From: Candidatus Levyibacteriota bacterium
Lineage (GTDB): Bacteria > Patescibacteriota > Microgenomatia > Levybacterales > UBA12049
Assembly (NCBI GenBank): GCA_016182235.1
Contig: JACOXT010000003.1
Location: 258,209 to 322,208, forward strand
Length of the DNA stretch: 64,000 bases
Reading direction: 5' to 3'
In this document: positions 1 through 64,000 of the stretch, in pieces
How the letters are laid out: each line of letters starts with the position of its first letter
Numbering within the stretch: the stretch's first letter is position 1
Position numbers and translations under genes: made by a program
Notes under the pieces: model-generated
Database searches by the model: none
What the model was told of the DNA's origin: nothing
What the model saw: the letters and a program-made list of their open reading frames with translations, nothing else

Positions 1-1
1 G

Positions 2-673
2 CAGAAACAAATACGGGAGCTTTCAAAAACCGACATAACTATTTTTACTCAGGACGATGTATTATTTGATAAAAATATATTATCGTCTGTTTTAAAAAGA
101 TTTGCCAAAAATCCCAAAACAACGATGATTTCTATTCCATATCTCCCAGTTAAAGCAACCAGTTTTTTTGAAGAGGTGATAAATGTGGGAACTAATATTG
201 TAAATAAGACTGTGGGGTATTGGAATAACGGGGATAATTACCTGTCATGTATTGGAAGATTTATGGCTTTTAGGACAGAAACTCTTAAGAAATTCAGAAT
301 GCCCAAAATTGCCGTATCCGACAATTATTATTATTTTGAAAACAAAAAAATGGGAGGAGAATATGAATATGCGCAAGAAGCAACTGTATATTTTAAGAAT
401 CCTCAAAACATGAAAGAACACTTAAGAAAAAGCAGCAGGTTCCAACATTCGCAAAAAGAGGTGATTCGTTATTTTGGAGATCTTTCTAAAGAATATACGA
501 TACCTAAGAGCGTGTTGGCTCGGGCGGCGATTCAGGAATTTTTAGAGAACCCAATTAATACTTTTCTTTACATATTTGTTTTTGCTTACACAAGAATTTT
601 AAAAATGAAACCTAAAGCTGTTTTAAATCCAATTTGGGAAGTTGATTTATCAACAAAAAAAGTTAGTAACTGA
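2..673 (+). CDS. glycosyltransferase family 2, C-terminal part (5' end lies outside the window)
   Basis: The frame of the listed ORF 125..673 stays open back to nt 2. The upstream translation reads ...TDITIFTQDDVLFDK, a GT2 DxD-type motif, and the gene sits in a glycosyltransferase cluster. Confidence 0.6.
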   Translation, partial: QKQIRELSKTDITIFTQDDVLFDKNILSSVLKRFAKNPKTTMISIPYLPVKATSFFEEVINVGTNIVNKTVGYWNNGDNYLSCIGRFMAFRTETLKKFRMPKIAVSDNYYYFENKKMGGEYEYAQEATVYFKNPQNMKEHLRKSSRFQHSQKEVIRYFGDLSKEYTIPKSVLARAAIQEFLENPINTFLYIFVFAYTRILKMKPKAVLNPIWEVDLSTKKVSN

Positions 674-675
674 TT

Positions 676-1851
676 GTGAGAAAATTAAGAATTCATGTCA
701 TTAACAAATATTTTTATCCGGTTACAGGAGGAGGTGAGGTTAATATTCAAGAAACGCATAAGCACTTTCTGAATAAGGGCTGGACTGTTACTGTACATTC
801 CTCTCAAGACACTCTGACTGAAAAAAATGTTCTAGCAAAATATGATGAGATAGAAGGAATTAAAATTATGCGGTATCCTTATAGAAAATTTGGATTTTTT
901 CCTAGAATTGACTGGAATGAAACGGATGTTATTTCTCTTCATAATTTTAATATATTCCCTCACTTTCAAATAATGCTTTATGTTATATGGTTGAAGTTAC
1001 TAAAAAAGAAAAAATTTATATTCGGTCTTACTCCTCATGGAGGCTTTAATCCAGAATGGATAACGTTTGGTAGGTTAGCTGGAATAATAAAAAAAATTTA
1101 TCATTATACTGTTGGAGTCGTTCTAATTAATGCAAGCTTAGATATAGTAAGAGCAGTATCTGAGTGGGAACATGATCAGCTTGTTCTAAAAGGCGTAAAC
1201 AAGAAAAAAGTTGTTACACTTACTAATGGAATAGAAAATGAAGCATATCTTGATATTGAAAAGCTCGCCAGCAAAGAAACTAAAGAAAAAATTAAATCTT
1301 ATGGAAAATATATTTTACAAGTAGGAAGAATTCATCCAATCAAAAACTACGAAATAACAATAAAAGCCTTAGTCAAGTTAAAGGATATAAATTACTTGAT
1401 TGTAGGGCCGGATCAGGATTTGCAATATAAATTAAAACTTAAAAATCTTATTAAGAAATTAAAACTCGATGAAAGAGTCAAGTTTCTTGGATCAGTGACA
1501 GGTATTGACAAATTTTATATTATGAAAAATGCGGAGCTTATGGTTCACATGGCGAGCTGGGAAAGTTTTTGCAATGTAGTTCATGAGGGGATGAGTCAGG
1601 GATTGGTTTGCATAGTGTCAGACAGAACTGCTTTGCCACATCTCGTAAAAGATGGAGTCAATGGTTATTGTCTCGATGTTTATGATGATGAGGCATTGGC
1701 TAAAAAAATTAAATTTGTTTTGGAAAATAAAAACTCGCCAGTAATTAAAGGCATTAAAAAAAGAAATATCCAACTTGCTAAAGATCATACATGGGAAAAC
1801 GTTTCAAAAGAAGTTGAAAGATTCTATTTAAATCTTTACAAAAGTATTTAA
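676..1851 (+). CDS. glycosyltransferase family 4 (GT-B, RfaB-like)
   Basis: 391 aa with a GTG start. The C-terminal half has the typical GT4 layout (...VHMASWESFCNVVHEGMSQGLVCIVSD...VNGY), resembling the EX7E region. Confidence 0.7.
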   Translation: MRKLRIHVINKYFYPVTGGGEVNIQETHKHFLNKGWTVTVHSSQDTLTEKNVLAKYDEIEGIKIMRYPYRKFGFFPRIDWNETDVISLHNFNIFPHFQIMLYVIWLKLLKKKKFIFGLTPHGGFNPEWITFGRLAGIIKKIYHYTVGVVLINASLDIVRAVSEWEHDQLVLKGVNKKKVVTLTNGIENEAYLDIEKLASKETKEKIKSYGKYILQVGRIHPIKNYEITIKALVKLKDINYLIVGPDQDLQYKLKLKNLIKKLKLDERVKFLGSVTGIDKFYIMKNAELMVHMASWESFCNVVHEGMSQGLVCIVSDRTALPHLVKDGVNGYCLDVYDDEALAKKIKFVLENKNSPVIKGIKKRNIQLAKDHTWENVSKEVERFYLNLYKSI

Positions 1852-1856
1852 CCTCT

Positions 1857-3410
1857 ATGAGAATTGTAAGAAAAATACTAAATCTATTGTTTTATCTTTT
1901 CGTGGTTGCTATTTTAGCGTTGTCTCTCCGCGGAAACCTCGGGAGTCCTAACAGTATTGAGATGAATTCGGTGGAATGGAAAAGAGAGGGACCTTTCGAA
2001 CTATCCCCGGAACGTGGAAGAATTGCGCTCGTCTACTCACTGGTTGAAAATAAATCATTCATATTTGATTTGAATATTACAAAATTCACAGCGCCCGATG
2101 TCGCTCAAAGAAAGGATGGGGAATTCGTTTCTCTCTTTGCTCCGGGCGTATCCTTTACTGCAATACCAGGGTATGTTATCGGGAAATATTTCGGTGCTTC
2201 GCAAGTAGGAGCATACGCAACAAGTACATTATTCGCGTTATTAAATGTTGTTTTAATCCAGTTTATTGCAAGAAGATTTGGCGTGACTAAAGCTGCATCT
2301 ATGATTGCAAGTTTGACATATTTATTCGCATCTCCTGCGTTTGCTTATGCCATTAATCTTTATCAGCATCACATCTCAACGTTCCTAATATTATTGTCAG
2401 TTTATATATTGATTAGTTGGAAAAATATTTGGTCTCTTGCGGGCATTTGGTTTTTGTTTGCCGCATCTATTGTGATTGATTATCCAAACGTGGTTCTTTT
2501 ATCGCCAATAGCGATATTTGCCTTAACAAGAATATTTGTTTTTAAGACCGATCAAGAGAAATTAGTGATTAAGTTTAAATACTTCGCATTCTTAACTTTT
2601 TTTACAGCACTCATTCCAATCGGATTTTTTATGTGGTCCAATATAGAATCTTACGGTAATCCTTTGCAACTATCAGGAACTCTTGAGAGAGTTAAGGTAG
2701 TCCAAGACGAGTCGGCTCTTACGGATAGGCAGTTAGTGCAACGCGAATTGGAAGGGAAAAATCCCGATAAAAAAGAGAAAACTGCTACAGGTTTCTTTCA
2801 AACAAGGAAACTACTTGACGGATTTTACATCCATATACTTAGTGATGAAAGAGGAGTTCTTTGGTATACGCCCGTCATGCTTTTTGGAATTATTGGCGCT
2901 TGCCTTCTTTATAGAAAAAAAACTACGATATATGTCGTTTTGATTGGGATTGTTGGTTTAAACATTATCTTATACTCAATGTGGGGAGATCCGTGGGGCG
3001 GTTGGGCATTTGGTTCAAGATACCTAATTCCAAGCTATGCCATTTTGTCCGTCTTTATAGGGATTGCGCTGTCATATTTTAGAAAGAGCTATATTTTTCT
3101 TGCCATATTTTTGCCCGTTTTTATTTATTCTGTTCTTGTTAATGCACTAGGAGCAATTACTACGAGTACTATACCGCCGAAGATTGAAGCGGTTGCGCTT
3201 GAAAAATTATCCGGAGTTGAGGAAAAATACTCATTCAATAGAAATATAGATTATCTTTTGTCAAATCAGTCAAAATCATTTATCTGGCGTACTTTTGCGA
3301 AAGATAAAATCCCTGCAGTTAGTTATTATTGGATTCTCGTTTCCTCAGTCTTAATTGTTTCAGGAAGCATTCTGGCATATATGAAATTAATGGAAAGTAG
3401 GGATGAATAA
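1857..3410 (+). CDS. polytopic membrane protein, GT-C fold (ArnT/PMT-like) glycosyltransferase candidate
   Basis: 517 aa with more than 10 predicted TM segments. It sits in a glycosylation operon, and its stop overlaps the start of the next gene. Confidence 0.45.
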   Translation: MRIVRKILNLLFYLFVVAILALSLRGNLGSPNSIEMNSVEWKREGPFELSPERGRIALVYSLVENKSFIFDLNITKFTAPDVAQRKDGEFVSLFAPGVSFTAIPGYVIGKYFGASQVGAYATSTLFALLNVVLIQFIARRFGVTKAASMIASLTYLFASPAFAYAINLYQHHISTFLILLSVYILISWKNIWSLAGIWFLFAASIVIDYPNVVLLSPIAIFALTRIFVFKTDQEKLVIKFKYFAFLTFFTALIPIGFFMWSNIESYGNPLQLSGTLERVKVVQDESALTDRQLVQRELEGKNPDKKEKTATGFFQTRKLLDGFYIHILSDERGVLWYTPVMLFGIIGACLLYRKKTTIYVVLIGIVGLNIILYSMWGDPWGGWAFGSRYLIPSYAILSVFIGIALSYFRKSYIFLAIFLPVFIYSVLVNALGAITTSTIPPKIEAVALEKLSGVEEKYSFNRNIDYLLSNQSKSFIWRTFAKDKIPAVSYYWILVSSVLIVSGSILAYMKLMESRDE

Positions 3411-5040
3411 AATGAATAGTACAAAGACTCTTAATATTTCACTAAATAATTCTTCTTTTGCAAAAAAGATATCTCAATTTTGGGCAAGATACCATGTGTC
3501 TATCATTATAACCCTCCTTATTATCGCGTCGGTATTTGCTTTTGGTGTTTATTATTTGAATGGGTTAGGGTTGTCTTATAATGATGCTCGTTCGCATCTT
3601 GATATCGGACGGCGCGTTGTTGAAGGGTTAAAACCTGGGCTTGCTCAGCTTGGTTCAGTATGGCTTCCTCTTCCCCATATCCTAATGGTTCCAACGATTT
3701 GGAATGATTTTTTCTGGCACTCGGGCCTTTCAGGAGCAATTCAGTCTATGGTTTCTTTTGTCACAACAGCGGTAATAATCTATATGTTCCTGAAAAAAAT
3801 TGGGGTTTCAATATTTGGCAGGATTATTGGAGTTTTAATTTTTACTCTCAATCTCAATATTTTATACCTTCAGTCAACTGCAATGACAGAACTTCTTCTT
3901 ATCGCGACAATGACTACAGGAGTTTACTATCTTATGCTTTGGTCGAAAGATGAAAGAATATTAGATCTTATAAAATCAGCTTTTTTTGTTATGCTTTCGA
4001 CGCTTGTTCGATATGACGGATGGTTTTTACTTATACTCTCAATTATTCTCATCGCGATAGAAGTTTTGAGGAAAAAAGGGTATAAGGTGACTGAGGGAAC
4101 AGTTATTTTATTTGCAACACTTGCAGGATTCGGTGTTGCACTGTGGTTTTTATGGAATCTTTTGATCTTTAAAGACGCACTGTACTTTATTTACGGGCCT
4201 TATTCTGCCCGCGCGCAACAGCTTCAGCTTGAAGAAGCAGGAGTATTAGCAACCAAAGGTGATATTTTCTTCTCAACAAAAGTTTATCTTTACGCGCTTT
4301 TATACAGCTCAAACGCTTTCATTACGATTTTAGGATCTATCGGAGCGGTTATTTTCTGGCTGGACAAAAAAATAAAAACATCGATCAAGATTGTATCAAC
4401 CGCTCTTTTTGCTCCTCTTGCTTTTAACATTTTAGCTCTATATTTGGGCCACTCAGTTTTATTCGTCCAAGGGTTATCAGGCGACACATGGTTTAATGTC
4501 CGATACGGAGTAATGATGATGCCCCCAATTGCCATATTTGTTGGTTATCTTACGCATAAAGCAACATCATTGAAGTATGTTTTGGTGGGTCTTATTACTT
4601 TTGTTTTATTCTTTTCTTTTGTAAATCTTGACGCGGTTACAATTGACGACGCAAGAGTTGGATCAAGTCAGAAAAATGTTTCGGAGGTAAGTAATTGGTT
4701 AAAAAACAATGCTGACAAAGATGGATTTATTCTTATTTCCGCTGCCTCGCATGATGCTATAATATTTTCTTCAGGTTTTCCCATGAGTAAATTTATCCAT
4801 GAAGGTACGGGAGCCTATTGGGAAAGCGCAACAATCTCTCCTGACCGTTGGGCGCGCTGGATTGTCATGAGGACAAATGACGTAAACGATTCAACATTTA
4901 AACTTGTAAGCGAAAGCAAAGCGTATGAGTTAGGTCGATACACTCTTGTTAATCATTATCCATTCGCGGATATATATGAAATTAAGCCGGAGTTTGTTGA
5001 GAACCTAAACACTGAGTTTTCAATTAGAATAAGCAAATAA
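3403..5040 (+). CDS. polytopic membrane protein, GT-C fold (ArnT/PMT-like) glycosyltransferase candidate
   Basis: 545 aa and multi-TM, with an acidic first loop (SYNDARSHLDIGRR) and a C-terminal soluble domain. It overlaps the upstream gene by 8 nt. Confidence 0.45.
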   Translation: MNKMNSTKTLNISLNNSSFAKKISQFWARYHVSIIITLLIIASVFAFGVYYLNGLGLSYNDARSHLDIGRRVVEGLKPGLAQLGSVWLPLPHILMVPTIWNDFFWHSGLSGAIQSMVSFVTTAVIIYMFLKKIGVSIFGRIIGVLIFTLNLNILYLQSTAMTELLLIATMTTGVYYLMLWSKDERILDLIKSAFFVMLSTLVRYDGWFLLILSIILIAIEVLRKKGYKVTEGTVILFATLAGFGVALWFLWNLLIFKDALYFIYGPYSARAQQLQLEEAGVLATKGDIFFSTKVYLYALLYSSNAFITILGSIGAVIFWLDKKIKTSIKIVSTALFAPLAFNILALYLGHSVLFVQGLSGDTWFNVRYGVMMMPPIAIFVGYLTHKATSLKYVLVGLITFVLFFSFVNLDAVTIDDARVGSSQKNVSEVSNWLKNNADKDGFILISAASHDAIIFSSGFPMSKFIHEGTGAYWESATISPDRWARWIVMRTNDVNDSTFKLVSESKAYELGRYTLVNHYPFADIYEIKPEFVENLNTEFSIRISK

Positions 5041-5056
5041 TTATAAGAATATAAAT

Positions 5057-6082
5057 ATGTTTATAAAAATATATGTTTTATTATTATTGATTTTAACAGT
5101 AACTGTCGGGATTTTTTTTCTTAATAAGGCTGACGATTTTAAGTTAAAGAATCCAGTGTCTCCTGAAAGGAAAGATCTTAGGAGAATTACCTCAGTTGAC
5201 ACAATGAAATATTCAAGAGATATTGCACGGGAGAAGCTTAAAGATTTGTCTTTTGACAATACTATAGAAAAACAAGTGAGAGATGTTGCTGCAACAGGAG
5301 CAACTCATGTGGCGGTAGGTACTCCTTATGATGACGAGTTCTTGCCATACCTAGACCGTTGGGTATCAACAGCAAGAAAATATAATCTCAGCGTCTGGTT
5401 TCGCGGAAATTTATCTGGGTGGGAAAAGTGGTTTGATTATCCTACAATTGGAAGGGATGAACATACGGCAGGGATAGTTAAATTTATTAATAACAACAAA
5501 TCTCTTTTTGAAGACGGAGATATTTTTGTGACTTGCAATGAATGCGAGAATGGCGGACCGGGAGATCCAAGGCATAATGGAGATGTTGCGGGTCATAGGG
5601 AGTTTCTGATCAAGGAATACAAGGAAGCAAAAAAGGCATTTGAGAAAATAGGTAAAAAGGTAGCTGCAAATTTTAACTCTATGAATGGAGACGTCGCTCG
5701 TTTAATTATGGACAAGGAAACAACAAAGGCGTTAGGCGGAATTGTTGTTGTAGATCATTATGTAAGAAGTCCCGAAGTTTTGGCAGAAGATCTAAAAAAC
5801 ATAGCGGAAAAAAGCGAAGGCAAAATAGTCCTTGGAGAATTCGGTGTGCCAATTCTGGACATAAACTCAGATATGACAGAAGAAGAGCAAGCGGATTGGA
5901 TAAACGAAGCTTTGGCACGAATATTTCTGATCCCAGAAGTAATAGGTGTAAATTATTGGGTAAATTTGGGAGGATCTACAAGTATTTGGAACGAAAATGG
6001 AAGTAAGAAATCCTCTGTTGATGTTATAACAAGTTATTACACAAAAAATAAGAAGAAGCTTCCTCGAAATCCTATTTTTTAA
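5057..6082 (+). CDS. membrane-anchored clan GH-A (GH5-like) TIM-barrel glycoside hydrolase candidate
   Basis: N-terminal TM segment. The NECENG and LGEFG motifs are spaced like the acid/base and nucleophile glutamates of clan GH-A enzymes. Confidence 0.45.
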   Translation: MFIKIYVLLLLILTVTVGIFFLNKADDFKLKNPVSPERKDLRRITSVDTMKYSRDIAREKLKDLSFDNTIEKQVRDVAATGATHVAVGTPYDDEFLPYLDRWVSTARKYNLSVWFRGNLSGWEKWFDYPTIGRDEHTAGIVKFINNNKSLFEDGDIFVTCNECENGGPGDPRHNGDVAGHREFLIKEYKEAKKAFEKIGKKVAANFNSMNGDVARLIMDKETTKALGGIVVVDHYVRSPEVLAEDLKNIAEKSEGKIVLGEFGVPILDINSDMTEEEQADWINEALARIFLIPEVIGVNYWVNLGGSTSIWNENGSKKSSVDVITSYYTKNKKKLPRNPIF

Positions 6083-6145
6083 TCTTATAGAAATCATCTT
6101 AAATTTATCTATTTGGCTTTTTAATAATCTAAATTATTAGAAGAT

Positions 6146-6174
6146 TTGACTTATAGTTGATCTTATGTTATCCT
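6146..6174 (+). promoter_or_regulatory. sigma70-like promoter (TTGACT-N17-TATCCT) for the sortase-substrate gene
   Basis: The hexamers were read directly with 17-nt spacing. They are followed by a pyrimidine-rich 42-nt leader that has no Shine-Dalgarno sequence. Confidence 0.4.
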
Positions 6175-6216
6175 ATAACCCTAAGGTTTTCTGCCTCTGT
6201 CCTCTGCCTCCATTTT

Positions 6217-6813
6217 ATGAAAAGCAAAATTTTTGTCTCTCTATTAATTTTGTCTTTATTAATTAGCCTTACAGATTTTGCTTCAAAAGCGTCTGCAATA
6301 GAAGCTCCTAATTTTCCATTATGTACAAGTCCTCAAGGAGAAGTTCTCGCAAGTTACTCGAGTGGAACGCATGGAGTTCCAGGCGATTCAACAACCTATT
6401 TGGGAGAGGATGTTGTTTTTAAAGTAAATGAAAATCAAGTTCTTCAGTGTTTGTGCACGATTGATGGTCAAGGCATCCAGACAAACTGGTGGCAATTTGA
6501 GGCCCTTTCTATAGATCAAATAGAAACTCTCAAGAGTCAAGGGTGGATTTTTGTGCCGGATGGATCTTTGTGGGGACTTAAATCTGTGCCCTATTTTGCT
6601 AAAAATGCAGGATTTGCCTGTAGACCCCCCGGACAGCCTGGTGCAGGAGGAGAAGTAATTTCTGTAGGAGCAAAAGGAGAAATATTAGGTGTTTCTCTTG
6701 CTCCAACTGGAAATATAGTATATATTTTAGGAGCCTTTTTGATAGGAGGAATTTTAATATTAGCAGGCGTACTTCTAAGATTAAAAACAAGAAAACATCT
6801 CGGAATAAAGTAA
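6217..6813 (+). CDS. secreted surface protein with a C-terminal sortase sorting signal (LAPTG + TM + basic tail)
   Basis: I take the start at the internal ATG that gives the signal peptide MKSKIFVSLLILSLLISLTDFASKASA. The C-terminus reads LAPTG-NIVYILGAFLIGGILILAGVLL-RLKTRKH, and a sortase gene lies directly downstream. Confidence 0.7.
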   Translation: MKSKIFVSLLILSLLISLTDFASKASAIEAPNFPLCTSPQGEVLASYSSGTHGVPGDSTTYLGEDVVFKVNENQVLQCLCTIDGQGIQTNWWQFEALSIDQIETLKSQGWIFVPDGSLWGLKSVPYFAKNAGFACRPPGQPGAGGEVISVGAKGEILGVSLAPTGNIVYILGAFLIGGILILAGVLLRLKTRKHLGIK

Positions 6814-6947
6814 GTTTTTTTTCCACAAGATTAACATCGCTTGGTGTTTTAATTCTTTTTTTAGGAGGAATACTTATTTATCAGCATTATACGCCTCAAA
6901 GACCCCCCTTCAAGAATTTTAAACCCACTTCACAGGGGGAGCGTCAA

Positions 6948-7331
6948 GTGAGAGTTCTAATACCGTCATTGAATATGGATCTAGAGATTTTTCCTGCAAA
7001 AATTGTAAATAATAGGTGGGAGATAACTGCTCAAGGCGTTTCATATCTTTCCTCGTCACCGCTTCCGGGAGAAAAAGGAAATAGTGTTTTATACGGCCAT
7101 AACTGGACTAATATTTTGGGTAATTTAATAAAAATAAAACCAGGAGAGGAGATAGTTATAGTTTCTAATAGAAATAATAAGAGGACTTTTGTGGTGGAAC
7201 ATATATCCGTTGTGGATCCAGAGAATACCCAAATACTTGCAAATACCAGCGATAGACGAATAACTTTATATACTTGTTCAGGTTTCTTGGATTCGAAGCG
7301 TTTCGTCGTGACCGCTCTTCTTAAATCTTAA
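6948..7331 (+). CDS. sortase (cysteine transpeptidase)
   Basis: Catalytic His context LYGHNW, catalytic Cys in ITLYTCSG (TLxTC motif), and a downstream Arg (SKRF). The GTG start is preceded by AGGGGGAG. The frame is open further upstream and encodes a TM-like segment with no canonical start (see findings). Confidence 0.75.
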   Translation: MRVLIPSLNMDLEIFPAKIVNNRWEITAQGVSYLSSSPLPGEKGNSVLYGHNWTNILGNLIKIKPGEEIVIVSNRNNKRTFVVEHISVVDPENTQILANTSDRRITLYTCSGFLDSKRFVVTALLKS

Positions 7332-7389
7332 TTTATTTTAAGTCACTTTAGAAAATATGAAGCTTGAATTATAATTATTTTATACTCTT

Positions 7390-7977
7390 ATGGAAAACGA
7401 GATTAAAAAAGCTGTTGAAATATTAAAAAGAGGAGGGATAATTATTTTTCCAACGGACACTGCTTATGGAATAGGTTGTAGAATAGATAATGAAAAATCA
7501 ATAAAGCGTTTATTTGATATTCGGAAAAGACCGGTAAAACAGGCAACTCCTGTTTTGGTAGACTCAATTAAAATGGCGCAACGTTATTTACAGCCAATTC
7601 CGATAGGGGTAAAAGAGGAATTAATGAACAAGTATTGGCCGGGGGCACTCACTATAATACTTCGTTGTCTCAGAACAAAGGTCCCAAGTTTAGTAAGAGG
7701 AGGAAGAGGCACCCTTGGAGTAAGAATGCCAAATCATGAAATTATAAGGACTGTCATTGGGCGTCTTGGCGTTCCGGTTCTAGCCCCTTCTGCGAATTTT
7801 CATGGCAATAAGACGCCATTCAGATTCAAAGATTTAAATCCTAAACTCGTAAGCAAAGTAGATTATGCATTGCAACACGATTCAAGTTTAGGTAAAACTG
7901 TTTCGACAGTGATTGACTGCTCAAGAAAACCTTGGAAAGTAATAAGACAAGGAGCGATAAAAATTTCTAAGTTCTAA
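7390..7977 (+). CDS. tsaC: L-threonylcarbamoyladenylate synthase (TsaC/YrdC)
   Basis: YrdC signature GGIIIFPTDTAYGIGC; ~195 aa; adjacent to tsaB. Confidence 0.85.
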   Translation: MENEIKKAVEILKRGGIIIFPTDTAYGIGCRIDNEKSIKRLFDIRKRPVKQATPVLVDSIKMAQRYLQPIPIGVKEELMNKYWPGALTIILRCLRTKVPSLVRGGRGTLGVRMPNHEIIRTVIGRLGVPVLAPSANFHGNKTPFRFKDLNPKLVSKVDYALQHDSSLGKTVSTVIDCSRKPWKVIRQGAIKISKF

Positions 7978-7994
7978 TTACTAATGCCTAAGAT

Positions 7995-8306
7995 ATGACT
8001 ACATTGATTATTGATACAGCTAATAATAGACCAATAACTGTAGGGGTGAAAATTAATGGTGAAGACTTTAAGAGTACTGAAAATATAACTTCAAGGAGTT
8101 CACGAATTGTTCTTTCTATGATTGATTCAATTTTGAGGAAACATAAGATAAGATTAAGGGATATAGATGGGATTTTGGTAAATACAGGACCAGGGTCGTT
8201 TACTGGCTTGAGGGCAGGGATCGCTATTGCCAATGCCTTATCATATACCCTAAAAGTTCCAGTTAATGGCAAAAAATTAGGCGCAAAAATCACTCCTAAA
8301 TATTAG
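7995..8306 (+). CDS. tsaB: tRNA t6A biosynthesis protein TsaB, truncated (N-terminal domain only)
   Basis: GPGSFTGLRAGIAIANAL motif. Only 103 aa. Confidence 0.65.
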   Translation: MTTLIIDTANNRPITVGVKINGEDFKSTENITSRSSRIVLSMIDSILRKHKIRLRDIDGILVNTGPGSFTGLRAGIAIANALSYTLKVPVNGKKLGAKITPKY

Positions 8307-8321
8307 TGATATAATAAATTA

Positions 8322-9206
8322 ATGCTAGATTTTTTTCACCATCTCTTTGTTCCAAGAGACTTAAATAATCATAGAGCGAAAATTTTACACAATTCAAATC
8401 TTCTCCTTGCAATAGTTTTTCTTATTCTCACAAGTTTTTTTGTTCAAAAAGTAAGTCAAGCTTTCCCCTCAATTCTTGGAGTCTCAACGGATATTACCAT
8501 AGATGCCCTTTTTCTTTTAACCAATACTAAAAGACAAGAAAACGGTATTCATTCTTTGTCGTTAAATGCGCAATTATCTGAGGCAGCTTCGAAAAAAGCA
8601 GATGATATGTTTCAATACGGCTACTGGGCGCATAATTCACCAGAAGGTAAAACTCCTTGGGTATTTATAAAAGGAGCGGGTTACAATTATGTTTACGCCG
8701 GAGAGAACTTGGCACGAGGATTTACTTCAACAGAAGATGTTATAAATGCCTGGATGGAAAGCCCAACACACAAAGCTAATATGCTCTCCTCAAATTATCA
8801 AGATGTTGGATTTGCAGTAAAAATAGGACAACTTGATGGCGAGGAAACGGTTTTGATTGTTGAGGAATTCGGTAATCAAAATATCCCTATTATAGCCGCG
8901 AAGCCTGTCCTCGAGCCTAAGTCTGTAGAGAGAGAACTAAGTTCTATCCAGACAGAAGCTATTATGGAAAAACCGCTTGTCCAAAATACACCATCTTTCA
9001 ACAAGCCACTACTGGATAAAGCGTCTGTTTCCTCCAATGTAAATAAAGTGGCGCTTTCCATTTTCGTTTTTTCACTATTTATAGATATGATTGTTGTAGA
9101 GAGAAAAAAGATTGTCAGATTTGTTGGCCATAATTTAGATCACATATTTTATCTTTTGCTTGTATTTTTACTTATCGGCGCATTAAGTAAAGGAGTTGTC
9201 ATTTGA
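8322..9206 (+). CDS. CAP/SCP (YkwD-like) domain protein with N- and C-terminal TM segments
   Basis: Motifs YGYWAHNSPEGKTPW, GENLARGF and WMESPTHKANML. GATATAAT lies 6 nt upstream of the ATG. Confidence 0.7.
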   Translation: MLDFFHHLFVPRDLNNHRAKILHNSNLLLAIVFLILTSFFVQKVSQAFPSILGVSTDITIDALFLLTNTKRQENGIHSLSLNAQLSEAASKKADDMFQYGYWAHNSPEGKTPWVFIKGAGYNYVYAGENLARGFTSTEDVINAWMESPTHKANMLSSNYQDVGFAVKIGQLDGEETVLIVEEFGNQNIPIIAAKPVLEPKSVERELSSIQTEAIMEKPLVQNTPSFNKPLLDKASVSSNVNKVALSIFVFSLFIDMIVVERKKIVRFVGHNLDHIFYLLLVFLLIGALSKGVVI

Positions 9207-9463
9207 TGATTGAATCCTTATCTAAAAAACATATCTTTTATTATTTAGCACTTATTCTCATACTAATTCTCGGATTTTTATTAGCCTACATCAACTCCTC
9301 AAATAGACAGATTCAAATATTGGCAGTCGTTTTTACTGCCATCTCCTATGTTTTCTGGGGAATTCTGCACCATTTATTTAATCATGACTTAAGTATGAAA
9401 ATTATGGTAGAATATGTACTTATTGGCAGCTTGGGCTTAGCAATAATATTAATTCTTTTATGA
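9203..9463 (+). CDS. small membrane protein (3 TM), unknown function
   Basis: 86 aa and hydrophobic. Its start overlaps the upstream stop (ATGA). Confidence 0.5.
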   Translation: MMIESLSKKHIFYYLALILILILGFLLAYINSSNRQIQILAVVFTAISYVFWGILHHLFNHDLSMKIMVEYVLIGSLGLAIILILL

Positions 9464-9472
9464 CCCGTTCTA

Positions 9473-9498
9473 GGCTTCGACTGAGCTCAGCCGAAGTC
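9473..9498 (+). terminator. GC-rich palindromic hairpin (GGCTTCGACTGAGCTCAGCCGAAGTC), terminator-like
   Basis: 13-bp arms with one mismatch, centred on GAGCTC, 10 nt after the stop codon. It belongs to the GC-rich hairpin repeat class seen elsewhere in the window. Confidence 0.4.
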
Positions 9499-9530
9499 TT
9501 AACTTAGGGTCATAGTGAACTTGTTGAACT

Positions 9531-10268
9531 ATGAAAGGTATAATCTTAGCTGGAGGACTAGCAACACGTCTTCGTCCGTTGACTTTGGTAACAAATAAAC
9601 ATCTTCTTCCTATATACAATAAGCCCATGATTTATTATCCACTTGAAGCTATGAAAAAGTCGGGTATAAAAGAGGTTCTTTTAATTACTTCTCCCCATCA
9701 TGCCGGAGACTTTACAAACCTTTTAGGCAATGGTGAAGAATTTAATCTAAAACTTTATTATGCGATACAAAAAAACCCGACAGGAGGAATTGCGGATGGA
9801 TTGAAACTTGCCCGGGAGTTCGCGAAAAACGAAAAAATTTTGGTTATTCTTGGGGATAATATTTTTGATTTCAATCTGAAAAAAGCTATCGAAAAGTTTG
9901 ATAAAAGACAAAAAGGAGCAGTGGTGTTCGGTATAGATATGGATACAAAATCTAAACAATATGGAGTAATTGAGATTGGAAGAACCGGAAAAGTATCATC
10001 AATTGAAGAGAAACCGGATAATCCTAAGTCCAGAATTGCCCAGACGGGAATTTATATGTATGATGATAGAGCTTTCGATTTTATAGATAAGCTGAGGCCT
10101 TCCGGAAGAGGTCAGCTTGAGATAACTGATTTAAATAATTGTTATCTTAAAGAGGGAACGTTGGAATGCGAAACAATTGATTGGTGGATAGACGCTGGAA
10201 CTTCACATGACGAGTTACTAAGAGCAAATAATTTAGTTGCAGAGAAAGTAAAAAAAAGAAAGTTATAA
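9531..10268 (+). CDS. sugar-phosphate nucleotidyltransferase (short-form glucose-1-phosphate thymidylyltransferase-like)
   Basis: N-terminal MKGIILAGGLATRLRPLT signature; 245 aa; clustered with rfbB. Confidence 0.75.
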   Translation: MKGIILAGGLATRLRPLTLVTNKHLLPIYNKPMIYYPLEAMKKSGIKEVLLITSPHHAGDFTNLLGNGEEFNLKLYYAIQKNPTGGIADGLKLAREFAKNEKILVILGDNIFDFNLKKAIEKFDKRQKGAVVFGIDMDTKSKQYGVIEIGRTGKVSSIEEKPDNPKSRIAQTGIYMYDDRAFDFIDKLRPSGRGQLEITDLNNCYLKEGTLECETIDWWIDAGTSHDELLRANNLVAEKVKKRKL

Positions 10269-10299
10269 CTCAAAGCAAATAAATTTCTATGGCAAATGT

Positions 10300-10908
10300 A
10301 TGACCCAAAAACCCAAGACAGATAATGAATGTCTCGCGGAGCGAGATCCTGCTTCGCAGGAGAAAATCACTTCCCAGAAAACAGTATTTAAAACAAAGCT
10401 TTTTAATGTTGAGGAAATAGATTATTTAGATAAAAATAAATACAAGAAGATAGATTTTGTTGCCAAGCGTATATCAACAGTTACAGTATTACCGCTAACA
10501 GATGACAATGAAATTTTTTTAGTGCGTCAATATAGAAGAATGTTAAATAGGACTACGCTTGAGGCTGTTGCCGGATATATTGAAAAACGAGAAACCATAT
10601 TGGAAGCCGCAAAAAGAGAACTTAAAGAAGAGACAGGCATAATAGCAGTACAATGGGAGGAGATAGCAAGAGTAGAAATGGCAGCTAGTGCATTTAATGG
10701 GAAATTACACTTGTTTATGGCAACTGGTTTGGATTATGAAGAATCCACGCCTGATGAAGAAGAAGAGATATCAGTGATTAAAATACCCCTTTTGGATGCA
10801 GTAGAAAAAGTAATGGCTGGAGAGATTAATCATACAGACAGCATGATTGGAATATTAATGCTGTATAAGATAAGAGCTCCAAGAAAAACAAGACAATCAA
10901 AATCATGA
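10300..10908 (+). CDS. NUDIX hydrolase
   Basis: Nudix box GYIEKRETILEAAKRELKEETGI. Confidence 0.8.
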   Translation: MTQKPKTDNECLAERDPASQEKITSQKTVFKTKLFNVEEIDYLDKNKYKKIDFVAKRISTVTVLPLTDDNEIFLVRQYRRMLNRTTLEAVAGYIEKRETILEAAKRELKEETGIIAVQWEEIARVEMAASAFNGKLHLFMATGLDYEESTPDEEEEISVIKIPLLDAVEKVMAGEINHTDSMIGILMLYKIRAPRKTRQSKS

Positions 10909-10921
10909 AAGTTCTATAACT

Positions 10922-10951
10922 GGCGGTGCTGGAGTTTACCCAGCACCAGCC
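10922..10951 (+). terminator. hairpin terminator candidate after the NUDIX gene
   Basis: GGCGGTGCTGG-AGTTTAC-CCAGCACCAGCC, followed by TTTAGTATTT. Confidence 0.5.
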
Positions 10952-10991
10952 TTTAGTATTTGGCTTAAGGAAATAAAATTAATGTTAAAGC

Positions 10992-12023
10992 ATGGATAAA
11001 TCTAGAAAAAGAATACTTGTTACGGGTGGTGCTGGGTTTATAGGCAGCAATTTTATTCTTTATTGGTTGAAGAAGTATCCTAATGACAAGATTATAAATC
11101 TTGATAGTTTAACTTATGCCGGGAATTTGGAGAATTTAAGGTTAATTGAGAGAAACCTCAATTATTCATTTGTCAAGGGAAATATCTGTGATTTAGATAT
11201 TGTTGAAAAGTCAATGCAGGGTGTAGATACAGTTGTACATTTTGCTGCGGAGAGTCATGTGGATCGGTCAATAAAAAAGCCCTCAGATTTTATATTAACA
11301 AATGTTGTTGGTACGCAAATATTACTTGATGCGGCTTTAAGAAATGACGTTAAGAGATTCCACCACATTTCTACAGATGAGGTTTATGGGAGCCTTGAAT
11401 TACGCGATACGAATAAATTTAATGAACGAACAAATTATAATCCCAGAAGTCCATATTCAGCAAGCAAAGCAGGATCAGATCATTTAGTAAAGGCATATTA
11501 TGAAACTTATGGTTTGCCAATCACCATTAGCAATTGCTCCAACAACTTCGGACCATATCAATTTCCAGAAAAGATGATTCCTCTTGCGATAACAAATGTA
11601 ATCGAGGATAAAAAAGTTCCAGTTTACGGAGATGGTCTTTATGTCAGAGATTGGCTTTATGTAGAGGATCACTGTCGAGCGATAGATTTAATATTGCAAA
11701 AAGGAAAAGTTGGAGAGACTTATTGTATTGGCGGTTTAACAGATGACATTAACAACCTAACTGTGGCTCGTAAAATACTTAAAATTCTTGGTAAGGATGA
11801 AAACATGCTTGAATTTGTAAAAGATCGTCCAGGGCACGATAGGAAATATGCTATTGATTGGTCAAAGATAAAGAGTGAGCTTGGATGGGGCCCGTTACAT
11901 AGTTTCGACGAGTGGCTTGAGAAAACTGTTGAATGGTACAGAAATAATGAGAGATGGTGGAAGAGATTAAAGACTAAAGAATTCCAAAAATACTACGAAG
12001 AGCTGTACGGGGACTTGGATTAA
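10992..12023 (+). CDS. rfbB: dTDP-glucose 4,6-dehydratase
   Basis: GGAGFIGSNF Rossmann motif, the YSASK catalytic motif, and RmlB-like sequence over the full length. Confidence 0.85.
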   Translation: MDKSRKRILVTGGAGFIGSNFILYWLKKYPNDKIINLDSLTYAGNLENLRLIERNLNYSFVKGNICDLDIVEKSMQGVDTVVHFAAESHVDRSIKKPSDFILTNVVGTQILLDAALRNDVKRFHHISTDEVYGSLELRDTNKFNERTNYNPRSPYSASKAGSDHLVKAYYETYGLPITISNCSNNFGPYQFPEKMIPLAITNVIEDKKVPVYGDGLYVRDWLYVEDHCRAIDLILQKGKVGETYCIGGLTDDINNLTVARKILKILGKDENMLEFVKDRPGHDRKYAIDWSKIKSELGWGPLHSFDEWLEKTVEWYRNNERWWKRLKTKEFQKYYEELYGDLD

Positions 12024-12054
12024 GTAAGAGAATTTGTAAATTTTCTAAGTGCAA

Positions 12055-12606
12055 TTATTTATTAGGTTTATCCAGAGCATTCTGAGGACGAATAATTTCG
12101 TTAAGAAATCTAAAAGTTTTAGGGGTTCTTCTTTGAGTGATGGTTTGTGATTGAAACTTTGCTCTAGGGAAGAAATCGTAATGCCGTATCGTTAAAATCT
12201 CTACTCCTTCTTTTGTGGTAATGCTGTTTTGGGTACTTCTTCCTTCAAAGAAAAGTTGATCACTAATACTTTGGAATCCCTTATATCTACTTTTGCATAC
12301 GAAAATATAACCTGGTTCATAACCATACATTCCTGCATCATCTGTCAGATCAACGTTAATTTTTGGGCAGTAGATAATTCGTTGTAAAACCTCTGGTGTA
12401 AAAAATTTCCTAAGCTCTTCTTCAGATGGCTCATGCTCTCTGTTTAGCTCAGTGCGGATCTTGTCGTCGCTTGGATAGCCATTTGGTATTTTTAGAAAAG
12501 GTATATCATACTCTTCAATTTCAGGAAGAGGGGAATCAAGATCATTTTTAGGTTGGAATTTCTCTATATCTTTACCTTCGTCGCTGTTCATAAATGTTAT
12601 TAACAT
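12055..12606 (-). CDS. hypothetical protein (orphan; not recognised)
   Basis: 183-aa ORF convergent with rfbB. A TTGACT-N17-TATTAT promoter abuts the first ATG, so the second ATG (12591) may be the true start. Confidence 0.5.
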   Translation of the reverse strand: MLITFMNSDEGKDIEKFQPKNDLDSPLPEIEEYDIPFLKIPNGYPSDDKIRTELNREHEPSEEELRKFFTPEVLQRIIYCPKINVDLTDDAGMYGYEPGYIFVCKSRYKGFQSISDQLFFEGRSTQNSITTKEGVEILTIRHYDFFPRAKFQSQTITQRRTPKTFRFLNEIIRPQNALDKPNK

Positions 12607-12808
12607 AATATTAAATTAATTTTAAATAGTCAATGGTAAATTGTCGTACGACCCCCTGGGGTCGAGTCTCGATAAACATCCAAAACCAAGAGATGATTTA
12701 ATTTCCTTAATGACATGACAACTTTGAGGAAGGCGAAATTACTACAGCACTTGTAAAGGGAATTTTATAAATTGAAAAACTCATTATGTTTTCAGAATCC
12801 GACCGTTT

Positions 12809-12840
12809 AATAGTTCAATAGTTTAAACTATTGAACTATT
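12809..12840. promoter_or_regulatory. perfect 32-bp palindrome of four AATAGTT heptads (operator candidate 1)
   Basis: AATAGTTCAATAGTTTAAACTATTGAACTATT equals its own reverse complement. Related copies lie at 13863 and 14362. Confidence 0.6.
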
Positions 12841-12982
12841 GTTTATATCGTGCGGCGACCCCGCGGGTTGAGCCTAGTTTTTCACTATCACCGTACTACA
12901 GTGCGTGGTAGTTATACAGATAGAATTACCATTTAACTTATTGGTTGATATTATGTACATGTGTAACAGGGGTTTATGAAGC

Positions 12983-13405
12983 TTATTTATAGTTCTCAAG
13001 CATAACTACTGTGCCATCGGTTATCTTACCATGTGCTTTGGCATCGGCGCTAATTAGTTTGGCATACTCGTCTTTTGCTGTTGCTACAAACAGTGCATCA
13101 TACGCGGCAATATTATAGGCTTCCATAATTTCTATTGTTTGATCTAATATTGCTTGAGATGATTCTTTTATGACTAGAGGCAAAGAAAAAAGATCACTTA
13201 TGCTTTTCTTTATTGCTTCAGCCGGCATGTGCTTACCCTTTTTGAGGGTGTTGATAATCTCAATTATGATAAGACTTGGAACAATCAAAAGGATTACGTT
13301 ACCCAACATGTCTTTGTAAATTTCATGAGCAATCTCAACACTTGATTCATTTTCTTGATTAAACCATTTAAGAACTACAGAGGTATCTACGACGTAAGTT
13401 TCCAT
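12983..13405 (-). CDS. vapC: PIN-domain toxin VapC
   Basis: N-terminal VVDTSV, plus the conserved acidic residues (IIEI, AYDALF, SAD) of PIN nucleases. It sits 3 nt downstream of an AbrB-type antitoxin gene. Confidence 0.8.
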   Translation of the reverse strand: METYVVDTSVVLKWFNQENESSVEIAHEIYKDMLGNVILLIVPSLIIIEIINTLKKGKHMPAEAIKKSISDLFSLPLVIKESSQAILDQTIEIMEAYNIAAYDALFVATAKDEYAKLISADAKAHGKITDGTVVMLENYK

Positions 13406-13408
13406 AGT

Positions 13409-13705
13409 TTAGAAATGAGTATCTCTATCGTGGCGTAAGAATTTAGTCAAATTGACACCTTGCTTGCCTAACTTGCTAATCCGTTTCATATCTTCCCATA
13501 TTCTTTCGCCCTCTTCCTTCGTCAACTTTTTTTTGGGATGTTGAGGGTGGGAAATAGGCACACGTTCCACTCTAAACCCAGAGGGTGTAGTCTCAATTTT
13601 TACTGTTAATTCTTCATCATGCCAATTTAAAGCCTCCCTTATTTCATTAGGAACTGTTAACTGACCCCTTTCTCTTACTCTAGTAATTTTCTGTATGTAA
13701 TTCAT
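13409..13705 (-). CDS. vapB: SpoVT/AbrB-type antitoxin VapB
   Basis: RGQLTVPNEIREAL swapped-hairpin motif. I chose the ATG at 13705 because TTGACA-N17-TATTCT-N7 precedes it. The track start at 13741 is a TTG inside the -35 hexamer. Confidence 0.7.
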   Translation of the reverse strand: MNYIQKITRVRERGQLTVPNEIREALNWHDEELTVKIETTPSGFRVERVPISHPQHPKKKLTKEEGERIWEDMKRISKLGKQGVNLTKFLRHDRDTHF

Positions 13706-13712
13706 ATAAATC

Positions 13713-13741
13713 AGAATATCAGAATAATCGTATTGTGTCAA
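13713..13741 (-). promoter_or_regulatory. promoter of vapBC (TTGACA-N17-TATTCT), 7 nt before the ATG
   Basis: The hexamers were read on the minus strand. The geometry implies a leaderless or near-leaderless transcript. Confidence 0.45.
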
Positions 13742-13862
13742 TATGGCAAAGTATGTATAATTGTGTTAATGAAGATTTTGGGGACGGCGGAGCTACCACA
13801 ATATCTGTAAAAGGATTTTTGTAACTCAAAAAACTCACTTCATATTCAAAATCCAGTCGTAT

Positions 13863-13890
13863 AATAGTTCAATAGTTTAAACTATTGAAC
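13863..13890. promoter_or_regulatory. heptad palindrome copy 2 (24-bp perfect core GTTCAATAGTTTAAACTATTGAAC)
   Basis: AATAGTTCAATAGTTTAAACTATTGAAC. It lies 7 nt beyond the stop of the YerC/TrpR-like gene. Confidence 0.55.
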
Positions 13891-13897
13891 CAAAGCA

Positions 13898-14356
13898 TTA
13901 AAACTTTTCTCTAATAATTTTTCTTTTAACTAATTCTTTTCCTTTTTTGCTTTTATTTTCAAAAGCTATACTTCCAAAACGTTTTGGCGGAGATAATTTG
14001 ATTAATATTTCTTCTACCTTATCGACTAGCGCTTCTTTGTTTTGTGCTTTTAATATGCTATCGACGACTTTTCTATAGCCGCTTTTTCCGTTTTTTAGCC
14101 AAAAAGAAACGCGCATAATCGTTGCGCGAGAAACTTTTAGCGTATCGTCAATCTCATCGTAAGTTTTCCCCTTAGCTAATAACACTGCTATTGCCAGCCT
14201 TTTTATAAGCATAATTTTTTCTGTAGGGGAAAGCAGATCATCTATAAAGTTCTTAGCCTCACCAGGTGTTCTAATATCTACGATTGTTTTTAAAAAAACC
14301 TGAAAAATTCTGTTTTCTAATTCTTTATCAAGGAATCTTCTGGAGACTTTTGTCAT
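13898..14356 (-). CDS. YerC/YecD (TrpR-like) helix-turn-helix DNA-binding protein
   Basis: Pattern LLSPTEKIMLIKRLAIAVLLAKGKTYDEIDDTLKVSRATIMRV, typical of TrpR-like YerC proteins. The gene is bracketed by the heptad palindromes. Confidence 0.7.
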   Translation of the reverse strand: MTKVSRRFLDKELENRIFQVFLKTIVDIRTPGEAKNFIDDLLSPTEKIMLIKRLAIAVLLAKGKTYDEIDDTLKVSRATIMRVSFWLKNGKSGYRKVVDSILKAQNKEALVDKVEEILIKLSPPKRFGSIAFENKSKKGKELVKRKIIREKF

Positions 14357-14361
14357 GTTGT

Positions 14362-14393
14362 TATAGTTTAATAGTTTAAACTATTAAACTATA
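14362..14393. promoter_or_regulatory. perfect 32-bp heptad palindrome (operator candidate 3) overlapping the regulator's own promoter
   Basis: TATAGTTTAATAGTTTAAACTATTAAACTATA. On the minus strand, TTGACG (14401-14396) -N17- TAAACT (14378-14373) places the -10 at the palindrome centre. The palindrome ends 5 nt before the ATG. Confidence 0.6.
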
Positions 14394-14466
14394 TGCGTCA
14401 AGATCAAGATCTAGGATTAAGTTACAAAATTTAATAAAAGATTTCTATAGATGATATAATCATTGA

Positions 14467-15345
14467 ATGAAGATTTTGGGGATGGGGTTGAGGGGGCTTG
14501 TGGGATCAAGAATTGTTGAGCGACTTCAAGATAAGTATGAATTTGAATCTTCAGGCGTTGATATAACCAATAAAGACGCAAGTGCTCAAATAAAAGATTC
14601 TAATGCCGCTATAGTCCTTCATTTAGCCGCAAAGACAGATGTGGATGGGTGCGAAAAGGATAAGCCCTTAGGTAGTGAAGGAGAAGCTTGGAGGGTTAAT
14701 GTAGAAGGAACAAGAAATATTGCCGATGCGTGTAGAGAGACTAATAAAAAGTTAATCTATTTTTCAACTGATTTTGTATTTGATGGAACCAAGGACTTTT
14801 ATGTTGAAGATGATACTCCAAACCCGGTAAATTGGTATGCACGGACGAAATATGAAGGAGAAAAAATTGTTCAGAGTCTATCAACGTCTTGGTTAATAAT
14901 TAGAATTGCCTATCCTTATAGAGCAAATTTTAAAAAATTAGATTTCTTCAGAGCAATTCTGAAACGATTACAAAAGGGCGAAAAGGTAAATGCGGTTACC
15001 GATCATATTTTCACGCCAACTTTTATTGATGATATTGTAGTCGCCTTGGACAATTTAATTGAAAATAACTCAACTGGAATTTTTCATGTTGTTGGTAGCC
15101 AAGCTTTGACTCCATTTGAGGTTGCCTCTATTATTTGTAAAACTTTTGGTTACGATCAAAGTCTTATCGTAAGAACTACAAGGTCGGAATTTTTTAAGAA
15201 TAGAGCAACTAGGTCTTTTCAACTACACCTTAGAAATGATAAAATAGCAAGATTAGGTGTAAAAATGAAGACTTTTGAAGAGGGAATTAAGGAGATAAAA
15301 AGACAGATGGAAAATTCGGAATTCAAAATTACAAATACTAAATAA
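14467..15345 (+). CDS. dTDP-4-dehydrorhamnose reductase-like (RmlD family) NAD(P)-dependent reductase
   Basis: 292 aa with RmlD-like organisation (LHLAAKTDVDGCE, YARTKYEGE). TATAAT lies 6 nt upstream of the ATG. Confidence 0.65.
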   Translation: MKILGMGLRGLVGSRIVERLQDKYEFESSGVDITNKDASAQIKDSNAAIVLHLAAKTDVDGCEKDKPLGSEGEAWRVNVEGTRNIADACRETNKKLIYFSTDFVFDGTKDFYVEDDTPNPVNWYARTKYEGEKIVQSLSTSWLIIRIAYPYRANFKKLDFFRAILKRLQKGEKVNAVTDHIFTPTFIDDIVVALDNLIENNSTGIFHVVGSQALTPFEVASIICKTFGYDQSLIVRTTRSEFFKNRATRSFQLHLRNDKIARLGVKMKTFEEGIKEIKRQMENSEFKITNTK

Positions 15346-15359
15346 ATTCTAATCTTCAA

Positions 15360-15409
15360 AATATCAAATTCAAAACGTCTTGAATTTTGGAAATTGTTGA
15401 TTTGATATT
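15360..15409 (+). terminator. long AT-rich imperfect hairpin, terminator candidate
   Basis: AATATCAAAT...ATTTGATATT outer arms with an inner TTCAA/TTGAA pairing, 15 nt after the stop codon. Confidence 0.35.
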
Positions 15410-15449
15410 ATTTGGGATTTGGTGCTTAAGATTTAGCATTTAAATTGTT

Positions 15450-16742
15450 ATGGTTATTACTTTTGTCGGACATGGATACGTTGGGTTAGTTACTGCTTCG
15501 GTCTTTGCTGATTTAGGAAATACTGTTTGGGTTATCGGGCATACCCCAGAGAAGATAGAAAATCTTAAAAAGGGCATACTTCCTATTTATGAGCCAGGAC
15601 TTGAGGAAATTGTTAAAAGAAATGTTAAGGCAGAAAGACTTTTGTTTACTCTTTCTTATAAAGATGCAATTCCAGCTTCAGAAGCGATTTTCATAGCTGT
15701 TGGTACTCCACCCAAAAAAAATGGTGAAGCTGATTTGTCGGTTGTATACGATGTAGCAAAAAAAATAGGAGAAAATTTGCAAGACTATACGGTCGTAGCT
15801 ACAAAAAGCACAGTTCCAGTTGGAACCAATAAAAAAGTAAAGAAGATTATTGAAAGAGCTAAGCCTAAAGGGGTAAGGTTTAACATAGCGTCCATCCCAG
15901 AGTTTTTAAGGGAAGGACAGGCTATTTCTGATACACTCCACCCAGATAGAATTGTGATAGGAACTGATTCAAAAGAAGCAGAAAAAATACTAATTAGACT
16001 ACATAGTCCGATTGACGGCAGTTATGTTTTGACAGATATTGAGACAGCTGAAATGATTAAGTACGCTGCTAATTCTTTTCTGGCAACCAAAATCTCCTTT
16101 GCAAATGCTATTGCTCATCTATCTGAATTAACAGGTGCTGACGGATTGAGGGTTTTGGGGGCGATAGGGCTTGATAAAAGAGTTGGAAGTGAATTTTTGT
16201 TTGCCGGTGCGGGTTATGGAGGAAGCTGTTTTCCAAAAGATGTGAAAGCAATGATCGCGATTGCAAAAAAAGCGGGTTATAACTTTTCTCTCCTTAAAGA
16301 CGTAGAAGCAATTAACCGTGAGGCCATGTTTAGAATCGTTGAAAAATCAAAGAAGCTAGTGGGAGGAAATCTAAAGGATAAAACTATTGGAATACTTGGA
16401 TTATCTTTTAAGCCCAACACCGATGACATGAGAGATGCTCCTTCTATTGTTGTAGTCAATAAGCTATTGGAGGACAATGCGAAAATTAAAGCCTATGATC
16501 CAGTAGCAATGGATAACGCGAAAAATATTTTAAAGAAAGTTGAGTTTCATCCGGATTCCTACTCTGTCGCCAAAGATTGCGACATCTTAATTGTCATGAC
16601 GGAATGGAATGAATTTAGGCAACTTGATTTATTGAGAATAAAAAATTCTATGAAAAAACCAATTCTGCTAGATGGAAGAAATATTTATGAGCCTCAAACG
16701 TTGCGAGAAATGGGATTTATCTACCAGGGAGTTGGACGATGA
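15450..16742 (+). CDS. ugd: UDP-glucose 6-dehydrogenase
   Basis: N-terminal GHGYVGLV Rossmann motif and the catalytic GGSCFPKD motif; 430 aa. Confidence 0.9.
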   Translation: MVITFVGHGYVGLVTASVFADLGNTVWVIGHTPEKIENLKKGILPIYEPGLEEIVKRNVKAERLLFTLSYKDAIPASEAIFIAVGTPPKKNGEADLSVVYDVAKKIGENLQDYTVVATKSTVPVGTNKKVKKIIERAKPKGVRFNIASIPEFLREGQAISDTLHPDRIVIGTDSKEAEKILIRLHSPIDGSYVLTDIETAEMIKYAANSFLATKISFANAIAHLSELTGADGLRVLGAIGLDKRVGSEFLFAGAGYGGSCFPKDVKAMIAIAKKAGYNFSLLKDVEAINREAMFRIVEKSKKLVGGNLKDKTIGILGLSFKPNTDDMRDAPSIVVVNKLLEDNAKIKAYDPVAMDNAKNILKKVEFHPDSYSVAKDCDILIVMTEWNEFRQLDLLRIKNSMKKPILLDGRNIYEPQTLREMGFIYQGVGR

Positions 16743-16869
16743 CCCTCCTTCGTCCCCCTACGTTAAAGCTGCGAGGGGACTACGGAAGGATCATGCTTCC
16801 GAAGCTAAAGTTTTGGAGAAAATTAATTATGATTAAAAAAGATATTTTGGGAAAAAGGAGCGAAGGAGC

Positions 16870-17829
16870 ATGAATAAAGTTCTTATCACTGGAGTGACTG
16901 GATTTGCTGGAAGCTATCTCGCGGAATATTTAGCGAATTTAAAAGAGTATGAAGTTTTTGGAACTTATTTGTTGGAAGAAAGCAAAATAAACATAGATAA
17001 AGTAAGAGATAGAATAAAGTTGATAAAAATAGACTTATCTTCAGAGAACTCCGTTTTCGATCTCATCAAAAAAATTCGTCCCACTTTAATTTTTCATTTG
17101 GCTGCCTTGACTTCACCGGCTGATAGTTTTAAAAACCCAGTAAAAACTATGACGGATAATATAGCGCTTCAAATTAATATTCTGGAGGCAGTCAAAAAGT
17201 ATAATTTACTTAATACTAAAATTTTGATTGTGTCTTCAGCAGATGTTTATGGGTTGGTTAAAAAGAAAGATTTGCCAATGGATGAAGATACGAAATTAGC
17301 TCCAACAAGTCCTTATTCTGTATCCAAAGTAGCTCAGGATTTTTTGGGATTTACATATTATTTATCTTACAATCTTAAAATAGTTAGAGTCAGACCGTTT
17401 AACCATATTGGGCCAAGGCAATCTCCAAATTTTGTAGTGGCGTCATTTGCTAAACAAATTGCAGAGATAGAAAAAAGAAAAAGAAGTAATGTTTTGCGTG
17501 TTGGAAATCTTGAGGCAAAACGAGATTTTACAAATGTGAAAGATATAGTTCGTGCGTATGTATTAGCAATAGATAGAGGAGAAATTGGTGAAGTATATAA
17601 TATTGGGTCTGGTAGGTCTTACAAAATCTCAGATATCCTTGATAGATTGATATCAATGTCAACATCGAAAATAAAAATAGAAAAAGAAGATTCATTAATC
17701 AGACCGAGCGATAATCCGGAGCTATTATGCGACTGTCGCAAATTTGAACGGCTGACCAATTGGCGCCCCGAATTTTCAATTGATGAAACATTAAAAGACA
17801 CGCTAGACTATTGGAGGAATATAATTTAA
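16870..17829 (+). CDS. rmd: GDP-4-dehydro-6-deoxy-D-mannose reductase (Rmd-like SDR)
   Basis: [15 protein letters not shown], and [10 protein letters not shown]...[11 protein letters not shown]...RDFTNVKD...VYNIGSG, matching the pattern I recall for Rmd proteins. It is adjacent to gmd. Confidence 0.65.
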
Positions 17830-17840
17830 AATATTATTTT

Positions 17841-18812
17841 ATGAAAAGAGCCTTAATAACAGGTATTACAGGACAAGATGCATCGTATCTTGCAGAGTTT
17901 TTGCTAAATAAAGGATATAAAGTTTATGGGACTACAAGACGATCGAGTACCATCAATAATGAAAGAATAGAGCATTTACAGGATAAAATTACGATTATTC
18001 AGGGAGATTTGTTGGACCAAAGTTCATTGTCTTCAGCACTTTTAGAAGCAGAACCGGATGAGGTCTATAATTTGGCTGCGCAATCATTCGTTCAAACGTC
18101 ATGGAATCAGCCTGTTTTGACAGGAGAATTTACAGCCTTAGGCGTTACGAGACTTCTAGAGGCGATTAGAGTGGTAAATCCGAAAATAAAGTTTTATCAA
18201 GCATCTTCTTCAGAAATGTTTGGTAAGGTAACAGAGACACCTCAAAAAGAAACTACGCGTTTCCATCCAAGAAGCCCGTATGGTGTTGCAAAAGTTTATG
18301 CCCATTATATAACTGTTAATTATCGAGAAAGCTTTGGTATTTTTGCGTGCTGCGGCATTCTTTTTAACCACGAATCCCCAAGACGAGGAATAGAATTTGT
18401 TACAAGAAAGATTAGTCGCGGTGTTGCCCGCATAAGTTTAGGAAAGCAAAAAAAACTAGAATTAGGAGCCTTAGAGCCCAAACGAGATTGGGGATTTGCC
18501 GGAGATTATGTTGAGGCAATGTGGCTTATGCTTCAGCAGCCTGTAGCTTCAGATTTTGTGGTTGCAACAGGCGAAAATCATAGTGTAAGGGAATTTTTGA
18601 AACTTGCTTTTAAGACGGTCGGAATCGATGATTGGAACAGATATATAATATCGAATAATCCTTCACACATGAGACCCGCAGAAGTTGATTATTTGATTGG
18701 AGATGCAAGCCGCGCTCGTAAAATTTTGGGATGGAGGCCAAAAACGAGTTTCAAAGAACTCGTTGAGATGATGGTTAAGGCTGATCTAGAAATTGAGAAA
18801 AAAGAAAAATAA
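17841..18812 (+). CDS. gmd: GDP-mannose 4,6-dehydratase
   Basis: [22 protein letters not shown] start (internal ATG chosen), then SSEMFG, YGVAK and [10 protein letters not shown]. Confidence 0.9.
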
Positions 18813-18815
18813 TTT

Positions 18816-19787
18816 ATGCAGACGGTATTAGTTGCAGGAGGAGCGGGGTTTATTGGCTCCCATCTATGCAATAGTTTATTGAAAGATAAATATAAAGTTA
18901 TTTGTATAGATAGTTTAATAACAGGGGATAAGAAAAACATTGAACCTCTACTCAAAAACCCAAACTATAAATTTATCCAAGAAGATATTACTAGGCCTTA
19001 TGAAAAATGGTTGTCACCGATAACGAAGAATAGCAGATTGGATTATGTATTTCACTTGGCGAGTCCCGCTTCCCCCAACAAAAAAAGTAAAAAAAGCTAC
19101 ATAAACTATCCAATCGAAACTTTACTTGCGAACTCGTTGGGAACATATAATCTCTTAGAGATGGCTCAAAAGTTTGAATCCAAGTTTTTATATACATCTT
19201 CTTCTGAAATTTATGGAGATCCTGCAATTTCTCCGCAAAAAGAAACATATTTTGGCAATGTTAACCCAAATGGCATACGTTCTGTTTACGACGAAGGGAA
19301 AAGATTTGGCGAGGCAATGACTTTTGGATATGTTAGAAAGTACAATCTGGATGCAAGAATTATTCGTATTTTTAATACTTATGGGCCAATGATGCAGAAA
19401 GATGATGGAAGAGTAGTATCTAATTTTATCAATCAGGCAATAGAAAATACATCTCTTACAATTTATGGTAAAGGAACACAGACTAGAAGCTTTTGTTTTA
19501 TCGATGATATGGTTTTGGGAATAAAAAGAGCAATGTTTTCTTCTCTATCGCGAGGTGAAGTGTTTAATTTGGGCCATACGGAAGAGAAAACAATTTTGGA
19601 GCTAGCTAAGCTTATTAAAAGCCTGACAGATTCCCAATCGGAGATAGAATTTGAAGAATTGCCTGTCGATGATCCGAAGACCAGAAGGCCGGACATTACC
19701 AAAGCAAGAGAAATTTTAGGATGGGAACCAAAAATAACAATAGAAGAAGGTCTTAGGAAAACTGTAGCATATTTTGAAGATTTGTAA
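18816..19787 (+). CDS. uxs: UDP-glucuronate decarboxylase (UDP-xylose synthase)
   Basis: GGAGFIGSHL, YDEGKR, RIFNTYGP...DDGRVVSNF and TRSFCFIDD. Together with ugd this gives a UDP-xylose route. Confidence 0.85.
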   Translation: MQTVLVAGGAGFIGSHLCNSLLKDKYKVICIDSLITGDKKNIEPLLKNPNYKFIQEDITRPYEKWLSPITKNSRLDYVFHLASPASPNKKSKKSYINYPIETLLANSLGTYNLLEMAQKFESKFLYTSSSEIYGDPAISPQKETYFGNVNPNGIRSVYDEGKRFGEAMTFGYVRKYNLDARIIRIFNTYGPMMQKDDGRVVSNFINQAIENTSLTIYGKGTQTRSFCFIDDMVLGIKRAMFSSLSRGEVFNLGHTEEKTILELAKLIKSLTDSQSEIEFEELPVDDPKTRRPDITKAREILGWEPKITIEEGLRKTVAYFEDL

Positions 19788-19793
19788 ATTAAT

Positions 19794-21041
19794 ATGAATA
19801 TTGTTGTTGTTACAGCCACTTATAACGAGAAAGGTAATATAGAGCGGCTTATCGATATTATTGAGACAGAGGTATTCCCAAAAATAAAAAGTCATAAGAT
19901 GCGTCTTCTTGTTGCGGATGACAACTCTCCTGACGGGACGGGAGAAGCAGTAAGAAGACTTATGAAAAAATGGAAAAATCTTAGCATAAACTCTGGAGAG
20001 AAAAAAGGACTAGGTGCTGCTTATCTTCGAGCAATAACTTCTGCGATTGAAGAATTTGACGCAGATGTGATTTTTGAAATAGATGCTGATTTGTCTCATG
20101 ATCCAAAAGAGATCCCGAACTTTCTTAAGAAAATGGAAGATGGATACGATATTGTTACAGGAACACGTTATAGTGAAGGAGGATCAATGCCTGAAAATTG
20201 GCCACTTCACAGAAAAGCATTTTCAGTGATCGGAAATTTATTGGTAAAAATCATTACAGGAAGGTTTTATATCTATGATTGGACGGGAGGATTTAGAGCG
20301 ATTAAAAGGGAAGTCTTTCTTAAAGAAAAAGATAAGCTGATTTCATTTCAGGGATATACATTTCAAGTTGCTTTTCTTTATAAAGCGTTATTAGACGGAT
20401 ATAAGATTGGACATGTCCCCATTCATTTCAAAGACAGAACATTGGGACGATCTAAAATCGCTCCCCTTGAATACATAGTAAATCTTTTAAAGTATGTAAT
20501 TTGGGAGAGAATTTACGAACTTCGACGGTTTATTAAATTTTTGATAGTTGGATCGACAGGATTTATTACCCAGATAGCGACACAAGAAGTAGCTGTTCGA
20601 AGCGGCCTCGCGTATGCGATCTCCTTGATAATAGGCTCAAGTCCGTCATCTCCTATATTAGAAAGAGATATATTGGCGCTCCGAGATGGAATCGGAGGGG
20701 GATTTGGGGCGGAAGCGGCGATTATTTCCAACTTTATGTTCAATAATTTTTGGACATTTAACGATGCAAGAAAACTAAAAGTAAAATCGCCATTTTTTTT
20801 GAGACTTATTAAATTCAATCTGACATCTGTCGCGTCTATATTTATTCAATCTTTTTCAATTTGGTTTTTTGTCCAACTTTTGGGCGTTAATCTTAACATT
20901 GGGGGTTTTACTATTCCGACCCGGCTTGTTGTTGTAGTCCCAACGATTATTTTGTTTGTTATACCGTTAAATTATTTCATTTATAATAAGATAATCTGGA
21001 AAACTCAGTATCTTAGAAATGTAAATGATGCAAAGGTATAG
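19794..21041 (+). CDS. polyprenol-phosphate glycosyltransferase (GT2, DPM1-like) fused to a C-terminal GtrA-like membrane domain
   Basis: N-terminal VVVTATYNE...ADDNSPDGT...EIDADLSH GT2 motifs. The C-terminal ~170 aa has 4 TM segments resembling GtrA. Confidence 0.75.
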   Translation: MNIVVVTATYNEKGNIERLIDIIETEVFPKIKSHKMRLLVADDNSPDGTGEAVRRLMKKWKNLSINSGEKKGLGAAYLRAITSAIEEFDADVIFEIDADLSHDPKEIPNFLKKMEDGYDIVTGTRYSEGGSMPENWPLHRKAFSVIGNLLVKIITGRFYIYDWTGGFRAIKREVFLKEKDKLISFQGYTFQVAFLYKALLDGYKIGHVPIHFKDRTLGRSKIAPLEYIVNLLKYVIWERIYELRRFIKFLIVGSTGFITQIATQEVAVRSGLAYAISLIIGSSPSSPILERDILALRDGIGGGFGAEAAIISNFMFNNFWTFNDARKLKVKSPFFLRLIKFNLTSVASIFIQSFSIWFFVQLLGVNLNIGGFTIPTRLVVVVPTIILFVIPLNYFIYNKIIWKTQYLRNVNDAKV

Positions 21042-22554
21042 GACGCTTATTATTCTTTTGATTCTTCTTTTCATATCTTCCTTTCTTAGGCTTTATAAGA
21101 TAGAGGATTATATGACTTTCTTGGGGGACGAGGGAAGAGATGTTTTGGTTGTTTATAATATTTTGCATGGCGACTTAACTCTTCTTGGTCCGACTGCCTC
21201 CGTTGGAGGATTTTTCTTAGGACCTATTTATTACTATTTCATGGCTCCTTTTTTGTGGCTTTTTAATTATAGCCCTTTGGGGCCAGCCGTAATGGTTGCC
21301 CTTTTTGGAGTCGCGACTGTAATCTTAATATATAAAATTGGAAAAGAATTTTTTTCCACTTCTGTTGGGCTTATCGCGTCGCTTTTCTACGCGGTAGCTC
21401 CTTTAATTATTATCCATTCTAGATCCTCATGGAATCCAAATGTGGTTCCTTTTTTCTCGCTTCTAACTTTGTATACCATATATAAGGCTTTAAATAGAAA
21501 TACTCAGAGACTTTTTATTCTGGGGGGATTTCTGCTTGGGATTACTATGCAACTTCATTATCTTGCGCTTTTTTTGGGGATTATAATTTCTATATATGTT
21601 GTTTTAAGTCGGAGATCATTGTCAAAATCGCTTAAAGATCATATATCTATTTTTATAGGTTTTTTGGTCGGATGGTCTCCATTTTTGGCTTTTGAAGTTC
21701 GCCACGGATTCCCAAACATTATAAGTTTATTTAATTTTGTTTTTCACTCCGGATACACAGGAGGCAATAGTGATTTTTTCAAAATCATCACCGACGTTTC
21801 TTCCAGATTGTTTGGCAGATTAGTTACCAATTTTCCATCACCTGAAAAAATAGAGCTATACACAAAAATGGATATAACAGTGTGGTATTATTTTACGCTT
21901 TTTTTGGGGGTAGCAAGTGTTTTGCTCTTGATTATTAAATGGCACAAAGCCTACAAGGAACATTCATTGGATTTTAGTAAATATAATTTACTGTTAATCT
22001 GGTTAATTGTAGGGGTAGGGCTTTTTGGATTTTATAAAAAGCCTATTTATGATTATTATTTTGGATTCATGTTCCCTCTGCCGTTTTTTATTGTTGGGAT
22101 TTTTCTTGCAAATCTATGGAAGAGTCGGTTTGGGAAAATCTTTAGCCTGTTAATCTTATTATTTATCTTATGGCTTAACTATTTAGGAGTTCCTTATAAA
22201 GCCTCCGCAAATAGACAGCTTCTTCAGACAGAGACTATCTCAAAATTCGTTCTTAGTAAGACGGATAACAAACCTTTTAATTTCGCACTCATAACCGGGG
22301 GAAATTCCGATCATGCATATAGGTATTTTTTTAAGATTTGGGATAGGGATCCAAAGACTATATTAAATCCCGAGAGAGATCCTAAGCGAAAAACAGTTAC
22401 AGACCAGCTATTAATTGTTTGCGAGGTCAGACCTTGTTACCCGCTCGGAAACTCTCTTTGGGAGGTAGCAGGATTTGGAAGAGGGGAAATTGTTGGAGAA
22501 TGGGATGTCTCTGTGGTGAAAGTTTACAAACTTGAGCACTACCAAGAGCCATAA
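21025..22554 (+). CDS. ArnT/PMT-like (GT-C, GT39/83-type) membrane glycosyltransferase
   Basis: Multi-TM, with a first-loop FLGDEGRD acidic motif; 509 aa. Its start overlaps the upstream GT2 gene. Confidence 0.6.
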   Translation: MMQRYRTLIILLILLFISSFLRLYKIEDYMTFLGDEGRDVLVVYNILHGDLTLLGPTASVGGFFLGPIYYYFMAPFLWLFNYSPLGPAVMVALFGVATVILIYKIGKEFFSTSVGLIASLFYAVAPLIIIHSRSSWNPNVVPFFSLLTLYTIYKALNRNTQRLFILGGFLLGITMQLHYLALFLGIIISIYVVLSRRSLSKSLKDHISIFIGFLVGWSPFLAFEVRHGFPNIISLFNFVFHSGYTGGNSDFFKIITDVSSRLFGRLVTNFPSPEKIELYTKMDITVWYYFTLFLGVASVLLLIIKWHKAYKEHSLDFSKYNLLLIWLIVGVGLFGFYKKPIYDYYFGFMFPLPFFIVGIFLANLWKSRFGKIFSLLILLFILWLNYLGVPYKASANRQLLQTETISKFVLSKTDNKPFNFALITGGNSDHAYRYFFKIWDRDPKTILNPERDPKRKTVTDQLLIVCEVRPCYPLGNSLWEVAGFGRGEIVGEWDVSVVKVYKLEHYQEP

Positions 22555-22658
22555 AGTCCCCAGGTGCAATCATAATCCACTCGAGGGTGTAGTCGATAAT
22601 ATTAAGACTATATCTACGCACCTCAAACTATAAGCTATTGTGATATAATACGTAGCCT

Positions 22659-23915
22659 ATGACACAAGAAAGGATGTCTCAGGGTGACACTCAGGAAACA
22701 TTGCGACCAAGGCCATTAACTCATGGTGAGTTTTATCTAGCCATGGTAGAAAGACCTGATCCGAATGGAGTAGGTCTTAGACCTGAATGGAGAAGTTTTT
22801 TTGTAGGACAAGAGAGAGCATATAAACAATTAACCAGTGCTTTAACCGAATCACCTGCTGGCACTGTGGTTGTACTTGCAGAACATTTAGGTACAGGCAA
22901 GGACACCCTAATAGACGTTGTGACTTATGACCTTATTTCTCAGGGGAAGACCAAGAAACAAGATATTCTATATGTCAATTCCAGATTTCATCTTGAAGAA
23001 AATCGAAGTTTTGAAAACATGGTTTTTGAAAGTTTTATGCCATGGCCTAAACCACCAGAAAACTGGCGTGAGTTAAAGCCAAAAATTCTCCTCTTAAAAG
23101 AGTTAGATTATATTTGGGGTTATAGCAAAGAACAGACTAAAGAAGATTTAAGAAGAAAAATAGCAGTTGCTGGCAAGTATTTAGGAAAAGAAGTTGAGAT
23201 ATTAATGTTGGTTGGAGATAAGAATTTATTGGATAGAGAAATAATTGATGTAGCAGGATCTCCATTTGAACCAATTTATATCCCACTTGATCCTCTTACT
23301 CCTGATGTGTTGAAGGAAACTTTACGTCAGCGTTTTGCATATGTGCTAGAACGCTCACCAGAAGAAATAGACGTTGATCCAATGATTGACCCAGACTTTT
23401 TAGCTACTCTTATTCCAAATACTGAATATCCTATTGCTAATATGAGGGGCACATTGGTAATATTTCAAGAGATTGGAAGAAATATAAAACCTACAGAGGA
23501 GTTGGTGCGAATCTCAGTAGAGTTGGTTAAAAAAAACTATGCAGAGGAATTTTATGATATATATTCGCGAGCTGACAAAGAGACACAAGAGCTTTTGCTT
23601 TGGTTAGTAAAACATATCAATGATCATGACAATGGTAAAACCATGATGAGGGCAATGTCTCCTGAAGAAATAATGGAAGCATGCCCCTTGGACTTTGATT
23701 CAAACGAAATAAAAGAAGAAATAATCCACCAACTTATTGAAAGTGTAGGTTTATTAGAAGTGGATCCAATTAAAGGTTTATATCTTCCAAGACAAAAGTT
23801 CTTTTTGATGGCAGCTTCTGTACCTACGCTATCCAAGTCACAAATGGACGCTTTAATATGGAAGAGAAATCAGGCTAAAAGAGAAGAGCAAGAAAGGATA
23901 AGGCGCGATGAATAG
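22659..23915 (+). CDS. hypothetical protein with divergent P-loop/AAA-like motifs (orphan)
   Basis: VVVLAEHLGTGKDTL (Walker-A-like, with D in place of S/T) and ILLLKELDYIW (Walker-B-like). The C-terminal helical region may be a winged helix. I do not recognise a family. Confidence 0.4.
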   Translation: MTQERMSQGDTQETLRPRPLTHGEFYLAMVERPDPNGVGLRPEWRSFFVGQERAYKQLTSALTESPAGTVVVLAEHLGTGKDTLIDVVTYDLISQGKTKKQDILYVNSRFHLEENRSFENMVFESFMPWPKPPENWRELKPKILLLKELDYIWGYSKEQTKEDLRRKIAVAGKYLGKEVEILMLVGDKNLLDREIIDVAGSPFEPIYIPLDPLTPDVLKETLRQRFAYVLERSPEEIDVDPMIDPDFLATLIPNTEYPIANMRGTLVIFQEIGRNIKPTEELVRISVELVKKNYAEEFYDIYSRADKETQELLLWLVKHINDHDNGKTMMRAMSPEEIMEACPLDFDSNEIKEEIIHQLIESVGLLEVDPIKGLYLPRQKFFLMAASVPTLSKSQMDALIWKRNQAKREEQERIRRDE

Positions 23916-25188
23916 AGAAGGTGAAGGATCATTGGCACAATCTCAAGAATCAAACCTCTATCTTCCAGCCAGATTCTTAGAGGGAAGAGGAATGGAGAGG
24001 GGAGCTCTTCCGTTAATGCTTGCGCAAATTGTAAAAGAACTAGATACGTTGCCATTAGTGCGTTCACCAGATGATCTTCCTGAAGAAATAAGGTATTTAC
24101 GAAATTCTAAAGATGGAATTCTTATCATGGTGAGCAGGAGAAGGCCAACATCTATTGGATTTAGCGGGATAACTGAAAGAGAACATATCTATGGTTATTT
24201 TGCTGAAGCTTATGAAGAAGTGAAAGGAATCCCGCAGCATAAGATAAATAATCCCTCTAGAGTTTGGAGTGGAGCATATGAAAGAGTAGACATAAGTGAT
24301 AAAGGAGATTATCGTGATGCTGGCCTTACACCAACAAACTTTATTGAGACTAGAAGACGTTCACTTGGATTATCTATAGAAAGCGATTTAGCTTTATCAG
24401 GAGGAGCAAGGCAATTTCAATTAACAGAAGGTGAGGAAACTGAAGTAATTGAGCAACACAGCATAAGCGAAACAGGAGCTTTAGTAGTCCCGGAAAAACA
24501 AGTCATAGCTAAGCTTTTTGGAGTAGCGAATGAGCAGGCAGAGAAGATGAAGCACATGGGACGAGAGATAAAAGATTTAATTAGAGGACATTTTGCTCCA
24601 ACCAATCAGGGTATATCAACTGAAGTTGGTTTAAATCACCTCGTAGTGACAAGTGGTGAAGAGAAATCTTCGTCGTTCATAGATTTATCTAACAAGTTAG
24701 GGCTTGTACCGCATACAATTCCATTTTGGAAAATGGCAAGTGATTTAGGTCCCTATATCAGGAACATTATAAGAAGAGGTGGAAAGGCTTCTGAAGCATT
24801 TCCTTTAGATAAGATTGAGAACATTGAATTCTATAATTCTGATTCAATTAGATTATTCAGAGAGCAGCATGGTACATATCCATTAGTAGTTACTTTTGAT
24901 ATGAGATCACTGGGTAGAACTGTACACAAAAGAGACATGTCAGATGCAAGGAATCATCTTCTTGGTAATATTAGTGAGGAAGGTATAAAACATCCATTAT
25001 TTGCTATAATTGAAATCAGTGATAATTCAGAAGACATGCCGACTGTTGTGATACGTCAAGGGGCTGGAAGATATTTACTAAAAAGTGAAAATATTGAAGA
25101 TATGCAAGGATTACTTGTAAAAATTGGAGTAGATTACGCACTGACTAAACAAGTTCGTGGATTAAGTGCTTTGGTTTCAGCCCTATGA
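23908..25188 (+). CDS. hypothetical protein (orphan), translationally coupled to the upstream gene
   Basis: 426-aa ORF. Its start overlaps the upstream stop by 8 nt (ATGAATAG). No motif recognised. Confidence 0.45.
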   Translation: MNREGEGSLAQSQESNLYLPARFLEGRGMERGALPLMLAQIVKELDTLPLVRSPDDLPEEIRYLRNSKDGILIMVSRRRPTSIGFSGITEREHIYGYFAEAYEEVKGIPQHKINNPSRVWSGAYERVDISDKGDYRDAGLTPTNFIETRRRSLGLSIESDLALSGGARQFQLTEGEETEVIEQHSISETGALVVPEKQVIAKLFGVANEQAEKMKHMGREIKDLIRGHFAPTNQGISTEVGLNHLVVTSGEEKSSSFIDLSNKLGLVPHTIPFWKMASDLGPYIRNIIRRGGKASEAFPLDKIENIEFYNSDSIRLFREQHGTYPLVVTFDMRSLGRTVHKRDMSDARNHLLGNISEEGIKHPLFAIIEISDNSEDMPTVVIRQGAGRYLLKSENIEDMQGLLVKIGVDYALTKQVRGLSALVSAL

Positions 25189-25217
25189 GATATTATTAAG
25201 GATTAATTAATTTTATT

Positions 25218-25961
25218 ATGACTGATATGACTTTGGAAAATAGAACAAATACAGAAAAATTATTATTTAACCCAGAAGATTATACGTTAAAAGAAATTCT
25301 AAGTCCCAAACATTCAGCTCTACTCGTAGTTGATGTTCAGAATGATTTCTGTGACCCGAAAGGAAAGTTTGCTGGTTGGGGAAGAGATATAAGTCAGATG
25401 CAGGAGATAGTTCCCCATATACAACATTTAATCGATACCGCACATAAAGCTCAAGTTCCAGTTATTTTTACAAGAGGATTCGAAGATGTTAAGTTTCGTA
25501 GCGGCCCTGATTTGAGACGCGCTGTTAGGTGGGAAGAAAAAGATGGCGATGGGAGTGTAAATTCTGAGTCGGGGACTTTTGGATCAGAATTTTATAAGGT
25601 TAAGCCGGAAGAAGGAGATATAGTTGTTGAAAAACATAAATGGTCAGCGTTTGCTGGGAAAGATAGAGATGGAAAAACTCTCCAAGAAATACTTGAAGAA
25701 CTTGGCGTAAAAACTTTGGTAGTAACGGGAGTTGTGGCAGAGACTTGCGTTGAAACAACAGTTAGAGATGCTTATGATAAAAATTATTTTGTAGTTATTC
25801 CAAGAAACAGTGTGGGTTCTAATGACCAAGAACAATTAGAAACAAGGATGAAATATTGGGAAAAAGGTTTTATAGGAGATGCCGTGACAGAAGAAGTTAT
25901 TAGACAAAACTGGCTTGCCAAAGTCCAATCTCCTCAACTTAGCCAAGTTTCAGAACAATAA
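25218..25961 (+). CDS. isochorismatase-family cysteine hydrolase (nicotinamidase-like)
   Basis: Catalytic triad context: LLVVDVQNDF (Asp), EKHKWSAF (Lys), VVAETCVETT (Cys). Confidence 0.8.
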   Translation: MTDMTLENRTNTEKLLFNPEDYTLKEILSPKHSALLVVDVQNDFCDPKGKFAGWGRDISQMQEIVPHIQHLIDTAHKAQVPVIFTRGFEDVKFRSGPDLRRAVRWEEKDGDGSVNSESGTFGSEFYKVKPEEGDIVVEKHKWSAFAGKDRDGKTLQEILEELGVKTLVVTGVVAETCVETTVRDAYDKNYFVVIPRNSVGSNDQEQLETRMKYWEKGFIGDAVTEEVIRQNWLAKVQSPQLSQVSEQ

Positions 25962-25962
25962 G

Positions 25963-25993
25963 AAAAACCCCTACCGCATGGCAGGGGTTTTTG
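25963..25993. terminator. rho-independent terminator, probably bidirectional
   Basis: AAAAACCCCTACC-GCAT-GGCAGGGGTTTTT directly after the stop codon, with an A-run on one side and a T-run on the other. A second palindrome, ATCCTTCGAAGGAT, lies at 26007-26020. Confidence 0.8.
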
Positions 25994-26034
25994 ACTTTAA
26001 AGATTTATCCTTCGAAGGATATTCCTTCCAAATC

Positions 26035-26178
26035 TTAGGACTTACCGATCTTGTACATTCCTGTCCCGCAGACTGGACACTTTCCCTTCATTGCTGGCTT
26101 GCCATTTTTCATGGTTACTGCCTGAGCATTTGGGTCATCTCTTTTTGCTCTGCATTTTACACAATACATCGATGCCAT
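26035..26178 (-). CDS. small zinc-ribbon protein (DUF5679-like), 47 aa, missing from the ORF track
   Basis: GGGAGGTGAAG is followed 6 nt later by the ATG. The translation is MASMYCVKCRAKRDDPNAQAVTMKNGKPAMKGKCPVCGTGMYKIGKS, with CxxC...CxxC. Confidence 0.75.
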   Translation of the reverse strand: MASMYCVKCRAKRDDPNAQAVTMKNGKPAMKGKCPVCGTGMYKIGKS

Positions 26179-26205
26179 ATTTCTGTCTTCACCTCCCTTC
26201 AGTTT

Positions 26206-26475
26206 TCAATAAGTTATATTAGGAAATACAATTATTCGATTTTTCAAAAGAAAGAAGAGAACAATCTGCACACCAATAATAGAAAGAGTTAGAATTCCTG
26301 TTTTTAAAATATCTTGCCTGATATAGGAATACGGTGAAACCGTAATCGCAGTTTGTGATTTTGCTGCCGAAGGTAGATGGATAGAGGGTTGGTCCTTGTT
26401 CTCCAAAGAATAAACAAAATGCTCTCGTCTTATGTCGGCTAATTTTTTTTGTTCTAAAGTTTTGTGTTTAGCCAT
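26206..26475 (-). CDS. small protein with a C-terminal TM segment, unknown function
   Basis: 89-aa ORF directly upstream of, and co-oriented with, the DUF5679-like gene. Confidence 0.5.
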   Translation of the reverse strand: MAKHKTLEQKKLADIRREHFVYSLENKDQPSIHLPSAAKSQTAITVSPYSYIRQDILKTGILTLSIIGVQIVLFFLLKNRIIVFPNITY

Positions 26476-26538
26476 GCAATAGCAAAAGACTACACTATTG
26501 ACTAGGCTAATGTCAATAGGCTAAGATATGTCTATCCT

Positions 26539-27000
26539 ATGGCACCTGATTTTCTCTTTTTAATTCTCGGTGTTATTATTTTATGGCTGGGAGCGCTTTC
26601 TATATTCCTTTGGAGCACAATCTCTCATTACAATAAATTGTCAAAAGGATTAACAGATAAGAGTCTTAAATCCGTGCTTGAGAATCTTTTAAAGAACCTG
26701 ACTAAAAATAAAGAGGATATTGATTATTTAAAATCCTATTGTGATAGAATACATAAAGAGGGATTTTTTCATATCCAAAAAATAGGTCTTATTCGCTTTA
26801 ATCCCTTCAAAGATACAGGAGGCAATCAGAGTTTTATATTGTCAATGGTAGATGGTAATAATACCGGGGTAATAATTTCCGGTCTTTATGCACGTTCCGG
26901 TACCAGATGGTATGCAAAAAAAGTTGTAAAAGGAAAATCCTTAGAACATGAGTTATCAGATGAAGAGAAAATGGCACTTCGTGAAGCAAAGTCTTTATAG
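26539..27000 (+). CDS. DUF4446 family protein
   Basis: N-terminal TM segment plus IGLIRFNPFKDTGGNQSFILSMVD...GLYARSGTRWYAKKV, as I recall for DUF4446. Confidence 0.7.
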   Translation: MAPDFLFLILGVIILWLGALSIFLWSTISHYNKLSKGLTDKSLKSVLENLLKNLTKNKEDIDYLKSYCDRIHKEGFFHIQKIGLIRFNPFKDTGGNQSFILSMVDGNNTGVIISGLYARSGTRWYAKKVVKGKSLEHELSDEEKMALREAKSL

Positions 27001-27003
27001 TTT

Positions 27004-28158
27004 ATGAGTAAAAATACAATTTTAAGCGTTGCATTAATAATTATAACATACATAGTATCTGCAGAAATATCATATGCCATATTTTCCCAAAGTGCTAAAA
27101 CCTCCGAACCCTTGGAGCCGCCAGTAGCATCAGATGGATTATCATTTGATGACAGTCTTCCTAAAACAGAACCATGTCCTTTGAATGGACAGAAATATTC
27201 TAAACAACAAAGACAATGGTGGGAGAAACATCGGCCACTTGGAGTAATGATAGAAAACCATGAAGAATCAAGACCTCAAGCGGGATTATCATCTGCAGAT
27301 TTTATATATGAAGCAGTAGCTGAAGGCGCAATAACGAGATTTCTAGCAGTATTTTATTGTAATGATGCTGAGTTAGTTGGGCCTGTGCGAAGCGCTAGAA
27401 CTTATTTTCTTGACTGGATTTCAGAATACGGCGACTATCCTTTATATGCGCACGTTGGCGGAGCAAATACGCCAGGACCCGCAAATGCCTTAGGACAGAT
27501 AGCAGATTATGAATGGAACATGTATAATGATCTCTCTCAATTTAATCTCAGCTACCCAACTTTTAAAAGAATAGAGAGTCCCAATGGCAGACAGGTAGCA
27601 ACCGAACATACGATGTTTTCGACAACTGAAGAATTATGGAGAGTTGCGGATAAACGTAAATTAACCAACGTTAATGAAGACAAAGAGTCGTGGGATGAAG
27701 ATTTCGTAGAATATAAATTCAAAGATGATGCTAAGGAAGCAGATAGACCTCTTAGTCAACTGATTCACTTGGAATTCTGGGAAGATTACAATCAGTATGC
27801 AGTCGATTGGACTTACGACAAAACAAGTAATAGCTATAAAAGAGCTAACGGCGGCAAGCCGCATATTGACAAAAATACAGGTAAAGAAATCACGGCAAAA
27901 AATATTGTAGTTTTATCAATGATAGAGACACATGCTAACGATGGTTATGAAAATAATGTTCACTTATTATATAAAAATAAAGGAACCGGGAAAGCTCGTG
28001 TATTTATGGATGGAGAGGAGATTGTAGGTACGTGGACGAAAGACGATAGAACGTCACGAACACTGATTTTTGATAGCAATGGAGAACAAATAAAGTTTAA
28101 TAGAGGATTATTGTGGTTTGAAATTCTGCCTACAACTGGAGTAGTGAATGTTAGCTGA
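27004..28158 (+). CDS. DUF3048 (YerB-like) secreted protein
   Basis: RPLGVMIENHEESRPQAGLSSADFIYEAVAEGAITRFLAVFY pattern, with an N-terminal anchor. Confidence 0.7.
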   Translation: MSKNTILSVALIIITYIVSAEISYAIFSQSAKTSEPLEPPVASDGLSFDDSLPKTEPCPLNGQKYSKQQRQWWEKHRPLGVMIENHEESRPQAGLSSADFIYEAVAEGAITRFLAVFYCNDAELVGPVRSARTYFLDWISEYGDYPLYAHVGGANTPGPANALGQIADYEWNMYNDLSQFNLSYPTFKRIESPNGRQVATEHTMFSTTEELWRVADKRKLTNVNEDKESWDEDFVEYKFKDDAKEADRPLSQLIHLEFWEDYNQYAVDWTYDKTSNSYKRANGGKPHIDKNTGKEITAKNIVVLSMIETHANDGYENNVHLLYKNKGTGKARVFMDGEEIVGTWTKDDRTSRTLIFDSNGEQIKFNRGLLWFEILPTTGVVNVS

Positions 28159-28723
28159 TTTAATTACATCAAAATCTCGGGTAAAATTACTAAATGTTTT
28201 TCTAGAGCATCCCTCGGAAATTTATCACGTTAGGGGGCTTGTAAGAAGAACCGGAGATGAGATTAACGCAGTAAGAAGAGAGCTTTTGTATTTGGAAAAG
28301 AAGGGAATTTTACTTAGAGAGCCGCGCGCAAATAGAGTCTATTATTCTCTGTCCAAAACCTACCCATACTATTTTGATCTTCTAAGAATCGCTGCGAAAG
28401 TGGTAGGACTTGGAGAAGCGATTTTAAAGAATCGCGCTAAGATTGGTAAGATAAAATACGCCATGTTTTCTGGAAGATTCGCAAGACGCATGGAGAAAAA
28501 GCCAACAGATGTTGATCTTTTGATTGTGGGGACAATTGTTCTTCCTGAGCTTGCGGTTCTGATAAGAGACGAAGAAAAAAGACTAAATACAGAGATCAAC
28601 TATACTGTCATGACTGAGGAAGAATTTTCGTTCAGGAAGAAAAAAAGAGATCCTTTCATATTGTCTGTTCTTTTGGGGTCAAGGGTAATGTTAAGTGGCG
28701 ACGAAGAAAGCATGCTTGCATGA
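28148..28723 (+). CDS. winged-helix regulator with a C-terminal nucleotidyltransferase-like domain
   Basis: N-terminal wHTH-like region (RVKLLNVFLEHP...VRGLVRRTGDEINAVRRELLYLEKKGIL) and a C-terminal VDLLIVG segment. Confidence 0.45.
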   Translation: MLADLITSKSRVKLLNVFLEHPSEIYHVRGLVRRTGDEINAVRRELLYLEKKGILLREPRANRVYYSLSKTYPYYFDLLRIAAKVVGLGEAILKNRAKIGKIKYAMFSGRFARRMEKKPTDVDLLIVGTIVLPELAVLIRDEEKRLNTEINYTVMTEEEFSFRKKKRDPFILSVLLGSRVMLSGDEESMLA

Positions 28724-30012
28724 AAAAGAATCCACGATTCCAACTCTTCTTTATTATAATTTTGGCTATCCTAGCTATTTTTGTTAATATCCCGGTTGAG
28801 GGAATTTTCCCTTTTATGAAAAATTTATCTTTCAAAAAAGGCTTGGATCTTGCGGGAGGAACTAGTCTTACGTATAGAGGAGACATGAAGGATGTGGAAG
28901 AAAACCAGAGAGAAAAAGCACTTGATGGAGCAAGGGTCGTGATTGAGCGGAGGATAAATCTTTTTGGGGTTTCAGAGCCGATTATCCAGACTGCGGTAAC
29001 AAATAATGATTACAGGATTATCGTAGAATTGCCAGGAGTTGATATTGATCAAGCAAAAAAAATAATTGGAACTACAGCAGAGCTTTCTTTTTGGGAACAG
29101 GGAGCAAGTATTAGTGCCAAAATAGCAACTCAATCCGCGTATCCTTTGGGGGTTCCAGAGGTCTTGGGAAATAATCCAAAAAAAACTAACTTAACTGGGA
29201 AAGACCTGAAGGAAACTAGCGTTACGTTTGATCCAAATACAGGCAAACCGCAAGTTCAATTAACTTTTACTGATAGCGGAGCAAAAAAATTTGCTGAGAT
29301 AACTGAGAGAAATGTAAATAAAATCGTAGCTATAGTTTTGGATAATGTGGTGATTGAGGCTCCTAGCGTTAACCAGCCAATACTGGGAGGCGATGCGGTT
29401 ATCTCAGGGAGCTTTGATTCTGAGTCCGCGAATGCTTTAAGTACAGCCCTTAATGCAGGTGCTTTGCCTCTGCCTCTTATTCCGCTACAGCAACATGCAG
29501 TTGACGCAACTTTGGGAAACACTTCTCTTTCCAAGAGTTTAATTGCCGGGATTTTGGGGATAGTAATAATAGTTGTTTTTATGGTATTTTTGTATGGAAG
29601 ACTTGGAATTGCCGCTAGCATTGCGCTTATCCTTTACGCTTTATTTGTTCTATCAATTTTTCGACTTAGTAGTCTTACCCCATATGGTATAACCCTTACT
29701 CTTTCTGGTATTGCGGGTTTTATTTTGTCCATTGGAATGGCAGTTGATGCAAATATCTTGATCTTTGAAAGAACAAAAGAGGAACTTCGTCTTGGGAGAA
29801 GTAAAGAAAATGCAATGAGCCTTGGTTTTTCAAGAGCATGGACGTCTATCAGAGATTCAAATATTGCAACTCTTATCACATGTTTTATCTTATATAGTTT
29901 TGGGAATGGGATGGTAAAGGGATTTGCTTTAGTTTTGGCAATTGGAGTTTTGGTGTCAATGTTTTCAGCAATTGTCGTAACAAGAACTTTGTTGAGAGTA
30001 ATTTATCGTTAA
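28720..30012 (+). CDS. secD: protein translocase subunit SecD
   Basis: GLDLAGGTSL, RINLFGVSEP and C-terminal 6-TM SecD/F domain motifs. Followed by secF. Confidence 0.9.
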   Translation: MKKNPRFQLFFIIILAILAIFVNIPVEGIFPFMKNLSFKKGLDLAGGTSLTYRGDMKDVEENQREKALDGARVVIERRINLFGVSEPIIQTAVTNNDYRIIVELPGVDIDQAKKIIGTTAELSFWEQGASISAKIATQSAYPLGVPEVLGNNPKKTNLTGKDLKETSVTFDPNTGKPQVQLTFTDSGAKKFAEITERNVNKIVAIVLDNVVIEAPSVNQPILGGDAVISGSFDSESANALSTALNAGALPLPLIPLQQHAVDATLGNTSLSKSLIAGILGIVIIVVFMVFLYGRLGIAASIALILYALFVLSIFRLSSLTPYGITLTLSGIAGFILSIGMAVDANILIFERTKEELRLGRSKENAMSLGFSRAWTSIRDSNIATLITCFILYSFGNGMVKGFALVLAIGVLVSMFSAIVVTRTLLRVIYR

Positions 30013-30017
30013 GGGTT

Positions 30018-30923
30018 ATGGATATTATTGGTAAGAAAAATTATTATTTTGTTTTGTCACTGGTTATTCTTATTCCAGGACTGGTCGCTCTTATTTTGTG
30101 GGGGCTTAATCTTTCTATTGACTTTACGGGTGGTTCAAGACTTACTCTTGCTTTTAAAGATGAGGTTAGCGAAAAAACAATACAAGGCGTACGTAAAAAT
30201 TTAGAATCTCAAAATATTGAAACATATGTACTAGAAAAATCTGATAACTTGATTTTTGTCCGTACAAGTCCAATAAGCGAAGATCAAGATAATAAACTTA
30301 TTTCCAGCTTGACAAAAAGTTTAAAAGATATACAACAAAAGGAATTCGAAACGATAGGCCCTACAATTGGCAAGGAAACTACACTAAACGCTCTTAAGGC
30401 TGTAGTTATAGCTTCCATACTTATTGTCTTTTATATAGCCTGGTCTTTTAGACATGTTCCAAAACCTGCAAGTAGTATTAGGTTTGGGGTTTGTGCGATT
30501 GTTGCATTAATTCATGACGCATTGGTTGTGGTTGGCATTTTTGCAATACTGGGACACTTTTTTGGAGTTGAAATAGATTCTCTTTTCGTAACAGCAATCC
30601 TTACGATTATAGGATTTTCTGTTCATGATACTATAGTCGTTTTCGATAGAATAAGAGAAAATCTTCGAAAAATGTCTGATTTAACATTTTCTGAGGTTGT
30701 AAATAAGTCAATTATAGAGACTTTAGTTCGTTCACTTAACACCTCTTTAACTGTTGTTCTTGTTCTTGTTTCGTTACTCCTTTTTGGAGGGGAAAGTATT
30801 CGGTGGTTTGTAGTCGCACTTTTAATAGGAATCATTAGCGGCACTTATTCATCTATTTTCAATGCCTCACCTTTTTTAGTCCTTTGGCACGAATTAAGAA
30901 GTAAGAAAAAAAATAAGATTTAA
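30018..30923 (+). CDS. secF: protein translocase subunit SecF
   Basis: GLNLSIDFTGGS, HDTIVVFDRIREN; 301 aa. Confidence 0.9.
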   Translation: MDIIGKKNYYFVLSLVILIPGLVALILWGLNLSIDFTGGSRLTLAFKDEVSEKTIQGVRKNLESQNIETYVLEKSDNLIFVRTSPISEDQDNKLISSLTKSLKDIQQKEFETIGPTIGKETTLNALKAVVIASILIVFYIAWSFRHVPKPASSIRFGVCAIVALIHDALVVVGIFAILGHFFGVEIDSLFVTAILTIIGFSVHDTIVVFDRIRENLRKMSDLTFSEVVNKSIIETLVRSLNTSLTVVLVLVSLLLFGGESIRWFVVALLIGIISGTYSSIFNASPFLVLWHELRSKKKNKI

Positions 30924-31369
30924 GACAGTTCTTCTTTAACAATCTTACTTACCAACCCTCCATCTGCTTTTCCTTTAATCTTGGCCATTAAAATTCCCAT
31001 TACTTTCCCCATGTCTTTGACGCTTGTAGCATTTGTTTCAATAAGCGCATCTTTTACCAATTTTCTAATTCCATCTTCATTCATCTGCTTCGGTAAGTAT
31101 TGTTGCAAAATTTGAAGTTCTTTTGTTTCTTTCTCAACCAGCTCAGGACGATTTGCATTTTTGAATTGCTCAATTGAATCCCTATGCTGTTTTGCCTCTT
31201 TTTGAATAACTGTTAATATATCTTCATCTGTTGCCTCATATCCCGCTCCGCCCTTCTGAATTTCATAATACGTAACTCCCGAAATGAGCATTCGAAGTAC
31301 GGAAGTTTTTAGTACATCTTTTGCCAACATTGATTGCTTGAGTTCTTCTTGAAATTTTTGTTTTAACAT
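30920..31369 (-). CDS. GatB/YqeY domain protein
   Basis: Full-length YqeY pattern (LKTSVLRML...IQKEAKQHRDSIEQF...LQQYLP...GKADGGLVSKIVKEEL). Confidence 0.8.
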   Translation of the reverse strand: MLKQKFQEELKQSMLAKDVLKTSVLRMLISGVTYYEIQKGGAGYEATDEDILTVIQKEAKQHRDSIEQFKNANRPELVEKETKELQILQQYLPKQMNEDGIRKLVKDALIETNATSVKDMGKVMGILMAKIKGKADGGLVSKIVKEELS

Positions 31370-31375
31370 AATTTA

Positions 31376-31840
31376 TTACCTGTATATAATAATCATTCTT
31401 CTTATTATTATGTCATCTTTTGATTTCAAAAAATCACCAGAAAAATCAAACCAAACTCTTTTGAAAGTCTGTCTATCTATAGTTCTTAATCCACCCAATT
31501 CTGGATCCTGCAAATAAACATTTTCTTTGTCAAGATCAACAACTACAGAATAATGTCCATCGTCTGTAGAAAACCAGTCTACTATTACAGGAATATTTTT
31601 ATTAAGGATATAAAGTTCAAGGTCTTTTATATCGGAGAAATCCTTAACTATGCCTCTAAACCCTAACTCTTTTGCTGCTTTCAGCAACCCTTTTGAATCA
31701 ACGCCAGAATGAGTTGTTGCGCCGGCTAGGTCAGCCAACTCTTTTTCACTTCTTTTGGTACCAAAATAATCAAGAACCATTTTCAAAGAAGCAGGTCCAC
31801 AAAGCCCAGATGATTGTCTAAAAGGTTTTACATTTAGCAT
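31376..31840 (-). CDS. stand-alone papain-like cysteine peptidase (C39-like domain)
   Basis: Internal ATG chosen (MLNVKPFRQSSGLCGPASLKMVLDYFG; Cys in GLCGPAS, later HYSVVVD). This start lies 1 nt after the stop of the ABC permease gene. Confidence 0.6.
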   Translation of the reverse strand: MLNVKPFRQSSGLCGPASLKMVLDYFGTKRSEKELADLAGATTHSGVDSKGLLKAAKELGFRGIVKDFSDIKDLELYILNKNIPVIVDWFSTDDGHYSVVVDLDKENVYLQDPELGGLRTIDRQTFKRVWFDFSGDFLKSKDDIIIRRMIIIYR

Positions 31841-31841
31841 A

Positions 31842-32627
31842 TTATCCTTCCATTCTAGCAAATTGCCCTGTATCTTTGGATTTGCTAAACATGATATTAA
31901 AAAACCAGAGGGAAAGCAGAAAGTAGAAAATGTTCCATCCAAACGCGATTCCAATATTAAGAAAGTCGATAGATGGATTTGTAAGGCTTTCTCTTGCTGC
32001 TTCAAAAACATAAGTAGCAGGAAGTAAATATGCTATTGTCTGAAGAGAATTGGGAAGGACGCTAACTGGAAAAAACATAGCGGTTAAGGGTTGAAAAATA
32101 AAAATGCTTCCCCATGCAAAAGCTTGGATTCTCGTACCATATCTAAATATTAGCCCAAGAATGAAAATTCCAACAGACCAAGCAAAAATAGTAAGGTTGA
32201 TAAAGAAAAAGGATAAATTTAAGATACCCATGCTAAAGACGTTAAATTGAAAAACAAGTAACGAAATAATTGCTACGAACATAAAAATTAAAAGCGCTTT
32301 TATTACTCCAGCCATCATCTCAGCTACGATATACTCTCTTAGCGATAAAGGGGTAATGAACATATTGCTTAGATTCTTAGACCATACATTCCAAAGGCTG
32401 CCAACAGACATAGAATATTGTGTAACTCTAATTATTTCCCAAAGGAGCATTCCCAATAGCAGGTAGCGGCCGGCTTGAGGATTATCCTTTGACAAAAAGA
32501 TAAATACGAATCCAAATACAACTATGTTTATTACTGAAAAATAAAAAAGATCTATAATTACCTCCAGAGAGCGTTTGGTAATATACAATTCCTGAAGAAG
32601 TATTGCTTTAATTATTTGAATTGACAT
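31842..32627 (-). CDS. ABC-2 type transporter permease
   Basis: Six TM segments. I chose the ATG at 32627, which is preceded by AAGGAAAG. It overlaps the end of the ATPase gene. Confidence 0.7.
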   Translation of the reverse strand: MSIQIIKAILLQELYITKRSLEVIIDLFYFSVINIVVFGFVFIFLSKDNPQAGRYLLLGMLLWEIIRVTQYSMSVGSLWNVWSKNLSNMFITPLSLREYIVAEMMAGVIKALLIFMFVAIISLLVFQFNVFSMGILNLSFFFINLTIFAWSVGIFILGLIFRYGTRIQAFAWGSIFIFQPLTAMFFPVSVLPNSLQTIAYLLPATYVFEAARESLTNPSIDFLNIGIAFGWNIFYFLLSLWFFNIMFSKSKDTGQFARMEG

Positions 32628-33546
32628 ATTTATCTTTCCTTGCCATTTGCAGAAAGAAGTCTTCAAGCGTTGGCTTCTTTACTTCAATATCGGTAATCCA
32701 TATCCCACTCTCACCAAGTCCAAAAATAATCTTTGGGATAAATCTCTCTTCAGTACTGATTATTACTAGATTATTATCTGTAAGAGCATACTTTTGATTG
32801 TGGTCTTTCAAATATTTTTTAACAGTATTCTTGTCACCGTCAAATATTAATCTTAGCTGAGTTCTTGATATGCGTTTAGTAAGACCAAGAGGGGAATCTT
32901 CCGCAACGATTCTACCATGATCTAAAAAGATTACCCTATCGCAAACTCTGGTAATCTCGTCCATATTATGGCTTGTGTACAATAAAGATATATTTCTTGA
33001 TTTTTTAAGCATCTCAATTAACGAAAGTGTTTTATCTGCAATATCTGGATCTAAGCTGGCGGTGGGTTCGTCCATGAGGATAATCTCCGGATCATTAATA
33101 AGAGCCTTAATAAGGTTGACTCGGGTTTTTTGCCCTGCAGATAAGTCCCAGTAACGAGTTGAGAGCATATCGGTAATTTCAAAATACTCGACAAAATCCA
33201 TTATTTTTTTTCTTGGATTTTTTACTCTATAAAGATTGGCAAAGACCAGTAAGTTTTCCCAAATAGAGATCCTACCCTGGAGAGTATTAAACGCTGATGC
33301 AAAGTTAACTCTTTGTAGGCAATATCGTCGATTGCTGTATAAATCTTTACCAAAATATTTAATAGTGCCATTAGTAGTCTGAGTAATGCCAAGAAGCATA
33401 TGGATTGTGGTTGTTTTTCCTGCGCCATTTGGTCCAAGAAGGCCTAATACTTCTCCTTTTTTCAAAGAAAAAGAAATATCATGAACTGCAGTGAAATCTT
33501 TAAATTTTTTGGTAAGGTTTCTCACTTCTAAAATCGAATTATCCAT
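32608..33546 (-). CDS. ABC transporter ATP-binding protein
   Basis: Walker A GPNGAGKTT, signature LSAGQKTR, Walker B ILMDEPT. Confidence 0.9.
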   Translation of the reverse strand: MDNSILEVRNLTKKFKDFTAVHDISFSLKKGEVLGLLGPNGAGKTTTIHMLLGITQTTNGTIKYFGKDLYSNRRYCLQRVNFASAFNTLQGRISIWENLLVFANLYRVKNPRKKIMDFVEYFEITDMLSTRYWDLSAGQKTRVNLIKALINDPEIILMDEPTASLDPDIADKTLSLIEMLKKSRNISLLYTSHNMDEITRVCDRVIFLDHGRIVAEDSPLGLTKRISRTQLRLIFDGDKNTVKKYLKDHNQKYALTDNNLVIISTEERFIPKIIFGLGESGIWITDIEVKKPTLEDFFLQMARKDKYVNSNN

Positions 33547-33607
33547 AGCTTCTTAGATTGTATCATCTTTAAGGATTTAATTTAAACGGAAGATTTGGAG
33601 AAGTAAA

Positions 33608-33631
33608 TTATCGTTGACTAGACGACGATAA
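33608..33631. promoter_or_regulatory. 24-nt quasi-palindrome TTATCGTTGACTAGACGACGATAA (site A of the second YerC-like gene)
   Basis: 20 of 24 positions are self-complementary. It lies 11 nt past the stop of the YerC-like gene, upstream of the ABC operon. Confidence 0.5.
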
Positions 33632-33642
33632 ATTGTCTAACA

Positions 33643-34053
33643 TTATCTTTTTATATCAGTTCTTTTAATACCGGTATATTCTCTTTTTTTGAATACAAGC
33701 TGGGATCCTCCGATTGAACGATACTTTTTCTCTTTATATTCTTTTTCCACTTTTTTACCTCGTTTTTCAATAAGTTCAAATGCAATAGGACGATTGTCGA
33801 GTTGTCTCATTACCGAAAAAATTGTGTTTTTTCCTACTTTGAGTTCTTTTACAATCTCCTCTATATGTATTCCTGATTTAATATATTCGGCTATAATTAT
33901 TCTTCTTCCGATCTTCATTTTTTCATCATGAGTTAAGAGACCGTTTATAATTTCATCTACTTCATTTCCATCTTTTGCAGCAAGGAATACATCTCGCAGT
34001 CTATTGAAGGCTTCATATATAAGCTCTTTCGTCAGAAATTTGTACCTTCTCAT
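33643..34053 (-). CDS. YerC/YecD (TrpR-like) DNA-binding protein, second paralogue
   Basis: LLTHDEKMKIGRRIIIAEYIKSGIHIEEIVKELKVGKNTIFSV, the same pattern as the 13898..14356 product. Confidence 0.7.
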   Translation of the reverse strand: MRRYKFLTKELIYEAFNRLRDVFLAAKDGNEVDEIINGLLTHDEKMKIGRRIIIAEYIKSGIHIEEIVKELKVGKNTIFSVMRQLDNRPIAFELIEKRGKKVEKEYKEKKYRSIGGSQLVFKKREYTGIKRTDIKR

Positions 34054-34058
34054 ACTGA

Positions 34059-34082
34059 GTATCGTTGTCTAGTCAACAAAAT
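34059..34082. promoter_or_regulatory. site B, related to site A (shares TATCGTTG-n-CTAG; core GTCTAGTCAAC is the reverse complement of GTTGACTAGAC in site A)
   Basis: It starts 5-6 nt upstream of the regulator's ATG, the same placement as palindrome 14362-14393 at the first paralogue. Confidence 0.5.
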
Positions 34083-34152
34083 AAAAATAAAATCTAAAAC
34101 GAAAACATTGTTGTTATAGTAACTTTTATTTTTTAATGTATTGAATCTTATA

Positions 34153-35529
34153 TTATCTGAGACTTTTGATTCTTGTTAGCAAATATTCTCGATTATTTTT
34201 TGATAAATCTTCATCGACCTCTTCGAAAAGTTTTTGGAGAATCTCACCAACCTTTGGACTTGGTTTAATATTCAGTTCTCCCATAATATCATTACCGTCA
34301 ATTGCTAAGTCATTGATAGAAAAAGGCAAAGGCTTGAGTTGGTCTTCAATCCGTTTTTTAAAAAGCTTTAGTCTCCAGCTTTCAGCGGTTTGCGTCCCTC
34401 CTCCCAGCCGATCACCGATTCGAAGATCCATCATGTCTTTTACATTTTCCACTCCAACTCTTCGAATAAATCTTCGGATAGCTGCATCTGTTATTTTTTC
34501 ATCAACTGTAAACATATGCCAACGAATAAGATTGACTGTTTTATCTCGGTCCTGCCTAGAGAATTTTAATCTTTCGCAAATAGCTTTTGCAATTCGTGAT
34601 CCTGCGATTTCGTGATTATGAAAAATAACAAATCCTTGTTCGTCAAATCCTCGGACTTTTGGCTTTCCAACATCGTGAAGAAGTGTTGCGAATCGGACAA
34701 CTGGATCTTCTGAGGGGCAAAATCTTAATGATAAAAGATTGTGGGTAAACACATCGTCCACATGATGTCGGCCAGGCCTTGCCTGAGAAATACCGATGCC
34801 TTCAATGATCTCTGGGAGAATAAAAGTTAAAAGACCTGCGTTTTTTAAGAGCATAACGCCTTCATATGGACTGCCGCTCGCCAAAATTCTAAGTAGCTCA
34901 ATACGTATCCTTTCTCCTGAGATATTGGTAATAAGTTTTGCGTCTGAAATTATTTCTTGCCAGGTTTTTTCCTCAATCGTAAAAGAATGATCGGTTGCGA
35001 TTCGAACAGCCCGCATAAGCCGAAGCGCGTCTTCCTTAAACCGTATTTTTGGATCTCCGACAGCACGAACTATTTTTAGTTTGATATCGTTTTGGCCGTT
35101 GTAGGGATCAATTATTTCAAAGTTTTGGGGTTTACCCTGAGCAAATGAAGGGAGTTGAAGGGCTATTGCATTTATGGTAAAATCGCGGCGGGCGAGGTCT
35201 TCTTCAATTGACTTTCCCCACCGAACAGAATCTGGTCTTCTTCTATCGCTGTAACCCTTTTCAGTCCTGAACGTAGTTATTTCTACGACCATTTTCTTAT
35301 TTCCAACTTCTATTGGGATTCCAACTGTTCCAAATTTATTATCGTAAAAACCATCAAGAAAAAGTTCTAAGATTTGTTCAGGCGTTGCATTTGTAGTCAT
35401 ATCCCAGTCCTTTACTGGTTTTTTAAGAAGTAAATTGCGGACGCATCCTCCAACTAAATATACGTCAAAACCAGCGTTTACAAATTTTTTATAAACAGCA
35501 ATAATTTCTTCTGGAATATGCTTAGTCAT
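34153..35529 (-). CDS. cca: CCA-adding enzyme (tRNA nucleotidyltransferase with HD domain)
   Basis: GGCVRNLLL and DWD in the N-terminal PolyA_pol head; HD domain (LLHDVGKP). Confidence 0.85.
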   Translation of the reverse strand: MTKHIPEEIIAVYKKFVNAGFDVYLVGGCVRNLLLKKPVKDWDMTTNATPEQILELFLDGFYDNKFGTVGIPIEVGNKKMVVEITTFRTEKGYSDRRRPDSVRWGKSIEEDLARRDFTINAIALQLPSFAQGKPQNFEIIDPYNGQNDIKLKIVRAVGDPKIRFKEDALRLMRAVRIATDHSFTIEEKTWQEIISDAKLITNISGERIRIELLRILASGSPYEGVMLLKNAGLLTFILPEIIEGIGISQARPGRHHVDDVFTHNLLSLRFCPSEDPVVRFATLLHDVGKPKVRGFDEQGFVIFHNHEIAGSRIAKAICERLKFSRQDRDKTVNLIRWHMFTVDEKITDAAIRRFIRRVGVENVKDMMDLRIGDRLGGGTQTAESWRLKLFKKRIEDQLKPLPFSINDLAIDGNDIMGELNIKPSPKVGEILQKLFEEVDEDLSKNNREYLLTRIKSLR

Positions 35530-35558
35530 CCTGTTATAGTATAGCAGAAGTATGAAGT

Positions 35559-37313
35559 ATGAAGGATGAAATAAGAAGTAAGAAAAAATGGAAAATCTTG
35601 AGCGAATCAGGAATTAGGAATCAGAAAATGGGAATCAGAAAATTGATAAAAATTTTACTGAATAATCGGGGGATTAAGACGAAGAAAGAGACTGAAGGGT
35701 TTTTGAACCCAAGACTTGAGAGCGTCACCGTTGAGAATGTCGGAATTAATAAAAAAGAACTAAAAAAGGCAATTATTAGAATTAAAGACGCAATAAAGAA
35801 AAATGAACAAATTGTAATTTTTGGTGATTATGATGTTGATGGAATTTGTGGTACAGCCATTCTTTGGGAAACTCTAAATAAATTGGGAGCAAAAGTCATT
35901 CCCTATATTCCTCACCGAGCTGAAGAGGGTTATGGGTTGTCAATTACTGGAATATCAAATATTAAGAATAAAATACCTGTCTCGCCGACAGGCGGGCAAA
36001 ATATAAAATTAATTATAACTGTTGATAATGGGATTGTCGCAAATAAAGCTGTTGAATTTGCAAATAAAAATGAAATAGATGTAATTATTACCGATCATCA
36101 TGTTGCCTCTAAAAAATTGCCAGATGCTTTGGCGATTGTACATACGACCAAACTTTGCGGAACAGGAGTGGCTTGGTTGCTATCTAAAAATGTCATTCTG
36201 AGTGAAGCGAAGAATCCAGGAGATCCTTCGGCTATGCCTCAGGATGACAATATGAATGAAAGTCATCTGGAGCTTGTGGCGTTGGCGACTGTTGCGGATT
36301 TGGTTCCATTACAAGGGGCAAATAGAACTCTCTTGAAGTCTGGATTAGAGAGTTTAGGAAAAACAAAAAGAGTAGGGCTTTTGGAATTATTTAAGGAGGG
36401 AGGATTAGATAAAAATTCAATTGGGGTTTACGAAATAGGACATATTATCGCGCCTCGACTTAATGCTATGGGTCGCCTAGAGTATGCTATGGATAGTCTT
36501 AGGCTTCTTTGCACTAACAATAAAAAAAAGGCGGAAGAATTAGCCATGCTTTTGGGAAATACCAATAGGGAAAGACAGGAATTAACTATGCAAACAGTTT
36601 TACATGCAAAAGACTCAATTTCAGATAATGGGTTATCGTCAAAGAAACTTTTGTTTGTTGCTCATAAGAATTATGAACAGGGTATTATTGGTCTTGTCGC
36701 TGGGAAGATGGTTGATGAATATTATCGTCCGTCAATTGTTGTTTCCATTGGGGAAAAAATAAGTAAAGGATCAGCAAGATCTGTAAGCGGATTTAATATT
36801 ATTGAATTTATTCGAGAGTCCTCCTCGTATCTTGTTGACGCTGGAGGACATCCGATGGCGGCAGGTTTTACAGTCGAAACAACAAAGCTTTTAGAGCTTC
36901 GAAAAGACTTAGAAGAAAGAGTTCAGTCTTTGATTGATGGTGAAACGCTTGCTCGAAGCTTAAATATTGACTGTGAGTTACCGCTGTCTTTGGTTAATCA
37001 AGATGTTTATGATGCCCTCCAAAGATTGGCACCTTTTGGAATGAAAAATCCAGAGCCTGCATTTATGGCAAAGGATGTAGAAATAGAAGATTTGAGATTA
37101 GTAGGTTATAACTCTAATCATTTAAAGCTAAGGCTGAGAGATTCCTCAAAAACAATTGATGCGATCGCATTTGGCATGGGAGAGATGTCAAAAGAAGTAC
37201 ATGTAGGAGACAAAATAAGTGTTGTATATGTAATTGATGAAAATGTTTGGAATGGAAATAAAAAATTACAGCTGAAAATTAAAGATATTAGAAGATTTAT
37301 TTATCTAACTTGA
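35559..37313 (+). CDS. recJ: single-stranded-DNA-specific exonuclease RecJ
   Basis: DHH family motifs (IFGDYDVDGICG, ITVDNGI, VIITDHH), DHHA1 (GGHPMAAG) and a C-terminal OB-like domain. Confidence 0.9.
   Translation: MKDEIRSKKKWKILSESGIRNQKMGIRKLIKILLNNRGIKTKKETEGFLNPRLESVTVENVGINKKELKKAIIRIKDAIKKNEQIVIFGDYDVDGICGTAILWETLNKLGAKVIPYIPHRAEEGYGLSITGISNIKNKIPVSPTGGQNIKLIITVDNGIVANKAVEFANKNEIDVIITDHHVASKKLPDALAIVHTTKLCGTGVAWLLSKNVILSEAKNPGDPSAMPQDDNMNESHLELVALATVADLVPLQGANRTLLKSGLESLGKTKRVGLLELFKEGGLDKNSIGVYEIGHIIAPRLNAMGRLEYAMDSLRLLCTNNKKKAEELAMLLGNTNRERQELTMQTVLHAKDSISDNGLSSKKLLFVAHKNYEQGIIGLVAGKMVDEYYRPSIVVSIGEKISKGSARSVSGFNIIEFIRESSSYLVDAGGHPMAAGFTVETTKLLELRKDLEERVQSLIDGETLARSLNIDCELPLSLVNQDVYDALQRLAPFGMKNPEPAFMAKDVEIEDLRLVGYNSNHLKLRLRDSSKTIDAIAFGMGEMSKEVHVGDKISVVYVIDENVWNGNKKLQLKIKDIRRFIYLT
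35976..35996 (+). repeat. GC-rich mini-hairpin CCTGTCTCGCCGACAGGCGGG inside recJ (encodes PVSPTGG)
   Basis: CCTGTC/GACAGG stem. Local GC is far above the surrounding coding sequence. Confidence 0.5.
36193..36249 (+). repeat. 57-nt imperfect hairpin repeat inserted in frame in recJ
   Basis: GTCATTCTGAG...CTCAGGATGAC termini with internal GAAGCGAAGAATC / GATCCTTCGGC pairing. 19 codons encoding VILSEAKNPGDPSAMPQDD. Confidence 0.6.
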
Positions 37314-37651
37314 TTATTTACTCGACCTAGACCATTAACAATGCTTACTAAATTAGTAGATATATCGTGTTGTTCACGTGCTGTTGCCGCATGAAATTTA
37401 CCTATTATTGCTGTTACATTATTTCGAACTGCTCTCCTGTCAACACCCAATCCTAGGAGATGGTTAGCGTAAGTATTTACACAACTTTCAAAGCCATCTT
37501 TATCTACAACATGGTTTGGGTATATTTGATATACTCCATCGTCATAGCATGCCCCTATAGCTCCTCCGTCAACTGCTCTTCGTAAATTATCAAATACACT
37601 TTGTGCATACGATGAAGAAGCATGTGTTGTCCTGCTTTCTATTTCAGTCAT
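37301..37651 (-). CDS. hypothetical protein (orphan, 116 aa from the internal ATG)
   Basis: ORF convergent with recJ and overlapping its 3' end by 13 nt. I prefer the start MTEIES because an 18-bp palindrome/promoter region lies just upstream. The track start at 37747 abuts another palindrome. Confidence 0.4.
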   Translation of the reverse strand: MTEIESRTTHASSSYAQSVFDNLRRAVDGGAIGACYDDGVYQIYPNHVVDKDGFESCVNTYANHLLGLGVDRRAVRNNVTAIIGKFHAATAREQHDISTNLVSIVNGLGRVNNQVR

Positions 37652-37663
37652 ATAATAAAATAA

Positions 37664-37681
37664 AGTCGCATATATGCGACT
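37664..37681. promoter_or_regulatory. perfect 18-bp palindrome AGTCGCATATATGCGACT
   Basis: 12 nt upstream of the ATG at 37651 (minus strand). Confidence 0.4.
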
Positions 37682-37747
37682 ATTGACTAATAAGATACAG
37701 TTTTTTAAAAAGTCTAGCTTGACGTTTGTCTGACAAAAAGATGACAT

Positions 37748-37767
37748 CTTGTAATCTAGATTACAAG
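37748..37767. promoter_or_regulatory. perfect 20-bp palindrome CTTGTAATCTAGATTACAAG followed by ATTTTT
   Basis: It lies in the divergent region between the orphan gene and aspS. It could be an operator or a plus-strand terminator-like hairpin. Confidence 0.35.
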
Positions 37768-37873
37768 ATTTTTCGAAATGACTTAAAGATTGCTTCGTTA
37801 CGCCAAGTCAGACTACGCTCGCAATGACAGCTTGGACTTGCTATGGTCAACATAAATGATTAAAATATGAATT

Positions 37874-39226
37874 GTGGAGAGAACACTGATTAGAGACACG
37901 ACTGCCAAGATTAACAAAGAAGTTCTTCTTAAAGGTTGGATTAAGACAAGACGAGATCATGGGAATCTTATATTTCTAGATCTATATGACCGGTCAGGTT
38001 TGATACAAATGGTTGTAAATCCCAAAGTCTCCGGAGATTCCTATAAAATTGCTCAAGAAATTAAAACAGAGTTTGTAGTTGAAGTTATAGGCAAAGTGAA
38101 TAAAAGACCAAAAAACGCAGTTAACAAAAACTTATTAACTGGGGAGGTCGAGATTGAGGTTTTAAAAATTATTATTCTTTCAAAAGCAGAGACTCTCCCA
38201 TTTGATATGGGAGGTGAAGATTTAAATCTGGAACTTCCAACTCTTTTGGATCATAGACCTTTAACTCTTCGTCATTTAAAAATTAAATCTATATTTGAGG
38301 TGCAAGAATTTATAGCAGATTCTTTCAGAAAAAAAGCAAAAGATTTAGGTTGCACAGAAATTTTTGTGCCGACCATTTCTGCGTCTGCAACAGAAGGAGG
38401 CGCAGATGTGTTTGGGATAGACTATTATAGTCATAGGGCTTATTTAACCCAGAGTCCTCAGCTTTACAAGCAAATGATGGTGCCTGTATTTGAAAGGGTA
38501 TTTACGATTGCCAAGGCGTATAGGGCAGAACCCTCGGTTACAACAAGACATTTATCCGAGGTGACTCAAATGGACTGTGAGTTTGGTTTTATAGATTTTA
38601 ATATGCTTTTAGATTTGCTGGAAGATGTCGGAAGAGAGACTATAAAAGGCGCAGTGGAAAAGACTTCCCATGTTCTTAAATTATTAAATATTGAGAAGCC
38701 AAAAATAAAAACAAAAATTCCAAGACTAGCTCTAAGAGAAGCACAAGAAATTATTTACAAAAAGTTAGGAAGAGATAATAGGAATGAACCAGATCTTTCG
38801 CCTCAAGATGAAATAGATTTAGGTATTTGGGCAGAAAAAGAGCATGGAAGCGATCTTGTAACAATTACTCATTTCCCAACAAAAAAACGCGCTTTTTATA
38901 CAATGCCTGATCCTACGAAATCAGAATATAGTTTGAGTTATGATTTATTATTTAAGGGGTCGGAAATTGCTTCGGGATCACAAAGAATAAATGATTATTC
39001 AGCAGTCGTTAAAGCGATAAAAGATAGGGGATTAAATCCTAAAGACTTTGAGATGTATTTAATGGCTTTTAAATACGGTATGCCACAAGAAGGGGGATTT
39101 TCTTTTGGACTTGAGAGAATGACGATGAAGTTGTTAAGCCTTACAAATATTCGGGAGGCGAGTTTATACCCCCGGGATATGGAGCGAGTAGATGAAAGAT
39201 TTTCATCAGTATCTAAAAAAGATTAG
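37874..39226 (+). CDS. aspS: aspartate--tRNA ligase, type 2 (archaeal-like, ~450 aa)
   Basis: OB-fold N-terminus (GWIKTRRDHGNLIFLDLYDRSG), class II motifs (TQSPQLYKQ, FRAE, GGFSFGLERM). GTG start with TTGCTA-N17-TAAAAT-N7 upstream. Confidence 0.8.
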   Translation: MERTLIRDTTAKINKEVLLKGWIKTRRDHGNLIFLDLYDRSGLIQMVVNPKVSGDSYKIAQEIKTEFVVEVIGKVNKRPKNAVNKNLLTGEVEIEVLKIIILSKAETLPFDMGGEDLNLELPTLLDHRPLTLRHLKIKSIFEVQEFIADSFRKKAKDLGCTEIFVPTISASATEGGADVFGIDYYSHRAYLTQSPQLYKQMMVPVFERVFTIAKAYRAEPSVTTRHLSEVTQMDCEFGFIDFNMLLDLLEDVGRETIKGAVEKTSHVLKLLNIEKPKIKTKIPRLALREAQEIIYKKLGRDNRNEPDLSPQDEIDLGIWAEKEHGSDLVTITHFPTKKRAFYTMPDPTKSEYSLSYDLLFKGSEIASGSQRINDYSAVVKAIKDRGLNPKDFEMYLMAFKYGMPQEGGFSFGLERMTMKLLSLTNIREASLYPRDMERVDERFSSVSKKD

Positions 39227-40136
39227 AAAACAGACAAGAGTCTTACTGTACATATTCCTGTTTTTTTCTCTTTTAGTTCTGGTTACCGCCTCTATTTTTG
39301 ATATTTTCTTAAGGCAATATATCTTCGAAGAGAAGCTAAATGAATTTCCAATTAACATATCTTCGGATTTATATCCTGTTCTTGCTTCTAAAATTAATTA
39401 CCCTATCACAGCTAAGGCGGCAGTTATAATGGATAGCGACTCAAAAGTTGTATTGTTTTCGAAAAATCCTAATCTTTTGTTCTCCATGGCATCAACCACA
39501 AAGATAATGACAGCGCTTATTGCGCTTGACTACTACAAAATGGGAGATGTCCTGACAATTAGAACAGATAACGTTGAAGGAGTAAGCGTAGGATTTCAGA
39601 AAGAACAGAAGTTCTTTTTTAAAGATATTTTGTATGCGATGCTTCTTCCTTCCGGAAATGACGCGGCATTAGCTTTGGCGCAAAACTATCCCAATGGAGA
39701 ATACGCATTTGTTGAAAAAATGAACGAGAAAGCGAGAAAATTACACCTTGATAACACCAATTTCGCAGATACGGCAGGACTAAAAGATAGAGAGGATTAT
39801 ACTACTGTTTTGGATTTGGCAAAGCTTGCCTCTTATGCCATCCAAAATAAAACCTTTGCCGAGATTGTCGCGACGAAAGAAGTCTCATTTTCAGATATCA
39901 CCGGCGAAAACAATTATAGGGTTTATAATCTAAATAAATTATTGGGAGTTTATGGTGTTAATGGTATAAAGACCGGATATACAGACGAAGCAGGTCAAGT
40001 CTTAGTCACGTCAAAGATGGAAGGAGACAATACTATTATTGTTGTTGTCATGGGAAGTGAAGATAGATTTTCAGACACAGAAAAATTGTTAAATTTGATA
40101 TCAGATAATATTAATTACTTATCCATTCATCCCTAA
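39192..40136 (+). CDS. D-alanyl-D-alanine carboxypeptidase (S11, PBP5-like)
   Basis: SxxK (MASTTKIM), SGN (LPSGND) and KTG (IKTGYT) motifs, with an N-terminal TM segment. Confidence 0.8.
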   Translation: MKDFHQYLKKIRKQTRVLLYIFLFFSLLVLVTASIFDIFLRQYIFEEKLNEFPINISSDLYPVLASKINYPITAKAAVIMDSDSKVVLFSKNPNLLFSMASTTKIMTALIALDYYKMGDVLTIRTDNVEGVSVGFQKEQKFFFKDILYAMLLPSGNDAALALAQNYPNGEYAFVEKMNEKARKLHLDNTNFADTAGLKDREDYTTVLDLAKLASYAIQNKTFAEIVATKEVSFSDITGENNYRVYNLNKLLGVYGVNGIKTGYTDEAGQVLVTSKMEGDNTIIVVVMGSEDRFSDTEKLLNLISDNINYLSIHP

Positions 40137-41142
40137 CTCCCGAAACATAAGCAATAAAATTAACTCCCTGAAAAATAATAACCGGCATAAGATATTCCGA
40201 CTCATCTGCATAATATCCAAGAGAGACATTTTTTATGGATATCTCGTTCTCTTGAGGATAAGATGCGATATAAGCTTTTCCCTGCTTCAGCTGAATAAAT
40301 GCTTCAGATGCAGTTTTTATGCCGTAAGTAGAAGAATCACTGGATATTTCTTTATAAGAATAATGTGCCTCAACTACTTTTAGCATGTTCTGTTCTTTTC
40401 CGACAAGTAAGTTAATACTTGATGTTAAACCGCCTTTATAATAAATAGGCAGATTGTCAATATTTTTTTGAAAAAAGTCCACCCTAACTATATTTGTACT
40501 TGAGATGCTAGTTGCAGGAGTGAGGGAGTTATTAATTATTGAGAACTGAGCGGTTTTAGTTTTTTCGTCACCTATATCTTTGGGAAATAAGGACATTGCC
40601 GCTAGGAATGATCTTGCCTCCTCAGTCGCCTCATTTAATTCATTTGAATTCTCAAAAGTCTCAAGAAACTGGGAATTCATAAATGGAGTTGAGAAAGTAA
40701 AATCTGATGAAAAGATATCAATTGTTATTGTTTTTGGAGGACTTTCTTCTACCCATTGATAGCTATCCTTAGAGATTTGAGTTCCCTCTTTTGCAAATCC
40801 AATTCCACGGATTTTATCCTGAGTTCTCTGAAGAGCTAAAAGATTGGGAACAGTTGGAACTATTTTATATACCTTTATTGTACTGGGAAGTTTTGGCAGA
40901 AGACCAGTTATCGTATCAAGAGTATAAGTAAAATTCCTGTTTTCCGATCCCTCTGGAAAAGAAATTGCTGGAAGTTTTCCAAATGCTATTTTAGGTATAG
41001 AGGAAGAATCGGGGAATATGATATTTTTAAGGGGCGTTAGTGCTTTTATTAGTATAAAAAGAAGAAGTAATACCAATAAGACAATCGCGCCCTTTCTAAT
41101 AATTTCAAGTACTCTTGCCTTAGTACTATTTAAGCTGGGCAT
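40111..41142 (-). CDS. hypothetical membrane-anchored extracytoplasmic protein
   Basis: Internal ATG chosen (MPSLNSTKARVLEIIRKGAIVLLVLLLLFIL), because the longer ORF would overlap the gltX promoter and start. Confidence 0.45.
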   Translation of the reverse strand: MPSLNSTKARVLEIIRKGAIVLLVLLLLFILIKALTPLKNIIFPDSSSIPKIAFGKLPAISFPEGSENRNFTYTLDTITGLLPKLPSTIKVYKIVPTVPNLLALQRTQDKIRGIGFAKEGTQISKDSYQWVEESPPKTITIDIFSSDFTFSTPFMNSQFLETFENSNELNEATEEARSFLAAMSLFPKDIGDEKTKTAQFSIINNSLTPATSISSTNIVRVDFFQKNIDNLPIYYKGGLTSSINLLVGKEQNMLKVVEAHYSYKEISSDSSTYGIKTASEAFIQLKQGKAYIASYPQENEISIKNVSLGYYADESEYLMPVIIFQGVNFIAYVSGVRDEWISN

Positions 41143-41182
41143 ACATATTGAGTATAAAGAATACTTGCTGTACAATGCAAGC

Positions 41183-42430
41183 ATGGTAAGAGTACGTATT
41201 GCCCCTAGCCCAACTGGAATTCCCCATATCGGAAACACCCGTACCGCGCTTTTTAACTTCCTATTTGCGAAACATAATAAAGGGAAATTTGTTCTTCGTA
41301 TCGAAGATACAGATCAAAAAAGAATTGTCAAAGGAGCTAAAGAAGCAATAGTAGAAATTTTAGAATGGCTTGGGATGGACGTAGATGAAATGCATATCCA
41401 ATCAGAAAGATTAGATGAATATAAAAAGTATGCAAAAGTACTTGTTGAGAGCGACTTGGCTTTTGAAGAAGAAGGTGCAATATGGATGAAAATGCCAAAA
41501 GGAAAGATTTTTTCTTGGCAAGACAAAATCGGCAATAAAAAAATATCATTCAAAAGTGATGTTTTGGAGGACTTTGTGATACTAAAATCAGATGGTTTTC
41601 CGACTTATCATCTAGCAAATGTGGTTGACGATCACCTTATGAATATTTCCCATATCATAAGAGGAGATGAGTGGATTTCCTCAACACCAAAGCACATCTT
41701 ACTTTATGAATCTTTTGGCTGGAAGCTTCCTTTATTTGCCCATTTACCTGTTATTTTGGGTCCTGATAAAACAAAATTATCAAAGCGTCATGGTGCAAAA
41801 TCCGTACTGGATTACAGGAGCGAGGGATATTTAAAAGAAGCGCTTATTAATTTCATGGCTCTCTTGGGCTGGGGTCCTTCAGCAAACAAAGAGTTAATGG
41901 ATATATCAGAAATGATAAGCCTTTTTGATCTTTCAGACGTTAATTCCGCAAGCCCAATTTTCGACATCAAGAAATTGGATTGGATGAATGGAGAATACAT
42001 TAGAAGGACTCAGAACTCAAAACTCAAAACTCAAATCTGGGAATATTTAGGTAAGAAATACCCTATTCAAATCATTGAAAAGACGATACCGTTGGCGAGA
42101 GACAGGATTAAAAAACTATCCGATTATCTGCCTCTTTGCGAATTCTTTTTCAAAGAACCAAATAAGTATGAGATTGATCTTTCTCAAAAAAAAGATATGT
42201 TGCGACATGTTTTAAATACTTTAAAAGGTCTAAGAAATTGGAAAGGGGTTGTTCTTGGAGAGAAAATGCAAAAATTAGCTTCGTCACTTAAGATCAGAAA
42301 TAGTGAATTTTTCATGATGCTTAGAGTTGCGATAACTGGAAAGAAAATCTCTCCGCCATTGAATGAATCAATGGAGATTTTGGGTAAAGAAAAAGTGTTG
42401 GAAAGAATTAAGAATGCGATGCCGTTATGA
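41183..42430 (+). CDS. gltX: glutamate--tRNA ligase (short form)
   Basis: Start taken at MVRVRIAPSPTGIPHIGNTRTALFN (HIGH motif); KLSKRH (KMSKS). The track ORF begins 55 codons too early. Confidence 0.85.
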   Translation: MVRVRIAPSPTGIPHIGNTRTALFNFLFAKHNKGKFVLRIEDTDQKRIVKGAKEAIVEILEWLGMDVDEMHIQSERLDEYKKYAKVLVESDLAFEEEGAIWMKMPKGKIFSWQDKIGNKKISFKSDVLEDFVILKSDGFPTYHLANVVDDHLMNISHIIRGDEWISSTPKHILLYESFGWKLPLFAHLPVILGPDKTKLSKRHGAKSVLDYRSEGYLKEALINFMALLGWGPSANKELMDISEMISLFDLSDVNSASPIFDIKKLDWMNGEYIRRTQNSKLKTQIWEYLGKKYPIQIIEKTIPLARDRIKKLSDYLPLCEFFFKEPNKYEIDLSQKKDMLRHVLNTLKGLRNWKGVVLGEKMQKLASSLKIRNSEFFMMLRVAITGKKISPPLNESMEILGKEKVLERIKNAMPL

Positions 42431-43026
42431 TAAACGTTGCTAAAATAATTTCGTTCCTGCTTAGCCCCTTGTTTATTTTGCTTCCTGTTCCTTATATTTT
42501 GGTCGAGAAAGTGAGCAGCAATCACCAATATGCCTTGAAATGGACAATTTTTTCTTATATTTTTGTATTAGCAGTAGCTGTTTTTATTTTGATAGGAGTA
42601 AAACTTAAGATTTTTTCTAATTTTGATGTTTCCAGAAAAGAACAAAGACCCATACTATTTTTATTTGTAGCTTTTACACTTCTTTGCTACGCTATATCTC
42701 TTCTTATCTTCGATGGTCCAAAAGTTCTTAATATAGTGGTTTTTGCTGTTGTTTTAGGATTAATAATTACGAATTTTATAAATCATTGGATTAAAGCAAG
42801 TATCCATCTTGCGACAGTAACTTCATTTTTATTGCTGTTTGGCATTCTTCACAAGGGTTATTATTTTCTTCTTTTGCTTTTAGTTCCTTTACTTGCATGG
42901 GCCAGAATTAGAAGTAAGGAGCATACACCTTTAGAAACCTTAGTTGGAACTCTTTTGGGGATTTTTTTGACGATTGCGGTATATACTTTTAGTAGACTTT
43001 TTCTTATGGGAATGATCTATAATTAA
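42427..43026 (+). CDS. PAP2-like membrane phosphatase candidate
   Basis: Six TM segments, with weak PAP2-type motifs (SRKEQRP; ARIRSKEHTPLETLVG). Adjacent to dgkA. Confidence 0.35.
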   Translation: MINVAKIISFLLSPLFILLPVPYILVEKVSSNHQYALKWTIFSYIFVLAVAVFILIGVKLKIFSNFDVSRKEQRPILFLFVAFTLLCYAISLLIFDGPKVLNIVVFAVVLGLIITNFINHWIKASIHLATVTSFLLLFGILHKGYYFLLLLLVPLLAWARIRSKEHTPLETLVGTLLGIFLTIAVYTFSRLFLMGMIYN

Positions 43027-43028
43027 AT

Positions 43029-43397
43029 ATGATGGTTTACAATAATTCTTTAATAAAGTCTTTTGGGTACGCGTTTGAGGGGGTCTTTCATGCACTTCGA
43101 GAAAATCGTAATTTAAGAATACATTTTACTGTTGCCCTACTTGTTGTCTTATTAGGAATATATCTTCAAGTAAATCACTTTGAAATGGGAATTTTGATAG
43201 TAATGATTATTCTTGTAATATCATCTGAAATGATAAATACCGCGCTTGAGGAAATGGTTAATCTTATTGTAAGCGAACATAGGAAAGCGGCCAAGATAGC
43301 AAAAGATGTGGCAGCCGGTATGGTTTTGGTTACCGCGATTGGATCAGTAATTGTCGGGTCGTTAATCTTTCTTCCCTACATATTAAGGCTTCTTTGA
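43029..43397 (+). CDS. dgkA: diacylglycerol/undecaprenol kinase (DagK family)
   Basis: SFGYAFEGVFHALRENRNLRIH and SSEMINTALEEMVNLI motifs; 122 aa; 3 TM segments. Confidence 0.8.
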   Translation: MMVYNNSLIKSFGYAFEGVFHALRENRNLRIHFTVALLVVLLGIYLQVNHFEMGILIVMIILVISSEMINTALEEMVNLIVSEHRKAAKIAKDVAAGMVLVTAIGSVIVGSLIFLPYILRLL

Positions 43398-44185
43398 TGA
43401 AGAAGATAGGAATAGTTTTTTTGATCTTTACAACTGGCTTCTTGTTTGGAGCGGCAATATTTAGCCAAAATTCCACTCCGAATAAGAATCAAGATGTAAA
43501 AAGCGCTATTTCTTCGGCCACGCCCACAATTCAGCCAACACAAACAAGTGCTCCGACAGCGGCCACAGAAAAAGATTTATCCAGCACCGATTCGGTGCTG
43601 GATTTATACCAGGTCACAAAAGTAATTGATGGGGATACGATAAGTGTAAATATTGATGGAAAGAATGAAGTTATTCGTTTGTTGGGGATAGATTCTCCTG
43701 AGAGTGTTGATCTAAGGGAAGAGGCTCAATGTTTTGGGAAAGAGGCATCCGACAAAGCCAAGATTCTTTTGACAGGAAAAAAAGTTAGCCTTGAATCAGA
43801 TCAGACGCAAGGAGATAGAGACAAATATAAAAGACTCCTTCGTTATGTATTTTTGGAGGATGGCACAAACTTTAATAGGCTAATGATAGAATTAGGTTAT
43901 GCACATGAATATATGTATAAAACCCCTTATAGATATCAAATGGAATTCAAGCTTATGGAAGACAAGGCAAGAGAGAAAAAAGTAGGTCTATGGGCTGACA
44001 ATGCATGCGCAAGTCCGATACAAGGTCCGACCTTGACAGTTGTTGATGATAGCTTTTCTTGCAATGGCAAAACAACTTGCAGCCAGATGGCAAGCTGCGA
44101 TGAAGCGTATTTTTACTTAAATAGTTGTGGGTTGAGTAGATTGGACGCAGACAAAGATGGTGTGCCATGCGAGACATTATGTTAG
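43394..44185 (+). CDS. secreted thermonuclease (SNase-like) with a C-terminal Excalibur calcium-binding domain
   Basis: VIDGDTISV...IRLLGIDSPE SNase motif. The C-terminus reads CSQMASCDEAYFYLNSCG...LDADKDGVPCETLC. Confidence 0.8.
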   Translation: MMKKIGIVFLIFTTGFLFGAAIFSQNSTPNKNQDVKSAISSATPTIQPTQTSAPTAATEKDLSSTDSVLDLYQVTKVIDGDTISVNIDGKNEVIRLLGIDSPESVDLREEAQCFGKEASDKAKILLTGKKVSLESDQTQGDRDKYKRLLRYVFLEDGTNFNRLMIELGYAHEYMYKTPYRYQMEFKLMEDKAREKKVGLWADNACASPIQGPTLTVVDDSFSCNGKTTCSQMASCDEAYFYLNSCGLSRLDADKDGVPCETLC

Positions 44186-44200
44186 ATAGAATGTTATTGG

Positions 44201-45367
44201 TTATCCTCTTTTGAATAACTTAAGGTAATTTTTGCCAAATAGAAGAATAAAGATTGAGAGAAATCCTGAGATTATGTATGGCAAAGCTATATTTAATGAA
44301 GCAAATGCTCCGCCTGTTAGCGGACCGAAAACCCGAGCCAAAGCAGCAAAAGATTGAGCAACTCCCAATACAATTCCTTGCTCATCGGGATCTGACTCAA
44401 GAGATATAAGAGATTGAATATTGACATTAAGTAGACTAAAACCCATAGAAGTAAATGGTCCAGCAATAAGAGCTAACCATCCAAATGGCGTTAAACCAAT
44501 CGAAATTACTGCAATACCGAAAATCACAAGTCCCAGTCTTATCATCTGTATCTCATTTATTTTTTTCAACAGAAGACTTATTAAATATGCCTGAGTTATA
44601 AAAGATCCAAGTCCGATAAGACCAAAATAATATCCGTTTTGCGATTCAGTCCATCCAAATCTCATTTGCGAGAATATGGGAAAAACTCCTATTATTAAGG
44701 CTAAAACAAAGTTTATAAAGAAGAAAAGTATTAGGAGAAAAGACATGTTTTTGGGGCGCAAAACTTCTCGTGTAACTTTATAATTAAAAAGCTCTATTTT
44801 AATGTCTTTTTGGAGTAGTTTATTTGATTCAGGAAGAATAATAAAAATTAGAAAAGTATTAATTAAGGAGAGTATAGCTGGGATGAGAAATGGAGCTCCG
44901 ATTCCAAATTTTTCTGATACAACTCCGCCTAGAAGCGGTCCTATTATAAATCCTAGACTAAAAGAGGCTCCAAGAAAGCCCATTCTCTTTGTTCTTTCGT
45001 GTTTAGTAGAACTGTCGGCAATATAAGCTTGCGCGACCGAAAGACTGGCGCTTCCGATTCCAGCAACTATTCTTGCTATAAAAATAATTAAAAGAGCTTG
45101 AGAGAAAAAAATTAAAGAATAAGAAATGGCATTTATGAAAGAACTTACAATCAAAACTGGTTTTCGGCCATATTTGTCCGAAAGCCTTCCCAATATGGGT
45201 GAGAAAAGGAACTGGAATAAGGAAAAAAGAGCAATAATAACTCCAACCAAAAAGACATTTCCGCCGACCCTTTCAACCAGGAGAGGAAGAATCGGAATAA
45301 CTATCCCGAATCCCAGCAAATCGATAAAAACCACAAGAAGTAAAATGAAAAGCTTTCTGTCGAGCAT
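44201..45367 (-). CDS. MFS transporter (DHA1/tetracycline-efflux-like)
   Basis: 12 TM segments, with GRLSDKYGRKP (MFS motif A). Confidence 0.75.
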   Translation of the reverse strand: MLDRKLFILLLVVFIDLLGFGIVIPILPLLVERVGGNVFLVGVIIALFSLFQFLFSPILGRLSDKYGRKPVLIVSSFINAISYSLIFFSQALLIIFIARIVAGIGSASLSVAQAYIADSSTKHERTKRMGFLGASFSLGFIIGPLLGGVVSEKFGIGAPFLIPAILSLINTFLIFIILPESNKLLQKDIKIELFNYKVTREVLRPKNMSFLLILFFFINFVLALIIGVFPIFSQMRFGWTESQNGYYFGLIGLGSFITQAYLISLLLKKINEIQMIRLGLVIFGIAVISIGLTPFGWLALIAGPFTSMGFSLLNVNIQSLISLESDPDEQGIVLGVAQSFAALARVFGPLTGGAFASLNIALPYIISGFLSIFILLFGKNYLKLFKRG

Positions 45368-45401
45368 AAAAGTTTATTGTATCAATAAATAGATAGGGGG
45401 T

Positions 45402-45899
45402 TCAATGCTTATCTGGAGGAGATTTATATAATTTAAGGCCTAGAATTATTATTAAAAGAGAGATTGCGATTGGGGTTATGACTGGGCCAACCCAGGCAAT
45501 AGGAATTAAGAAATATACATCAACATCAAAAAGAGTTTTTGGCCAGCCGGTTAAATATTTTAGAAAAATATAGTAAAAAATATCCCATACTCCAAAAGCG
45601 ATTAAAAATGCTCCCAATCTTTGTTTCCACTTTTCCGCGGAAAGAAAAGCGAGTGATGCTAGCATAATCATTGTTGCTGCCTCTCTTTGTAACTCAGCGG
45701 CAGTAATCTTAGCATCGTTTAGGATTGGAATATCGGGCAAAATGAATGCAATTACACCTAAATTAAGAAGAGTTTTATAGTTACTTTGTACATAAGTGTT
45801 GCTGATATGAAAAATCTCCCGAAGATAAAATACAACAGTTGCCTCAACAAAAGCAAATGCTATTGAAAAGATTATCAACGAAATTAATCTTGCTTTCAT
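45402..45899 (-). CDS. membrane protein, unknown function
   Basis: 165 aa with 5 hydrophobic segments. Confidence 0.45.
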   Translation of the reverse strand: MKARLISLIIFSIAFAFVEATVVFYLREIFHISNTYVQSNYKTLLNLGVIAFILPDIPILNDAKITAAELQREAATMIMLASLAFLSAEKWKQRLGAFLIAFGVWDIFYYIFLKYLTGWPKTLFDVDVYFLIPIAWVGPVITPIAISLLIIILGLKLYKSPPDKH

Positions 45900-45983
45900 G
45901 TAGAAAGTATATCATTCCTCATAGATTAATTATATCAAGATTGTGGAAGGTCGGTAGATTTGATAAAATTAAGCTCGTATTGC

Positions 45984-46034
45984 CGGATCGTCTAATGGCC
46001 ATGTCATGCGACATGGTCCTGTCGAATGACAGGA
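45984..46034 (+). other. copy of the tRNA-Gln 5' part (GGATCGTCTAATGG) followed by twin 18-nt hairpins
   Basis: CCGGATCGTCTAATGG matches nt 3-18 of the tRNA-Gln 330 nt downstream at 15 of 16 positions. It is followed by CCATGTC-ATGC-GACATGG and TCCTGTC-GAAT-GACAGGA. There is no matching 3' acceptor strand, so it is not a tRNA. Confidence 0.55.
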
Positions 46035-46040
46035 TAGGAT

Positions 46041-46307
46041 ATGTTTTATTATGTTTACATTTTATTGTTAAACAATAATAAGTTGTATACTGGGAGCTCA
46101 GGAGATCTAAAAAGAAGAGTTAAATATCATAATAATGGGTTAGTTAAGTCAACCAAAAACTATAAACCGGTTAAACTAATTCATTACGAAGCTTATTTAG
46201 AAAAAGGTGATGCTTTGAGACGAGAAAGGTATTTGAAGACAACAGAAGGGAAAAGATTTTTAAGACAACAAATTAAATTATTACTTAAGAAGATTGACTA
46301 TAAATAA
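46041..46307 (+). CDS. GIY-YIG nuclease superfamily protein (UPF0213/YhbQ-like)
   Basis: YYVYILLLNNNKLYTGSSGDLKRRVKYHN matches the GIY...YIG...R...H(N) pattern; 88 aa. Confidence 0.8.
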   Translation: MFYYVYILLLNNNKLYTGSSGDLKRRVKYHNNGLVKSTKNYKPVKLIHYEAYLEKGDALRRERYLKTTEGKRFLRQQIKLLLKKIDYK

Positions 46308-46312
46308 ACAAT

Positions 46313-46386
46313 TACGGGATCGTCTAATGGTAGGACGTAAGACTCTGAATCTTACTATCTAGGTTCGAATCCTAGTCCCGTAGCCA
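46313..46386 (+). tRNA. tRNA-Gln (anticodon CUG), CCA encoded
   Basis: Manual cloverleaf. Acceptor TACGGGA/TCCCGTA (U1-A72), D arm GTCT/GGAC, anticodon arm TAAGA-CTCTGAA-TCTTA, T arm CTAGG-TTCGAAT-CCTAG, discriminator G plus CCA. Confidence 0.85.
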
Positions 46387-46404
46387 AGACGTGCAGATAA
46401 ATAT

Positions 46405-46440
46405 GCTGTTTCACTTTTCAGGTGAAGGTTCGGTGAAGAT
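46405..46440 (+). repeat. cassette-boundary element, copy A (divergent)
   Basis: GCTGTTTCACTTTTCAGGTGAAGGTTCGGTGAAGAT; hairpin TTCAC...GTGAA. It lies 19 nt after tRNA-Gln. Confidence 0.45.
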
Positions 46441-46479
46441 CCATAATGAAACTTACCTTTGGTTTGGTATAATAAAAAT

Positions 46480-47622
46480 ATGAAAAGGAAAAGTATTTAC
46501 TCTTTAATTATTTTGGTTGCATTAGTTGCATTGGGATTGTCTGGTTTCTTCAACAAAGACTCATCTCTATCGGAACGCAAAGTTATCTGGAAACACAATC
46601 TAGAGACTAAAGGCATAATTAGAAGTGCTAATCTTTATGCAAAAGAAGATCTAATTTACGTGAGTAGTTATTACGGGCCTTTTTTACTTGAAATTGACAG
46701 TTCATCTGGACAGATAAAAAGAGAGTTTAAAGTAGGAGAAGGAATTAGGAGCTCAGATCTAACTGATAAAATTTTTTACTATAATACAATGGACAGATAT
46801 GACATAAAAAATAATTATATTCATGCTCTCGATATTTCTACAGGAGTTGAAAAGTGGACGCAAAAAATAGAAAACCCAGAAGAAGAATATGTCCCACTTT
46901 CTCTAAAAGCAGATGTCGGGAAAGTCTATCTTAATGAAGGATTCAGAAAAGTTCATGCTCTAGATAGTGAAAACGGAAAAAAATTATGGAGCTTCGGGAT
47001 TGAACTTTCTACAGAAAAGGTAATCAATGAGTCACCGCTTATAAGTACAGGAAAATCTGTAGTTATCTTGGGTTTTGATGATGGTATAGTGTATGCACTT
47101 GATTCAGAATCAGGCAAGGAATTATGGAAGTTTGACACTGATCATCCCAGGCATCCCAGGCCCGAGGAAATTCTAGTTACCAATAAGATAGTTTATGTTG
47201 CATCTTATAGCACTACTGGGGATACTGTTTATGCCCTCGATACTGAAACCGGACAGATTGAGTGGCAATTTTCAACCGATGGTAACCCAAACACTTCGAT
47301 GACATCTCATGAGGACATTTTATTTGTAGCAAAAGCACATGGGTATTTACATGCTGTTGATGGTAGGAGCGGCAAGGAATTATGGAAGTTTAAAACTGAC
47401 GATTTTCCTAGTAATCTTGTAGTTTCAGGCAATCGAATCTATTTTGGTAAAACTGAATATCGTGAACCGTTTCCCGCTGGGGGGCATATTTACGCTGTCG
47501 ATACTAAAAATGGAAGGCAAATATGGGACTATGAGACTCAAGGTACGATATCAGGCGTAGTTGCTACTAATGGTATTGGATACTTTTCTATAGGTAATGG
47601 AGAAATGATAGCAGTAAAATAA
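46480..47622 (+). CDS. PQQ-like beta-propeller repeat protein with an N-terminal anchor
   Basis: Repeated G(K/Q)ELWKF...(Y)ALD blades. ATG chosen 6 nt after TGGTATAAT; the track TTG start lies inside the promoter. Confidence 0.7.
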   Translation: MKRKSIYSLIILVALVALGLSGFFNKDSSLSERKVIWKHNLETKGIIRSANLYAKEDLIYVSSYYGPFLLEIDSSSGQIKREFKVGEGIRSSDLTDKIFYYNTMDRYDIKNNYIHALDISTGVEKWTQKIENPEEEYVPLSLKADVGKVYLNEGFRKVHALDSENGKKLWSFGIELSTEKVINESPLISTGKSVVILGFDDGIVYALDSESGKELWKFDTDHPRHPRPEEILVTNKIVYVASYSTTGDTVYALDTETGQIEWQFSTDGNPNTSMTSHEDILFVAKAHGYLHAVDGRSGKELWKFKTDDFPSNLVVSGNRIYFGKTEYREPFPAGGHIYAVDTKNGRQIWDYETQGTISGVVATNGIGYFSIGNGEMIAVK

Positions 47623-47867
47623 TTTTCGATATTATTTCCATAAAACCCCAGACTTAATTGAAAGTTCTTGTATGTGAATAGGTGATTGATACAATGACAC
47701 TTGTATTAATTTCGAGCAAAAATCGTGCGCACAAAAAAATAGCGGAGGCGCGGCGGGGGGCACATTCGGCAAGCTCAGTGTAAAGGCGCCGCGCAACATT
47801 ACAAGCCGAGCGGAGCGAGGCGAGATAACACATTGAGGTTCGACATTTTCGATAAGCGGCCAGCCAA

Positions 47868-48257
47868 ATGGCAACTGGGGTGAACCCAAGACTTCTTAAA
47901 GAAAAAATAATGCCTAAATTTGATATTCCGTTAGTTTTCTCCCAAATAGTTTCAGTTTATGATGTTCCTGACAAAGACAAGGGGAAACCGCATCCTTTTA
48001 TGGTAGAAAAGATTTTATCTGCACAACGCATTTCTGCGGAAGAAACTGTGCTTGTAGGAGATGCGAGAAACGACGTACTGATGGCAAGAGCAGCCGGTGT
48101 TACTCCAATTGTTGTGCTTACTGGTCATCTTAATGAGGCAGAAGCAAGAGGATTGGGAATTGCCCATATTATTCCAGATGTTACACATCTTGAGAGCGTA
48201 TTATCTCGCCTTCAGCGCTTGGAAGGACAAACAATAAATGGTAAGGAAAGACTGTAA
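47868..48257 (+). pseudogene. truncated duplicate of the HAD hydrolase gene (C-terminal ~128 codons only)
   Basis: Nucleotide-level similarity of roughly nine in ten positions (by eye) to 50337-50723. It lacks the N-terminal DxD catalytic motif, and homology breaks at ~47871 next to a GC-rich island. Confidence 0.65.
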
Positions 48258-48262
48258 AAGAA

Positions 48263-48297
48263 GGTAGCGAGGCTGTTTCACCTTCCAGGTGACGATC
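48263..48297 (+). repeat. cassette-boundary element, copy B
   Basis: GGTAGCGAGGCTGTTTCACCTTCCAGGTGACGATC, 5 nt after the stop of the truncated HAD gene. Confidence 0.6.
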
Positions 48298-48305
48298 TTT
48301 AGAGT

Positions 48306-48728
48306 TTATTGTGATTTGGGAAGGTCAAGGTTTTCTTCGATAGCATCAACGCGTTTTTCGAGTTTACCATGATGCATTATTACTTCAGAAAGAATTACAG
48401 ATATATCTTCCTGCGCTCTATCTAACTTTTTATCAACATTGTCAATCTTTGAGCTAAGTTTGTGATCTACGGCATCGATTTTTGAACTTAACCTTTTATC
48501 TACAATATCAATCTTTGAGCTTAACTTTTGATCTACAGCATCAATTCTTGAGCTGAGTTTGTGATCTACGACATCAATCTTTGAACTTAGATTTTTATCA
48601 ACATTATCAATCTTTGAGCTAAGGTTTTCATCTGCAAAATCGATCTTTGAACTTAGTCTATGATCGGTTACTCCAACTTCTTCTTTGACAATTACCCTAA
48701 TTTGCTGCAAGTCGTTTTTTGTTAACAT
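48306..48728 (-). CDS. coiled-coil-like protein built from eight 11-residue repeats (LSSKID-x-VD-x-K)
   Basis: 140 aa. Central HRLSSKIDFADENLSSKIDNVDKNLSSKIDVVDHKLSSRIDAVDQKLSSKIDIVDKRLSSKIDAVDHKLSSKIDNVDKKL. Confidence 0.6.
   Translation of the reverse strand: MLTKNDLQQIRVIVKEEVGVTDHRLSSKIDFADENLSSKIDNVDKNLSSKIDVVDHKLSSRIDAVDQKLSSKIDIVDKRLSSKIDAVDHKLSSKIDNVDKKLDRAQEDISVILSEVIMHHGKLEKRVDAIEENLDLPKSQ
48399..48668 (-). repeat. 33-bp tandem repeat array (about 8 units) encoding the 11-mer repeats
   Basis: The unit TCAATCTTTGAGCTAAGTTTGTGATCTACGGCA recurs with few substitutions. Confidence 0.8.
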
Positions 48729-48826
48729 ACAAGTACTATACTTTTTTTATGAAATTCTGTCAATCTATAAAATAGGTTCTAATGTATTCAAATACCCGCA
48801 GCCAAAATCTAAATCTAGCTATTCCA

Positions 48827-48860
48827 GGTGGCGAGGCTGTTTCACCTTCCAGGTGACGAT
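48827..48860 (+). repeat. cassette-boundary element, copy C
   Basis: GGTGGCGAGGCTGTTTCACCTTCCAGGTGACGAT; it differs from copy B at one position over 34 nt. Confidence 0.6.
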
Positions 48861-48966
48861 TTCACTCCTCTCCAGTATGCTCAAGATACATTCGTCAATG
48901 TCTTACCGATGTGGTCAGCCAGTACAATCTATTGACTAATAATTTGTAATATGAAAAACTGGACCT

Positions 48967-49890
48967 ATGGATCCAAATCAACAAGCTCAATCAATTCAAC
49001 CAGAAACTTTTCTGAAACCAGATTTACCACAACCAATTAATGAAATTCCTTCTTCGAGAAATAAATTGAAATTAATTTTGTTAATAATTACCCTTTTGGT
49101 TATAGTTGGACTGGGGACATATTATTTAAGCGTAAAACAAAATAAATTAAATCAACAAGTAACCATAACTCCCACTGTTGCTCAGCTATCCCCAACGCTG
49201 ATAGAGACAAATACGCAGCAGAAAAATATTAAAATATCTCCTTCTGTTCCATCCATAAAGCCATCCAACACGCCAATCCCTCCAACTTCTACCACAGCTC
49301 CAACTGCGATCCCATTAGGGATTTATATGCACTTACTTGACAATAAGACTGGAGAACCTATCTCAAGTGATGGGATAAGAATTACCATAAACGGAGAAGG
49401 ACTTAACAGAACTGTTGAAAATCAAGCAGAAGTTTATTTTGAGCTTTCCTCCCCCGGAACTTATGAAGTTATTCCAAATAGTCCATCAAAATATCAACCC
49501 GATGTAGTTTATTGCAATGACAATAGTAAATGCTTTGCTACTTCGTCCGTATTTTGCGGTACAAAAGTAATAATCACTCAAGGAAAAATTGACGTTTGGT
49601 GTAAATATGAATATTTGGATGATGTTAATCTTAGCTCAATAGACCCTAACTCTGGATCGGTTGGAAGCGCAATTACCCTTCGAGGATCCGGATTTGGTAC
49701 ATCAAAAGGATCTGTCAGTTTTTATAATTCAAACGGGCAAGCTTCAGGAGGAGCACCAATAACCAGCTGGACTGACATAGAAATAAAAGCCAATGTTCCA
49801 GGAATTCTTGCAGGAAATTCTACTTATCAGGTTGAAGTTGAAAGTTATTATGGATTCAAAAGCAACAGAGCTACTTTTACTGTTAAATAA
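48967..49890 (+). CDS. membrane-anchored protein with a Pro/Thr-rich linker and a C-terminal IPT/TIG-like domain
   Basis: N-terminal TM segment, PT-rich spacer, and a C-terminal SIDPNSGSVGSAITLRGSGFG...VSFYN...YQVEVES pattern typical of IPT/TIG. Confidence 0.55.
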   Translation: MDPNQQAQSIQPETFLKPDLPQPINEIPSSRNKLKLILLIITLLVIVGLGTYYLSVKQNKLNQQVTITPTVAQLSPTLIETNTQQKNIKISPSVPSIKPSNTPIPPTSTTAPTAIPLGIYMHLLDNKTGEPISSDGIRITINGEGLNRTVENQAEVYFELSSPGTYEVIPNSPSKYQPDVVYCNDNSKCFATSSVFCGTKVIITQGKIDVWCKYEYLDDVNLSSIDPNSGSVGSAITLRGSGFGTSKGSVSFYNSNGQASGGAPITSWTDIEIKANVPGILAGNSTYQVEVESYYGFKSNRATFTVK

Positions 49891-49916
49891 ATTAAACTAT
49901 CATCCTTAAAGAATTA

Positions 49917-49950
49917 GGTGGCGAGGGTGTTTCTCCTTTCAAGCGGAGAC
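49917..49950 (+). repeat. cassette-boundary element, copy D (compensatory stem variant)
   Basis: GGTGGCGAGGGTGTTTCTCCTTTCAAGCGGAGAC; the stem is TCTCC/GGAGA instead of TCACC/GGTGA. Confidence 0.55.
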
Positions 49951-50009
49951 TTCTATCGTAGAAAAAAACAGATTCTGGCTGCTAGCGATGAATTTGATAT
50001 AATCGCGTT

Positions 50010-50723
50010 ATGATCAAGCTTATAATATTTGATTGGGATGATGTCTTTACTAAGGGCTCAACAGAAGGTTACTTTAGATCTTATCATCAAGCGTTAGTTT
50101 CTGTTGGAGTAAATTTAAGTCCAGAAGAAGAGAAAAAAAGAATTTTAGCCAAATGGGGTTCTCCTGTTGAAGAAGAATTAGGCGAACTATTGCAAGAGCA
50201 CCCGCAGCTTCTTGATGAAGCTGTAGTCAATTACGAAAGAATTCTTTTTAGTAATACGTTTGTCGATTGCCTTTCTCTCGTTGAAGGAGCACGATCATTA
50301 TTAAAGCGACTAAGCGAAAATTATACACTTACTGTTGCGACTGGTATAAATCCAAGACTTCTAAAAGAGAAAATAATGCCTAAATTTGATATTCCGCCAG
50401 TTTTCTCCCAAATAGTATCAGTTTATGATGTTCCTGACAAAGACAAAGGAAAACCACACCCTTTTATGGTAGAGCAGATTTTGACTGCGCAACATGTGCT
50501 ACCAGAAGAAGCTGTGCTTGTAGGAGATGCGAGAAACGACGTACTGATGGCAAGAGCAGCGGGTGTCACTCCAATAGTGGTATTAACTGGTCATTTGAAT
50601 GAGACAGAAGCAAGAGAAATGGGAATTCCCCATATTATTCCAGATGTTACACATCTTGAGAGAGTATTATCTCACCTTCAGCGCCTGGAAGGACAAACAA
50701 TAAATGGTAAGGAAAGACTGTAA
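50010..50723 (+). CDS. HAD-superfamily hydrolase (phosphoglycolate phosphatase-like)
   Basis: Motif I IIFDWDDVF and motif IV VGDARNDVLMA. TATAAT lies 6 nt upstream of the ATG. Confidence 0.8.
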   Translation: MIKLIIFDWDDVFTKGSTEGYFRSYHQALVSVGVNLSPEEEKKRILAKWGSPVEEELGELLQEHPQLLDEAVVNYERILFSNTFVDCLSLVEGARSLLKRLSENYTLTVATGINPRLLKEKIMPKFDIPPVFSQIVSVYDVPDKDKGKPHPFMVEQILTAQHVLPEEAVLVGDARNDVLMARAAGVTPIVVLTGHLNETEAREMGIPHIIPDVTHLERVLSHLQRLEGQTINGKERL

Positions 50724-50752
50724 AACCGATACAGTCAAATATTATTAATTCT

Positions 50753-51277
50753 ATGGAAATCATCAGGGCAAAACACTTTATTCTACGGCCTTTTAAAAAG
50801 GGTGATGAGGAGTCGCTGGTAAAAAATATTAACAGCAAAAATATTTATCGTGCAACTCTTAATATTCCATATCCGTATACAATGAAGGACGCACTGCAAT
50901 GGATAAAGAAAAATGAAGATCTTCAAAAACAAACTTCTAGAACGTCAATTAATTTCGCTATTGACATTAAGGGAGATATTGTAGGAGGCATTGGTTTATC
51001 ATATATAGAAAGTTATAAGGCAGAGATTGGATATTGGCTTACAGAATCTTATTGGGGAAAAGGAATCGTGACAAAAGCAATAGGAAAAATAACTCAATTT
51101 GGGTTCGAACATTTAGGACTGAAACGGATTTATGCTGATGTGTTTTCTTTTAACAAAGCATCAATGAGAGTGTTGGAAAAGAATGACTATCAGCTCGAAG
51201 GTATACTTAGAAAAAATGTTTTAAAAGATGATAGATTGTTAGATGAATACCTTTACGCAAAAATTGTTAAAGGGTAG
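50753..51277 (+). CDS. GNAT N-acetyltransferase (RimJ/RimL-like)
   Basis: FAIDIKGDIVGGIGL...WGKGIVTKAI...N..S.RVLEKNDYQLEG pattern. Confidence 0.8.
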   Translation: MEIIRAKHFILRPFKKGDEESLVKNINSKNIYRATLNIPYPYTMKDALQWIKKNEDLQKQTSRTSINFAIDIKGDIVGGIGLSYIESYKAEIGYWLTESYWGKGIVTKAIGKITQFGFEHLGLKRIYADVFSFNKASMRVLEKNDYQLEGILRKNVLKDDRLLDEYLYAKIVKG

Positions 51278-51324
51278 TAGCGGGGCTATTTCACCTTCCA
51301 AGTGACGATCTGCAGGTGACAATC
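51272..51324 (+). repeat. cassette-boundary element, copy E (overlaps the GNAT stop codon; extra GGTGACAATC half-repeat)
   Basis: GGGTAGTAGCGGGGCTATTTCACCTTCCAAGTGACGATCTGCAGGTGACAATC. Confidence 0.55.
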
Positions 51325-51358
51325 TCACATTACTCGTATAAAATAAACTTAATGTAAA

Positions 51359-52462
51359 ATGAGATCTCACGAGTTTGAGTCTATAAACCTTGAAAGATCT
51401 AATACTAATATAAGCATTACCAGGGACTTAAGGGAAAAGTGCTTTATTAAAGATGGGTCTCCTTTATGGTGGGGTACTGATCATGCTCCCGATCCCAGAG
51501 AATATATTTCATTCGATGAATTTATAGGAAGGTTAGTCTATTTAGGTAATTGTCGTGTAACATCTTCCGATGCTGCGCTACTAGGATTGCCATCTAGGGA
51601 GAAAGATGTATACTTATATCCTGATCCACGAGTGCCAATATCTGTTATTGAATTGGACGTTAATGGTCAAAACTTGCCATTGTTGATAACTGTAAGGCCC
51701 TACCATGAGAAAGAACTTGATTCTAGTCCATTTCCTGTCTTTCTGAATGAACACAGATCTATAGAGGAACTTCCTGATTATATTACTTCAGGTGGAGTTA
51801 TAAACCTTCCAGAGCATTTTTTTCCTCATATAAGAGGTTTGTTTGTTGGTAAAAGAGGAAATAATCATTTTTGGTACCCACTGCATACAAGTAGTTGGAG
51901 AGATTTTGGTAGAGACATTGAACAAGCTTTAGCGGAAAAGAAGCTATCTTTTATTGGGCTATATCAACCTCCCATGTCAGACGAAAGAACTTATGGCGAA
52001 GTCTGGAATGAATTAAAAGGAAAAGGTGATTTGGTTGAACAGAGAAGCCCAAAATGGATAGATTTTCCTAGCGTTGAAGTATCTGTTGAGGAATTTATTA
52101 AAGATCATCAAAGATCTGATTTGTTGCTTTTTTATCCCATACGACTTGAAGGTATAGATAATACCTTGCCACTAGTAATTACTTCAAAGACGCACAAAGA
52201 AAGTAAAGTTAGAAGACCAATTGTATTAGGTATTTATGCGGAGAATGGTTTAAGCGGAAGATCTAGGAGGAGTGGAATACTACGAATAAAACAACTACAA
52301 CTTGCAGAAGATATAAGTAGAGTTATTTCTGAGGATTTTGGAATTCCGGTGGATACTTTACTATTCACTCCTCAAAAAGGAAGACCAAAGTATCAACGTG
52401 TCTCTTCTACAACTTTGGATAGCGAGGTTGTTTCTCCTATTTTAGGTGTGGGGTGTAAATGA
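51359..52462 (+). CDS. hypothetical protein (orphan, 367 aa)
   Basis: Long ORF with no motif I recognise. Its stop overlaps the next start (ATGA). Confidence 0.45.
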   Translation: MRSHEFESINLERSNTNISITRDLREKCFIKDGSPLWWGTDHAPDPREYISFDEFIGRLVYLGNCRVTSSDAALLGLPSREKDVYLYPDPRVPISVIELDVNGQNLPLLITVRPYHEKELDSSPFPVFLNEHRSIEELPDYITSGGVINLPEHFFPHIRGLFVGKRGNNHFWYPLHTSSWRDFGRDIEQALAEKKLSFIGLYQPPMSDERTYGEVWNELKGKGDLVEQRSPKWIDFPSVEVSVEEFIKDHQRSDLLLFYPIRLEGIDNTLPLVITSKTHKESKVRRPIVLGIYAENGLSGRSRRSGILRIKQLQLAEDISRVISEDFGIPVDTLLFTPQKGRPKYQRVSSTTLDSEVVSPILGVGCK

Positions 52463-52908
52463 ATAAGAGCAACAAAACAATAACGATCTGCTCTAGTGCC
52501 TCGTTTTACAAAGATGTACTTGAGATTGAGAGAAAGCTTAAGAAATTAGGATTTCAAGTTAAGATCCCCCAAACTGCATACAAGATGCAAAAAAGCGGAA
52601 ATTTTAAGGTTGAGGATTATAAAACTTGGTTTAGAAATAAGGATGACTATAGGAGAAAGACAAAGCTTATGAATGATCATTTCAAGAAAGTAATTCAGGG
52701 AGACGCCATTCTTGTAATAAATAAAGAAAAGAAGGGAATCGCAGGATATATAGGAGGAAATACTTTAATGGAAATGACTTTAGCTTATTATCATAAAAAG
52801 AAGATTTTTATATGGGATGAGATTGATAGTAGCTTGCCTATTGAAGAAGAAGTAAGAGGGTTGAATCCAATCTTTGTTGAGAAGAATTTATCAAGAATTA
52901 TTATCTAG
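52459..52908 (+). CDS. nucleoside 2-deoxyribosyltransferase-like (NDT/DUF4406-type Rossmannoid) protein candidate
   Basis: ITICSSASF N-terminal strand, DAILVIN, and GYIGGNTLMEMTLAYYHKKKIF (G..T..E...A). This resembles the NDT-like superfamily layout. Recognition by eye only. Confidence 0.4.
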   Translation: MNKSNKTITICSSASFYKDVLEIERKLKKLGFQVKIPQTAYKMQKSGNFKVEDYKTWFRNKDDYRRKTKLMNDHFKKVIQGDAILVINKEKKGIAGYIGGNTLMEMTLAYYHKKKIFIWDEIDSSLPIEEEVRGLNPIFVEKNLSRIII

Positions 52909-52966
52909 TGATGTATAACAACTTTATGGATTTGGCGAAGAGGCATTGTGTGTCGAGAGGAGGAAT

Positions 52967-54052
52967 CTAGAACCAGCGCCTGTATTTGAAATACCAAAGC
53001 ATAGGAAGAACAGGCAGTATTGCTCCTAAAATAACAAGAATAAACATTGTATAAGGTCCAAAGAAATTCCAAGATCCGGTTTGTATTCCTCCGGGTAGGA
53101 AAACGTTCATTCCGTAAAAGGTTCCTATGACTGTAGCAGGAACGGTAAGCGTAAAAAGTATAGTCAGAACCGTCATAATTTCATTGGTTCTTGATCTTAA
53201 CAAGAATTCATTGCTTTCCGATATGCCCTCTATTAACTCTTTGCTATCTTCAAGTCTATGACCTATTTTTTTTAAATGGTCATGAACATTACTCCAATAA
53301 GACGTCATATTGCCGTTTAATGTTCTATATTCGCCTGCCTCAAGATGTTTAAAAAGAGGCAGAATTGGTTTTATCATAGTGTGGAAAAAAACAAGGTTTC
53401 GTCTGGTGATAGAGATTTCCTCAAGAGCTGTTTTGGTTCTTTTGTTTTCGAGCTCCTGGTCAATTTTTTCGATCATTACAATAAGTTCGTTGATTATCGG
53501 AAAGCAGTTGTCTACGAGCGCATCAATTATTTTATATGCAAGAAATACGCTTCCCTGGCCCATAAAGTAGTCCCTATTATGAAGAGTTTTTTGACATTGA
53601 GAAAAAATATGGTTGATAGGAGTAAGGACCCCTTCATGAAGAACTACAATGTATTCTTTTCCAATAAATAAATTGACATGGGATGTTAGAATTCTTCTAG
53701 CGCTAACTGAGGTGAAATGAAAAATTGGCAAAGAGGAAAGAGCCGCATGAGGAATATTGAGAAGCTGCGCTATTGAATGTCTGTATCCTTTTTCATTATT
53801 GCCGTTTCCATTACCATTTGTAGCATTTGAATTTACGCCGTTGCCGTTTTGTTTAAAAAAAGGAAAATCCAAAACAATAAGAGTATAATTTGGATACTCT
53901 TGTATTTTTGGCACTTGAGTTCTATGAATATAGTCTTCGAGATCCAAAGAATTGAAGCCAAAGTTTTTCTTGAGATCTTTAATCTCGAGTTCATGCGGAT
54001 TGGTTACATCTACGAATGAAAACTTATTAAAGTTAACTGTTTGAGCGTTCAT
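52967..54052 (-). CDS. corA: magnesium/cobalt transporter CorA
   Basis: C-terminal two TM segments with the YGMNV (GMN) motif; 361 aa; an Asn/Gly-rich insertion near residue 70. Confidence 0.85.
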   Translation of the reverse strand: MNAQTVNFNKFSFVDVTNPHELEIKDLKKNFGFNSLDLEDYIHRTQVPKIQEYPNYTLIVLDFPFFKQNGNGVNSNATNGNGNGNNEKGYRHSIAQLLNIPHAALSSLPIFHFTSVSARRILTSHVNLFIGKEYIVVLHEGVLTPINHIFSQCQKTLHNRDYFMGQGSVFLAYKIIDALVDNCFPIINELIVMIEKIDQELENKRTKTALEEISITRRNLVFFHTMIKPILPLFKHLEAGEYRTLNGNMTSYWSNVHDHLKKIGHRLEDSKELIEGISESNEFLLRSRTNEIMTVLTILFTLTVPATVIGTFYGMNVFLPGGIQTGSWNFFGPYTMFILVILGAILPVLPMLWYFKYRRWF

Positions 54053-54193
54053 TAAAGAGTACTATATTTAAATATTAGACCTAACTAGCTATTTGTCAAT
54101 CCCTAAATTTCTATTGACCAAATGTGAATTTTATATTATAGTTTGTTAAAAGGCAAGCATAACCTAAACAGTGTCGGAATCTATTATAGGCTA

Positions 54194-54222
54194 TTGACAA
54201 TTAGCAGATGTTATGCTAGATT
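54194..54222 (+). promoter_or_regulatory. promoter of lon (TTGACA-N17-TAGATT), 6 nt before the ATG
   Basis: The hexamers were read directly and there is no Shine-Dalgarno sequence. A second TTGACC-N17-TATAGT lies ~80 nt upstream. Confidence 0.5.
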
Positions 54223-54228
54223 GCTAAT

Positions 54229-56580
54229 ATGGAAAAAGTTATTCCTTTAATACCAATACGAGACGGGGTAGTTTTCCCAAATACAGATTCGGTATTAACA
54301 TTTGGCAGACCAAAAAGTTTGGCCGCCCTTGAAGCCTCATTTACGAGCGAAAGAATCGTATGTTTCGTTCTCCAGAAAAATTCGAAGCTTAATGACCCCG
54401 CACCTATGGACTTATATACTGTTGCAACTCTTTCCCGAATTGAACGCATGACAAGAACAGAAGGAGAAATAATAGCACAGGTTAGGGGAATTTCTAGGGT
54501 TAAGATAAACTCGATTGAAGAACATGGATCGTATCTTATAGCCAAGGTTGTTGAGATGCCAGATGTAGCCGATAACAGCCCGGAAATAAAAGCACTTTGT
54601 AATCACCTAACAAATGAATTTCGAAGAGCGATGAATCTTGGAAAGAGTGTGGATTTCCTGGTGTTCATGAATATCATGTCTGATAATTCTCCCCATGAGC
54701 TTGCGGATCTTATCGCGTCTGTTTTGGATGTCAAGCCTTCTGAAAGGCAAGAACTTTTAGAAATAACTAACGTTAGAACAAGACTTGAGAAAATAGCGGA
54801 TTTTCTTACAAAAGAACTTAAAGTCTTGGAGCTTGAGAAACGTATCGCGTCAAAAACCCAAGAAAGGTTTGAAAAAGGCGCAAGGGAAGCGATTTTAAGA
54901 GAAAGGCTTAAGACGATAGAAAAAGAGCTTGGAGAAGAAGAAGATAGCGGAACACGTGAGTACATGGAAAAAATTAAAGAAGCTAAAATGCCCGAGGAAA
55001 TCGCTGAAAAAGCTAGAAAAGAAGTTAAAAAGCTTTCCCAAATGGCCCAATTTAACCCGGAGGCAGGTTACATCAGGAATTATCTCGATTGGTTAGTCGC
55101 CCTTCCTTGGGGAATAAGAAGTAAAAACAACGTAAATATTAAGAATGCGGAAAAGATTTTGGATGAAGACCACTATGGATTGAATAAGGTTAAAGAAAGA
55201 ATAGTTGAGTATTTGGCGGTTCACAAACTTTCAGGGAAAATGAAAGGTCCAATACTTTGTTTTGCAGGACCTCCGGGAGTTGGTAAAACATCAATTGGAA
55301 AATCAATCGCAAGATCACTGGGAAGAAAATTTGTGAGAGTTTCTCTTGGAGGGATAAGAGATGAGGCAGAAATTCGAGGACATAGACGTACTTATGTTGG
55401 GGCACTGCCCGGTAGGATTATTCAAGGTATTAAAGACGCAGGTACCAGAAACCCGATTTTTATGCTTGATGAAATTGATAAAGTCGGAGCGGATTTTAGA
55501 GGCGATCCTTCTTCAGCGCTTTTGGAGGCGCTTGATCCAGAGCAAAACCACCAATTTTCGGATCATTATTTAGAAGTTCCCTTTGATCTCTCAGACGTAA
55601 TGTTTGTGACAACAGCAAATGTGCTAGATACGATTCCGCCAGCCTTAAGAGATAGGCTTGAAATTATAAATTTCTCTGGCTATACTCTTGATGAGAAATT
55701 TAAAATAGCCCGTGAGTTCTTACTAAAAAAACAAATAGAAAGTCATGGTTTGACAACTGAGAAAGTTAAGCTTTCTGATGAAGCGCTGAAATTTGTTATA
55801 GAGCACTATACAAGAGAGGCGGGAGTCAGGAGCTTAGAAAGACAAATAGCGACAATTCTTCGAAAGATTGCCAAGCAAATAGCAGAAGGCAAAAAGACAA
55901 AGATTCTTGTCACAGAAAAAGATGTCCCGAAGTATTTGGGTCCAATCAAGATTAGCTCTACTCTTCTTGAGAAAAAAGACGAAATTGGCATGTCAACGGG
56001 ACTTGCTTGGACAGAAGCAGGCGGAGACATATTGTTTATAGAGGTTGCTCTCATGCCGGGGAAAGGTCAGCTAATCCTTACAGGTCAGCTCGGGGATGTA
56101 ATGAAGGAATCCTGTCAAGCCGCGATGTCTTACATTAGGGCTCGAGCGGGCCAACTTGGGCTTCCTGAGAAGTTTTATCAGAAAATTGATGTTCATATCC
56201 ATGTTCCCGAAGGGGCAGTTCCTAAAGATGGTCCTTCTGCTGGAATTCCAATAGCAACAGCAATAATATCAGCTCTAACTAAAATTCCTGTAAATAGAAA
56301 AGTTGGGATGACTGGAGAAATAACTTTAAGAGGCAGAGTTATGGAAATTGGCGGGCTTAAGGAAAAAGTAATTGCTGCTCATAGAGCGGGAGTCAAGACA
56401 ATTGTTCTTCCGAAAGAAAATAGAAAAGACCTTGAAGATATTCCTAAGGAAGTTTTGAAAGATCTGAGATTTAAATTCGTTTCTCACATGGATGAGGTTT
56501 TAGGAATTTCCCTTAAAGAGTCCTTAAAAGTTAAAAAAATTGATGGCGTTCCAACTCATCAACCTTTCCTCCACGCGTAG
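54229..56580 (+). CDS. lon: ATP-dependent Lon protease
   Basis: LON N-domain, Walker [10 protein letters not shown], Walker B MLDEIDK, and the protease Ser in DGPSAG with a downstream Lys. Confidence 0.95.
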
Positions 56581-56615
56581 CTTATTCTTTAACTTAGCCC
56601 TATTTCTGGTTTGTG

Positions 56616-56689
56616 TAGCCCCAAGGGGACTCGAACCCCTGATCTTCACCTTGAGAAGGTGACGTCCTAGACCACTAGACGATGGGGCC
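56616..56689 (-). tRNA. tRNA-Glu (anticodon CUC), CCA not encoded
   Basis: Manual cloverleaf on the minus strand. Acceptor GGCCCCA/TGGGGCT, D arm GTCT/GGAC, anticodon arm TCACC-TTCTCAA-GGTGA, T arm AGGGG-TTCGAGT-CCCCT, discriminator A. Confidence 0.85.
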
Positions 56690-56757
56690 TTAGACTTCCT
56701 ATATTTTACCTCAAAAACTCTTTCTAGGCAAACTAGTTTGTTCTCCTATTTATTTTC

Positions 56758-57528
56758 TTGTATAATTTTGTGGTGAAGCAAATATTCCTGTCAGTAGTGA
56801 TTCCTTCGTATGATGAGATGGCGAATCTTCAGAAAGGAGTTCTTGACAAAGTCGAGCATTTTTTAAATAAAAAAAAATATTCATATGAAGTTATTATTGT
56901 TGATGATGGTTCGACAGATGGAAGTATTGTGTTTGTGAGAAGATTTGTAAAAGAGAATCCTGATTTTAGATTGATTGAAAATTCCCATTTAGGTAAGGCA
57001 GGAGCAGTGACAAAGGGAATACTTGAGGCTAATGGAGCATATATCTTGTTTACTGATATGGATCAAGCAACACCCATTGAAGAGTTAGACAAGCTTTTGT
57101 CCTGCTTTAAAGAAGGTTATGATATTGTCATTGGGTCTAGAAATTCTCAAAGGAGAGGGTCGCCCTGGACCAGAATATTAATGGCCAAAGGAATGATATT
57201 TTTGAGGAATGTTTTGATAAATATTCGTGGAATTACCGATACACAATGCGGATTTAAAATGTTTAGGCACGACGTTGCCCAAAAACTCTTCAAAAGAATT
57301 AATTCACTACACAAAGGTTTTAATCGGGTATTTGGTTCAAGCGTCTCAGCAGGATTTGATGTAGAGGTGTTACATATTGCGCAAAAGATGGGTTACAAAA
57401 TTAAAGAAGTTCCGGTCAATTGGCTTTATGTAGAGACAAGAAGAGTAAATCCCATAAACGATTCCATCAAAGGTTTTTTTGATCTAGTAAAAATAAAAAT
57501 TAAAGATATTAAAGGAGAATACCGCTGA
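56758..57528 (+). CDS. glycosyltransferase family 2 (polyprenol-phosphate sugar synthase-like)
   Basis: LSVVIPSYDE...IIVDDGSTDGS...TDMDQAT motifs. The true start is probably the GTG at 56770 or 56773, since TGTATAAT (56759-56766) lies inside the track ORF. Confidence 0.8.
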   Translation: MYNFVVKQIFLSVVIPSYDEMANLQKGVLDKVEHFLNKKKYSYEVIIVDDGSTDGSIVFVRRFVKENPDFRLIENSHLGKAGAVTKGILEANGAYILFTDMDQATPIEELDKLLSCFKEGYDIVIGSRNSQRRGSPWTRILMAKGMIFLRNVLINIRGITDTQCGFKMFRHDVAQKLFKRINSLHKGFNRVFGSSVSAGFDVEVLHIAQKMGYKIKEVPVNWLYVETRRVNPINDSIKGFFDLVKIKIKDIKGEYR

Positions 57529-57563
57529 AAAAGTTTTCAAATTTCAATTTTCAATTTTCAATT

Positions 57564-58727
57564 TTGAGTATGGGGTATTTGGCTGGGATTGTTGGATTGT
57601 TTTTTTATTCTTTTACTCAGATCGATCTTGGTCTTACTTTATCAGAATGGTCTATATGGCAAGCTGTGCAAAAATTTTTCCAAAATATAGGGTATTTTCA
57701 AAGGCCGCTTTCAAGCTTTATTTTCACCCTTATTATCTTAATACTTTTCTTATTTTATATTCTGATTCTTTGGGCAGTCAAAAAAAATAAGTTTACAAAG
57801 AGAAACGCTTGGTTTTTGATTGCATCAACCTCTATTATTTTGACATTTTCTTATAACGCTTTCTCTTATGATTTATTCAATTATATTTTCGACGCGAAAA
57901 TCATAACATATTATCATCAAAATCCATATTTTCAAAAAGCGCTTGATTATCCTAATGACCCAATGCTTTCTTTTATGCACTGGACCCATAGAACTTATCC
58001 TTACGGTCCTGTCTGGCTTTTATTAACAGCTCCTTTATCATTAGGAATACAATTTTTTTTACCCACTTTTTTTCTTTTCAAGACACTTACATCCTTAAGT
58101 TTTTTAGGAACTACTTTTTTTATTGGTAAAATTCTTAATAAAGTTTCTCCAAAAGATGAAATTCTCGGAACAGTCTTTTTCGCGCTCAACCCATTGGTTA
58201 TAGTAGAAAGTTTAGTTTCTGCACACAATGATATAACTATGATTTTCTTTGCTCTATTCGCTTTATATCTAATAATAGATAGAAAATATATTCGTTCATT
58301 TATATTACTCTTTATATCAATAGGAGTTAAGATTGCTACGATTTTTTTGTTACCTATTTTTGTTTACATACTTCTAAAAGTAAATAAAAAGTTAAGTTGG
58401 CAAAGAATATTACATCTTAGTATTTTGATGATGGTGATTGCTATAGTCTTAGCATCATATAGAACAAATTTTCAGCCATGGTACCTTTTATTTGTTTTGC
58501 CGTTTGTCGCCTTGTCGCCAAGATATTATTTTGTAATTCCAGGCCTTGTGTTTTCTTTAGTTTCTCTTTTACAGTATTTGCCTTTTTTATATACAGGTAA
58601 TTGGAATGAGCCTATTCCTTCAATACTTTCCGTTATGGTATATAGCTCTGTTTTTCTTTCTCTTTTTAGTGTTTTATTTTTTAGATTCGCATTTCTCAGG
58701 AGAGAAAGTGATAAGATAAGCATATGA
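57564..58727 (+). CDS. polytopic membrane protein, GT-C-like glycosyltransferase candidate
   Basis: ~10 TM segments and a conserved-looking loop HWTHRTYPYGPVW. It lies between the GT2 and ArnT-like genes. Confidence 0.4.
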   Translation: MSMGYLAGIVGLFFYSFTQIDLGLTLSEWSIWQAVQKFFQNIGYFQRPLSSFIFTLIILILFLFYILILWAVKKNKFTKRNAWFLIASTSIILTFSYNAFSYDLFNYIFDAKIITYYHQNPYFQKALDYPNDPMLSFMHWTHRTYPYGPVWLLLTAPLSLGIQFFLPTFFLFKTLTSLSFLGTTFFIGKILNKVSPKDEILGTVFFALNPLVIVESLVSAHNDITMIFFALFALYLIIDRKYIRSFILLFISIGVKIATIFLLPIFVYILLKVNKKLSWQRILHLSILMMVIAIVLASYRTNFQPWYLLFVLPFVALSPRYYFVIPGLVFSLVSLLQYLPFLYTGNWNEPIPSILSVMVYSSVFLSLFSVLFFRFAFLRRESDKISI

Positions 58728-60241
58728 GTCTTCTTAAGAAATATAAGATTGAGACAATCGTGTTGGTATTGTTGATATTTTTATATTTTCTGACTCGTTT
58801 TTATAATATTTTATCCCTGCCTATTTTTACAGATGAAGCAATATACATTCGGTGGGCGCAAATTGCCAAGCAGGATGCGAGCTGGCGATTTATTTCGCTA
58901 ACTGACGGGAAACAGCCGATGTTTGTTTGGCTGACTGTGATTGCGATGCGCTTCATAAGCGATCCCTTATTAGCGGGAAGGTTGGTTTCAGTCGGAGCAG
59001 GATTTTTTACATTGATCGGGATGTTTTTTTTAGGTAGGGAGATTTTCAGAAATCGTTTAATTGGACTTATCTCAAGTGGTATATATGTAATTTTTCCAAT
59101 GGCTTTGGTTTACGATAAGATGGCTTTATATGATAGTTTGGTCGGAACTTTTACGATCTGGAGCTTATTTCTTACTGTACTATTAGTTCGTAGAATTCGA
59201 TTGGATGTTGCCCTAATTTTGGGAATGGTCGTAGGCGGTGGAGTTCTTAATAAAACCTCAGGATTTTTTAACCTCTATCTTCTTCCTCTGTCATTAATCT
59301 TGTTTGATTGGAATAAAAAAGAGAGAATGCAAGGGTTAGTAAAGTGGGTGGGGTTGATATCTATTGCGGTAATAATGACCTATGGGTTCTATTCTATTCT
59401 GAGGCTTTCTCCATATTTTCATATAATAGATGAGAAAAATACGATCTTTGTTTACCCTTATAGAGAATGGATAGAGCATCCGTTGGACTTTTTTATAGGT
59501 AACTGGAAAGCCTTGTGGGATTGGATGAATTTATATTTAACCTCGCCGCTTCTTATTGCTTCTGTAGCATCCTTTTTTATCGCAAGGTCTTATGCAAAAG
59601 AAAAGATACTTCTTTTTCTTTGGTTTATCATACCCATTATTGCTTTAGCAATTTTTGGTAAAACACTATATCCCCGTTTTATCTTTTTTATGACACTATC
59701 CTTGTTGCCTCTTATTGCCTATTCATTAATTGCCCTCTATCAAAAAGTTAAAACAAGACCTTTATTTGTTTTGTTTTTAATAATGTTTTTTTTCTTTGTT
59801 TTTAGAGCTGATTTTTTTATACTGACTGATTTTGAAAATGCTCGTATTCCTGTATCTGACATAAGACAATATGCAACTGATTGGCCATCAGGCGGAGGAG
59901 TTAAGGAGGCTGTAGAGTTTTTCCAAAACGAAGCCAAAAATCAGAAAATTTATATTGCTACTCAAGGAACCTTTGGGCTCATGCCTTATGCATTTGAAAT
60001 TTATCTAATTCAAAACCCAAATATCGCAATTGAGGGTTTCTGGCCGATATCAGACACAATTCCTCAAAAGGTTTTAGAAAAGAGCAAGTTTATGCCTACA
60101 TACTTCGTATTTTATCAACCCTGCTCTTCGTGTCAGGAAACAGGAGTTGCCCCTGTAGTATGGAGCCAGCTTGATCTGATCTATCAATATGAGAAGAAAC
60201 AGCCGTATAGATACTTATCTCTATATAGAGTTAAACAATGA
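58724..60241 (+). CDS. ArnT/PMT-like (GT-C) membrane glycosyltransferase
   Basis: First-loop motif LPIFTDEAIYIRWAQ; multi-TM; 505 aa. Confidence 0.6.
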   Translation: MSLLKKYKIETIVLVLLIFLYFLTRFYNILSLPIFTDEAIYIRWAQIAKQDASWRFISLTDGKQPMFVWLTVIAMRFISDPLLAGRLVSVGAGFFTLIGMFFLGREIFRNRLIGLISSGIYVIFPMALVYDKMALYDSLVGTFTIWSLFLTVLLVRRIRLDVALILGMVVGGGVLNKTSGFFNLYLLPLSLILFDWNKKERMQGLVKWVGLISIAVIMTYGFYSILRLSPYFHIIDEKNTIFVYPYREWIEHPLDFFIGNWKALWDWMNLYLTSPLLIASVASFFIARSYAKEKILLFLWFIIPIIALAIFGKTLYPRFIFFMTLSLLPLIAYSLIALYQKVKTRPLFVLFLIMFFFFVFRADFFILTDFENARIPVSDIRQYATDWPSGGGVKEAVEFFQNEAKNQKIYIATQGTFGLMPYAFEIYLIQNPNIAIEGFWPISDTIPQKVLEKSKFMPTYFVFYQPCSSCQETGVAPVVWSQLDLIYQYEKKQPYRYLSLYRVKQ

Positions 60242-62649
60242 AGGCAAACCGCAATTATCTTTGGGTTTTTATTCTGTTTATACTCATAACGCTTTTTTTC
60301 TTCTATAAGAGTTTATTGAATGGATATATTCCTTTTCCGGGAGATCTTCTTGTTGGCGAATACGCGCCGTACAATTCATATCCCTTTTTGGGATATGCGC
60401 CATCCGGGTATCCAAACAAGGGACAGGATTTTGACGTTTTAAGACTTTTATATCCAGAGAAAGAATTTTCTATCAGTATTTTCAAAAATCTTGAGTTGCC
60501 ATTTTGGAACCCATACAATTTTTCTGGCAATCCCCATATCGCCAGCTTACAATCCGGATCGTTCTATCCTTTCAATCTGATATTCTTTTTCCTTCCCTTT
60601 GTATATGGTTGGACAGTATTTATAATACTCCAGCCAATTCTAAGTACGATATTTACTTTTCTATTCGCAAGAGAGCTTAGTTTAAGCACTAGAAGTTCTA
60701 TTTTTTCCTCTCTGGTGTTTACCTTTTCTTCGTACTCTATCGTATGGATGGAATATGGGAATATTGGTCATTCTATTTTGTGGATGCCTTTTGTGCTGTT
60801 TCTGTTTATAAAAAATCTTAAAAATCCTAGCATCTTGAAATCAGTATTAATATCACTGTCATTAACTTTCTCAATTCTGGCGGGATATATTCAAACAGCA
60901 TTTTATGTATATATTTTCGTAACAGCATTTGTTCTCTTTTATACTTTTTTCATCGACAAAATGGATAGAATCAAAAAATTATCTATATCCTGTCTTGTCA
61001 TTGTGTCGTCGGTATTGTTATCGGCAGTTCAACTTTTGCCGATGTTTGAGCTAATTTTTCAATCCGCACGGATACCATACTCCCAGCCCGAGTTCCTGAA
61101 ATTACTGATTCCTTCATTCCATGCCATTACTATGTTTGTTCCTGATTTTTTTGGTAACCCTTCTACAAGGAACTACTGGATTAATGGGACATATATAGAA
61201 AGAGTATCTTATATCGGCGTAGTACCTCTAATTTTTATCTTTATTAGTTTTTTTAGAAAACAATATGCATACTTTTGGTTCTTTGCAGTCAGCGCAGTTG
61301 TTATTCTACTTTTATCATTCGATACATATCTTGCCAGAACTATATACTTTTTCCAGATTCCTTTTGTTTCAACAGCAGTTCCTACAAGAATAATGTTCTT
61401 GTTCTGTTTTTCAGCAAGTATTCTCTCCGGATTTGGACTTGATGCATTCCTAAGAGAACAAAATAAGAAAATATTTTTAAGGGCAATTTATATTTTGTGC
61501 GGAATATATATATTAACATGGCTGTTTGTGTTTATTTCACCGACATTGTGGAAAGATTCTACTTGGATTTCTAACTTACAAATATCGAAAAGAAATCTGA
61601 TTTTACCAACCGGCATCTTTTTAGTTAGCGCATTTGTTCTTCTTATAAATTTTCACATAGGCAAACATAGAAAGTTTGCTATTATATTCCTATTGTCTTT
61701 AAGCGTATTTGATTTATTTTATTTTTTTCATAAAATTACACCCTTTGCGCCAAAAGAAACTATTTATCTGGATACAGAGGTGCTAAGGGCGCTCAAGGAG
61801 ATCCAGGGAATTAATCGTTCATGGGGATATGGAAGCGGATACATAAGCACCAATCTCCAAACCCATGAAAAAATCTTTTCTACAGATGGATACAACGCTT
61901 TACATATTAGACGGTATGGAGAATTATTAGCTTCTTCAAAAGACGGTAAAATCCCATCTTTAATACCAAGATCAGATCCGATGATAGCCTCCGGTTATGG
62001 CTTAGGAAACTTGAGGGAGAATAAATACCGTCAAAGACTTTTGAATTTGCTAGGAGTTAAGTACGTACTTAATAAGATAGAAAATAAAGCCGAACCTGCC
62101 CAGGATTATCAAATATTTGATGATGAAACATATAGCCTTATCTGGCAGGAATTTCCCTGGCAGATCTATGAAAACAAAAAAGCATTGCCTCGTATCTTTT
62201 TTTCGTCAGATTATGTGGTTGAGAGTGACAAAAATAGGATTATTCAGATGATTCATGATGATGGATTTAACCCTAGAGAGAAAATAATTTTAGAAGAGTC
62301 AATATTGCCAAAAGTTGATTTGTCTGACGATAAAAATGCGAAAATTGTAGTTGAAAAATACACTCCGAATAAAGTTATTTTAGAGACGGATGCGAAAACA
62401 AATATGATTTTATTTCTTTCCGATAATTACTATTCTGGCTGGACAGTGAGTATTGATGGAGAAGATGATAAGATATATAAGGCAGACTATTCGTTTAGAG
62501 CGGTACCGGTTAAAAAAGGTAATCATGAAGTTATATTTTCATATTATCCTGAGTCTTTTGATTTAGGTATTAAAGTTAGTTTAATTACTTTTGGGTCATT
62601 GATCTTATTGGTGTTCGTTAAGAGATTTAAAATAAATGTTCAAAAATAG
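60238..62649 (+). CDS. YfhO-family membrane glycosyltransferase-like protein
   Basis: 803 aa and multi-TM. C-terminal DNYYSGWTVSIDGEDDKIYKADYSFRAVPVKKGNHEVIFSYYP, typical of YfhO. Confidence 0.65.
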   Translation: MKANRNYLWVFILFILITLFFFYKSLLNGYIPFPGDLLVGEYAPYNSYPFLGYAPSGYPNKGQDFDVLRLLYPEKEFSISIFKNLELPFWNPYNFSGNPHIASLQSGSFYPFNLIFFFLPFVYGWTVFIILQPILSTIFTFLFARELSLSTRSSIFSSLVFTFSSYSIVWMEYGNIGHSILWMPFVLFLFIKNLKNPSILKSVLISLSLTFSILAGYIQTAFYVYIFVTAFVLFYTFFIDKMDRIKKLSISCLVIVSSVLLSAVQLLPMFELIFQSARIPYSQPEFLKLLIPSFHAITMFVPDFFGNPSTRNYWINGTYIERVSYIGVVPLIFIFISFFRKQYAYFWFFAVSAVVILLLSFDTYLARTIYFFQIPFVSTAVPTRIMFLFCFSASILSGFGLDAFLREQNKKIFLRAIYILCGIYILTWLFVFISPTLWKDSTWISNLQISKRNLILPTGIFLVSAFVLLINFHIGKHRKFAIIFLLSLSVFDLFYFFHKITPFAPKETIYLDTEVLRALKEIQGINRSWGYGSGYISTNLQTHEKIFSTDGYNALHIRRYGELLASSKDGKIPSLIPRSDPMIASGYGLGNLRENKYRQRLLNLLGVKYVLNKIENKAEPAQDYQIFDDETYSLIWQEFPWQIYENKKALPRIFFSSDYVVESDKNRIIQMIHDDGFNPREKIILEESILPKVDLSDDKNAKIVVEKYTPNKVILETDAKTNMILFLSDNYYSGWTVSIDGEDDKIYKADYSFRAVPVKKGNHEVIFSYYPESFDLGIKVSLITFGSLILLVFVKRFKINVQK

Positions 62650-64000
62650 AATTTATTTTGCGTATCTTATCTTATTTGTAATTTTCTTAGTTGCGTTTCT
62701 TCTACGCTTCTACAGGTTGAATGAGTTTCCTGTGGGGTTCCATATTGATGAAGCCTCTCTTGGATATAACGGATACTCATTGCTTTTAACAGGTAAGGAT
62801 GATAACGGTAATTTTTTCCCTCTATATATAGACATGTTTGGTGACAACAGGCCTTCAGGTTATCACTATTTAACAATTATTCCCATAATGCTTTTTGGCC
62901 TAACGGAATTTGCCACAAGATTTTCCGGAGCTTTTTTTGGTGCGTTAACAATTTTTTCCATTTATTTTTTGGTGTATGCAATTTTTGAAAATAGAAAAAT
63001 AAGCATAGTTTCCGCTTTACTCCTTGCGATTGCGCCGTGGCACATAACGCTTTCCCGCGCTAGTAGCGAAGCGATAGTGGCTTTATTTTTGGTTATTCTT
63101 GGATTTGGATCTTTGGTTCTTGGACATAAAAGACAACAATATATTTGGGCTATTGTTGGAGTAATTTCTTTGACGGCAAGCTTCTTTTTCTACCATACCC
63201 CCAGGGTATTTGTTCCCTTACTTTTTTTAGTCTTACTTATATTGTTTTTTATTTTAGGAAAAAATTATAAAAATAAACTTTGGCCCTTTTTCGTTGGATG
63301 TTTAATATTCATAGTTATAATCTCGGCATGGTTAGTTTTTTCTATACCTGGTGGCACCGGAAGATTCAATCAGATAAATATTTTTAATTCTTTTGAGACG
63401 AACTTTTTTCAGGAACAACAGATTAGGGAAGATGCCAAAGCCGGCTCAAATCATATTGAATCTCGTTTTTTCCACAATAAAATATCCAACGTTATGCTGA
63501 TTTTTATATCTAATTATTTTGATTACTTTGGATTGAACTTTCTTTTTGCAGAAGGTGGCTTACCGATTTGGTATAGCATTCCCAGAGTTGGTCTTTTGTA
63601 TCTTGTAGAATTGCCTTTTATAATTATTGGAATATATTATCTAATTAAAGAAAAGAATACTTACTCTAAAATTCCATTAGTCTGGGTATTAATTGCCCCA
63701 ATTGTACCCGCAATAACAATGGATGATGTTCCAAATATAAATAGGTCTGTTGCTCTTTTTCCTATGCTAAATATAATTGCCTCTATTGGCTTTTTTTCGT
63801 TTATAAAAGATATTAAATATAAAAAGCAAATCTCTATTATGATTGGAGTTCTTCTGCTTGTGAATACCTTTTATTTTCTCCATCAGTATTTCTATAACGC
63901 AAAAACTCATAAGCCTTGGTACCGCAATAATGGCTTTTCGGAGATGATGAGTGTGGTTAATAAAAACTATCAAAGTAATGACGCAGTTATTATGTCCAAG
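62636..64000 (+). CDS. ArnT/PMT-like (GT-C) membrane glycosyltransferase, 3' end outside the window (absent from the ORF track)
   Basis: I translated from the ATG at 62636: MFKNRIYFAYLILFVIFLVAFLLRFYRLNEFPVGFHIDEASLGYNGYSL... The frame stays open for 455 codons to the window end. Confidence 0.7.
   Translation, partial: MFKNRIYFAYLILFVIFLVAFLLRFYRLNEFPVGFHIDEASLGYNGYSLLLTGKDDNGNFFPLYIDMFGDNRPSGYHYLTIIPIMLFGLTEFATRFSGAFFGALTIFSIYFLVYAIFENRKISIVSALLLAIAPWHITLSRASSEAIVALFLVILGFGSLVLGHKRQQYIWAIVGVISLTASFFFYHTPRVFVPLLFLVLLILFFILGKNYKNKLWPFFVGCLIFIVIISAWLVFSIPGGTGRFNQINIFNSFETNFFQEQQIREDAKAGSNHIESRFFHNKISNVMLIFISNYFDYFGLNFLFAEGGLPIWYSIPRVGLLYLVELPFIIIGIYYLIKEKNTYSKIPLVWVLIAPIVPAITMDDVPNINRSVALFPMLNIIASIGFFSFIKDIKYKKQISIMIGVLLLVNTFYFLHQYFYNAKTHKPWYRNNGFSEMMSVVNKNYQSNDAVIMSK

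Follow-up and report, generated by a model that had tools for sequence, protein, structure and literature searches.

The question raised by this locus is how rfbB and the RmlD-like gene (hereafter rmlD) of a Candidatus Levyibacteriota bacterium came to be separated by 2.4 kb of minus-strand genes carrying duplicated modules and a decoy copy of the rmlD promoter and start. The window, i.e., the whole stretch of DNA analysed, comprises 64 kb; related loci are designated by L numbers.

Layout of the rfbB–rmlD interval

The separation described in the initial annotation is confirmed: four ORFs (the orphan, VapC, the antitoxin, and the YerC-like regulator) lie in the interval at slightly shifted coordinates (Table 1), and the five sequence statements of that annotation all stand with small shifts of this kind. 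The interval is likely to consist of a conserved regulator unit and a hypervariable slot, extending from rfbB to the palindrome Pal2, which bears the scars of anchored recombination.

Table 1. Features of the rfbB–rmlD interval (window coordinates)
Feature	Position	Strand	Description
rfbB	10992..12023	+	dTDP-glucose 4,6-dehydratase type; Pfam GDP_Man_Dehyd 5.7e-83; left border of variable slot
Orphan ORF	12055..12606	-	183 aa; lineage-specific slot cargo
hp1	12633..12680	+	GC-rich imperfect hairpin, core 12644-12672; would open tandem unit U1
Decoy 1	12690..12735	+	decayed promoter relic GAGATGATTTAAT, -10 relic 12697-12702, decayed rmlD 5' end
Module 1	12715..12838	+	decoy 1, spacer m1, Pal1
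Pal1	12809..12840	.	32-nt perfect palindrome, 22-mer core 12814-12835; supernumerary copy of regulator site
hp2	12839..12885	+	GC-rich hairpin, core 12848-12877, then TTTTT; vapBC 3' flank, would open unit U2
vapC	12983..13405	-	PIN toxin; Pfam PIN 3.2e-14; 39 homologues found
Exchanged block	12983..13785	-	vapC-vapB, divergent promoter, first 17 nt of donor rmlD
vapB	13409..13705	-	AbrB/MazE-type antitoxin; probable start ATG 13705 (ORF to 13741)
Decoy 2	13756..13785	+	TATAAT 13756-13761, N7, then ATGAAGATTTTGGGGAC (13769-13785)
Module 2	13769-13892	+	rmlD 5' end, spacer m2, Pal2
Spacer m2	13786..13864	+	homologous only to m1
Pal2	13863..13892	.	regulator's downstream site, 22-mer 13868-13889, 8 nt past stop codon
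Regulator gene	13898..14356	-	TrpR/YerC-YecD family, 152 aa
Pal3	14362..14401	-	32-nt perfect palindrome 14362-14393, 22-mer 14367-14388, -35-like TTGACG 14401-14396
rmlD promoter and leaderless start	14431..14485	+	TTAATA-18-TGATATAAT, -10 14455-14460, ATG 14467
rmlD (RmlD-like)	14467-15345	+	right neighbour of minus-strand genes

The suggestion that the repeats are scars of insertion in steps at the rmlD 5' end is supported by an empty site, a cargo-free locus, and relics in related loci. In L088 rfbB and rmlD overlap by 4 nt. The flanks of the interval recur in L090, the closest relative, with colinearity in the rfbB 3' end and the rmlD promoter region, but vapBC, the orphan, and the modules are missing there. 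The reading of the whole 2.4 kb as a single insert has to be abandoned, since the YerC-like gene, together with Pal2 and Pal3, is conserved at this site in a Levybacteria subclade and forms a self-contained unit in other contexts. The orphan has no match in Pfam or NCBIfam and is unrelated to the slot genes of 13 other loci; the promoter scan placed a promoter-like TTGACT-17-TATTAT at 12633-12605. A transposon or IS target-site duplication was rejected, as there is no transposase ORF and the repeats are about 125–210 nt long and 76% identical, and a 22-nt pair at 12014/14411, considered as a duplication candidate, was not significant on its own.

The regulator and its palindromic sites

The YerC-like protein belongs to the TrpR/YerC-YecD family according to Pfam PF01371 (58.3 bits, threshold 27) and, marginally, TIGR02531 (42.6 bits, threshold 42.2), and its best solved relative is PDB 3g1c (3.4e-7), the values for 3g1c, 3frw, and 3kor spanning 3e-7 to 1e-5. 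The domain match covers residues 13–101, and the remainder is a K/R/E-rich tail. Altogether 169 homologues were found, and nearly all of the 120 among the matches listed are 152–153 aa long, which exceeds the small one-domain size (about 90–110 aa) of the family.

The 28-mer palindrome is present in three copies in 64 kb, at 12811, 13865, and 14364, where 0 are expected by chance; the last of these lies just ahead of the regulator gene, outside the modules of the initial annotation. Its architecture is 22 bp of 9-N4-9 type (TTCAATAGT-N4-ACTATTGAA). The regulator has a site at either end in 47 of the 58 distinct homologous loci, unrelated contexts included, and L001–L006, L011, L023–L030, L090, and L091 share the gene order as well as Pal2 and Pal3. 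The layout at the sequence level is operator-like for the TrpR family: in 54 loci the upstream 22-mer begins 24–35 nt before the ATG, with TTGAC 7–8 nt upstream of it in 34 of them. The Pal2-type site is placed 0–30 nt past the stop codon; in 17 loci the two overlap.

In lineage variants both arms and both sites change together. Residue 77 of the recognition helix follows base 8 of the half-site (R–G in 151/170, H–C in 19/20, Q–C in 2/2, and N–A in 3/4), and residue 78 follows base 4 (S–G in 31/34; A, P, or T with A in 150/154), although this covariation spans few clades and thus a small number of independent events. Given this directly observed covariation, the TrpR-like regulator encoded next to the palindrome most likely uses it as its operator. 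The palindrome itself is not an insertion scar but a probable operator fixed beside its gene across contexts.

It is doubtful that the palindrome acts instead as an RNA terminator or stabilising hairpin, or as a generic REP-like element. The perfect hairpin right after, or overlapping, the stop codon would suit such a role, as would the flagging of Pal1 by the terminator scan and the greater symmetry of the downstream sites (perfect arms in 27/49 versus 18/54 upstream), which also fits an RNA hairpin. However, the upstream site has a fixed place between the -35 and the ATG, so that the predicted transcript would not include the hairpin in full, the U-tract after the motif is not consistent, and base changes follow residues 77 and 78. 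Unlike REP elements, the sites do not occur beyond the pair bracketing the regulator in 372 kb of homologous loci, and the 64-kb window adds only Pal1, the sole extra site.

Among related regulators, YerC of B. subtilis corresponds to HisR. Members of the TrpR family recognise palindromes of 20 bp, and autoregulation is frequent among them, applying to about half of hisR genes; 3g1c itself is an E. eligens protein named HisR, and HisR sites, with the motif cacTTTAnnnnnnTAAAgtg, lie upstream of histidine biosynthesis and transport genes (PMC9413887). The present regulator resembles TrpR and HisR in its family membership and solved relative, in a palindromic site of ~20–22 bp upstream of its own gene, and in half-sites phased by 8 bp; the core ATAGTT..AACTAT is also similar to the TrpR motif TGTAcTnGTnnACnAgTACA. 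It differs by a basic C-terminal extension of ~50 aa (152 aa versus <100 aa), by its CPR host, where his and trp operons were not seen, and by the second site immediately past the stop codon, which leaves the gene bracketed. Among the loci examined no targets besides its own gene were found. An assignment as HisR orthologue was rejected, since the motif differs from cacTTTAnnnnnnTAAAgtg and the sites in the 372 kb of loci and the window surround only the regulator's own gene, Pal1 excepted. No paper linking TrpR-family proteins to CPR was found in the literature searched, and an operator seems to be predicted here for the first time for a TrpR-like regulator widespread in Microgenomates, together with a simple recognition code (residue 77/base 8, residue 78/base 4) and an unusual site-gene-site layout.

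Modules, decoys, and hairpins

The likeness of the two ~130-nt modules, initially estimated by eye, holds in a formal alignment: 12715-12836 aligns with 13769-13890 over 122 ungapped nt at 76% identity, including one identical stretch of 29 nt, and outside the palindrome the identity is about 69%. Without the palindrome the local score is 47 against 16.3 +/- 2.5 for shuffles, none of 500 reaching it. An identity of only 76% is a point against the proposed history of scars, in that it leaves the order of events behind the two tandem units conjectural. Self-comparison of the 64-kb window revealed no further copies of modules or hairpins. Spacer m2 derives neither from the rmlD coding sequence nor from the Pal3–rmlD spacer.

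Decoy 2 resembles the start of rmlD at 19/20 positions (13768-13787 versus 14466-14485), 17 nt being exact (E = 3e-4 within the window), with N7 between TATAAT and ATG where the real gene has N6. In decoy 1 the ATG lies at 12710/12715, 15/21 positions agree with the rmlD start as read from the sequence, and the promoter relic is similar to GATGATATAAT of real rmlD promoters. The decoy is thus an rmlD promoter with the 5' end, as stated initially; it was not duplicated from the promoter of this genome, having arrived with the vapBC block, as described below.

The 13-codon ORFs do exist and share the aligned TAA, but they were rejected as genes: the residues of the two are identical at 5/13 only, and the peptides encoded by the corresponding relics of other genomes (7–14 residues) are unrelated, so that the ORFs are by-products and not conserved. 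As a caution for annotation, the intact TATAAT-ATG and the 13-codon ORFs are to be read as relics rather than genes.

The kinship claimed for the two GC-rich ~30-mers is not seen on direct comparison (score 16 versus 12.5 +/- 2.0, reached by 80/1000 shuffles) and emerges through an intermediate: hp1 and hp2 are homologous because both match one element of L089, hp1 at 4898-4940 with a score of 33 (shuffles 15.4 +/- 2.5) and hp2 with 41 (15.7 +/- 2.4). The fold of hp1 has -17.1 kcal/mol (z = -2.3), and hp1 also aligns with the hairpin of L090. Homologues of the hairpins stand after vapC (L092, the hp2 element), upstream of the rmlD promoter (L089), and after rfbB (L090). A T-run is found 5–8 nt past the stem in hp2 and the L089 copy and not at hp1, and the terminator scan called neither hp1 nor hp2.

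Exchange of the vapBC cassette

The pair is assigned to type II VapBC toxin-antitoxin (TA) systems by the PIN match (54 bits, threshold 23.6) and the adjacent upstream antitoxin gene 3 nt away, although the family matches of vapB are weak and below the curated cut-offs (MazE/AbrB 18.2 versus 24.7 and 23.3 versus 28.3). Promoter-like TTGACA (13741-13736) and TATTCT (13718-13713) with leaderless geometry precede vapB.

The block is 88.8% identical to L092 and 85.1% to L093, versus 66–75% for the core genes rfbA, rfbB, and rmlD, and the homology ends at 13785, exactly past ATGAAGATTTTGGGGAC. In L029, L092, and L093 vapBC directly abuts the real rmlD, and decoy 2 differs little from the genuine rmlD promoter and start in L093. 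Judged from these alignments, the vapBC block is horizontally acquired, with the right junction inside ATGAAGATTTTGGGGAC, and decoy 2 by the same reading is part of this import from a lineage with vapB and rmlD as divergent neighbours. This provides direct evidence for horizontal exchange of a TA cassette among Levybacteria. Since the decoy 2 promoter is 97–98% identical to the working divergent vapB/rmlD promoter of L093, antisense transcription toward the regulator, suggested initially, is plausible; it would probably be a side effect and not a selected function.

Relics in related loci

Relics of the rmlD 5' end beside Pal2 are found in L005, L011, L026, and the window, with a more decayed trace in L023, whereas L029 has a 50-codon rmlD fragment on the other side. 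Four related loci hold such relics at different stages of decay. The L005 relic (57 nt) is about 90% identical to its own rmlD.

These relics bear on another explanation, in which the modules are functional regulatory RNA units coupling the expression of the regulator, vapBC, and rmlD, either by a ~100–120-nt leaderless transcript running to the Pal hairpin or antisense into the regulator, or by regulator read-through antisense to the rmlD start. The intact decoy 2 promoter agrees with this explanation, as does its leaderless geometry, TATAAT-N6-ATG promoters being common across the window and typical of the genome; Pal1 scores as terminator-like on the plus strand, and 4/5 relics preserve nearly unchanged, beside a diverged N6-8 spacer, the first 17 nt of rmlD, a stretch on which selection or gene conversion may have acted. 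Nevertheless, roughly half of the syntenic loci have no relics (L001, L003, L025, L028, and L090), the relics differ in length (17, 17, 22, and 57 nt) and decay (TGTAAT with GTG in L011, TTTAAT with 15/21 in module 1, and worse in L023), and other loci hold nothing related to spacer m. In addition, the module folds (z = -1.7 to -2.1) are wholly due to the Pal hairpin with no significant stability beyond it, and Rfam gave no relevant match at gathering thresholds or at E <= 10, which together make RNA units unlikely.

Proposed history of the slot

The modules are preferably regarded as leftovers of successive recombinations which loaded the TA cassette and the orphan into a variable slot of the sugar-nucleotide operon. 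Homologies, breakpoints, and synteny are directly observed, and the order of events is deduced from them. The ancestral state may have been rfbB followed directly by rmlD, or by one slot gene, the GC hairpin, the leaderless promoter, and rmlD. As the regulator unit and then later cassettes recombined in, rmlD homology would have served as the anchor, and the displaced rmlD promoter with the first codons would have stayed behind as a relic. The slot would then consist of two tandem units U of GC hairpin, promoter, rmlD 5' end, ~80-nt spacer, and Pal: the old and decayed U1 (12633-12840) and U2 (12839-13892), the latter holding the vapBC cassette imported from a lineage with divergent vapB–rmlD, with one junction inside the shared ATGAAGATTTTGGGGAC. 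A leaderless transcript is probably initiated at the intact decoy promoter of U2 and directed at Pal2 and the regulator 3' end. Pal3, placed between the TTGAC -35 and the start codon, would mediate autorepression, and, more speculatively, Pal2 could contribute a second site to a loop or hold up convergent transcription as a roadblock.

The "decoy promoter" puzzle is in this way converted into a testable history, in which recombination anchored at the 5' end repeatedly loads a CPR glycan locus and leaves pseudo-promoters. Taken jointly, a self-contained autoregulatory cassette with 3' roadblock or looping, relics as landing pads, and a promoter rewiring the regulator form a picture of low probability. 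If true, relic units would enable CPR bacteria to capture TA or defence cassettes where a cell-surface glycan operon begins, and the captured intact promoter would drive convergent transcription into the regulator and rewire it.

Comparison with other recombination systems

Acinetobacter pdif modules and integron attC cassettes carry small cargo, often TA pairs, within short palindromic bounds and in variable arrays. The slot resembles them in its small TA-bearing cargo, palindromes, and variability, but it has no recombinase, the palindrome belongs to one regulator gene and not to every cassette, and Pal is perfectly symmetric, without an asymmetric core, and has one extra copy only. An integron cassette array was rejected, there being no nearby integrase and no arrays in other loci and Pal being tied to the regulator gene.

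More generally, it is highly improbable that the modules and palindromes belong to a mobile system of their own that crosses over at Pal (MITE, integron-like attC array, or Xer/dif type). Such a system would account for a hypervariable slot whose cassette-like cargo (TA pair, orphan) is in each case preceded by a Pal-ending module, for the abrupt Pal1/hp2 junction, and for palindromes that are identical in otherwise diverged modules. Against it, the slot holds no integrase, transposase, or Xer gene, other variable slots have no Pal copies, the third site being confined to the window, no module copies occur elsewhere in the loci or the window, the right junction of vapBC falls in rmlD sequence and not at Pal, and the perfect 9-4-9 Pal accompanies the regulator gene in every context.

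Anchored recombination also has known counterparts. In homology-facilitated illegitimate recombination (PMC3240628) and in sequential displacement arrays such as the V. cholerae T6SS effector/immunity arrays (PMC5361080), foreign DNA likewise has one of its ends anchored within a conserved gene, displaced pieces persist as relics, and repeated rounds build up a tandem relic array beside the anchor. In contrast to both, the anchor here is the rmlD promoter with the first codons, the relics are pseudo-promoters with 6–50 codons, and the mechanism is read from sequence.

The cassette is similar to VapBC mobile cargo in that a PIN toxin is preceded by an AbrB/MazE-type antitoxin at close distance and that the between-genome identity is far above that of the surrounding core genes. 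It differs in travelling with the divergent promoter, 17 nt of rmlD, and the GC hairpin and in having no recognisable mobile-element genes. In L092 the neighbours of vapBC are other TA and Abi genes.

Gene layout and repeated modules

The repeated feature between rfbB and the RmlD-like gene (rmlD) is real and is largely explained as recombination scars together with a pseudo-5' end of foreign origin and extra copies of a predicted regulator operator. As the initial annotation had described, the two genes of this Candidatus Levybacteria (CPR/Microgenomates) MAG are separated by minus-strand genes, and four such ORFs were found: an orphan, a PIN toxin gene and its antitoxin gene (vapBC; the antitoxin is a weak match to the AbrB/MazE type), and the regulator gene. 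The regulator is a 152 aa protein of the Trp_repressor/YerC-YecD family (PF01371, 58.3 bits; TIGR02531, 42.6 bits at a cut-off of 42.2), is identical to HYT07_01775, which is encoded on a 600-kb contig, and has 3g1c as its best solved relative. In the surrounding cluster (window 9531-15345) rfbA, a NUDIX gene and rfbB are present, and a recognisable rmlC was not found; since the RmlD-like protein also reaches only 180.5 bits on TIGR01214 (cut-off 224), the product of the cluster may be other than dTDP-rhamnose.

Features of the rfbB-rmlD interval of the window and corresponding elements in loci of related genomes (L handles)
Feature	Location	Strand	Remarks
rfbB	window 10992-12023	+	
Orphan, 183 aa	window 12055-12606	-	no family match (Pfam, NCBIfam)
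Unit U1	window 12633-12840		
Module 1	window 12715-12838		ends in Pal1
Unit U2	window 12839-13892		vapBC between hairpin and promoter
Module 2	window 13769-13892		ends in Pal2
Regulator	window 13898-14356	-	
Pal3	window 14362-14393		6 nt upstream of regulator start codon
RmlD-type SDR gene	window 14467-15345	+	
Slot protein family, 264-278 aa	L023 914-1714; L026 1975-2769; L087 4130-4930; L089 4064-4900	co-directional with rfbB/rmlD	no Pfam domain
Relic, L005			57 nt, ~90% identical to own rmlD (MKILGAGSAGLVGL*)
Relic, L026			17 nt, TATAAT retained
Relic, L011			22 nt, GTG and TGTAAT, abuts Pal2
Relic, L023			more decayed trace
Relic, L029	3670-3835		50-codon rmlD 5' fragment with decayed promoter (GGTGATTTAAT), between Pal3 and vapBC cassette

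The two modules, proposed by eye, are borne out by formal alignment, with 76% identity over 122 ungapped nt (12715-12836 and 13769-13890) and a score that exceeds chance even without the palindrome (47; shuffled sequences give 16.3 ± 2.5, and none of 500 reaches it). Further module copies were found neither in the window nor in ~372 kb of related loci, and a dispersed repeat or MITE was rejected on this ground. The 13-codon ORFs noticed in both modules do exist; only 5 of 13 residues agree, and they were rejected as conserved peptides, those encoded by the relics being unrelated. A known RNA family was discarded after Rfam searches of the complete window (gathering thresholds) and of 12000-14600 (E ≤ 10) gave no relevant match, and a structured RNA was discarded as well, since only the palindrome hairpin folds and z-scores are unremarkable on both strands. 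No source was detectable for the spacer m, which lies between the rmlD relic and the palindrome of each module: an origin by decay of rmlD coding sequence (z ≤ 2.2 in comparisons with seven rmlD genes) was rejected, as was an inverted copy of the Pal3-rmlD spacer (equalled by 24 of 500 shuffles). A 22-nt pair at 12014 and 14411 (rfbB end and upstream of rmlD) was dismissed as target-site duplication, about 0.4 such pairs being expected by chance, and a check of relatives gave it no support.

The regulator and its palindromes

The palindrome TAGTTCAATAGTTTAAACTATTGAACTA, a 28-mer that ends both modules as claimed, occurs three times in the 64 kb, with 0 occurrences expected; the modules as first delimited left out the third copy, Pal3, which lies over the regulator promoter, Pal2 following the regulator stop. 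Its form is 9-N4-9, TTCAATAGT-N4-ACTATTGAA. Each arm consists of two tandem 8-bp units, ATAGTTCA ATAGTTTA and AAACTATT GAACTATT (12809-12840 and 14362-14393), which recall the way tandem TrpR binding is phased by 8 bp. The palindrome is perfect over 32 nt in Pal1 and Pal3 and over only 24 nt in Pal2.

At least 169 homologues of the regulator were found, nearly all of 152-153 aa and 60-88% identical. In related Levybacteria (L001-L006, L011, L023-L030, L090 and L091) the gene occupies an equivalent position, in divergent orientation to the RmlD-like gene and with rfbA, the NUDIX gene and rfbB on the opposite side, and in more distant genomes it is located in other neighbourhoods, SpoU/GlmS or hrcA-grpE-dnaK. 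Whatever the context, the palindrome brackets the regulator, with sites on both sides in 47 of the 58 distinct loci for which both flanks were available. The upstream 22-mer begins 24-35 nt ahead of the ATG and is preceded at 7-8 nt by TTGAC in 34 of 54 loci, a spacing that places it over the -10 region of the predicted promoter; the downstream 22-mer begins 0-30 nt past the stop codon, which it overlaps in 17 loci. Lineage variants alter both arms and both sites jointly (TTCGATAGT..ACTATCGAA, TTCAATACT..AGTATTGAA and TCTAATAGT..ACTATTAGA). The regulator with its palindromes is a conserved unit, outside any recent insert. Searches of 372 kb of loci and of the remaining window revealed no further sites, and Pal1 is the sole supernumerary copy found.

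The palindrome variants track the recognition helix LKVS-77-78-TIM of the regulator (flanks of L001-L086; for example, L031-L036, L043-L046 and L053). At half-site position 8, R77 is accompanied by G (151/170 half-sites), H77 and Q77 by C (19/20 and 2/2) and N77 by A (3/4), and at position 4, S78 is accompanied by G (31/34) and A, P or T78 by A (150/154), which suggests a simple predicted recognition code. Members of the TrpR family, among them YerC = HisR, recognise 20-bp palindromes, and autoregulation occurs in about half (PMC9413887). From this precedent and the helix covariation we infer that the palindrome is the predicted operator of the TrpR-like protein itself. A literature search found no link between TrpR-family proteins and CPR, and the operator prediction with its recognition code, which concerns a CPR-wide TrpR-like regulator with its own predicted sites on either side of the gene, is a by-product of greater interest than the modules.

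The slot between rfbB and Pal2

Between rfbB and Pal2 lies a hypervariable stretch (the slot). L088 has nothing in it, its rfbB and rmlD overlapping by 4 nt (..AAAATTATGAAAATTTTGGG); L087 and L089 have one co-directional gene of 266-278 aa, of a family also present in L023 and L026; and other loci contain a NUDIX gene or unrelated genes (203, 233, 317 and 437 aa). The 264-278-aa family may represent the ancestral slot gene and a part of the sugar pathway. The closest relative, L090 (YerC 88%), is colinear with the window in two segments, rfbB and Pal2-YerC-Pal3-rmlD (78% over 950 nt), and carries only 190 nt with two GC hairpins against 1.84 kb in the window. Synteny thus agrees with the proposed insertion only for the orphan, vapBC and the modules. 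The orphan, which possesses its own promoter-like site (TTGACT-17-TATTAT), resembles none of the slot genes found elsewhere and was rejected as a member of a slot-gene family. In L092 (3701-6123) the slot is a small defence/TA island with vapBC, a DUF433/DUF5615 pair and an AbiEii-family gene. This locus has no YerC-like gene.

Promoter decoys and GC-rich hairpins

Module 2 does begin with TATAAT-N7-ATGAAGATTTTGGGGA, matching the real rmlD start (14455-14482) at 19 of 20 positions; its reading as a copy of the window's own promoter (GATGATATAAT-CATTGA) had to be abandoned, since the N7 spacer TGTGTTA and the adjoining block match L092 and L093 instead. In these loci and in L029 vapB and the real rmlD stand next to each other in divergent orientation. 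Over the vapC-vapB-promoter block (12983-13785) the window shares 88.8% identity with L092 and 85.1% with L093, reaching 97-98% in the last 120 nt, the N7 spacer included, against 66-75% for rfbA, rfbB and rmlD in the same comparison, and the homology of the block stops exactly after ATGAAGATTTTGGGGAC (13785). Because of this excess of identity and this end point, decoy 2 is identified as the promoter of a donor rmlD plus the opening 17 nt of that gene, carried in together with a horizontally exchanged vapBC cassette. Module 1 contains a decayed promoter relic of another type, GAGATGATTTAAT (12690-12702), with a 4-5-nt duplication (ATGAC ATGAC) and 15/21 matches to the rmlD start, and looks older.

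Several genomes also have relics just past Pal2 that comprise the rmlD promoter and the opening codons (see table). In L029 the relic lies on the other side of the regulator, with vapBC between it and the intact rmlD 1 kb further on, and independently exemplifies this type of scar. In L001 (5935-5960) the spacer beside Pal3 includes ACTATGAAGATTTATCAATG, which matches the rmlD start over 10 nt and may be another very decayed relic or chance.

Module 1 had been described as flanked by two related GC-rich 30-mers, hp1 and hp2. Their mutual similarity is not significant; both match a third copy, a single L089 element located between the slot-gene stop and the rmlD promoter, with scores of 33 for hp1 and 41 for hp2 versus ~15.5 ± 2.5. 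The element also occurs after vapC in L092 and in two copies after rfbB in L090, and homology was established only via these three loci. Transfer RNA fragments or att sites were rejected, with no tRNA-model match at E ≤ 10. Given this homology, the window can be read as a tandem of two units, each U = [hairpin, promoter, rmlD 5' end, spacer m, Pal], which explains the flanking of module 1; the Pal1/hp2 junction is abrupt.

Mechanism and present-day function

Repeated recombination anchored in conserved sequence, which would load the slot, is the mechanism that best fits, because the foreign block is more identical than the core genes, one junction falls inside a short shared rmlD segment, the displaced fragment stayed behind, and the pattern recurs in several lineages. 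The pattern has the character of homology-facilitated illegitimate recombination, as defined in PMC3240628.

Leaderless TATAAT-N6-ATG promoters lead several operons in the window, which suggests that leaderless mRNAs are common in this genome. As the decoy-2 promoter is also intact in sequence, transcription starting at 13769 and heading for Pal2 and the regulator gene's 3' end is likely, in line with the initial annotation. A selected role for it is unlikely, because the relics are absent from about half of the syntenic loci, decay and vary in length, and encode unrelated peptides, and because no RNA family or stable fold was found. The first 17 nt of rmlD are, at the same time, strikingly well preserved in four relics beside diverged spacers, so gene conversion or weak selection (e.g., as recombination anchors or antisense targets) may act on these 17 nt. 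On the plus strand of the window TATAAT (or TACAAT), often with an upstream TG, stands exactly 6 nt ahead of the ATG at starts 8322, 14467, 41183, 46480 and 50010.

What the first reader, a model, noticed from the sequence alone, without database searches (positions are those of the whole stretch)
12809..14393. Three 32-bp four-heptad palindromes link a YerC/TrpR-like regulator, a VapBC module and an orphan gene
Seen:
- There are two perfect 32-bp palindromes: AATAGTTCAATAGTTTAAACTATTGAACTATT (12809-12840) and TATAGTTTAATAGTTTAAACTATTAAACTATA (14362-14393).
- There is also a 28-nt copy (13863-13890) with a 24-bp perfect core.
- Each is made of four (A/T)ATAGTT heptads arranged > > < <.
- One ends 5 nt before the ATG of the 152-aa YerC/TrpR-like gene. 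Its centre supplies the -10 hexamer (TAAACT, 17 nt after TTGACG) of that gene.
- The second lies 7 nt past the same gene's stop, upstream of vapBC.
- The third lies between vapC and the unrecognised 183-aa ORF.
- All three transcription units are on the minus strand.

Established: TrpR binds operators as tandem dimers on repeated half-sites.

Inference: this is a compact autoregulated unit in which a TrpR-like protein recognises a private heptad operator and couples a toxin-antitoxin pair to an unknown protein.

Alternatives: the palindromes are hairpin terminators, or the termini of a small mobile cassette.
Basis: partly seen in the sequence, partly recalled or inferred. Interest (0 to 1): 0.7.

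Follow-up and report, generated by a model that had tools for sequence, protein, structure and literature searches.

The report
TrpR-like repressor bracketed by its operators
The three palindromes are most likely the binding sites of the small TrpR-like DNA-binding protein encoded between two of them, and in a whole group of uncultured bacteria the same protein family has its gene flanked at both ends by a matching palindrome that can also lie inside essential genes.

Summary
There are three near-identical palindromes in 64 kb, none is expected by chance, and no other site rises above noise. The source is a Candidatus Levybacteria genome.

In 29 orthologous loci from Microgenomates, the 152-aa TrpR/HisR-fold gene has a palindrome between a TTGACA -35 box and its ATG. 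A second copy lies 0-30 nt after its stop codon. The palindrome sequence changes with the lineage and with the recognition helix. So 14362-14393 is the autoregulatory operator, and 13863-13890 is the family's universal 3' site, not a vapBC operator.

The copy at 12809-12840 belongs to a 122-nt repeat that came with the vapBC cassette. That cassette sits in a slot between rmlB and rmlD that differs in every relative. One relative lacks both the regulator and vapBC there.

Unexpectedly, 36 of 51 metagenome hits to the palindrome have no regulator gene nearby. Several lie in frame inside miaA, cysS, fmt, pgk and rsmI. There they are conserved at synonymous positions and change symmetrically.

Protein binding and the role of the 3' and intragenic sites are inferred, not shown. 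I rate it a new variant of a known kind.

The parts
14362..14393 (.). 5' operator of the TrpR-like gene. It is a perfect 32-nt palindrome made of four 8-bp units, and it covers the -10 box and the likely transcription start.
   Evidence: 39.1 bits. Its position between the -35 box and the ATG is conserved in orthologues.
14373..14401 (-). Promoter-like site of the TrpR-like gene: TTGACG (14401-14396), a 17-nt spacer, then TAAACT (14378-14373). The ATG lies about 17 nt after the -10 box, so the mRNA is nearly leaderless.
   Evidence: A TTGACA box is conserved just upstream of the palindrome in L003-L011.
13898..14356 (-). 152-aa TrpR/HisR-fold protein. It has a conserved N-terminal arm (MTKVSRR) and a C-terminal extension of about 50 aa, basic and helical.
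   Evidence: PF01371 at 58 bits and TIGR02531 at 42.6 bits. AlphaFold2 pLDDT is 82.9, and Foldseek matches 3KOR, 3FRW, 3G1C and TrpR over about 92 residues. 983 clusters at 50% identity match at E<=1e-10.
13863..13890 (.). 3' operator copy, 7 nt after the stop codon of the TrpR-like gene. This is the family's universal second site.
   Evidence: 43.2 bits. A matching site lies 0-30 nt after the stop in nearly all orthologues, and 23 of 29 loci share a significant 5'/3' segment.
13769..13890 (+). Copy 2 of the 122-nt direct repeat. It consists of a remnant of the rmlD promoter and start (13768-13787), a 75-nt spacer and the palindrome.
13409..13705 (-). VapB-like antitoxin (AbrB/MazE-type, 98 aa from the ATG at 13705). 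A good promoter match, TTGACA-17-TATTCT, lies at 13741-13713.
12983..13405 (-). VapC PIN-domain toxin.
   Evidence: PF01850 at 54 bits.
12849..12876 (.). GC-rich hairpin motif (hpB) between vapC and the palindrome. It matches 25 of 27 nt of the motif that lies upstream of ORF183 in the relative L089.
12809..12840 (.). Third palindrome, a perfect 32-mer. It is the end of copy 1 of the 122-nt repeat and lies between vapC and ORF183.
   Evidence: 43.5 bits.
12715..12836 (+). Copy 1 of the 122-nt direct repeat. Its left end (12715-12735) is a diverged remnant of the rmlD start.
12645..12674 (.). GC-rich hairpin motif (hpA) upstream of ORF183. It is homologous to the motif in L089.
12055..12606 (-). 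ORF183, of unknown function. A promoter match, TTGACT-17-TATTAT, lies at 12633-12605. An 83% identical homologue sits in the same rmlB-rmlD slot in L089 without the regulator or any palindrome.
14466..14485 (+). True start of rmlD (gene 14467-15345). This is the sequence duplicated at 13768-13787 and, in diverged form, at 12715-12735.
10992..12023 (+). rmlB (dTDP-glucose 4,6-dehydratase), the left border of the variable slot.

Best explanation
The palindromes are the cognate DNA sites of the 152-aa TrpR/HisR-fold protein encoded at 13898-14356. This protein belongs to a large, undescribed subfamily found in Microgenomates (candidate phyla radiation).

The family's standard unit is operator, gene, operator.
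- The upstream site (14362-14393) overlaps the -10 box and the start of a nearly leaderless transcript. A bound protein would shut off its own promoter.
- The downstream site (13863-13890) abuts the stop codon. I infer that it cooperates with the upstream site, with two dimers bridged through the extra C-terminal helices to form a loop of about 500 bp. It may also block RNA polymerase from running out of or into the gene.

Each site is four 8-bp units. That spacing matches the 8-bp half-site spacing reported for E. coli TrpR, so two or more dimers probably bind side by side.

The third site (12809-12840) is a duplicate that came with the vapBC cassette. Relative to a genome with an empty slot, the window carries two tandem units. 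Each is a 75-nt spacer, a palindrome, a cargo and a copy of the rmlD start. One cargo is vapBC and the other is the regulator. At most, the two downstream sites insulate the three co-directional transcription units from read-through. They are not promoter operators of vapBC or ORF183.

In related genomes the protein appears to have a few further sites, some inside housekeeping genes.

Shown here: the sequence architecture, its conservation, the co-variation, and the insertion structure. Inferred: binding, repression, looping and roadblock.
For: **Protein**
- It matches the TrpR family and adopts the TrpR fold.

**5' site**
- In the Levy/Curtiss-type orthologues the palindrome lies between a TTGACA-like box and the ATG. 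The window has TTGACG, 17 nt, then TAAACT.

**3' site**
- 23 of 29 loci share a 16-31-nt segment between the 60 nt before the start and the 70 nt after the stop, a match that no more than 1 of 100 shuffles reaches.
- 19 of 29 have a strong palindrome right after the stop.
- 15 metagenome loci show the same arrangement.

**Private specificity**
- The recognition helix and the palindrome change together. KVSR(A/P)TIM goes with TAGTT..AACTA, KVGLETVNKVN with ATGTTCTAGAACAT, KVSTSTVLFYS with ATCGATTAATCGAT, and KVSTATILFYA with TATCAATAGATTGATA.
- A second paralogue in L016 has its own different palindrome.
- The arms of the palindrome co-vary: 37 cells change on both sides against 15.3 +/- 2.9 in shuffles, and 0 of 500 shuffles reach 37.

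**8-bp units**
- Seen. The half-site with an 8-bp spacing reported for TrpR is described in PMC9413887. A tandem-binding crystal structure, 1TRR, is listed.

**Sites restricted to this locus**
- Only these three sites occur in the window.

**Third copy as a duplication**
- The 122-nt repeat.
- The alignment to the empty-slot relative L089.
- The slot content differs in L002, L032, L034, L036, L077 and L088.

**Sites elsewhere are under selection**
- Third-codon identity is 37/44 inside the palindrome against 143/312 in the flanks (p = 1.4e-6).
- The miaA site exists in symmetric variants. One of them is identical to the 3' operator of the L007 orthologue.
Against: - No binding experiment exists.
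- A symmetric dimer and a hairpin both predict co-varying arms, so one search does not separate protein binding from nucleic-acid structure.
- The 3' site's role is a guess. No oligomerisation data exist, and the C-terminal helices are modelled with only moderate confidence (pLDDT 64-78).
- Some loci (L003, L023, L027, L028) lack a clear proximal 5' copy.
- In the window the -10 box (TAAACT) is a mediocre match (9 of 12).
- Direct repeats of neighbouring gene ends around the unit hint at mobility, which simple regulation does not explain.
- Sites inside coding regions are unusual for a plain repressor.
Confidence: 0.7

Rival explanations
1. The regulator gene with its palindromes is, or recently was, a small integrative or exchangeable module of about 700-850 bp. 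The palindromes are handling or recombination landmarks. Cassettes such as vapBC enter next to them by recombination through short portable homologies. This does not exclude operator function.
For: **Direct repeats of a neighbouring gene's end flank the unit in three unrelated contexts.**
- rmlD start: window 13768-87 and 14466-85; L002 4651-71 and 5496-5516; also L036 and L077.
- glmS 3' end in L010: 27 nt, with 4 of 4 differences synonymous.
- acs 3' end in L021, L025 and L020: 88 nt in L021, with 8 of 8 differences synonymous.

**Empty site.** L089/L090 has the same rmlD-ORF183-rmlB context without the unit.

**Variable slot.** Its content differs in every relative.

**Toxin-antitoxin neighbours.** Intergenic orphan palindromes often sit next to such genes: PIN three times, HicB and MqsA.
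Against: - No recombinase is encoded in the unit, and the protein has only a DNA-binding fold.
- The gene is single-copy per locus set and 60-88% conserved with stable synteny in the Levybacteria clade, which looks vertical.
- The repeats that bound the unit are the gene ends, not the palindromes.
- No flanking repeats were found in most loci.
- There are no hits in viral contigs.
- A terminal-inverted-repeat relation of the two flanks is not significant.
Confidence: 0.25
2. The palindromes act as nucleic-acid hairpins: transcription terminators, RNA stabilisers or cruciforms. They are not protein-binding sites.
For: - As RNA they fold stably, at -13.2 to -18.9 kcal/mol with z-scores of -4.8 to -7.2.
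- The arms co-vary.
- The 3' copy sits right after the stop codon.
- One copy is flagged as terminator-like on the plus strand.
Against: - No U tract follows any copy on the gene strand.
- The 5' copy overlaps the -10 box and so would not be fully transcribed.
- The same sequence lies in frame inside miaA, cysS, fmt, pgk and rsmI, where a terminator would be harmful.
- The sequence tracks the recognition helix of the adjacent protein.
- The 5' and 3' copies would have no reason to share a sequence.
Confidence: 0.08
3. The protein is a chromosome-marking factor rather than a gene-specific repressor, in the manner of parS/ParB, matS/MatP or Ter/Tus. A handful of high-affinity palindromes are scattered on the chromosome, some inside genes. 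One overlaps its own promoter, as TerB does for tus.
For: - 36 of 51 metagenome hits lack the regulator gene.
- Sites inside five housekeeping genes are conserved at synonymous positions and at orthologous codons in different species.
- Density is roughly one exact match per 100-350 kb of contig.
- The extra C-terminal helices could bridge dimers.
Against: - GC skew is positive across the whole window, so this locus is at neither the origin nor the terminus.
- Only about a fifth of Curtissbacteria MiaA sequences carry a palindrome-compatible peptide, so the sites are not universally kept.
- Many intergenic sites abut start codons like ordinary operators: tsaB at 3 nt, a HAD gene at 1 nt, a DUF72 gene at 7 nt, an ATP-grasp gene at 13 nt.
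- Whole-genome site maps were not available.
Confidence: 0.12
4. The palindrome is a REP-like selfish repeat, and the flanked gene is its mobilising protein, by analogy with REP and RAYT.
For: The gene is flanked by two copies, and further copies lie at unrelated loci.
Against: - Copy number is very low: 3 in 64 kb, all local.
- The protein is not an HUH/Y1 transposase.
- Intragenic copies replace existing codons without changing the length. They are not insertions.
Confidence: 0.04

Closest known systems
E. coli Trp repressor TrpR and its operators (trpR, trpEDCBA, aroH)
   Same: - The fold is the same (Foldseek TM-score about 0.75 over 92 residues).
- The operator is palindromic and overlaps the protein's own promoter, giving autoregulation.
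- Half-sites repeat every 8 bp, which allows tandem dimers (1TRR is listed).
- From my own knowledge, the half-site TAGTT resembles the CTAGTT of the trp operator.
   Different: - The protein is 152 aa rather than about 108 aa. It has a conserved N-terminal arm and two extra C-terminal helices.
- The operator is 24-32 bp, with 2 extra central bases.
- A second operator lies at the 3' end of the gene.
- The position aligned with TrpR Arg84, a DNA-contacting residue, is not conserved in the family (my reading).
- No amino-acid biosynthesis genes are linked to it.
HisR (B. subtilis YerC), the histidine repressor of Firmicutes (PMC9413887)
   Same: - It is the closest relative by sequence and structure (3G1C, 3FRW, 3KOR).
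- TIGR02531 scores just above its cut-off.
- The palindromic motifs are lineage-specific, and autoregulation is frequent.
   Different: - The HisR motif is cacTTTA-N6-TAAAgtg, a 20-bp site, and it is not found here.
- HisR is under 100 aa.
- Its regulon is his genes and histidine transporters. No site found here is next to a his gene.
Repression by looping between operators that flank a repressor gene (lambda CI at OL and OR) and by intragenic roadblock (CcpA/cre in Bacillus)
   Same: A regulator gene is enclosed by two copies of its site about 500 bp apart, and related sites lie inside coding regions. This comparison rests on my own knowledge and is an analogy only.
   Different: The protein family is unrelated. 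Neither looping nor roadblock has been shown here.
Omega repressor of the omega-epsilon-zeta three-component toxin-antitoxin system
   Same: A small repressor recognises arrays of short repeats in direct and inverted order and sits next to a toxin-antitoxin pair.
   Different: - Omega is a ribbon-helix-helix protein that binds 7-bp heptads.
- Here the units are 8 bp, the fold is TrpR, and the regulator is not linked to toxin-antitoxin genes in 28 of 29 other loci.
Tus/TerB and RTP/Ter (replication terminator proteins whose gene is preceded by one of their own sites)
   Same: A small DNA-binding protein has a long high-affinity site in its own promoter and a few more sites elsewhere, some intragenic. 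This rests on my own knowledge.
   Different: The sites here are symmetric, and the locus is in mid-replichore by GC skew. The folds are unrelated.

Membership tests
TrpR family (Pfam PF01371) | Sequence match above the curated threshold | tested here: met
   58.3 bits against a cut-off of 27, over residues 19-99.
TrpR family (Pfam PF01371) | TrpR fold: a helical bundle with a helix-turn-helix | tested here: met
   The AlphaFold2 core has pLDDT of about 90. Foldseek matches 3KOR, 3FRW, 3G1C and TrpR with target TM-scores of 0.72-0.85.
TrpR family (Pfam PF01371) | Palindromic operator overlapping a regulated promoter | tested here: met
   This holds at the sequence level only. The palindrome spans the -10 box and reaches the ATG, and the position is conserved in orthologues.
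TrpR family (Pfam PF01371) | Binding controlled by an amino-acid co-repressor | not testable with these tools
   No ligand data exist. The position aligned with TrpR Arg84 varies within the family.
HisR / YerC-YecD (TIGR02531) | Model score above the cut-off | tested here: inconclusive
   42.6 bits against a cut-off of 42.2. The match covers only residues 19-99 of 152.
HisR / YerC-YecD (TIGR02531) | Operator of the type cacTTTA-N6-TAAAgtg | tested here: not met
   The sites are GTTYAATAGTT-YR-AACTATTRAAC, against the published motif.
HisR / YerC-YecD (TIGR02531) | Regulon of histidine biosynthesis and transport genes | tested here: not met
   Sites lie at the protein's own gene, next to vapBC and ORF183, and in relatives in or near miaA, cysS, fmt, pgk, rsmI, gatB, tsaB, proS and toxin-antitoxin genes.
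Type II toxin-antitoxin VapBC | PIN-domain toxin preceded by a small DNA-binding antitoxin in one operon | tested here: met
   The PIN match is 54 bits. The AbrB/MazE match is weak, at 18-23 bits and below the cut-off. The genes are 3 nt apart, with a promoter match in front.
Three-component toxin-antitoxin system with a dedicated regulator (omega-epsilon-zeta type) | The regulator gene is conserved next to the toxin-antitoxin pair | tested here: not met
   Orthologues of the regulator are next to glmS, metG, rml genes, acs or proS. Only L025 has a VapB-like neighbour.
REP / RAYT | Many dispersed copies per genome and an HUH Y1 transposase | tested here: not met
   There are 3 copies in 64 kb, all local. 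Relatives carry about one exact match per 100-350 kb contig. There is no transposase domain.
Intrinsic terminator | GC-rich stem followed by a U tract on the transcribed strand | tested here: not met
   The stems are AT-rich with no U tract on the minus strand. The only consensus hit is on the plus strand at 12808-12841.
Integron cassette array (attC sites) | attC with RYYYAAC...GTTRRRY cores and an IntI integrase | tested here: not met
   By my reading, the palindromes do not fit the core consensus. No integrase was seen among the ORFs of 10.5-17 kb. The rest of the genome was not searched.
Known RNA families (Rfam 15) | A covariance-model match | tested here: not met
   No match at E<=1 in window 11900-14600, L088, or L002 4500-5700.

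The most novel reading that the evidence does not exclude
The TrpR-like protein and its palindrome form a self-contained site-and-reader system that goes beyond autoregulation. A few long palindromes are written into the chromosome, even into the codons of essential genes such as miaA, cysS, fmt, pgk and rsmI. They are kept symmetric by selection. That would be a new kind of genome-organising or cassette-exchange system in candidate phyla radiation bacteria.
Probability: 0.2. Interest if true: 0.85.

Novelty: new variant of a known kind. Interest (0 to 1): 0.65.

Why it matters
Almost nothing is known about gene regulation in candidate phyla radiation bacteria, which cannot be grown alone. This work pairs a very common small protein family (983 clusters at 50% identity) with a precise DNA site that differs between lineages. 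That pairing can be tested in vitro with a synthetic gene and oligonucleotides, with no culture needed.

Three features are unusual for a TrpR-type repressor.
- There is a second site at the 3' end of its own gene in nearly every genome.
- There are sites written into the codons of translation-related genes.
- There is a link to a cassette-swapping slot.

These features could reveal how such small genomes insulate or coordinate transcription. The work also warns against reading a neighbouring toxin-antitoxin pair as part of a regulator's unit on the evidence of one genome.

Tried and rejected
- **tRNA-fragment attachment sites.** ARAGORN finds tRNAs only at 46 kb and 56 kb.
- **Long terminal inverted repeats around the regulator unit.** The 75-nt and 73-nt flanks are not significantly similar in inverted orientation: 11 of 500 shuffles do as well.
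- **A structured RNA in the spacers.** Rfam finds nothing in the window, L088 or L002.
- **Replication origin or terminus.** There is no GC-skew switch near 12-15 kb.
- **Phage or defence origin.** There are 0 hits in viral contigs. PADLOC and PHROGs give nothing useful for ORF183, and only a weak small-terminase helix-turn-helix hit for the regulator.
- **A 22-aa 'small ORF' flanking the Roizmanbacteria genes.** It is in fact the duplicated 3' end of acetyl-CoA synthetase.
- **Insertion of the palindrome into host proteins.** MiaA and Fmt keep their length, so the sites arose by substitution (the comparison with the E. coli proteins was done by eye).
- **A homologue of the 75-nt spacer of the 122-nt repeat in other loci.** Only the rmlD-start part recurs.
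- **Literature on TrpR-like proteins in candidate phyla radiation bacteria.** Nothing was found.


Full report
**1. The observation**

A degenerate 32-mer finds only these three sites in 64 kb, with none expected by chance. A weight matrix built from 64 related sites scores them 39-43.5 bits, and the next best hit, at 5.6 bits, is at noise level. The distances to the start and stop codons and the TTGACG-17-TAAACT promoter match are correct.

Two points need correcting.
- The repeat unit is 8 bp, so four units make 32 bp. Only a 24-nt core, GTTYAATAGTT-YR-AACTATTRAAC, is conserved among relatives.
- The palindromes at 12809 and 13863 are the ends of a 122-nt direct repeat. The other end of that repeat copies the first 20 nt of rmlD.

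**2. The genes**

The window comes from a Candidatus Levybacteria genome; the exact protein is on a 600-kb contig. The 152-aa protein matches Pfam Trp_repressor and only just passes the YerC/YecD model. Its predicted core superposes on HisR-like structures and on E. coli TrpR. The N-terminal arm and the last two helices have no counterpart in those structures.

B. subtilis YerC is now known as HisR, a histidine repressor of under 100 aa with 20-bp operators of a different consensus. The family found here is large, with 983 clusters at 50% identity at E<=1e-10.

VapC is a PIN protein, and VapB is weakly AbrB/MazE-like. ORF183 matches no family in Pfam, NCBIfam, PADLOC or PHROGs.

**3. Comparative test of the operator idea**

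I fetched 30 orthologous loci from species-representative genomes of Levy-, Curtiss-, Gottesman- and Roizmanbacteria and others, at 28-78% identity.
- In the Levy/Curtiss-type loci a palindrome fills the space between a TTGACA-like box and the ATG. In the other lineages a lineage-specific palindrome lies close upstream of the start.
- In nearly all loci a second copy lies 0-30 nt after the stop codon, often including it.
- In 23 of 29 loci the 60 nt before the start and the 70 nt after the stop share a 16-31-nt segment that no more than 1 of 100 shuffles matches.
- The palindrome differs between lineages in step with the recognition helix.
- A second paralogue in L016 has its own distinct palindrome.

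The downstream neighbour varies: convergent glmS, co-directional metG, rmlB, and others. The 3' copy therefore belongs to the regulator's own unit.

It also shows that the site at 13863-13890 is not there for vapBC.

**4. What is special about this window**

Close relatives keep the order rmlA, NUDIX, rmlB, a slot, the regulator on the opposite strand, rmlD, then ugd. The slot holds a different gene in each genome:

| Locus | Slot content |
|---|---|
| L002 | ORF203 |
| L032 | ORF317 |
| L034 | a NUDIX gene |
| L036 | ORF256 |
| L077 | ORF264 |
| L088 | nothing |

A relative with an 83% identical ORF183 (L089/L090) has rmlD and ORF183 back to back. It has no regulator, no vapBC and no palindrome in 10 kb. 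Aligned to it, the window carries two tandem units between ORF183's upstream region and rmlD:
- 12734-13787, with vapBC as cargo;
- 13788-14485, with the regulator as cargo.

Each unit begins with a 75-nt spacer plus a palindrome and ends with a copy of the rmlD promoter and start.

The same rmlD-start remnant lies after the regulator in L002, L036 and L077. The third palindrome is thus best read as a duplicate that came with the vapBC cassette. Better promoter matches lie directly in front of vapB and ORF183, 120-170 nt downstream of the palindromes.

**5. Signs of exchange**

In two other contexts the regulator unit is also bracketed by a duplicated gene end.
- The last 27 nt of glmS in L010.
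- The last 88 nt of acetyl-CoA synthetase in L021, and similarly in L025 and L020.

All differences between the copies are synonymous: 4 of 4 in L010 and 8 of 8 in L021. This suggests that both copies come from functional genes, as happens after single-crossover integration of DNA from a relative.

No recombinase is present, and most loci show no such repeats. I therefore keep mobility as a rival or an add-on, not the main reading.

**6. Sites elsewhere**

A scan of metagenome contigs for the 24-nt core gave 51 loci.
- 15 loci carry the regulator with a site at both ends.
- 36 loci have no regulator nearby.
- Viral contigs gave none.

Some orphan sites lie in frame inside CysS, MiaA, Fmt, Pgk and RsmI genes, with gene identities confirmed by Pfam. 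Only one reading frame of the palindrome is free of stop codons. The window's variant, with a TTTAAA centre, has stops in all frames.

Between orthologous gene pairs from different species, third-codon identity is 37/44 inside the palindrome against 143/312 in the flanks (p = 1.4e-6). Identical codons among identical residues are 30/36 against 95/185 (p = 4e-4).

Among 120 Curtissbacteria MiaA proteins, about a fifth have a peptide at that spot that fits a palindrome. I examined the DNA of two of them.
- One carries a 28-nt palindrome identical to the 3' operator of the L007 regulator.
- The other carries a variant that has changed symmetrically.

Over 53 distinct sites the two arms co-vary more than any of 500 shuffles. 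Both a symmetric dimer and a hairpin would produce this result.

Intergenic orphan sites either abut start codons (HAD, DUF72, tsaB, an ATP-grasp gene) or lie next to toxin-antitoxin genes. Exact matches occur about once per 100-350 kb of contig. This is a small site set, not a REP-like repeat.

**7. Mechanism**

Most likely, dimers bind side by side on the four 8-bp units, as reported for TrpR half-sites with an 8-bp spacing. They would occlude the -10 box and the start of a nearly leaderless transcript.

The 3' site probably cooperates with the 5' site through the extra C-terminal helices, or blocks polymerase at the gene border. This is inference.

In the window the two downstream sites sit exactly at the borders between three co-directional units. 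They may therefore limit read-through. They are not promoter operators.

The terminator reading is weak:
- no U tract follows any copy on the gene strand;
- one site is in a promoter;
- related sites lie inside essential genes.

GC skew excludes an origin or terminus location.

**8. Verdict**

It is a new variant of a known kind: a TrpR-family repressor with an operator-gene-operator layout and intragenic sites. I found nothing about it in the literature available here. Interest is 0.65.

Noticed in passing
window 37744-37771: An unrelated 28-nt near-perfect palindrome, ACATCTTGTAATCTAGATTACAAGATTT. It is the only other long palindrome in the window.
   Followed up: no
L002 4720-4900: A GC-rich, hairpin-rich stretch of about 180 nt between rmlD and the regulator gene in a low-GC genome. 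It looks like a structured RNA, but Rfam finds nothing. It is absent from the window.
   Followed up: partly
window 12645-12674 and 12849-12876; L088 about 1625-1660; L089 about 4940-4965: A conserved GC-rich hairpin motif, (T/C)CGACCCC..GGGGTCG..CACGA, recurs at cassette borders in the rmlB-rmlD slot of several relatives. Its role is unknown; it could be a terminator or a recombination landmark.
   Followed up: partly
L021 4686-4773 and 5523-5610; also L025 and L020: The last 88 nt of acetyl-CoA synthetase, which encode the conserved SGKIMRR motif, are duplicated on the far side of the regulator unit. All 8 differences between the copies are synonymous.
   Followed up: partly
L016 9797-10156: A second, shorter paralogue of 109 aa lies 4.8 kb from the first. 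Its own different palindrome, TGACTTTAATGATTTAAATCATTAAAGTAA, starts right after its stop codon.
   Followed up: no
L093 2769-2788 and 3188-3207: Two identical 20-nt GC-only palindromes, CCTGCCTGCCGGCAGGCAGG, lie 420 nt apart and flank a diacylglycerol kinase gene in a Curtissbacteria contig.
   Followed up: no
L082, L087, L052, L078, L039 (metagenome loci): Orphan copies of the palindrome repeatedly lie 30-430 nt from toxin-antitoxin genes (PIN, HicB, MqsA-like, RelB-like). L081, L082, L086 and L087 share a conserved flank of about 70 nt next to the palindrome, even though the neighbouring genes differ.
   Followed up: partly
window 30000-36000 and 58000-64000: There are local dips of GC skew to about zero or below in an otherwise positive-skew window. 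These may be islands of opposite-strand or foreign genes.
   Followed up: no
L014 2-986: In a complete Gottesmanbacteria chromosome, an extra copy of that lineage's palindrome lies between the stop of a XerC/D-like recombinase gene and the ATG, 13 nt away, of an ATP-grasp (Ddl-like) gene. The gene names come from my reading of the end motifs and were not checked with Pfam.
   Followed up: no

Follow-up and report, generated by a model that had tools for sequence, protein, structure and literature searches.

Three consecutive genes, encoding an unusual P-loop protein, a protein without recognised relatives and a cysteine hydrolase, raise the question whether they form a functional unit and what such a unit would do in its host, a member of Candidatus Levybacteria (CPR). 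The genes lie within a 64-kb stretch of DNA, which was analysed as a whole and is referred to as the window. A sequence-only reading of this stretch had described a three-gene operon of suggested foreign origin with a possible role in conflict or defence, and all sequence features that it listed were found where it had placed them.

The transcription unit and its conservation

The unit comprises gene A (HYT07_01815, 418 aa; positions 22659–23915), gene B (HYT07_01820, 426 aa; 23908–25188) and gene C (247 aa; 25218–25961), all on the plus strand. An extended −10 promoter box, TGATATAAT, can be read from the sequence at positions 22641–22649 (plus strand) and is followed after 9 nt by the ATG of gene A at position 22659, which lacks an upstream Shine-Dalgarno sequence, as the sequence-only reading had stated. 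Since the box ends so close to the start codon, the gene A transcript would be leaderless or near-leaderless. A consensus promoter scan did not pick up the box, because it has no −35 match. A TGnTATAAT box precedes the gene A start codon by 9–10 nt in all nine homologous loci examined, and the same promoter layout was found at at least 12 other genes within the window. The promoter without a Shine-Dalgarno sequence is conserved, yet first genes of this genome ordinarily have such a layout.

The stop of gene A and the start of gene B overlap by 8 nt (ATGAATAG; positions 23908–23915, plus strand), and a Shine-Dalgarno-like AAGGA is located inside the 3′ end of gene A. Across ten loci, the two genes overlap by 8–20 nt in six cases and are separated by 2–6 nt in four. 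The overlap is a translational-coupling junction, and the operon with translational coupling that had been proposed from it is supported by the conservation of the junction. Gene C follows gene B after the 29 nt previously noted, and the terminator that had been claimed to close the unit is a bidirectional, G+C-rich hairpin of 13 bp (positions 25963–25992) with A/T runs on both sides. The terminator scan scored this hairpin on the minus strand; on the plus strand it contains one A-C mismatch and is followed by TTTTT. It also ends a small convergent gene downstream.

The gene A family comprises 18 proteins among 5.8 billion, and the gene B family 23 close homologues as well as 44 distant clusters in 1.84 billion representatives. 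Despite the many public Levybacteria genomes, the A-B pair is rare: it occurs at one locus among 185,579 species-representative genomes and was seen only in Microgenomates-type CPR bacteria. Gene A occurs at 12 distinct loci and adjoins gene B at every one of them, with stop and start overlapping or nearly abutting. The pair is tightly coupled, and its carriers are a small group of ultra-small groundwater bacteria. B-like genes were also found without gene A at chromosomal sites, where the distant ones adjoin isochorismatase, HAD and PGK genes. The −10 box and the start position are, like the A/B junction, conserved across loci, and dN/dS ratios of 0.14–0.26 for gene A and 0.08–0.23 for gene B were obtained. 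Genes A and B are real, conserved and under purifying selection. Neither was found in IMG/VR viral contigs, GenBank phages or PLSDB plasmids, and the PADLOC-DB 2.0 defence HMMs gave zero matches at E ≤ 1 with any of the three proteins.

A foreign origin had been suggested by eye from a higher G+C content of the DNA and a lower content of Lys, Ile and Asn in the proteins. The direction of both trends was right, with a G+C content of genes A and B of 0.372–0.378 (vs 0.357 ± 0.023) and a K+I+N fraction of their proteins of 0.16–0.17 (vs 0.22 ± 0.04), but they are no signal of foreign DNA. The G+C excess resides at codon position 1 and GC3 is host-like (0.24–0.28 vs 0.29 ± 0.04), which indicates that the composition reflects amino-acid content. 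Codon usage of both genes is host-like as well. Furthermore, the window and three syntenic relatives carry the A-B pair at one chromosomal position, and the divergence of the pair among these relatives is about equal to that of the flanking chromosomal genes. The proposed foreign origin is thus not upheld, and in these four genomes the pair looks like a long-term vertical resident.

The proteins encoded by genes A and B

Neither protein A nor protein B matched Pfam, NCBIfam, PADLOC or PHROGs. An AlphaFold model of protein A (pLDDT 72, pTM 0.72; moderate confidence from a shallow alignment) has an AAA+ core, then a helical lid and, at the C-terminus, a winged helix, which is the architecture of the ORC/Cdc6 clade. 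In a Foldseek comparison with the PDB, ORC1/Cdc6 ranked highest (7jpo_A, E = 2.5e-6, then 2qby_A and 1fnn_A), with Dark/CED-4/NLR structures and RFC next. The ORC1/Cdc6 chains aligned over ~400 columns (E = 2.5e-6 to 1e-4, probability 1.0) with TM-scores of 0.31–0.40, which are low, as is to be expected of multi-domain proteins with differently oriented domains. STAND structures, namely Dark, CED-4, NRC2/4, NLRP and G10, were matched with E-values of 4e-5 to 1e-3. Members of the gene A family also gave weak profile matches, to nSTAND1 (7 of 18), AAA_16 (5 of 18, best 6.8e-5), KAP, nSTAND3, nSTAND6, NACHT and ATPase_2, all of them below curated thresholds. These matches and the Foldseek results support the earlier suggestion that protein A is a P-loop protein of an unusual kind, akin to the ORC/Cdc6 or STAND types.

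The two motifs that had been described as deviating from consensus are present. The Walker A variant GTGKD (G78-T-G-K81-D82; positions 22890–22904, plus strand) corresponds to a family consensus of [AG]PFGAGKD with Asp replacing Ser/Thr; G78, G80 and K81 are invariant and D82 is nearly so. The Walker B variant ILLLKELD (residues 143–150; positions 23085–23108, plus strand) corresponds to the family pattern hhhh[N/K/D]E. Most family members have Asn or Lys in place of the Walker B Asp, while the P-loop lysine and the Walker B glutamate are conserved. K142 is invariant, L144 is invariant in alignment A1 and nearly so in alignment A5, to which the most distant relative, P0041, was added, and E148 is nearly invariant in alignment A1 only. 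P0041 itself has the canonical motifs GAGKS and IEEFD. Between strands 4 and 5, G200-S201-P202 (positions 23256–23264, plus strand) occupies what appears, by motif comparison by eye rather than structural superposition, to be the site of the ORC/Cdc6 Ser-Arg arginine finger. All 18 sequences share S201 and P202, G200 is invariant only within the 14-sequence alignment, and residues 187–205 contain no conserved Arg or Lys.

An N-terminal peptide (residues 17–55) is highly conserved in the gene A family, whereas the insert after strand 2, the winged helix and the C-terminal tail are hypervariable. The insert contains helices 108–111 and 118–125 between strands 103–107 and 143–149, is modelled with a pLDDT of 57–69 and varies more than any other block in these proteins. 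The window copy is an outlier, with 46–50% identity to all others, a Glu at the first Walker A position (EHLGTGKD) and ~55 residues missing near the C-terminus. According to its model, protein A is probably an ORC/Cdc6- or STAND-like AAA+ ATPase with degenerate but conserved catalytic motifs.

The helices predicted between strands 2 and 3 of the model may be a further likeness to the ORC/Cdc6 clade, which has a helical insert there (initiator-specific motif, HEH insert). A FVGQERxxxxL motif upstream of the P-loop and an I-x-I-x-L-D-P-L-T...L...L..R motif after strand 5 resemble what we take to be Cdc6 motifs. Protein A differs from this clade in that it matches no Pfam or NCBIfam ORC/Cdc6 model and has no established replication role. 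Moreover, where ORC/Cdc6 proteins have a canonical Walker A (GxxxxGK[ST]), a Walker B of the form hhhhDE and a trans-acting arginine finger (Ser-Arg, box VII, before strand 5), its family has a Walker A ending in Asp, hhhh[N/K/D]E and, placed by eye, an invariant Ser-Pro after a nearly invariant Gly. With STAND NTPases (NB-ARC/NACHT/nSTAND; Apaf-1/CED-4; bacterial Avs/NLR-like) and inactive STAND modules such as BrxB it shares the NBD-helical-winged-helix (NOD) module, the arginine-finger loss, a switch-like motif set and a variable accessory context. Unlike them, it ends shortly after the winged helix, without a C-terminal repeat sensor (TPR, WD40, LRR) or a fused effector domain, and protein B is a separate protein that has no similarity to known effector families.

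The sequence-only reading had recognised nothing in protein B, which is a true orphan: no profile search returned a match, and its structure model had no significant fold match in the PDB and BFVD. In this model (pLDDT 70, pTM 0.72; moderate confidence, shallow alignment), a beta-rich domain makes up the N-terminal part and an alpha/beta domain the C-terminal part; an acidic disordered linker and then a long helix lie between the two, and a long, conserved helix is found at the C-terminus. No toxic or nuclease domain is recognisable. Ten polar residues are invariant (Y63, R78, E100, Q234, D331, Y389, K405, D409, T413 and R417), and this set suggests a possible catalytic or ligand-binding site. 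The B proteins linked to gene A have a subfamily-specific segment in common (residues 272–300).

Gene C and the swappable third position

The sequence-only reading had identified gene C as an isochorismatase-family hydrolase with an intact Asp-Lys-Cys triad, and our searches bear this out. The protein matches Pfam Isochorismatase (PF00857, E = 4.3e-37) and is a cysteine amidohydrolase of the RutB / biuret hydrolase / N-carbamoylsarcosine amidase type. Its NCBIfam matches to RutB (7e-21) and BiuH (8e-19) are both far below the curated cut-offs (75 vs 378 bits for RutB), and the closest solved relatives are RutB (4.6e-15), cysteine hydrolases, BiuH and CSHase (1e-15 to 1e-12). Residues D39, K139 and C177 align with the Asp, Lys and Cys of E. 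coli RutB, which we take to be D24, K133 and C166. The Asp assignment is supported by PDB entry 8bln, a D-to-N mutant with Asn at this position. A nicotinamidase (PncA) was considered and rejected (NCBIfam PRK11609, 41.6 bits vs a cut-off of 174); gene C also presumably lacks the Asp/His/His metal site of nicotinamidases, with TRGFED at the place that we take to be the PncA His motif.

An N-terminal extension of the gene C protein, FNPEDYxLKEIL, is conserved and occurs otherwise only in orthologues that adjoin gene B. Isochorismatase genes are the commonest neighbours of gene B (orthologues in 6 of 15 distinct loci), are found next to it in four unrelated genomic contexts, and adjoin it from 62% down to 24% B identity and in both orientations. 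Depending on the locus, the third slot holds an isochorismatase, GGCT-like, GNAT or EamA gene. The GGCT-like gene, found in three loci syntenic with the window (L007, L009 and L013), has weak matches to Pfam AIG2_2 (E = 0.03–0.18) and human GGCT in the PDB (E = 0.2), and its N-terminal LYFGYGANS resembles what we take to be the YGSL-type motif of GGCT. The three genes of the proposed operon are co-located in the window, but the conserved unit is the A-B pair and the third position is swappable; the link of the third gene to the pair is statistical, not obligatory.

Genomic context and possible functions

Comparisons between close relatives revealed cassette-like differences. At two loci with flanks of 81–83% nucleotide identity, one (L008) carries an HTH gene with genes A and B and the other (L024) only a B-like gene (24% identical). 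The third gene is precisely replaced between the window and L009, and the region after gene B is replaced between L008 and L019/L020. Gene A is also mosaic: in one case two A proteins share 58% identity, against 81% for their partner B proteins. Genes typical of integrative elements (serine recombinase, Prim-Pol/PriCT and Terminase_2-type) adjoin the A-B-isochorismatase block in L004 and L021; the recombinases are 90% and the blocks 79% identical. The cassette swaps, together with this context, show the A-B genes as an apparent accessory module, and the slots in which the pair sits are prone to recombination. Further neighbours include a 1164-aa TIR-HEAT protein in L001 and Fic genes in L004 and L007, and the pair is also surrounded by metabolic-looking genes (isochorismatase, GNAT, GGCT-like, EamA, NUDIX and HAD).

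Our leading guess, still a tentative one, is that the whole set of A, B and, where present, the third gene is an accessory module of the conflict or defence type. The cassette swaps, the integrative-element context and the TIR and Fic neighbours favour this part of the sequence-only reading. The signs of vertical residence, the metabolic-looking neighbours, the lack of matches in PADLOC, viral and plasmid collections and the lack of a toxic domain in protein B speak against it. In BREX and other defence systems, ATPases of the ORC/Cdc6 clade and inactive STAND modules are known to serve as scaffolds (PMC12839542). BrxC and BrxD of BREX belong to the ORC/Cdc6 clade, as do archaeal Orc1/Cdc6 proteins; BrxC has extra domains, which proteins of the gene A family (418–488 aa) lack. 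RADAR (RdrA-RdrB; PMC9994260) is a two-protein defence system of an AAA+ ATPase and an enzyme. The likeness is one of layout only, in that an AAA+/STAND-like ATPase gene adjoins that of another large protein and the optional accessory genes differ between loci; with no PADLOC match, A and B show no sequence or fold relation to RdrA and RdrB, and protein B lacks a deaminase domain and any other recognised catalytic domain.

In a defence-type module, proteins A and B would form a stoichiometric complex. Protein A may bind nucleotide as a conformational switch instead of working as a fast ATPase, because the P-loop lysine is kept, whereas Asp stands in place of Thr, Asn or Lys in place of the Walker B Asp, and Pro in place of the arginine finger. 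Orc1/Cdc6 proteins contact DNA through the insert after strand 2 and through the winged helix, and the hypervariable parts of protein A could be a recognition surface for a nucleic-acid or protein cue. Protein B would be the output and the older, better conserved component, which also exists without gene A, and the third gene may process, detoxify or export an amine- or amide-bearing small molecule that B uses or makes.

Alternatively, and in our view possible though doubtful, the genes form a lineage-specific operon for small-molecule salvage or detoxification, in which B is an enzyme whose substrate is an amine or amide metabolite, the third-slot genes provide neighbouring steps, and A binds ATP and serves in regulation or assembly, possibly as a transcription factor via its winged helix. 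The third-slot genes all encode small-molecule enzymes or an exporter, an isochorismatase orthologue is kept beside gene B across the range of B identity and in both orientations, and distant B-like genes without A adjoin isochorismatase, HAD and PGK genes. The many invariant polar residues of protein B, strong purifying selection, host-like codon usage, flank-matched divergence and the silence of defence, phage and plasmid databases also fit a metabolic role. Such an operon is harder to reconcile with the extreme rarity of the pair despite many public Levybacteria genomes, cassette-level replacement between close relatives, a mosaic and hypervariable gene A, the context beside integrative-element genes and the absence of an obligatory third gene; to our knowledge, metabolic enzymes are not usually paired with NTPases of the ORC/STAND type.

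A role in replicating or maintaining an integrative mobile element, with A as an ORC/Cdc6-like initiator or loader at the element origin and B as its partner, appears improbable. The fold of A matches ORC1/Cdc6 best and over the full length including the winged helix, the L004/L021 block adjoins recombinase, Prim-Pol/PriCT and Terminase_2-type genes, and a zinc-ribbon/HTH transposase-like gene lies upstream in L002. However, the pair has no flanking element genes in the window, L007, L009 and L013, the search for flanking repeats yielded nothing but a single 18-of-20 match near chance expectation, and viral and plasmid collections lack the pair. Protein A has lost the arginine finger and has degenerate Walker motifs, the element already has its own Prim-Pol, and B-like genes stand alone at chromosomal sites. 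That the genes are unrelated neighbours, or that A and B are spurious or decaying reading frames, so that the operon would have no joint function, we regard as very improbable. Unrelated genes are tightly packed in CPR genomes, the third gene can be replaced, and the window copy of A is an outlier in identity, in its Walker A Glu and in its missing residues. Against this reading stand A/B adjacency in 12 of 12 loci, dN/dS ratios of 0.08–0.26, the conserved promoter and start position, the segment specific to A-linked B proteins, and the isochorismatase orthologue that accompanies gene B in four unrelated contexts.

A rare, coupled gene pair with an exchangeable third gene

The operon comprises three plus-strand ORFs, gene A (22659-23915, 418 aa), gene B (23908-25188, 426 aa) and gene C (25218-25961, 247 aa, isochorismatase family). 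The products of A and B are annotated as hypothetical proteins HYT07_01815 and HYT07_01820, which are the exact proteins and derive from a Candidatus Levybacteria MAG of the Candidate Phyla Radiation (CPR). Every element of the layout described by the sequence-only reading was recovered. A perfect extended -10 box, TGATATAAT (22641-22649, plus strand), lies 9 nt 5' of the A ATG with no Shine-Dalgarno sequence upstream of A in the window, the end of A overlaps the start of B by 8 nt (ATGAATAG), and a 29-nt gap lies between B and C. A G+C-rich hairpin of 13 bp with A-runs and T-runs on either side (25963-25992, both strands) begins one base past the C stop codon; it is bidirectional and also terminates a convergent 47-aa zinc-ribbon gene. 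Rfam searches found no RNA elements in the region.

Overlaps of 8-20 nt were present in six of the ten A/B junctions examined and gaps of 2-6 nt in the other four, and a Shine-Dalgarno-like AAGGAG was found within the 3' end of A at most of these junctions. The TGnTATAAT box ends 9-10 nt before the A ATG in 9/9 loci with an available upstream region, and the leaderless arrangement of A is thus conserved.

Both families are small. Only 18 relatives of A were detected among 5.8 billion proteins, profile search included, and B has 23 close relatives and 44 clusters in an exhaustive HMM search of 1.84 billion representatives. A GTDB scan returned a single locus. One B-family member is annotated as Candidatus Daviesbacteria, and the B superfamily thus spans Microgenomates. 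Neither protein had a profile match in Pfam, NCBIfam, PADLOC or PHROGs, and both were absent from viral contigs, phages and plasmids (IMG/VR, GenBank phages, PLSDB), which counts against mobility. B directly follows A in all 12 distinct A-carrying loci, and pairwise dN/dS was 0.14-0.26 for A, 0.08-0.23 for B and 0.07-0.13 for the isochorismatase. A-B is a rare, conserved and coupled pair of real genes.

The assignment of C as a hydrolase with an intact Asp-Lys-Cys triad was borne out by its match to PF00857 (E=4.3e-37) and by the alignment of Asp39, Lys139 and Cys177 with the catalytic triad of E. coli RutB. A nicotinamidase identity was rejected because of a low profile score and the lack of a metal site. 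The gene after B was compared across 15 distinct loci (homologous loci and contigs are numbered L001-L024). This slot holds an isochorismatase orthologue on the same strand in the window, L004/L005, L021 and L018, and a convergent one in L008 and L024. It is occupied by a GGCT-like gene (175-187 aa, weak AIG2/GGCT similarity, LYFGYGANS motif) in L007, L009/L010 and L013, by a GNAT gene in L001-3, L019 and L020, followed in the last two by EamA, and by an EamA transporter gene in L012. Hence, of the three-gene unit originally proposed, the A-B pair is the conserved part, and the hydrolase is exchanged for other genes between loci. The isochorismatases beside B form one orthologous group (37-86% identity) with a common N-terminal extension. 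Their identities to the window protein, paired with those of the respective B, are 59%/62%, 44%/41% and 41%/46%; this roughly parallel divergence argues for a real but non-obligatory link between isochorismatase and B.

Predicted folds and conserved positions of A and B

In the AlphaFold model of A (14-sequence alignment; pLDDT 72, pTM 0.72), a P-loop core of five strands is combined with a helical lid and a winged helix (~residues 307-377), and a long helix forms the C-terminus. In Foldseek searches of the PDB it matched ORC1/Cdc6 proteins over the full length (7jpo_A, 2.5e-6; 2qby_A, 3.4e-6; 1fnn_A, 1.9e-5), as well as the STAND proteins Dark, CED-4, NRC and NLRP (4e-5 to 1e-3) and RFC clamp-loader subunits, again full-length. 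By sequence the family gave sub-threshold matches only, to nSTAND1 (7/18), AAA_16 (5/18, best 6.8e-5), KAP_NTPase, ATPase_2 and NACHT, and the sequence profile of A matched solely the P-loop segment of ABC ATPases in the PDB. The earlier proposal of a divergent, ORC- or STAND-like P-loop protein is therefore upheld by fold matches and altered motifs, with profile hits remaining below threshold.

The Walker A consensus is [AG]PFGAGKD, in which G78, G80 and K81 are invariant and D82 nearly so; the window protein reads EHLGTGKD. Walker B has the form hhhh[N/K/D]E. S201-P202 is invariant and preceded by a nearly invariant G200, and we take this segment, placed by motif comparison, to be the position of the ORC/Cdc6 Ser-Arg finger. 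The GKD state is derived, since the most distant relative (P0041, 28% identity) keeps a canonical GAGKS, together with IEEFD. From these motifs we infer that A may bind nucleotide as a switch and show little or no hydrolysis of the classical kind, and the conserved replacement of the Walker A Ser/Thr by Asp offers a useful natural experiment for the P-loop mechanism. A STAND-type 'MHD' histidine was rejected, as the invariant H323-D324 is located where the winged helix begins and not where it ends.

Conservation along A is uneven. The N-terminal peptide (residues 21-60) shows 86-90% column conservation and the core is also conserved. Four blocks are hypervariable; these are the insert that follows strand 2, columns 300-330 of the alignment, the winged helix and the C-terminal tail. 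Some pairs of A share 80-90% identity in one half and <35% in blocks of the other half, and L009 and L007 are 58% identical in A compared with 81% in the adjacent B. A evolves as a mosaic. Because the insert and the winged helix contact DNA in Orc1/Cdc6-DNA complexes (2qby-type), the variable blocks are plausibly a recognition surface. The window A is the outlier and most divergent member of its family, with 46-50% identity to all others and the lowest profile score within the close group. At its 3' end (23790-23915), ~55 residues that all close homologues possess are missing ahead of the conserved acidic/basic tail, and the conserved YGW motif is lost with them. The window copy may be relaxed or remodelled.

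For B, the AlphaFold model (21-sequence alignment; pLDDT 70, pTM 0.72) consists of an N-terminal beta-rich domain (~17-155), a disordered acidic linker (157-205), a long helix (197-228), an alpha/beta domain (243-391) and a long, strongly conserved C-terminal helix (396-425). It had no significant match in the PDB (best E=0.03) or BFVD (best E=0.02). Weak matches to a CheY receiver and Rad51 were confined to the C-terminal alpha/beta domain and do not permit an assignment. Pfam and PHROGs returned nothing for 36 diverse family members, and ten N- and C-terminal fragments gave only two isolated, weak Pfam matches at E<=10 (OKR_DC_1_N, 0.08; RNA_pol_RpbG, 0.13). In profile searches of the PDB, the A2 profile had zero matches and the A3 profile only chance-level ones (best E=0.43). 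As first noted by eye, B is unrecognisable; no profile method places it as a whole, by domain or via distant relatives.

Sixteen positions are conserved in 83-100% of the superfamily, all except R78 in >=89% (Y63, R78, G96, F98, E100, P142, Q234, G265, D331, F365, G387, Y389, K405, D409, T413 and R417). This pattern fits a catalytic or ligand-binding site; for the last helix, a structural role of the i/i+4 stripe K405-D409-T413-R417 is just as conceivable. The A-linked B proteins share an extra segment (272-300, WKM..P[YF][IV]R..IR.GGKASE.FPLD) that shorter B-like proteins lack, which makes it a candidate contact to A. None of the three distant B-like genes looked up had A upstream. They lie between DUF2127 and ColicinV/CAP-PGK genes (L022), opposite a convergent HAD hydrolase (L023), and between release factor RF-1 and a convergent isochorismatase (L024). 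B appears to predate the A-B pair.

Chromosomal residence and local turnover

Composition was compared with 62 window ORFs. The G+C contents of A, B and C (0.372, 0.378 and 0.374) exceed the window mean of 0.357 ± 0.023, GC1 is 0.50-0.54 (mean 0.448 ± 0.049), and the K+I+N fraction is 0.16-0.17 (mean 0.22 ± 0.037). The visual impression of higher G+C and lower K+I+N was thus correct in direction. However, GC3 is not raised (0.278, 0.242 and 0.239; mean 0.290 ± 0.039), and the foreign origin that had been read from composition was rejected. The shift stems from acidic soluble proteins being encoded beside membrane glycosyltransferases, and not from a differing mutational history.

In three related contigs (L007, L009/L010 and L013) A-B occupies the same chromosomal position as in the window, with PMT_2 and GT2-GtrA glycosyltransferase genes upstream and DUF5679, DUF4446, DUF3048, 191-aa and SecD genes downstream. 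Identity to the corresponding window proteins is 50-85% for the flanks, 50-52% for A and 62-63% for B. In this clade A-B appears to have resided and diverged together with the chromosome, and we regard it as a long-term resident because position is shared and flank and A/B have diverged alike. Upstream of the operon, a cell-envelope glycosylation cluster (14467-22554) encodes NAD-dependent epimerases/dehydratases, UDP-glucose/GDP-mannose dehydrogenase and GT2-GtrA and PMT_2 glycosyltransferases, and is collinear with L009 at 68-73% nucleotide identity.

A 20-nt direct repeat with 18/20 matching positions brackets the operon (22635-22654, CTATTGTGATATAATACGTA; 26736-26755, CTATTGTGATAGAATACATA). 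The first copy contains the A promoter and the second falls within the conserved DUF4446 gene. By a rough estimate made without tool computation, chance alone would yield about 0.1 matches of this kind, so the repeat is probably a coincidence. Insertion with flanking direct repeats, for which it was the sole candidate, was rejected.

Between close relatives the locus turns over as a cassette. The contigs L008 and L024 share flanks of 81-83% nucleotide identity, with RF-1 on one side and an isochorismatase (84% identical in protein) plus a MerR/GyrI-like regulator on the other. Between them L008 carries a 3.5-kb HTH+A+B block (2877-6377), and L024 a 1.35-kb single B-like gene (139-1490) whose protein is 24% identical. 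These two contigs document a clean exchange of one cassette for another in a CPR genome. A-B of L019 and L020 is 79-83% identical to that of L008 in nucleotides, and B is followed by GNAT-EamA in the former two versus the isochorismatase and five further genes in L008. The window and L009 are collinear from 14.4 kb up to the B stop codon and again from the DUF5679 gene onward, the third gene alone being exchanged.

In L004 and L021, a Terminase_2...A-B-isochorismatase block (79% identical) lies beside serine recombinase (90%) and Prim-Pol-type genes, and would thus be located beside or inside an integrative element. The element-like set divergently upstream (L004 1-7924; L021 1-5182) comprises a serine recombinase, Prim-Pol/PriCT_1, a Terminase_2-type HTH protein and Fic; its middle differs between the two. 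The L004 MAG is labelled 'uncultured Gammaproteobacteria', and its genes resemble the Levybacteria window, so it may be mis-binned. Fic genes occur near A-B in L004 and L007. Two genes downstream of the A-B-GNAT-like block of L001, a minus-strand gene (7547-11041) encodes a 1164-aa HEAT-repeat protein with a C-terminal TIR domain; as TIR domains are typical of immune NADases, this gene may be a sign of a defence neighbourhood.

Functional readings and leaderless genes of the window

The A-B pair is coupled, A is ORC/STAND-like with altered catalytic motifs, B also occurs alone, the swappable third slot is enriched for a single cysteine-amidohydrolase orthologue, and turnover takes place at the level of cassettes. 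We tentatively prefer to regard A-B with its third gene as an accessory conflict or defence-type module, in which A would act as a nucleotide-dependent sensor or switch and B as the output; a small molecule linked to B would be dealt with by the third gene. Bacterial defence systems such as BREX are established users of ORC/Cdc6-clade ATPases and inactive STAND modules as scaffolds (PMC12839542). PADLOC recognises none of the operon's proteins, and we found no literature linking isochorismatases with ORC/STAND ATPases in defence or conflict systems. Nearly as likely is a lineage-specific operon for small-molecule salvage or detoxification with A as regulator, which accounts for the fact that all neighbours look metabolic, for the long residence in the chromosome and for the zero defence-database signal. 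Replication or maintenance of an element fits worse than these two and is unlikely, and a mere chance neighbourhood, which also fits worse, is very improbable. The remaining probability falls to functions beyond these four readings.

Rather doubtful is a CPR-restricted, undescribed immune or conflict system. Here A would be a degenerate ORC/STAND-type nucleotide switch that has a GKD P-loop and lacks the arginine finger, and invader nucleic acid would be recognised by its winged helix and its hypervariable strand-2 insert. A would control B, a new-fold effector with chemistry involving an amine- or amide-bearing small molecule, and the interchangeable third gene (cysteine amidohydrolase, GGCT-like, GNAT or exporter) would tune or neutralise that molecule.

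CPR bacteria account for a large part of bacterial diversity, and to our knowledge their accessory biology is almost unknown. The pair joins a new, catalytically altered ORC/Cdc6-STAND branch to a family that eludes placement by current sequence and fold searches, and the clean swaps among close relatives make the locus tractable for studying accessory-module turnover in very small genomes. A defence or conflict role would mean that both the effector fold and the type of ATPase switch are new, and a metabolic role would reveal an unrecognised small-molecule pathway in organisms deemed metabolically minimal.

The zinc-ribbon gene (MASMYCVKCRAK...CPVCGTGMYKIGKS; 26035-26178, minus strand) is below the 60-aa threshold of the ORF list and corresponds to the DUF5679 gene called in L007. 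An overlapping plus-strand ORF of 125 aa (25915-26292) is probably spurious, because its GC3 is 0.46 against 0.29 for the genome.

The promoter arrangement of A is not peculiar to the A-B operon, as a -10 box at a similar distance precedes at least 12 other window genes. Boxes of the TGnTAnAAT type starting 12-17 nt before the start codon were counted for at least 12 of 61 window genes, for example those with starts at 8322, 14467 and 50010 and, on the minus strand, at 32608-33546, 34153-35529 and 44201-45367. Recognisable Shine-Dalgarno sequences are rare throughout the window, and many first-in-operon genes of this Levybacteria genome therefore seem to be expressed as leaderless mRNAs.
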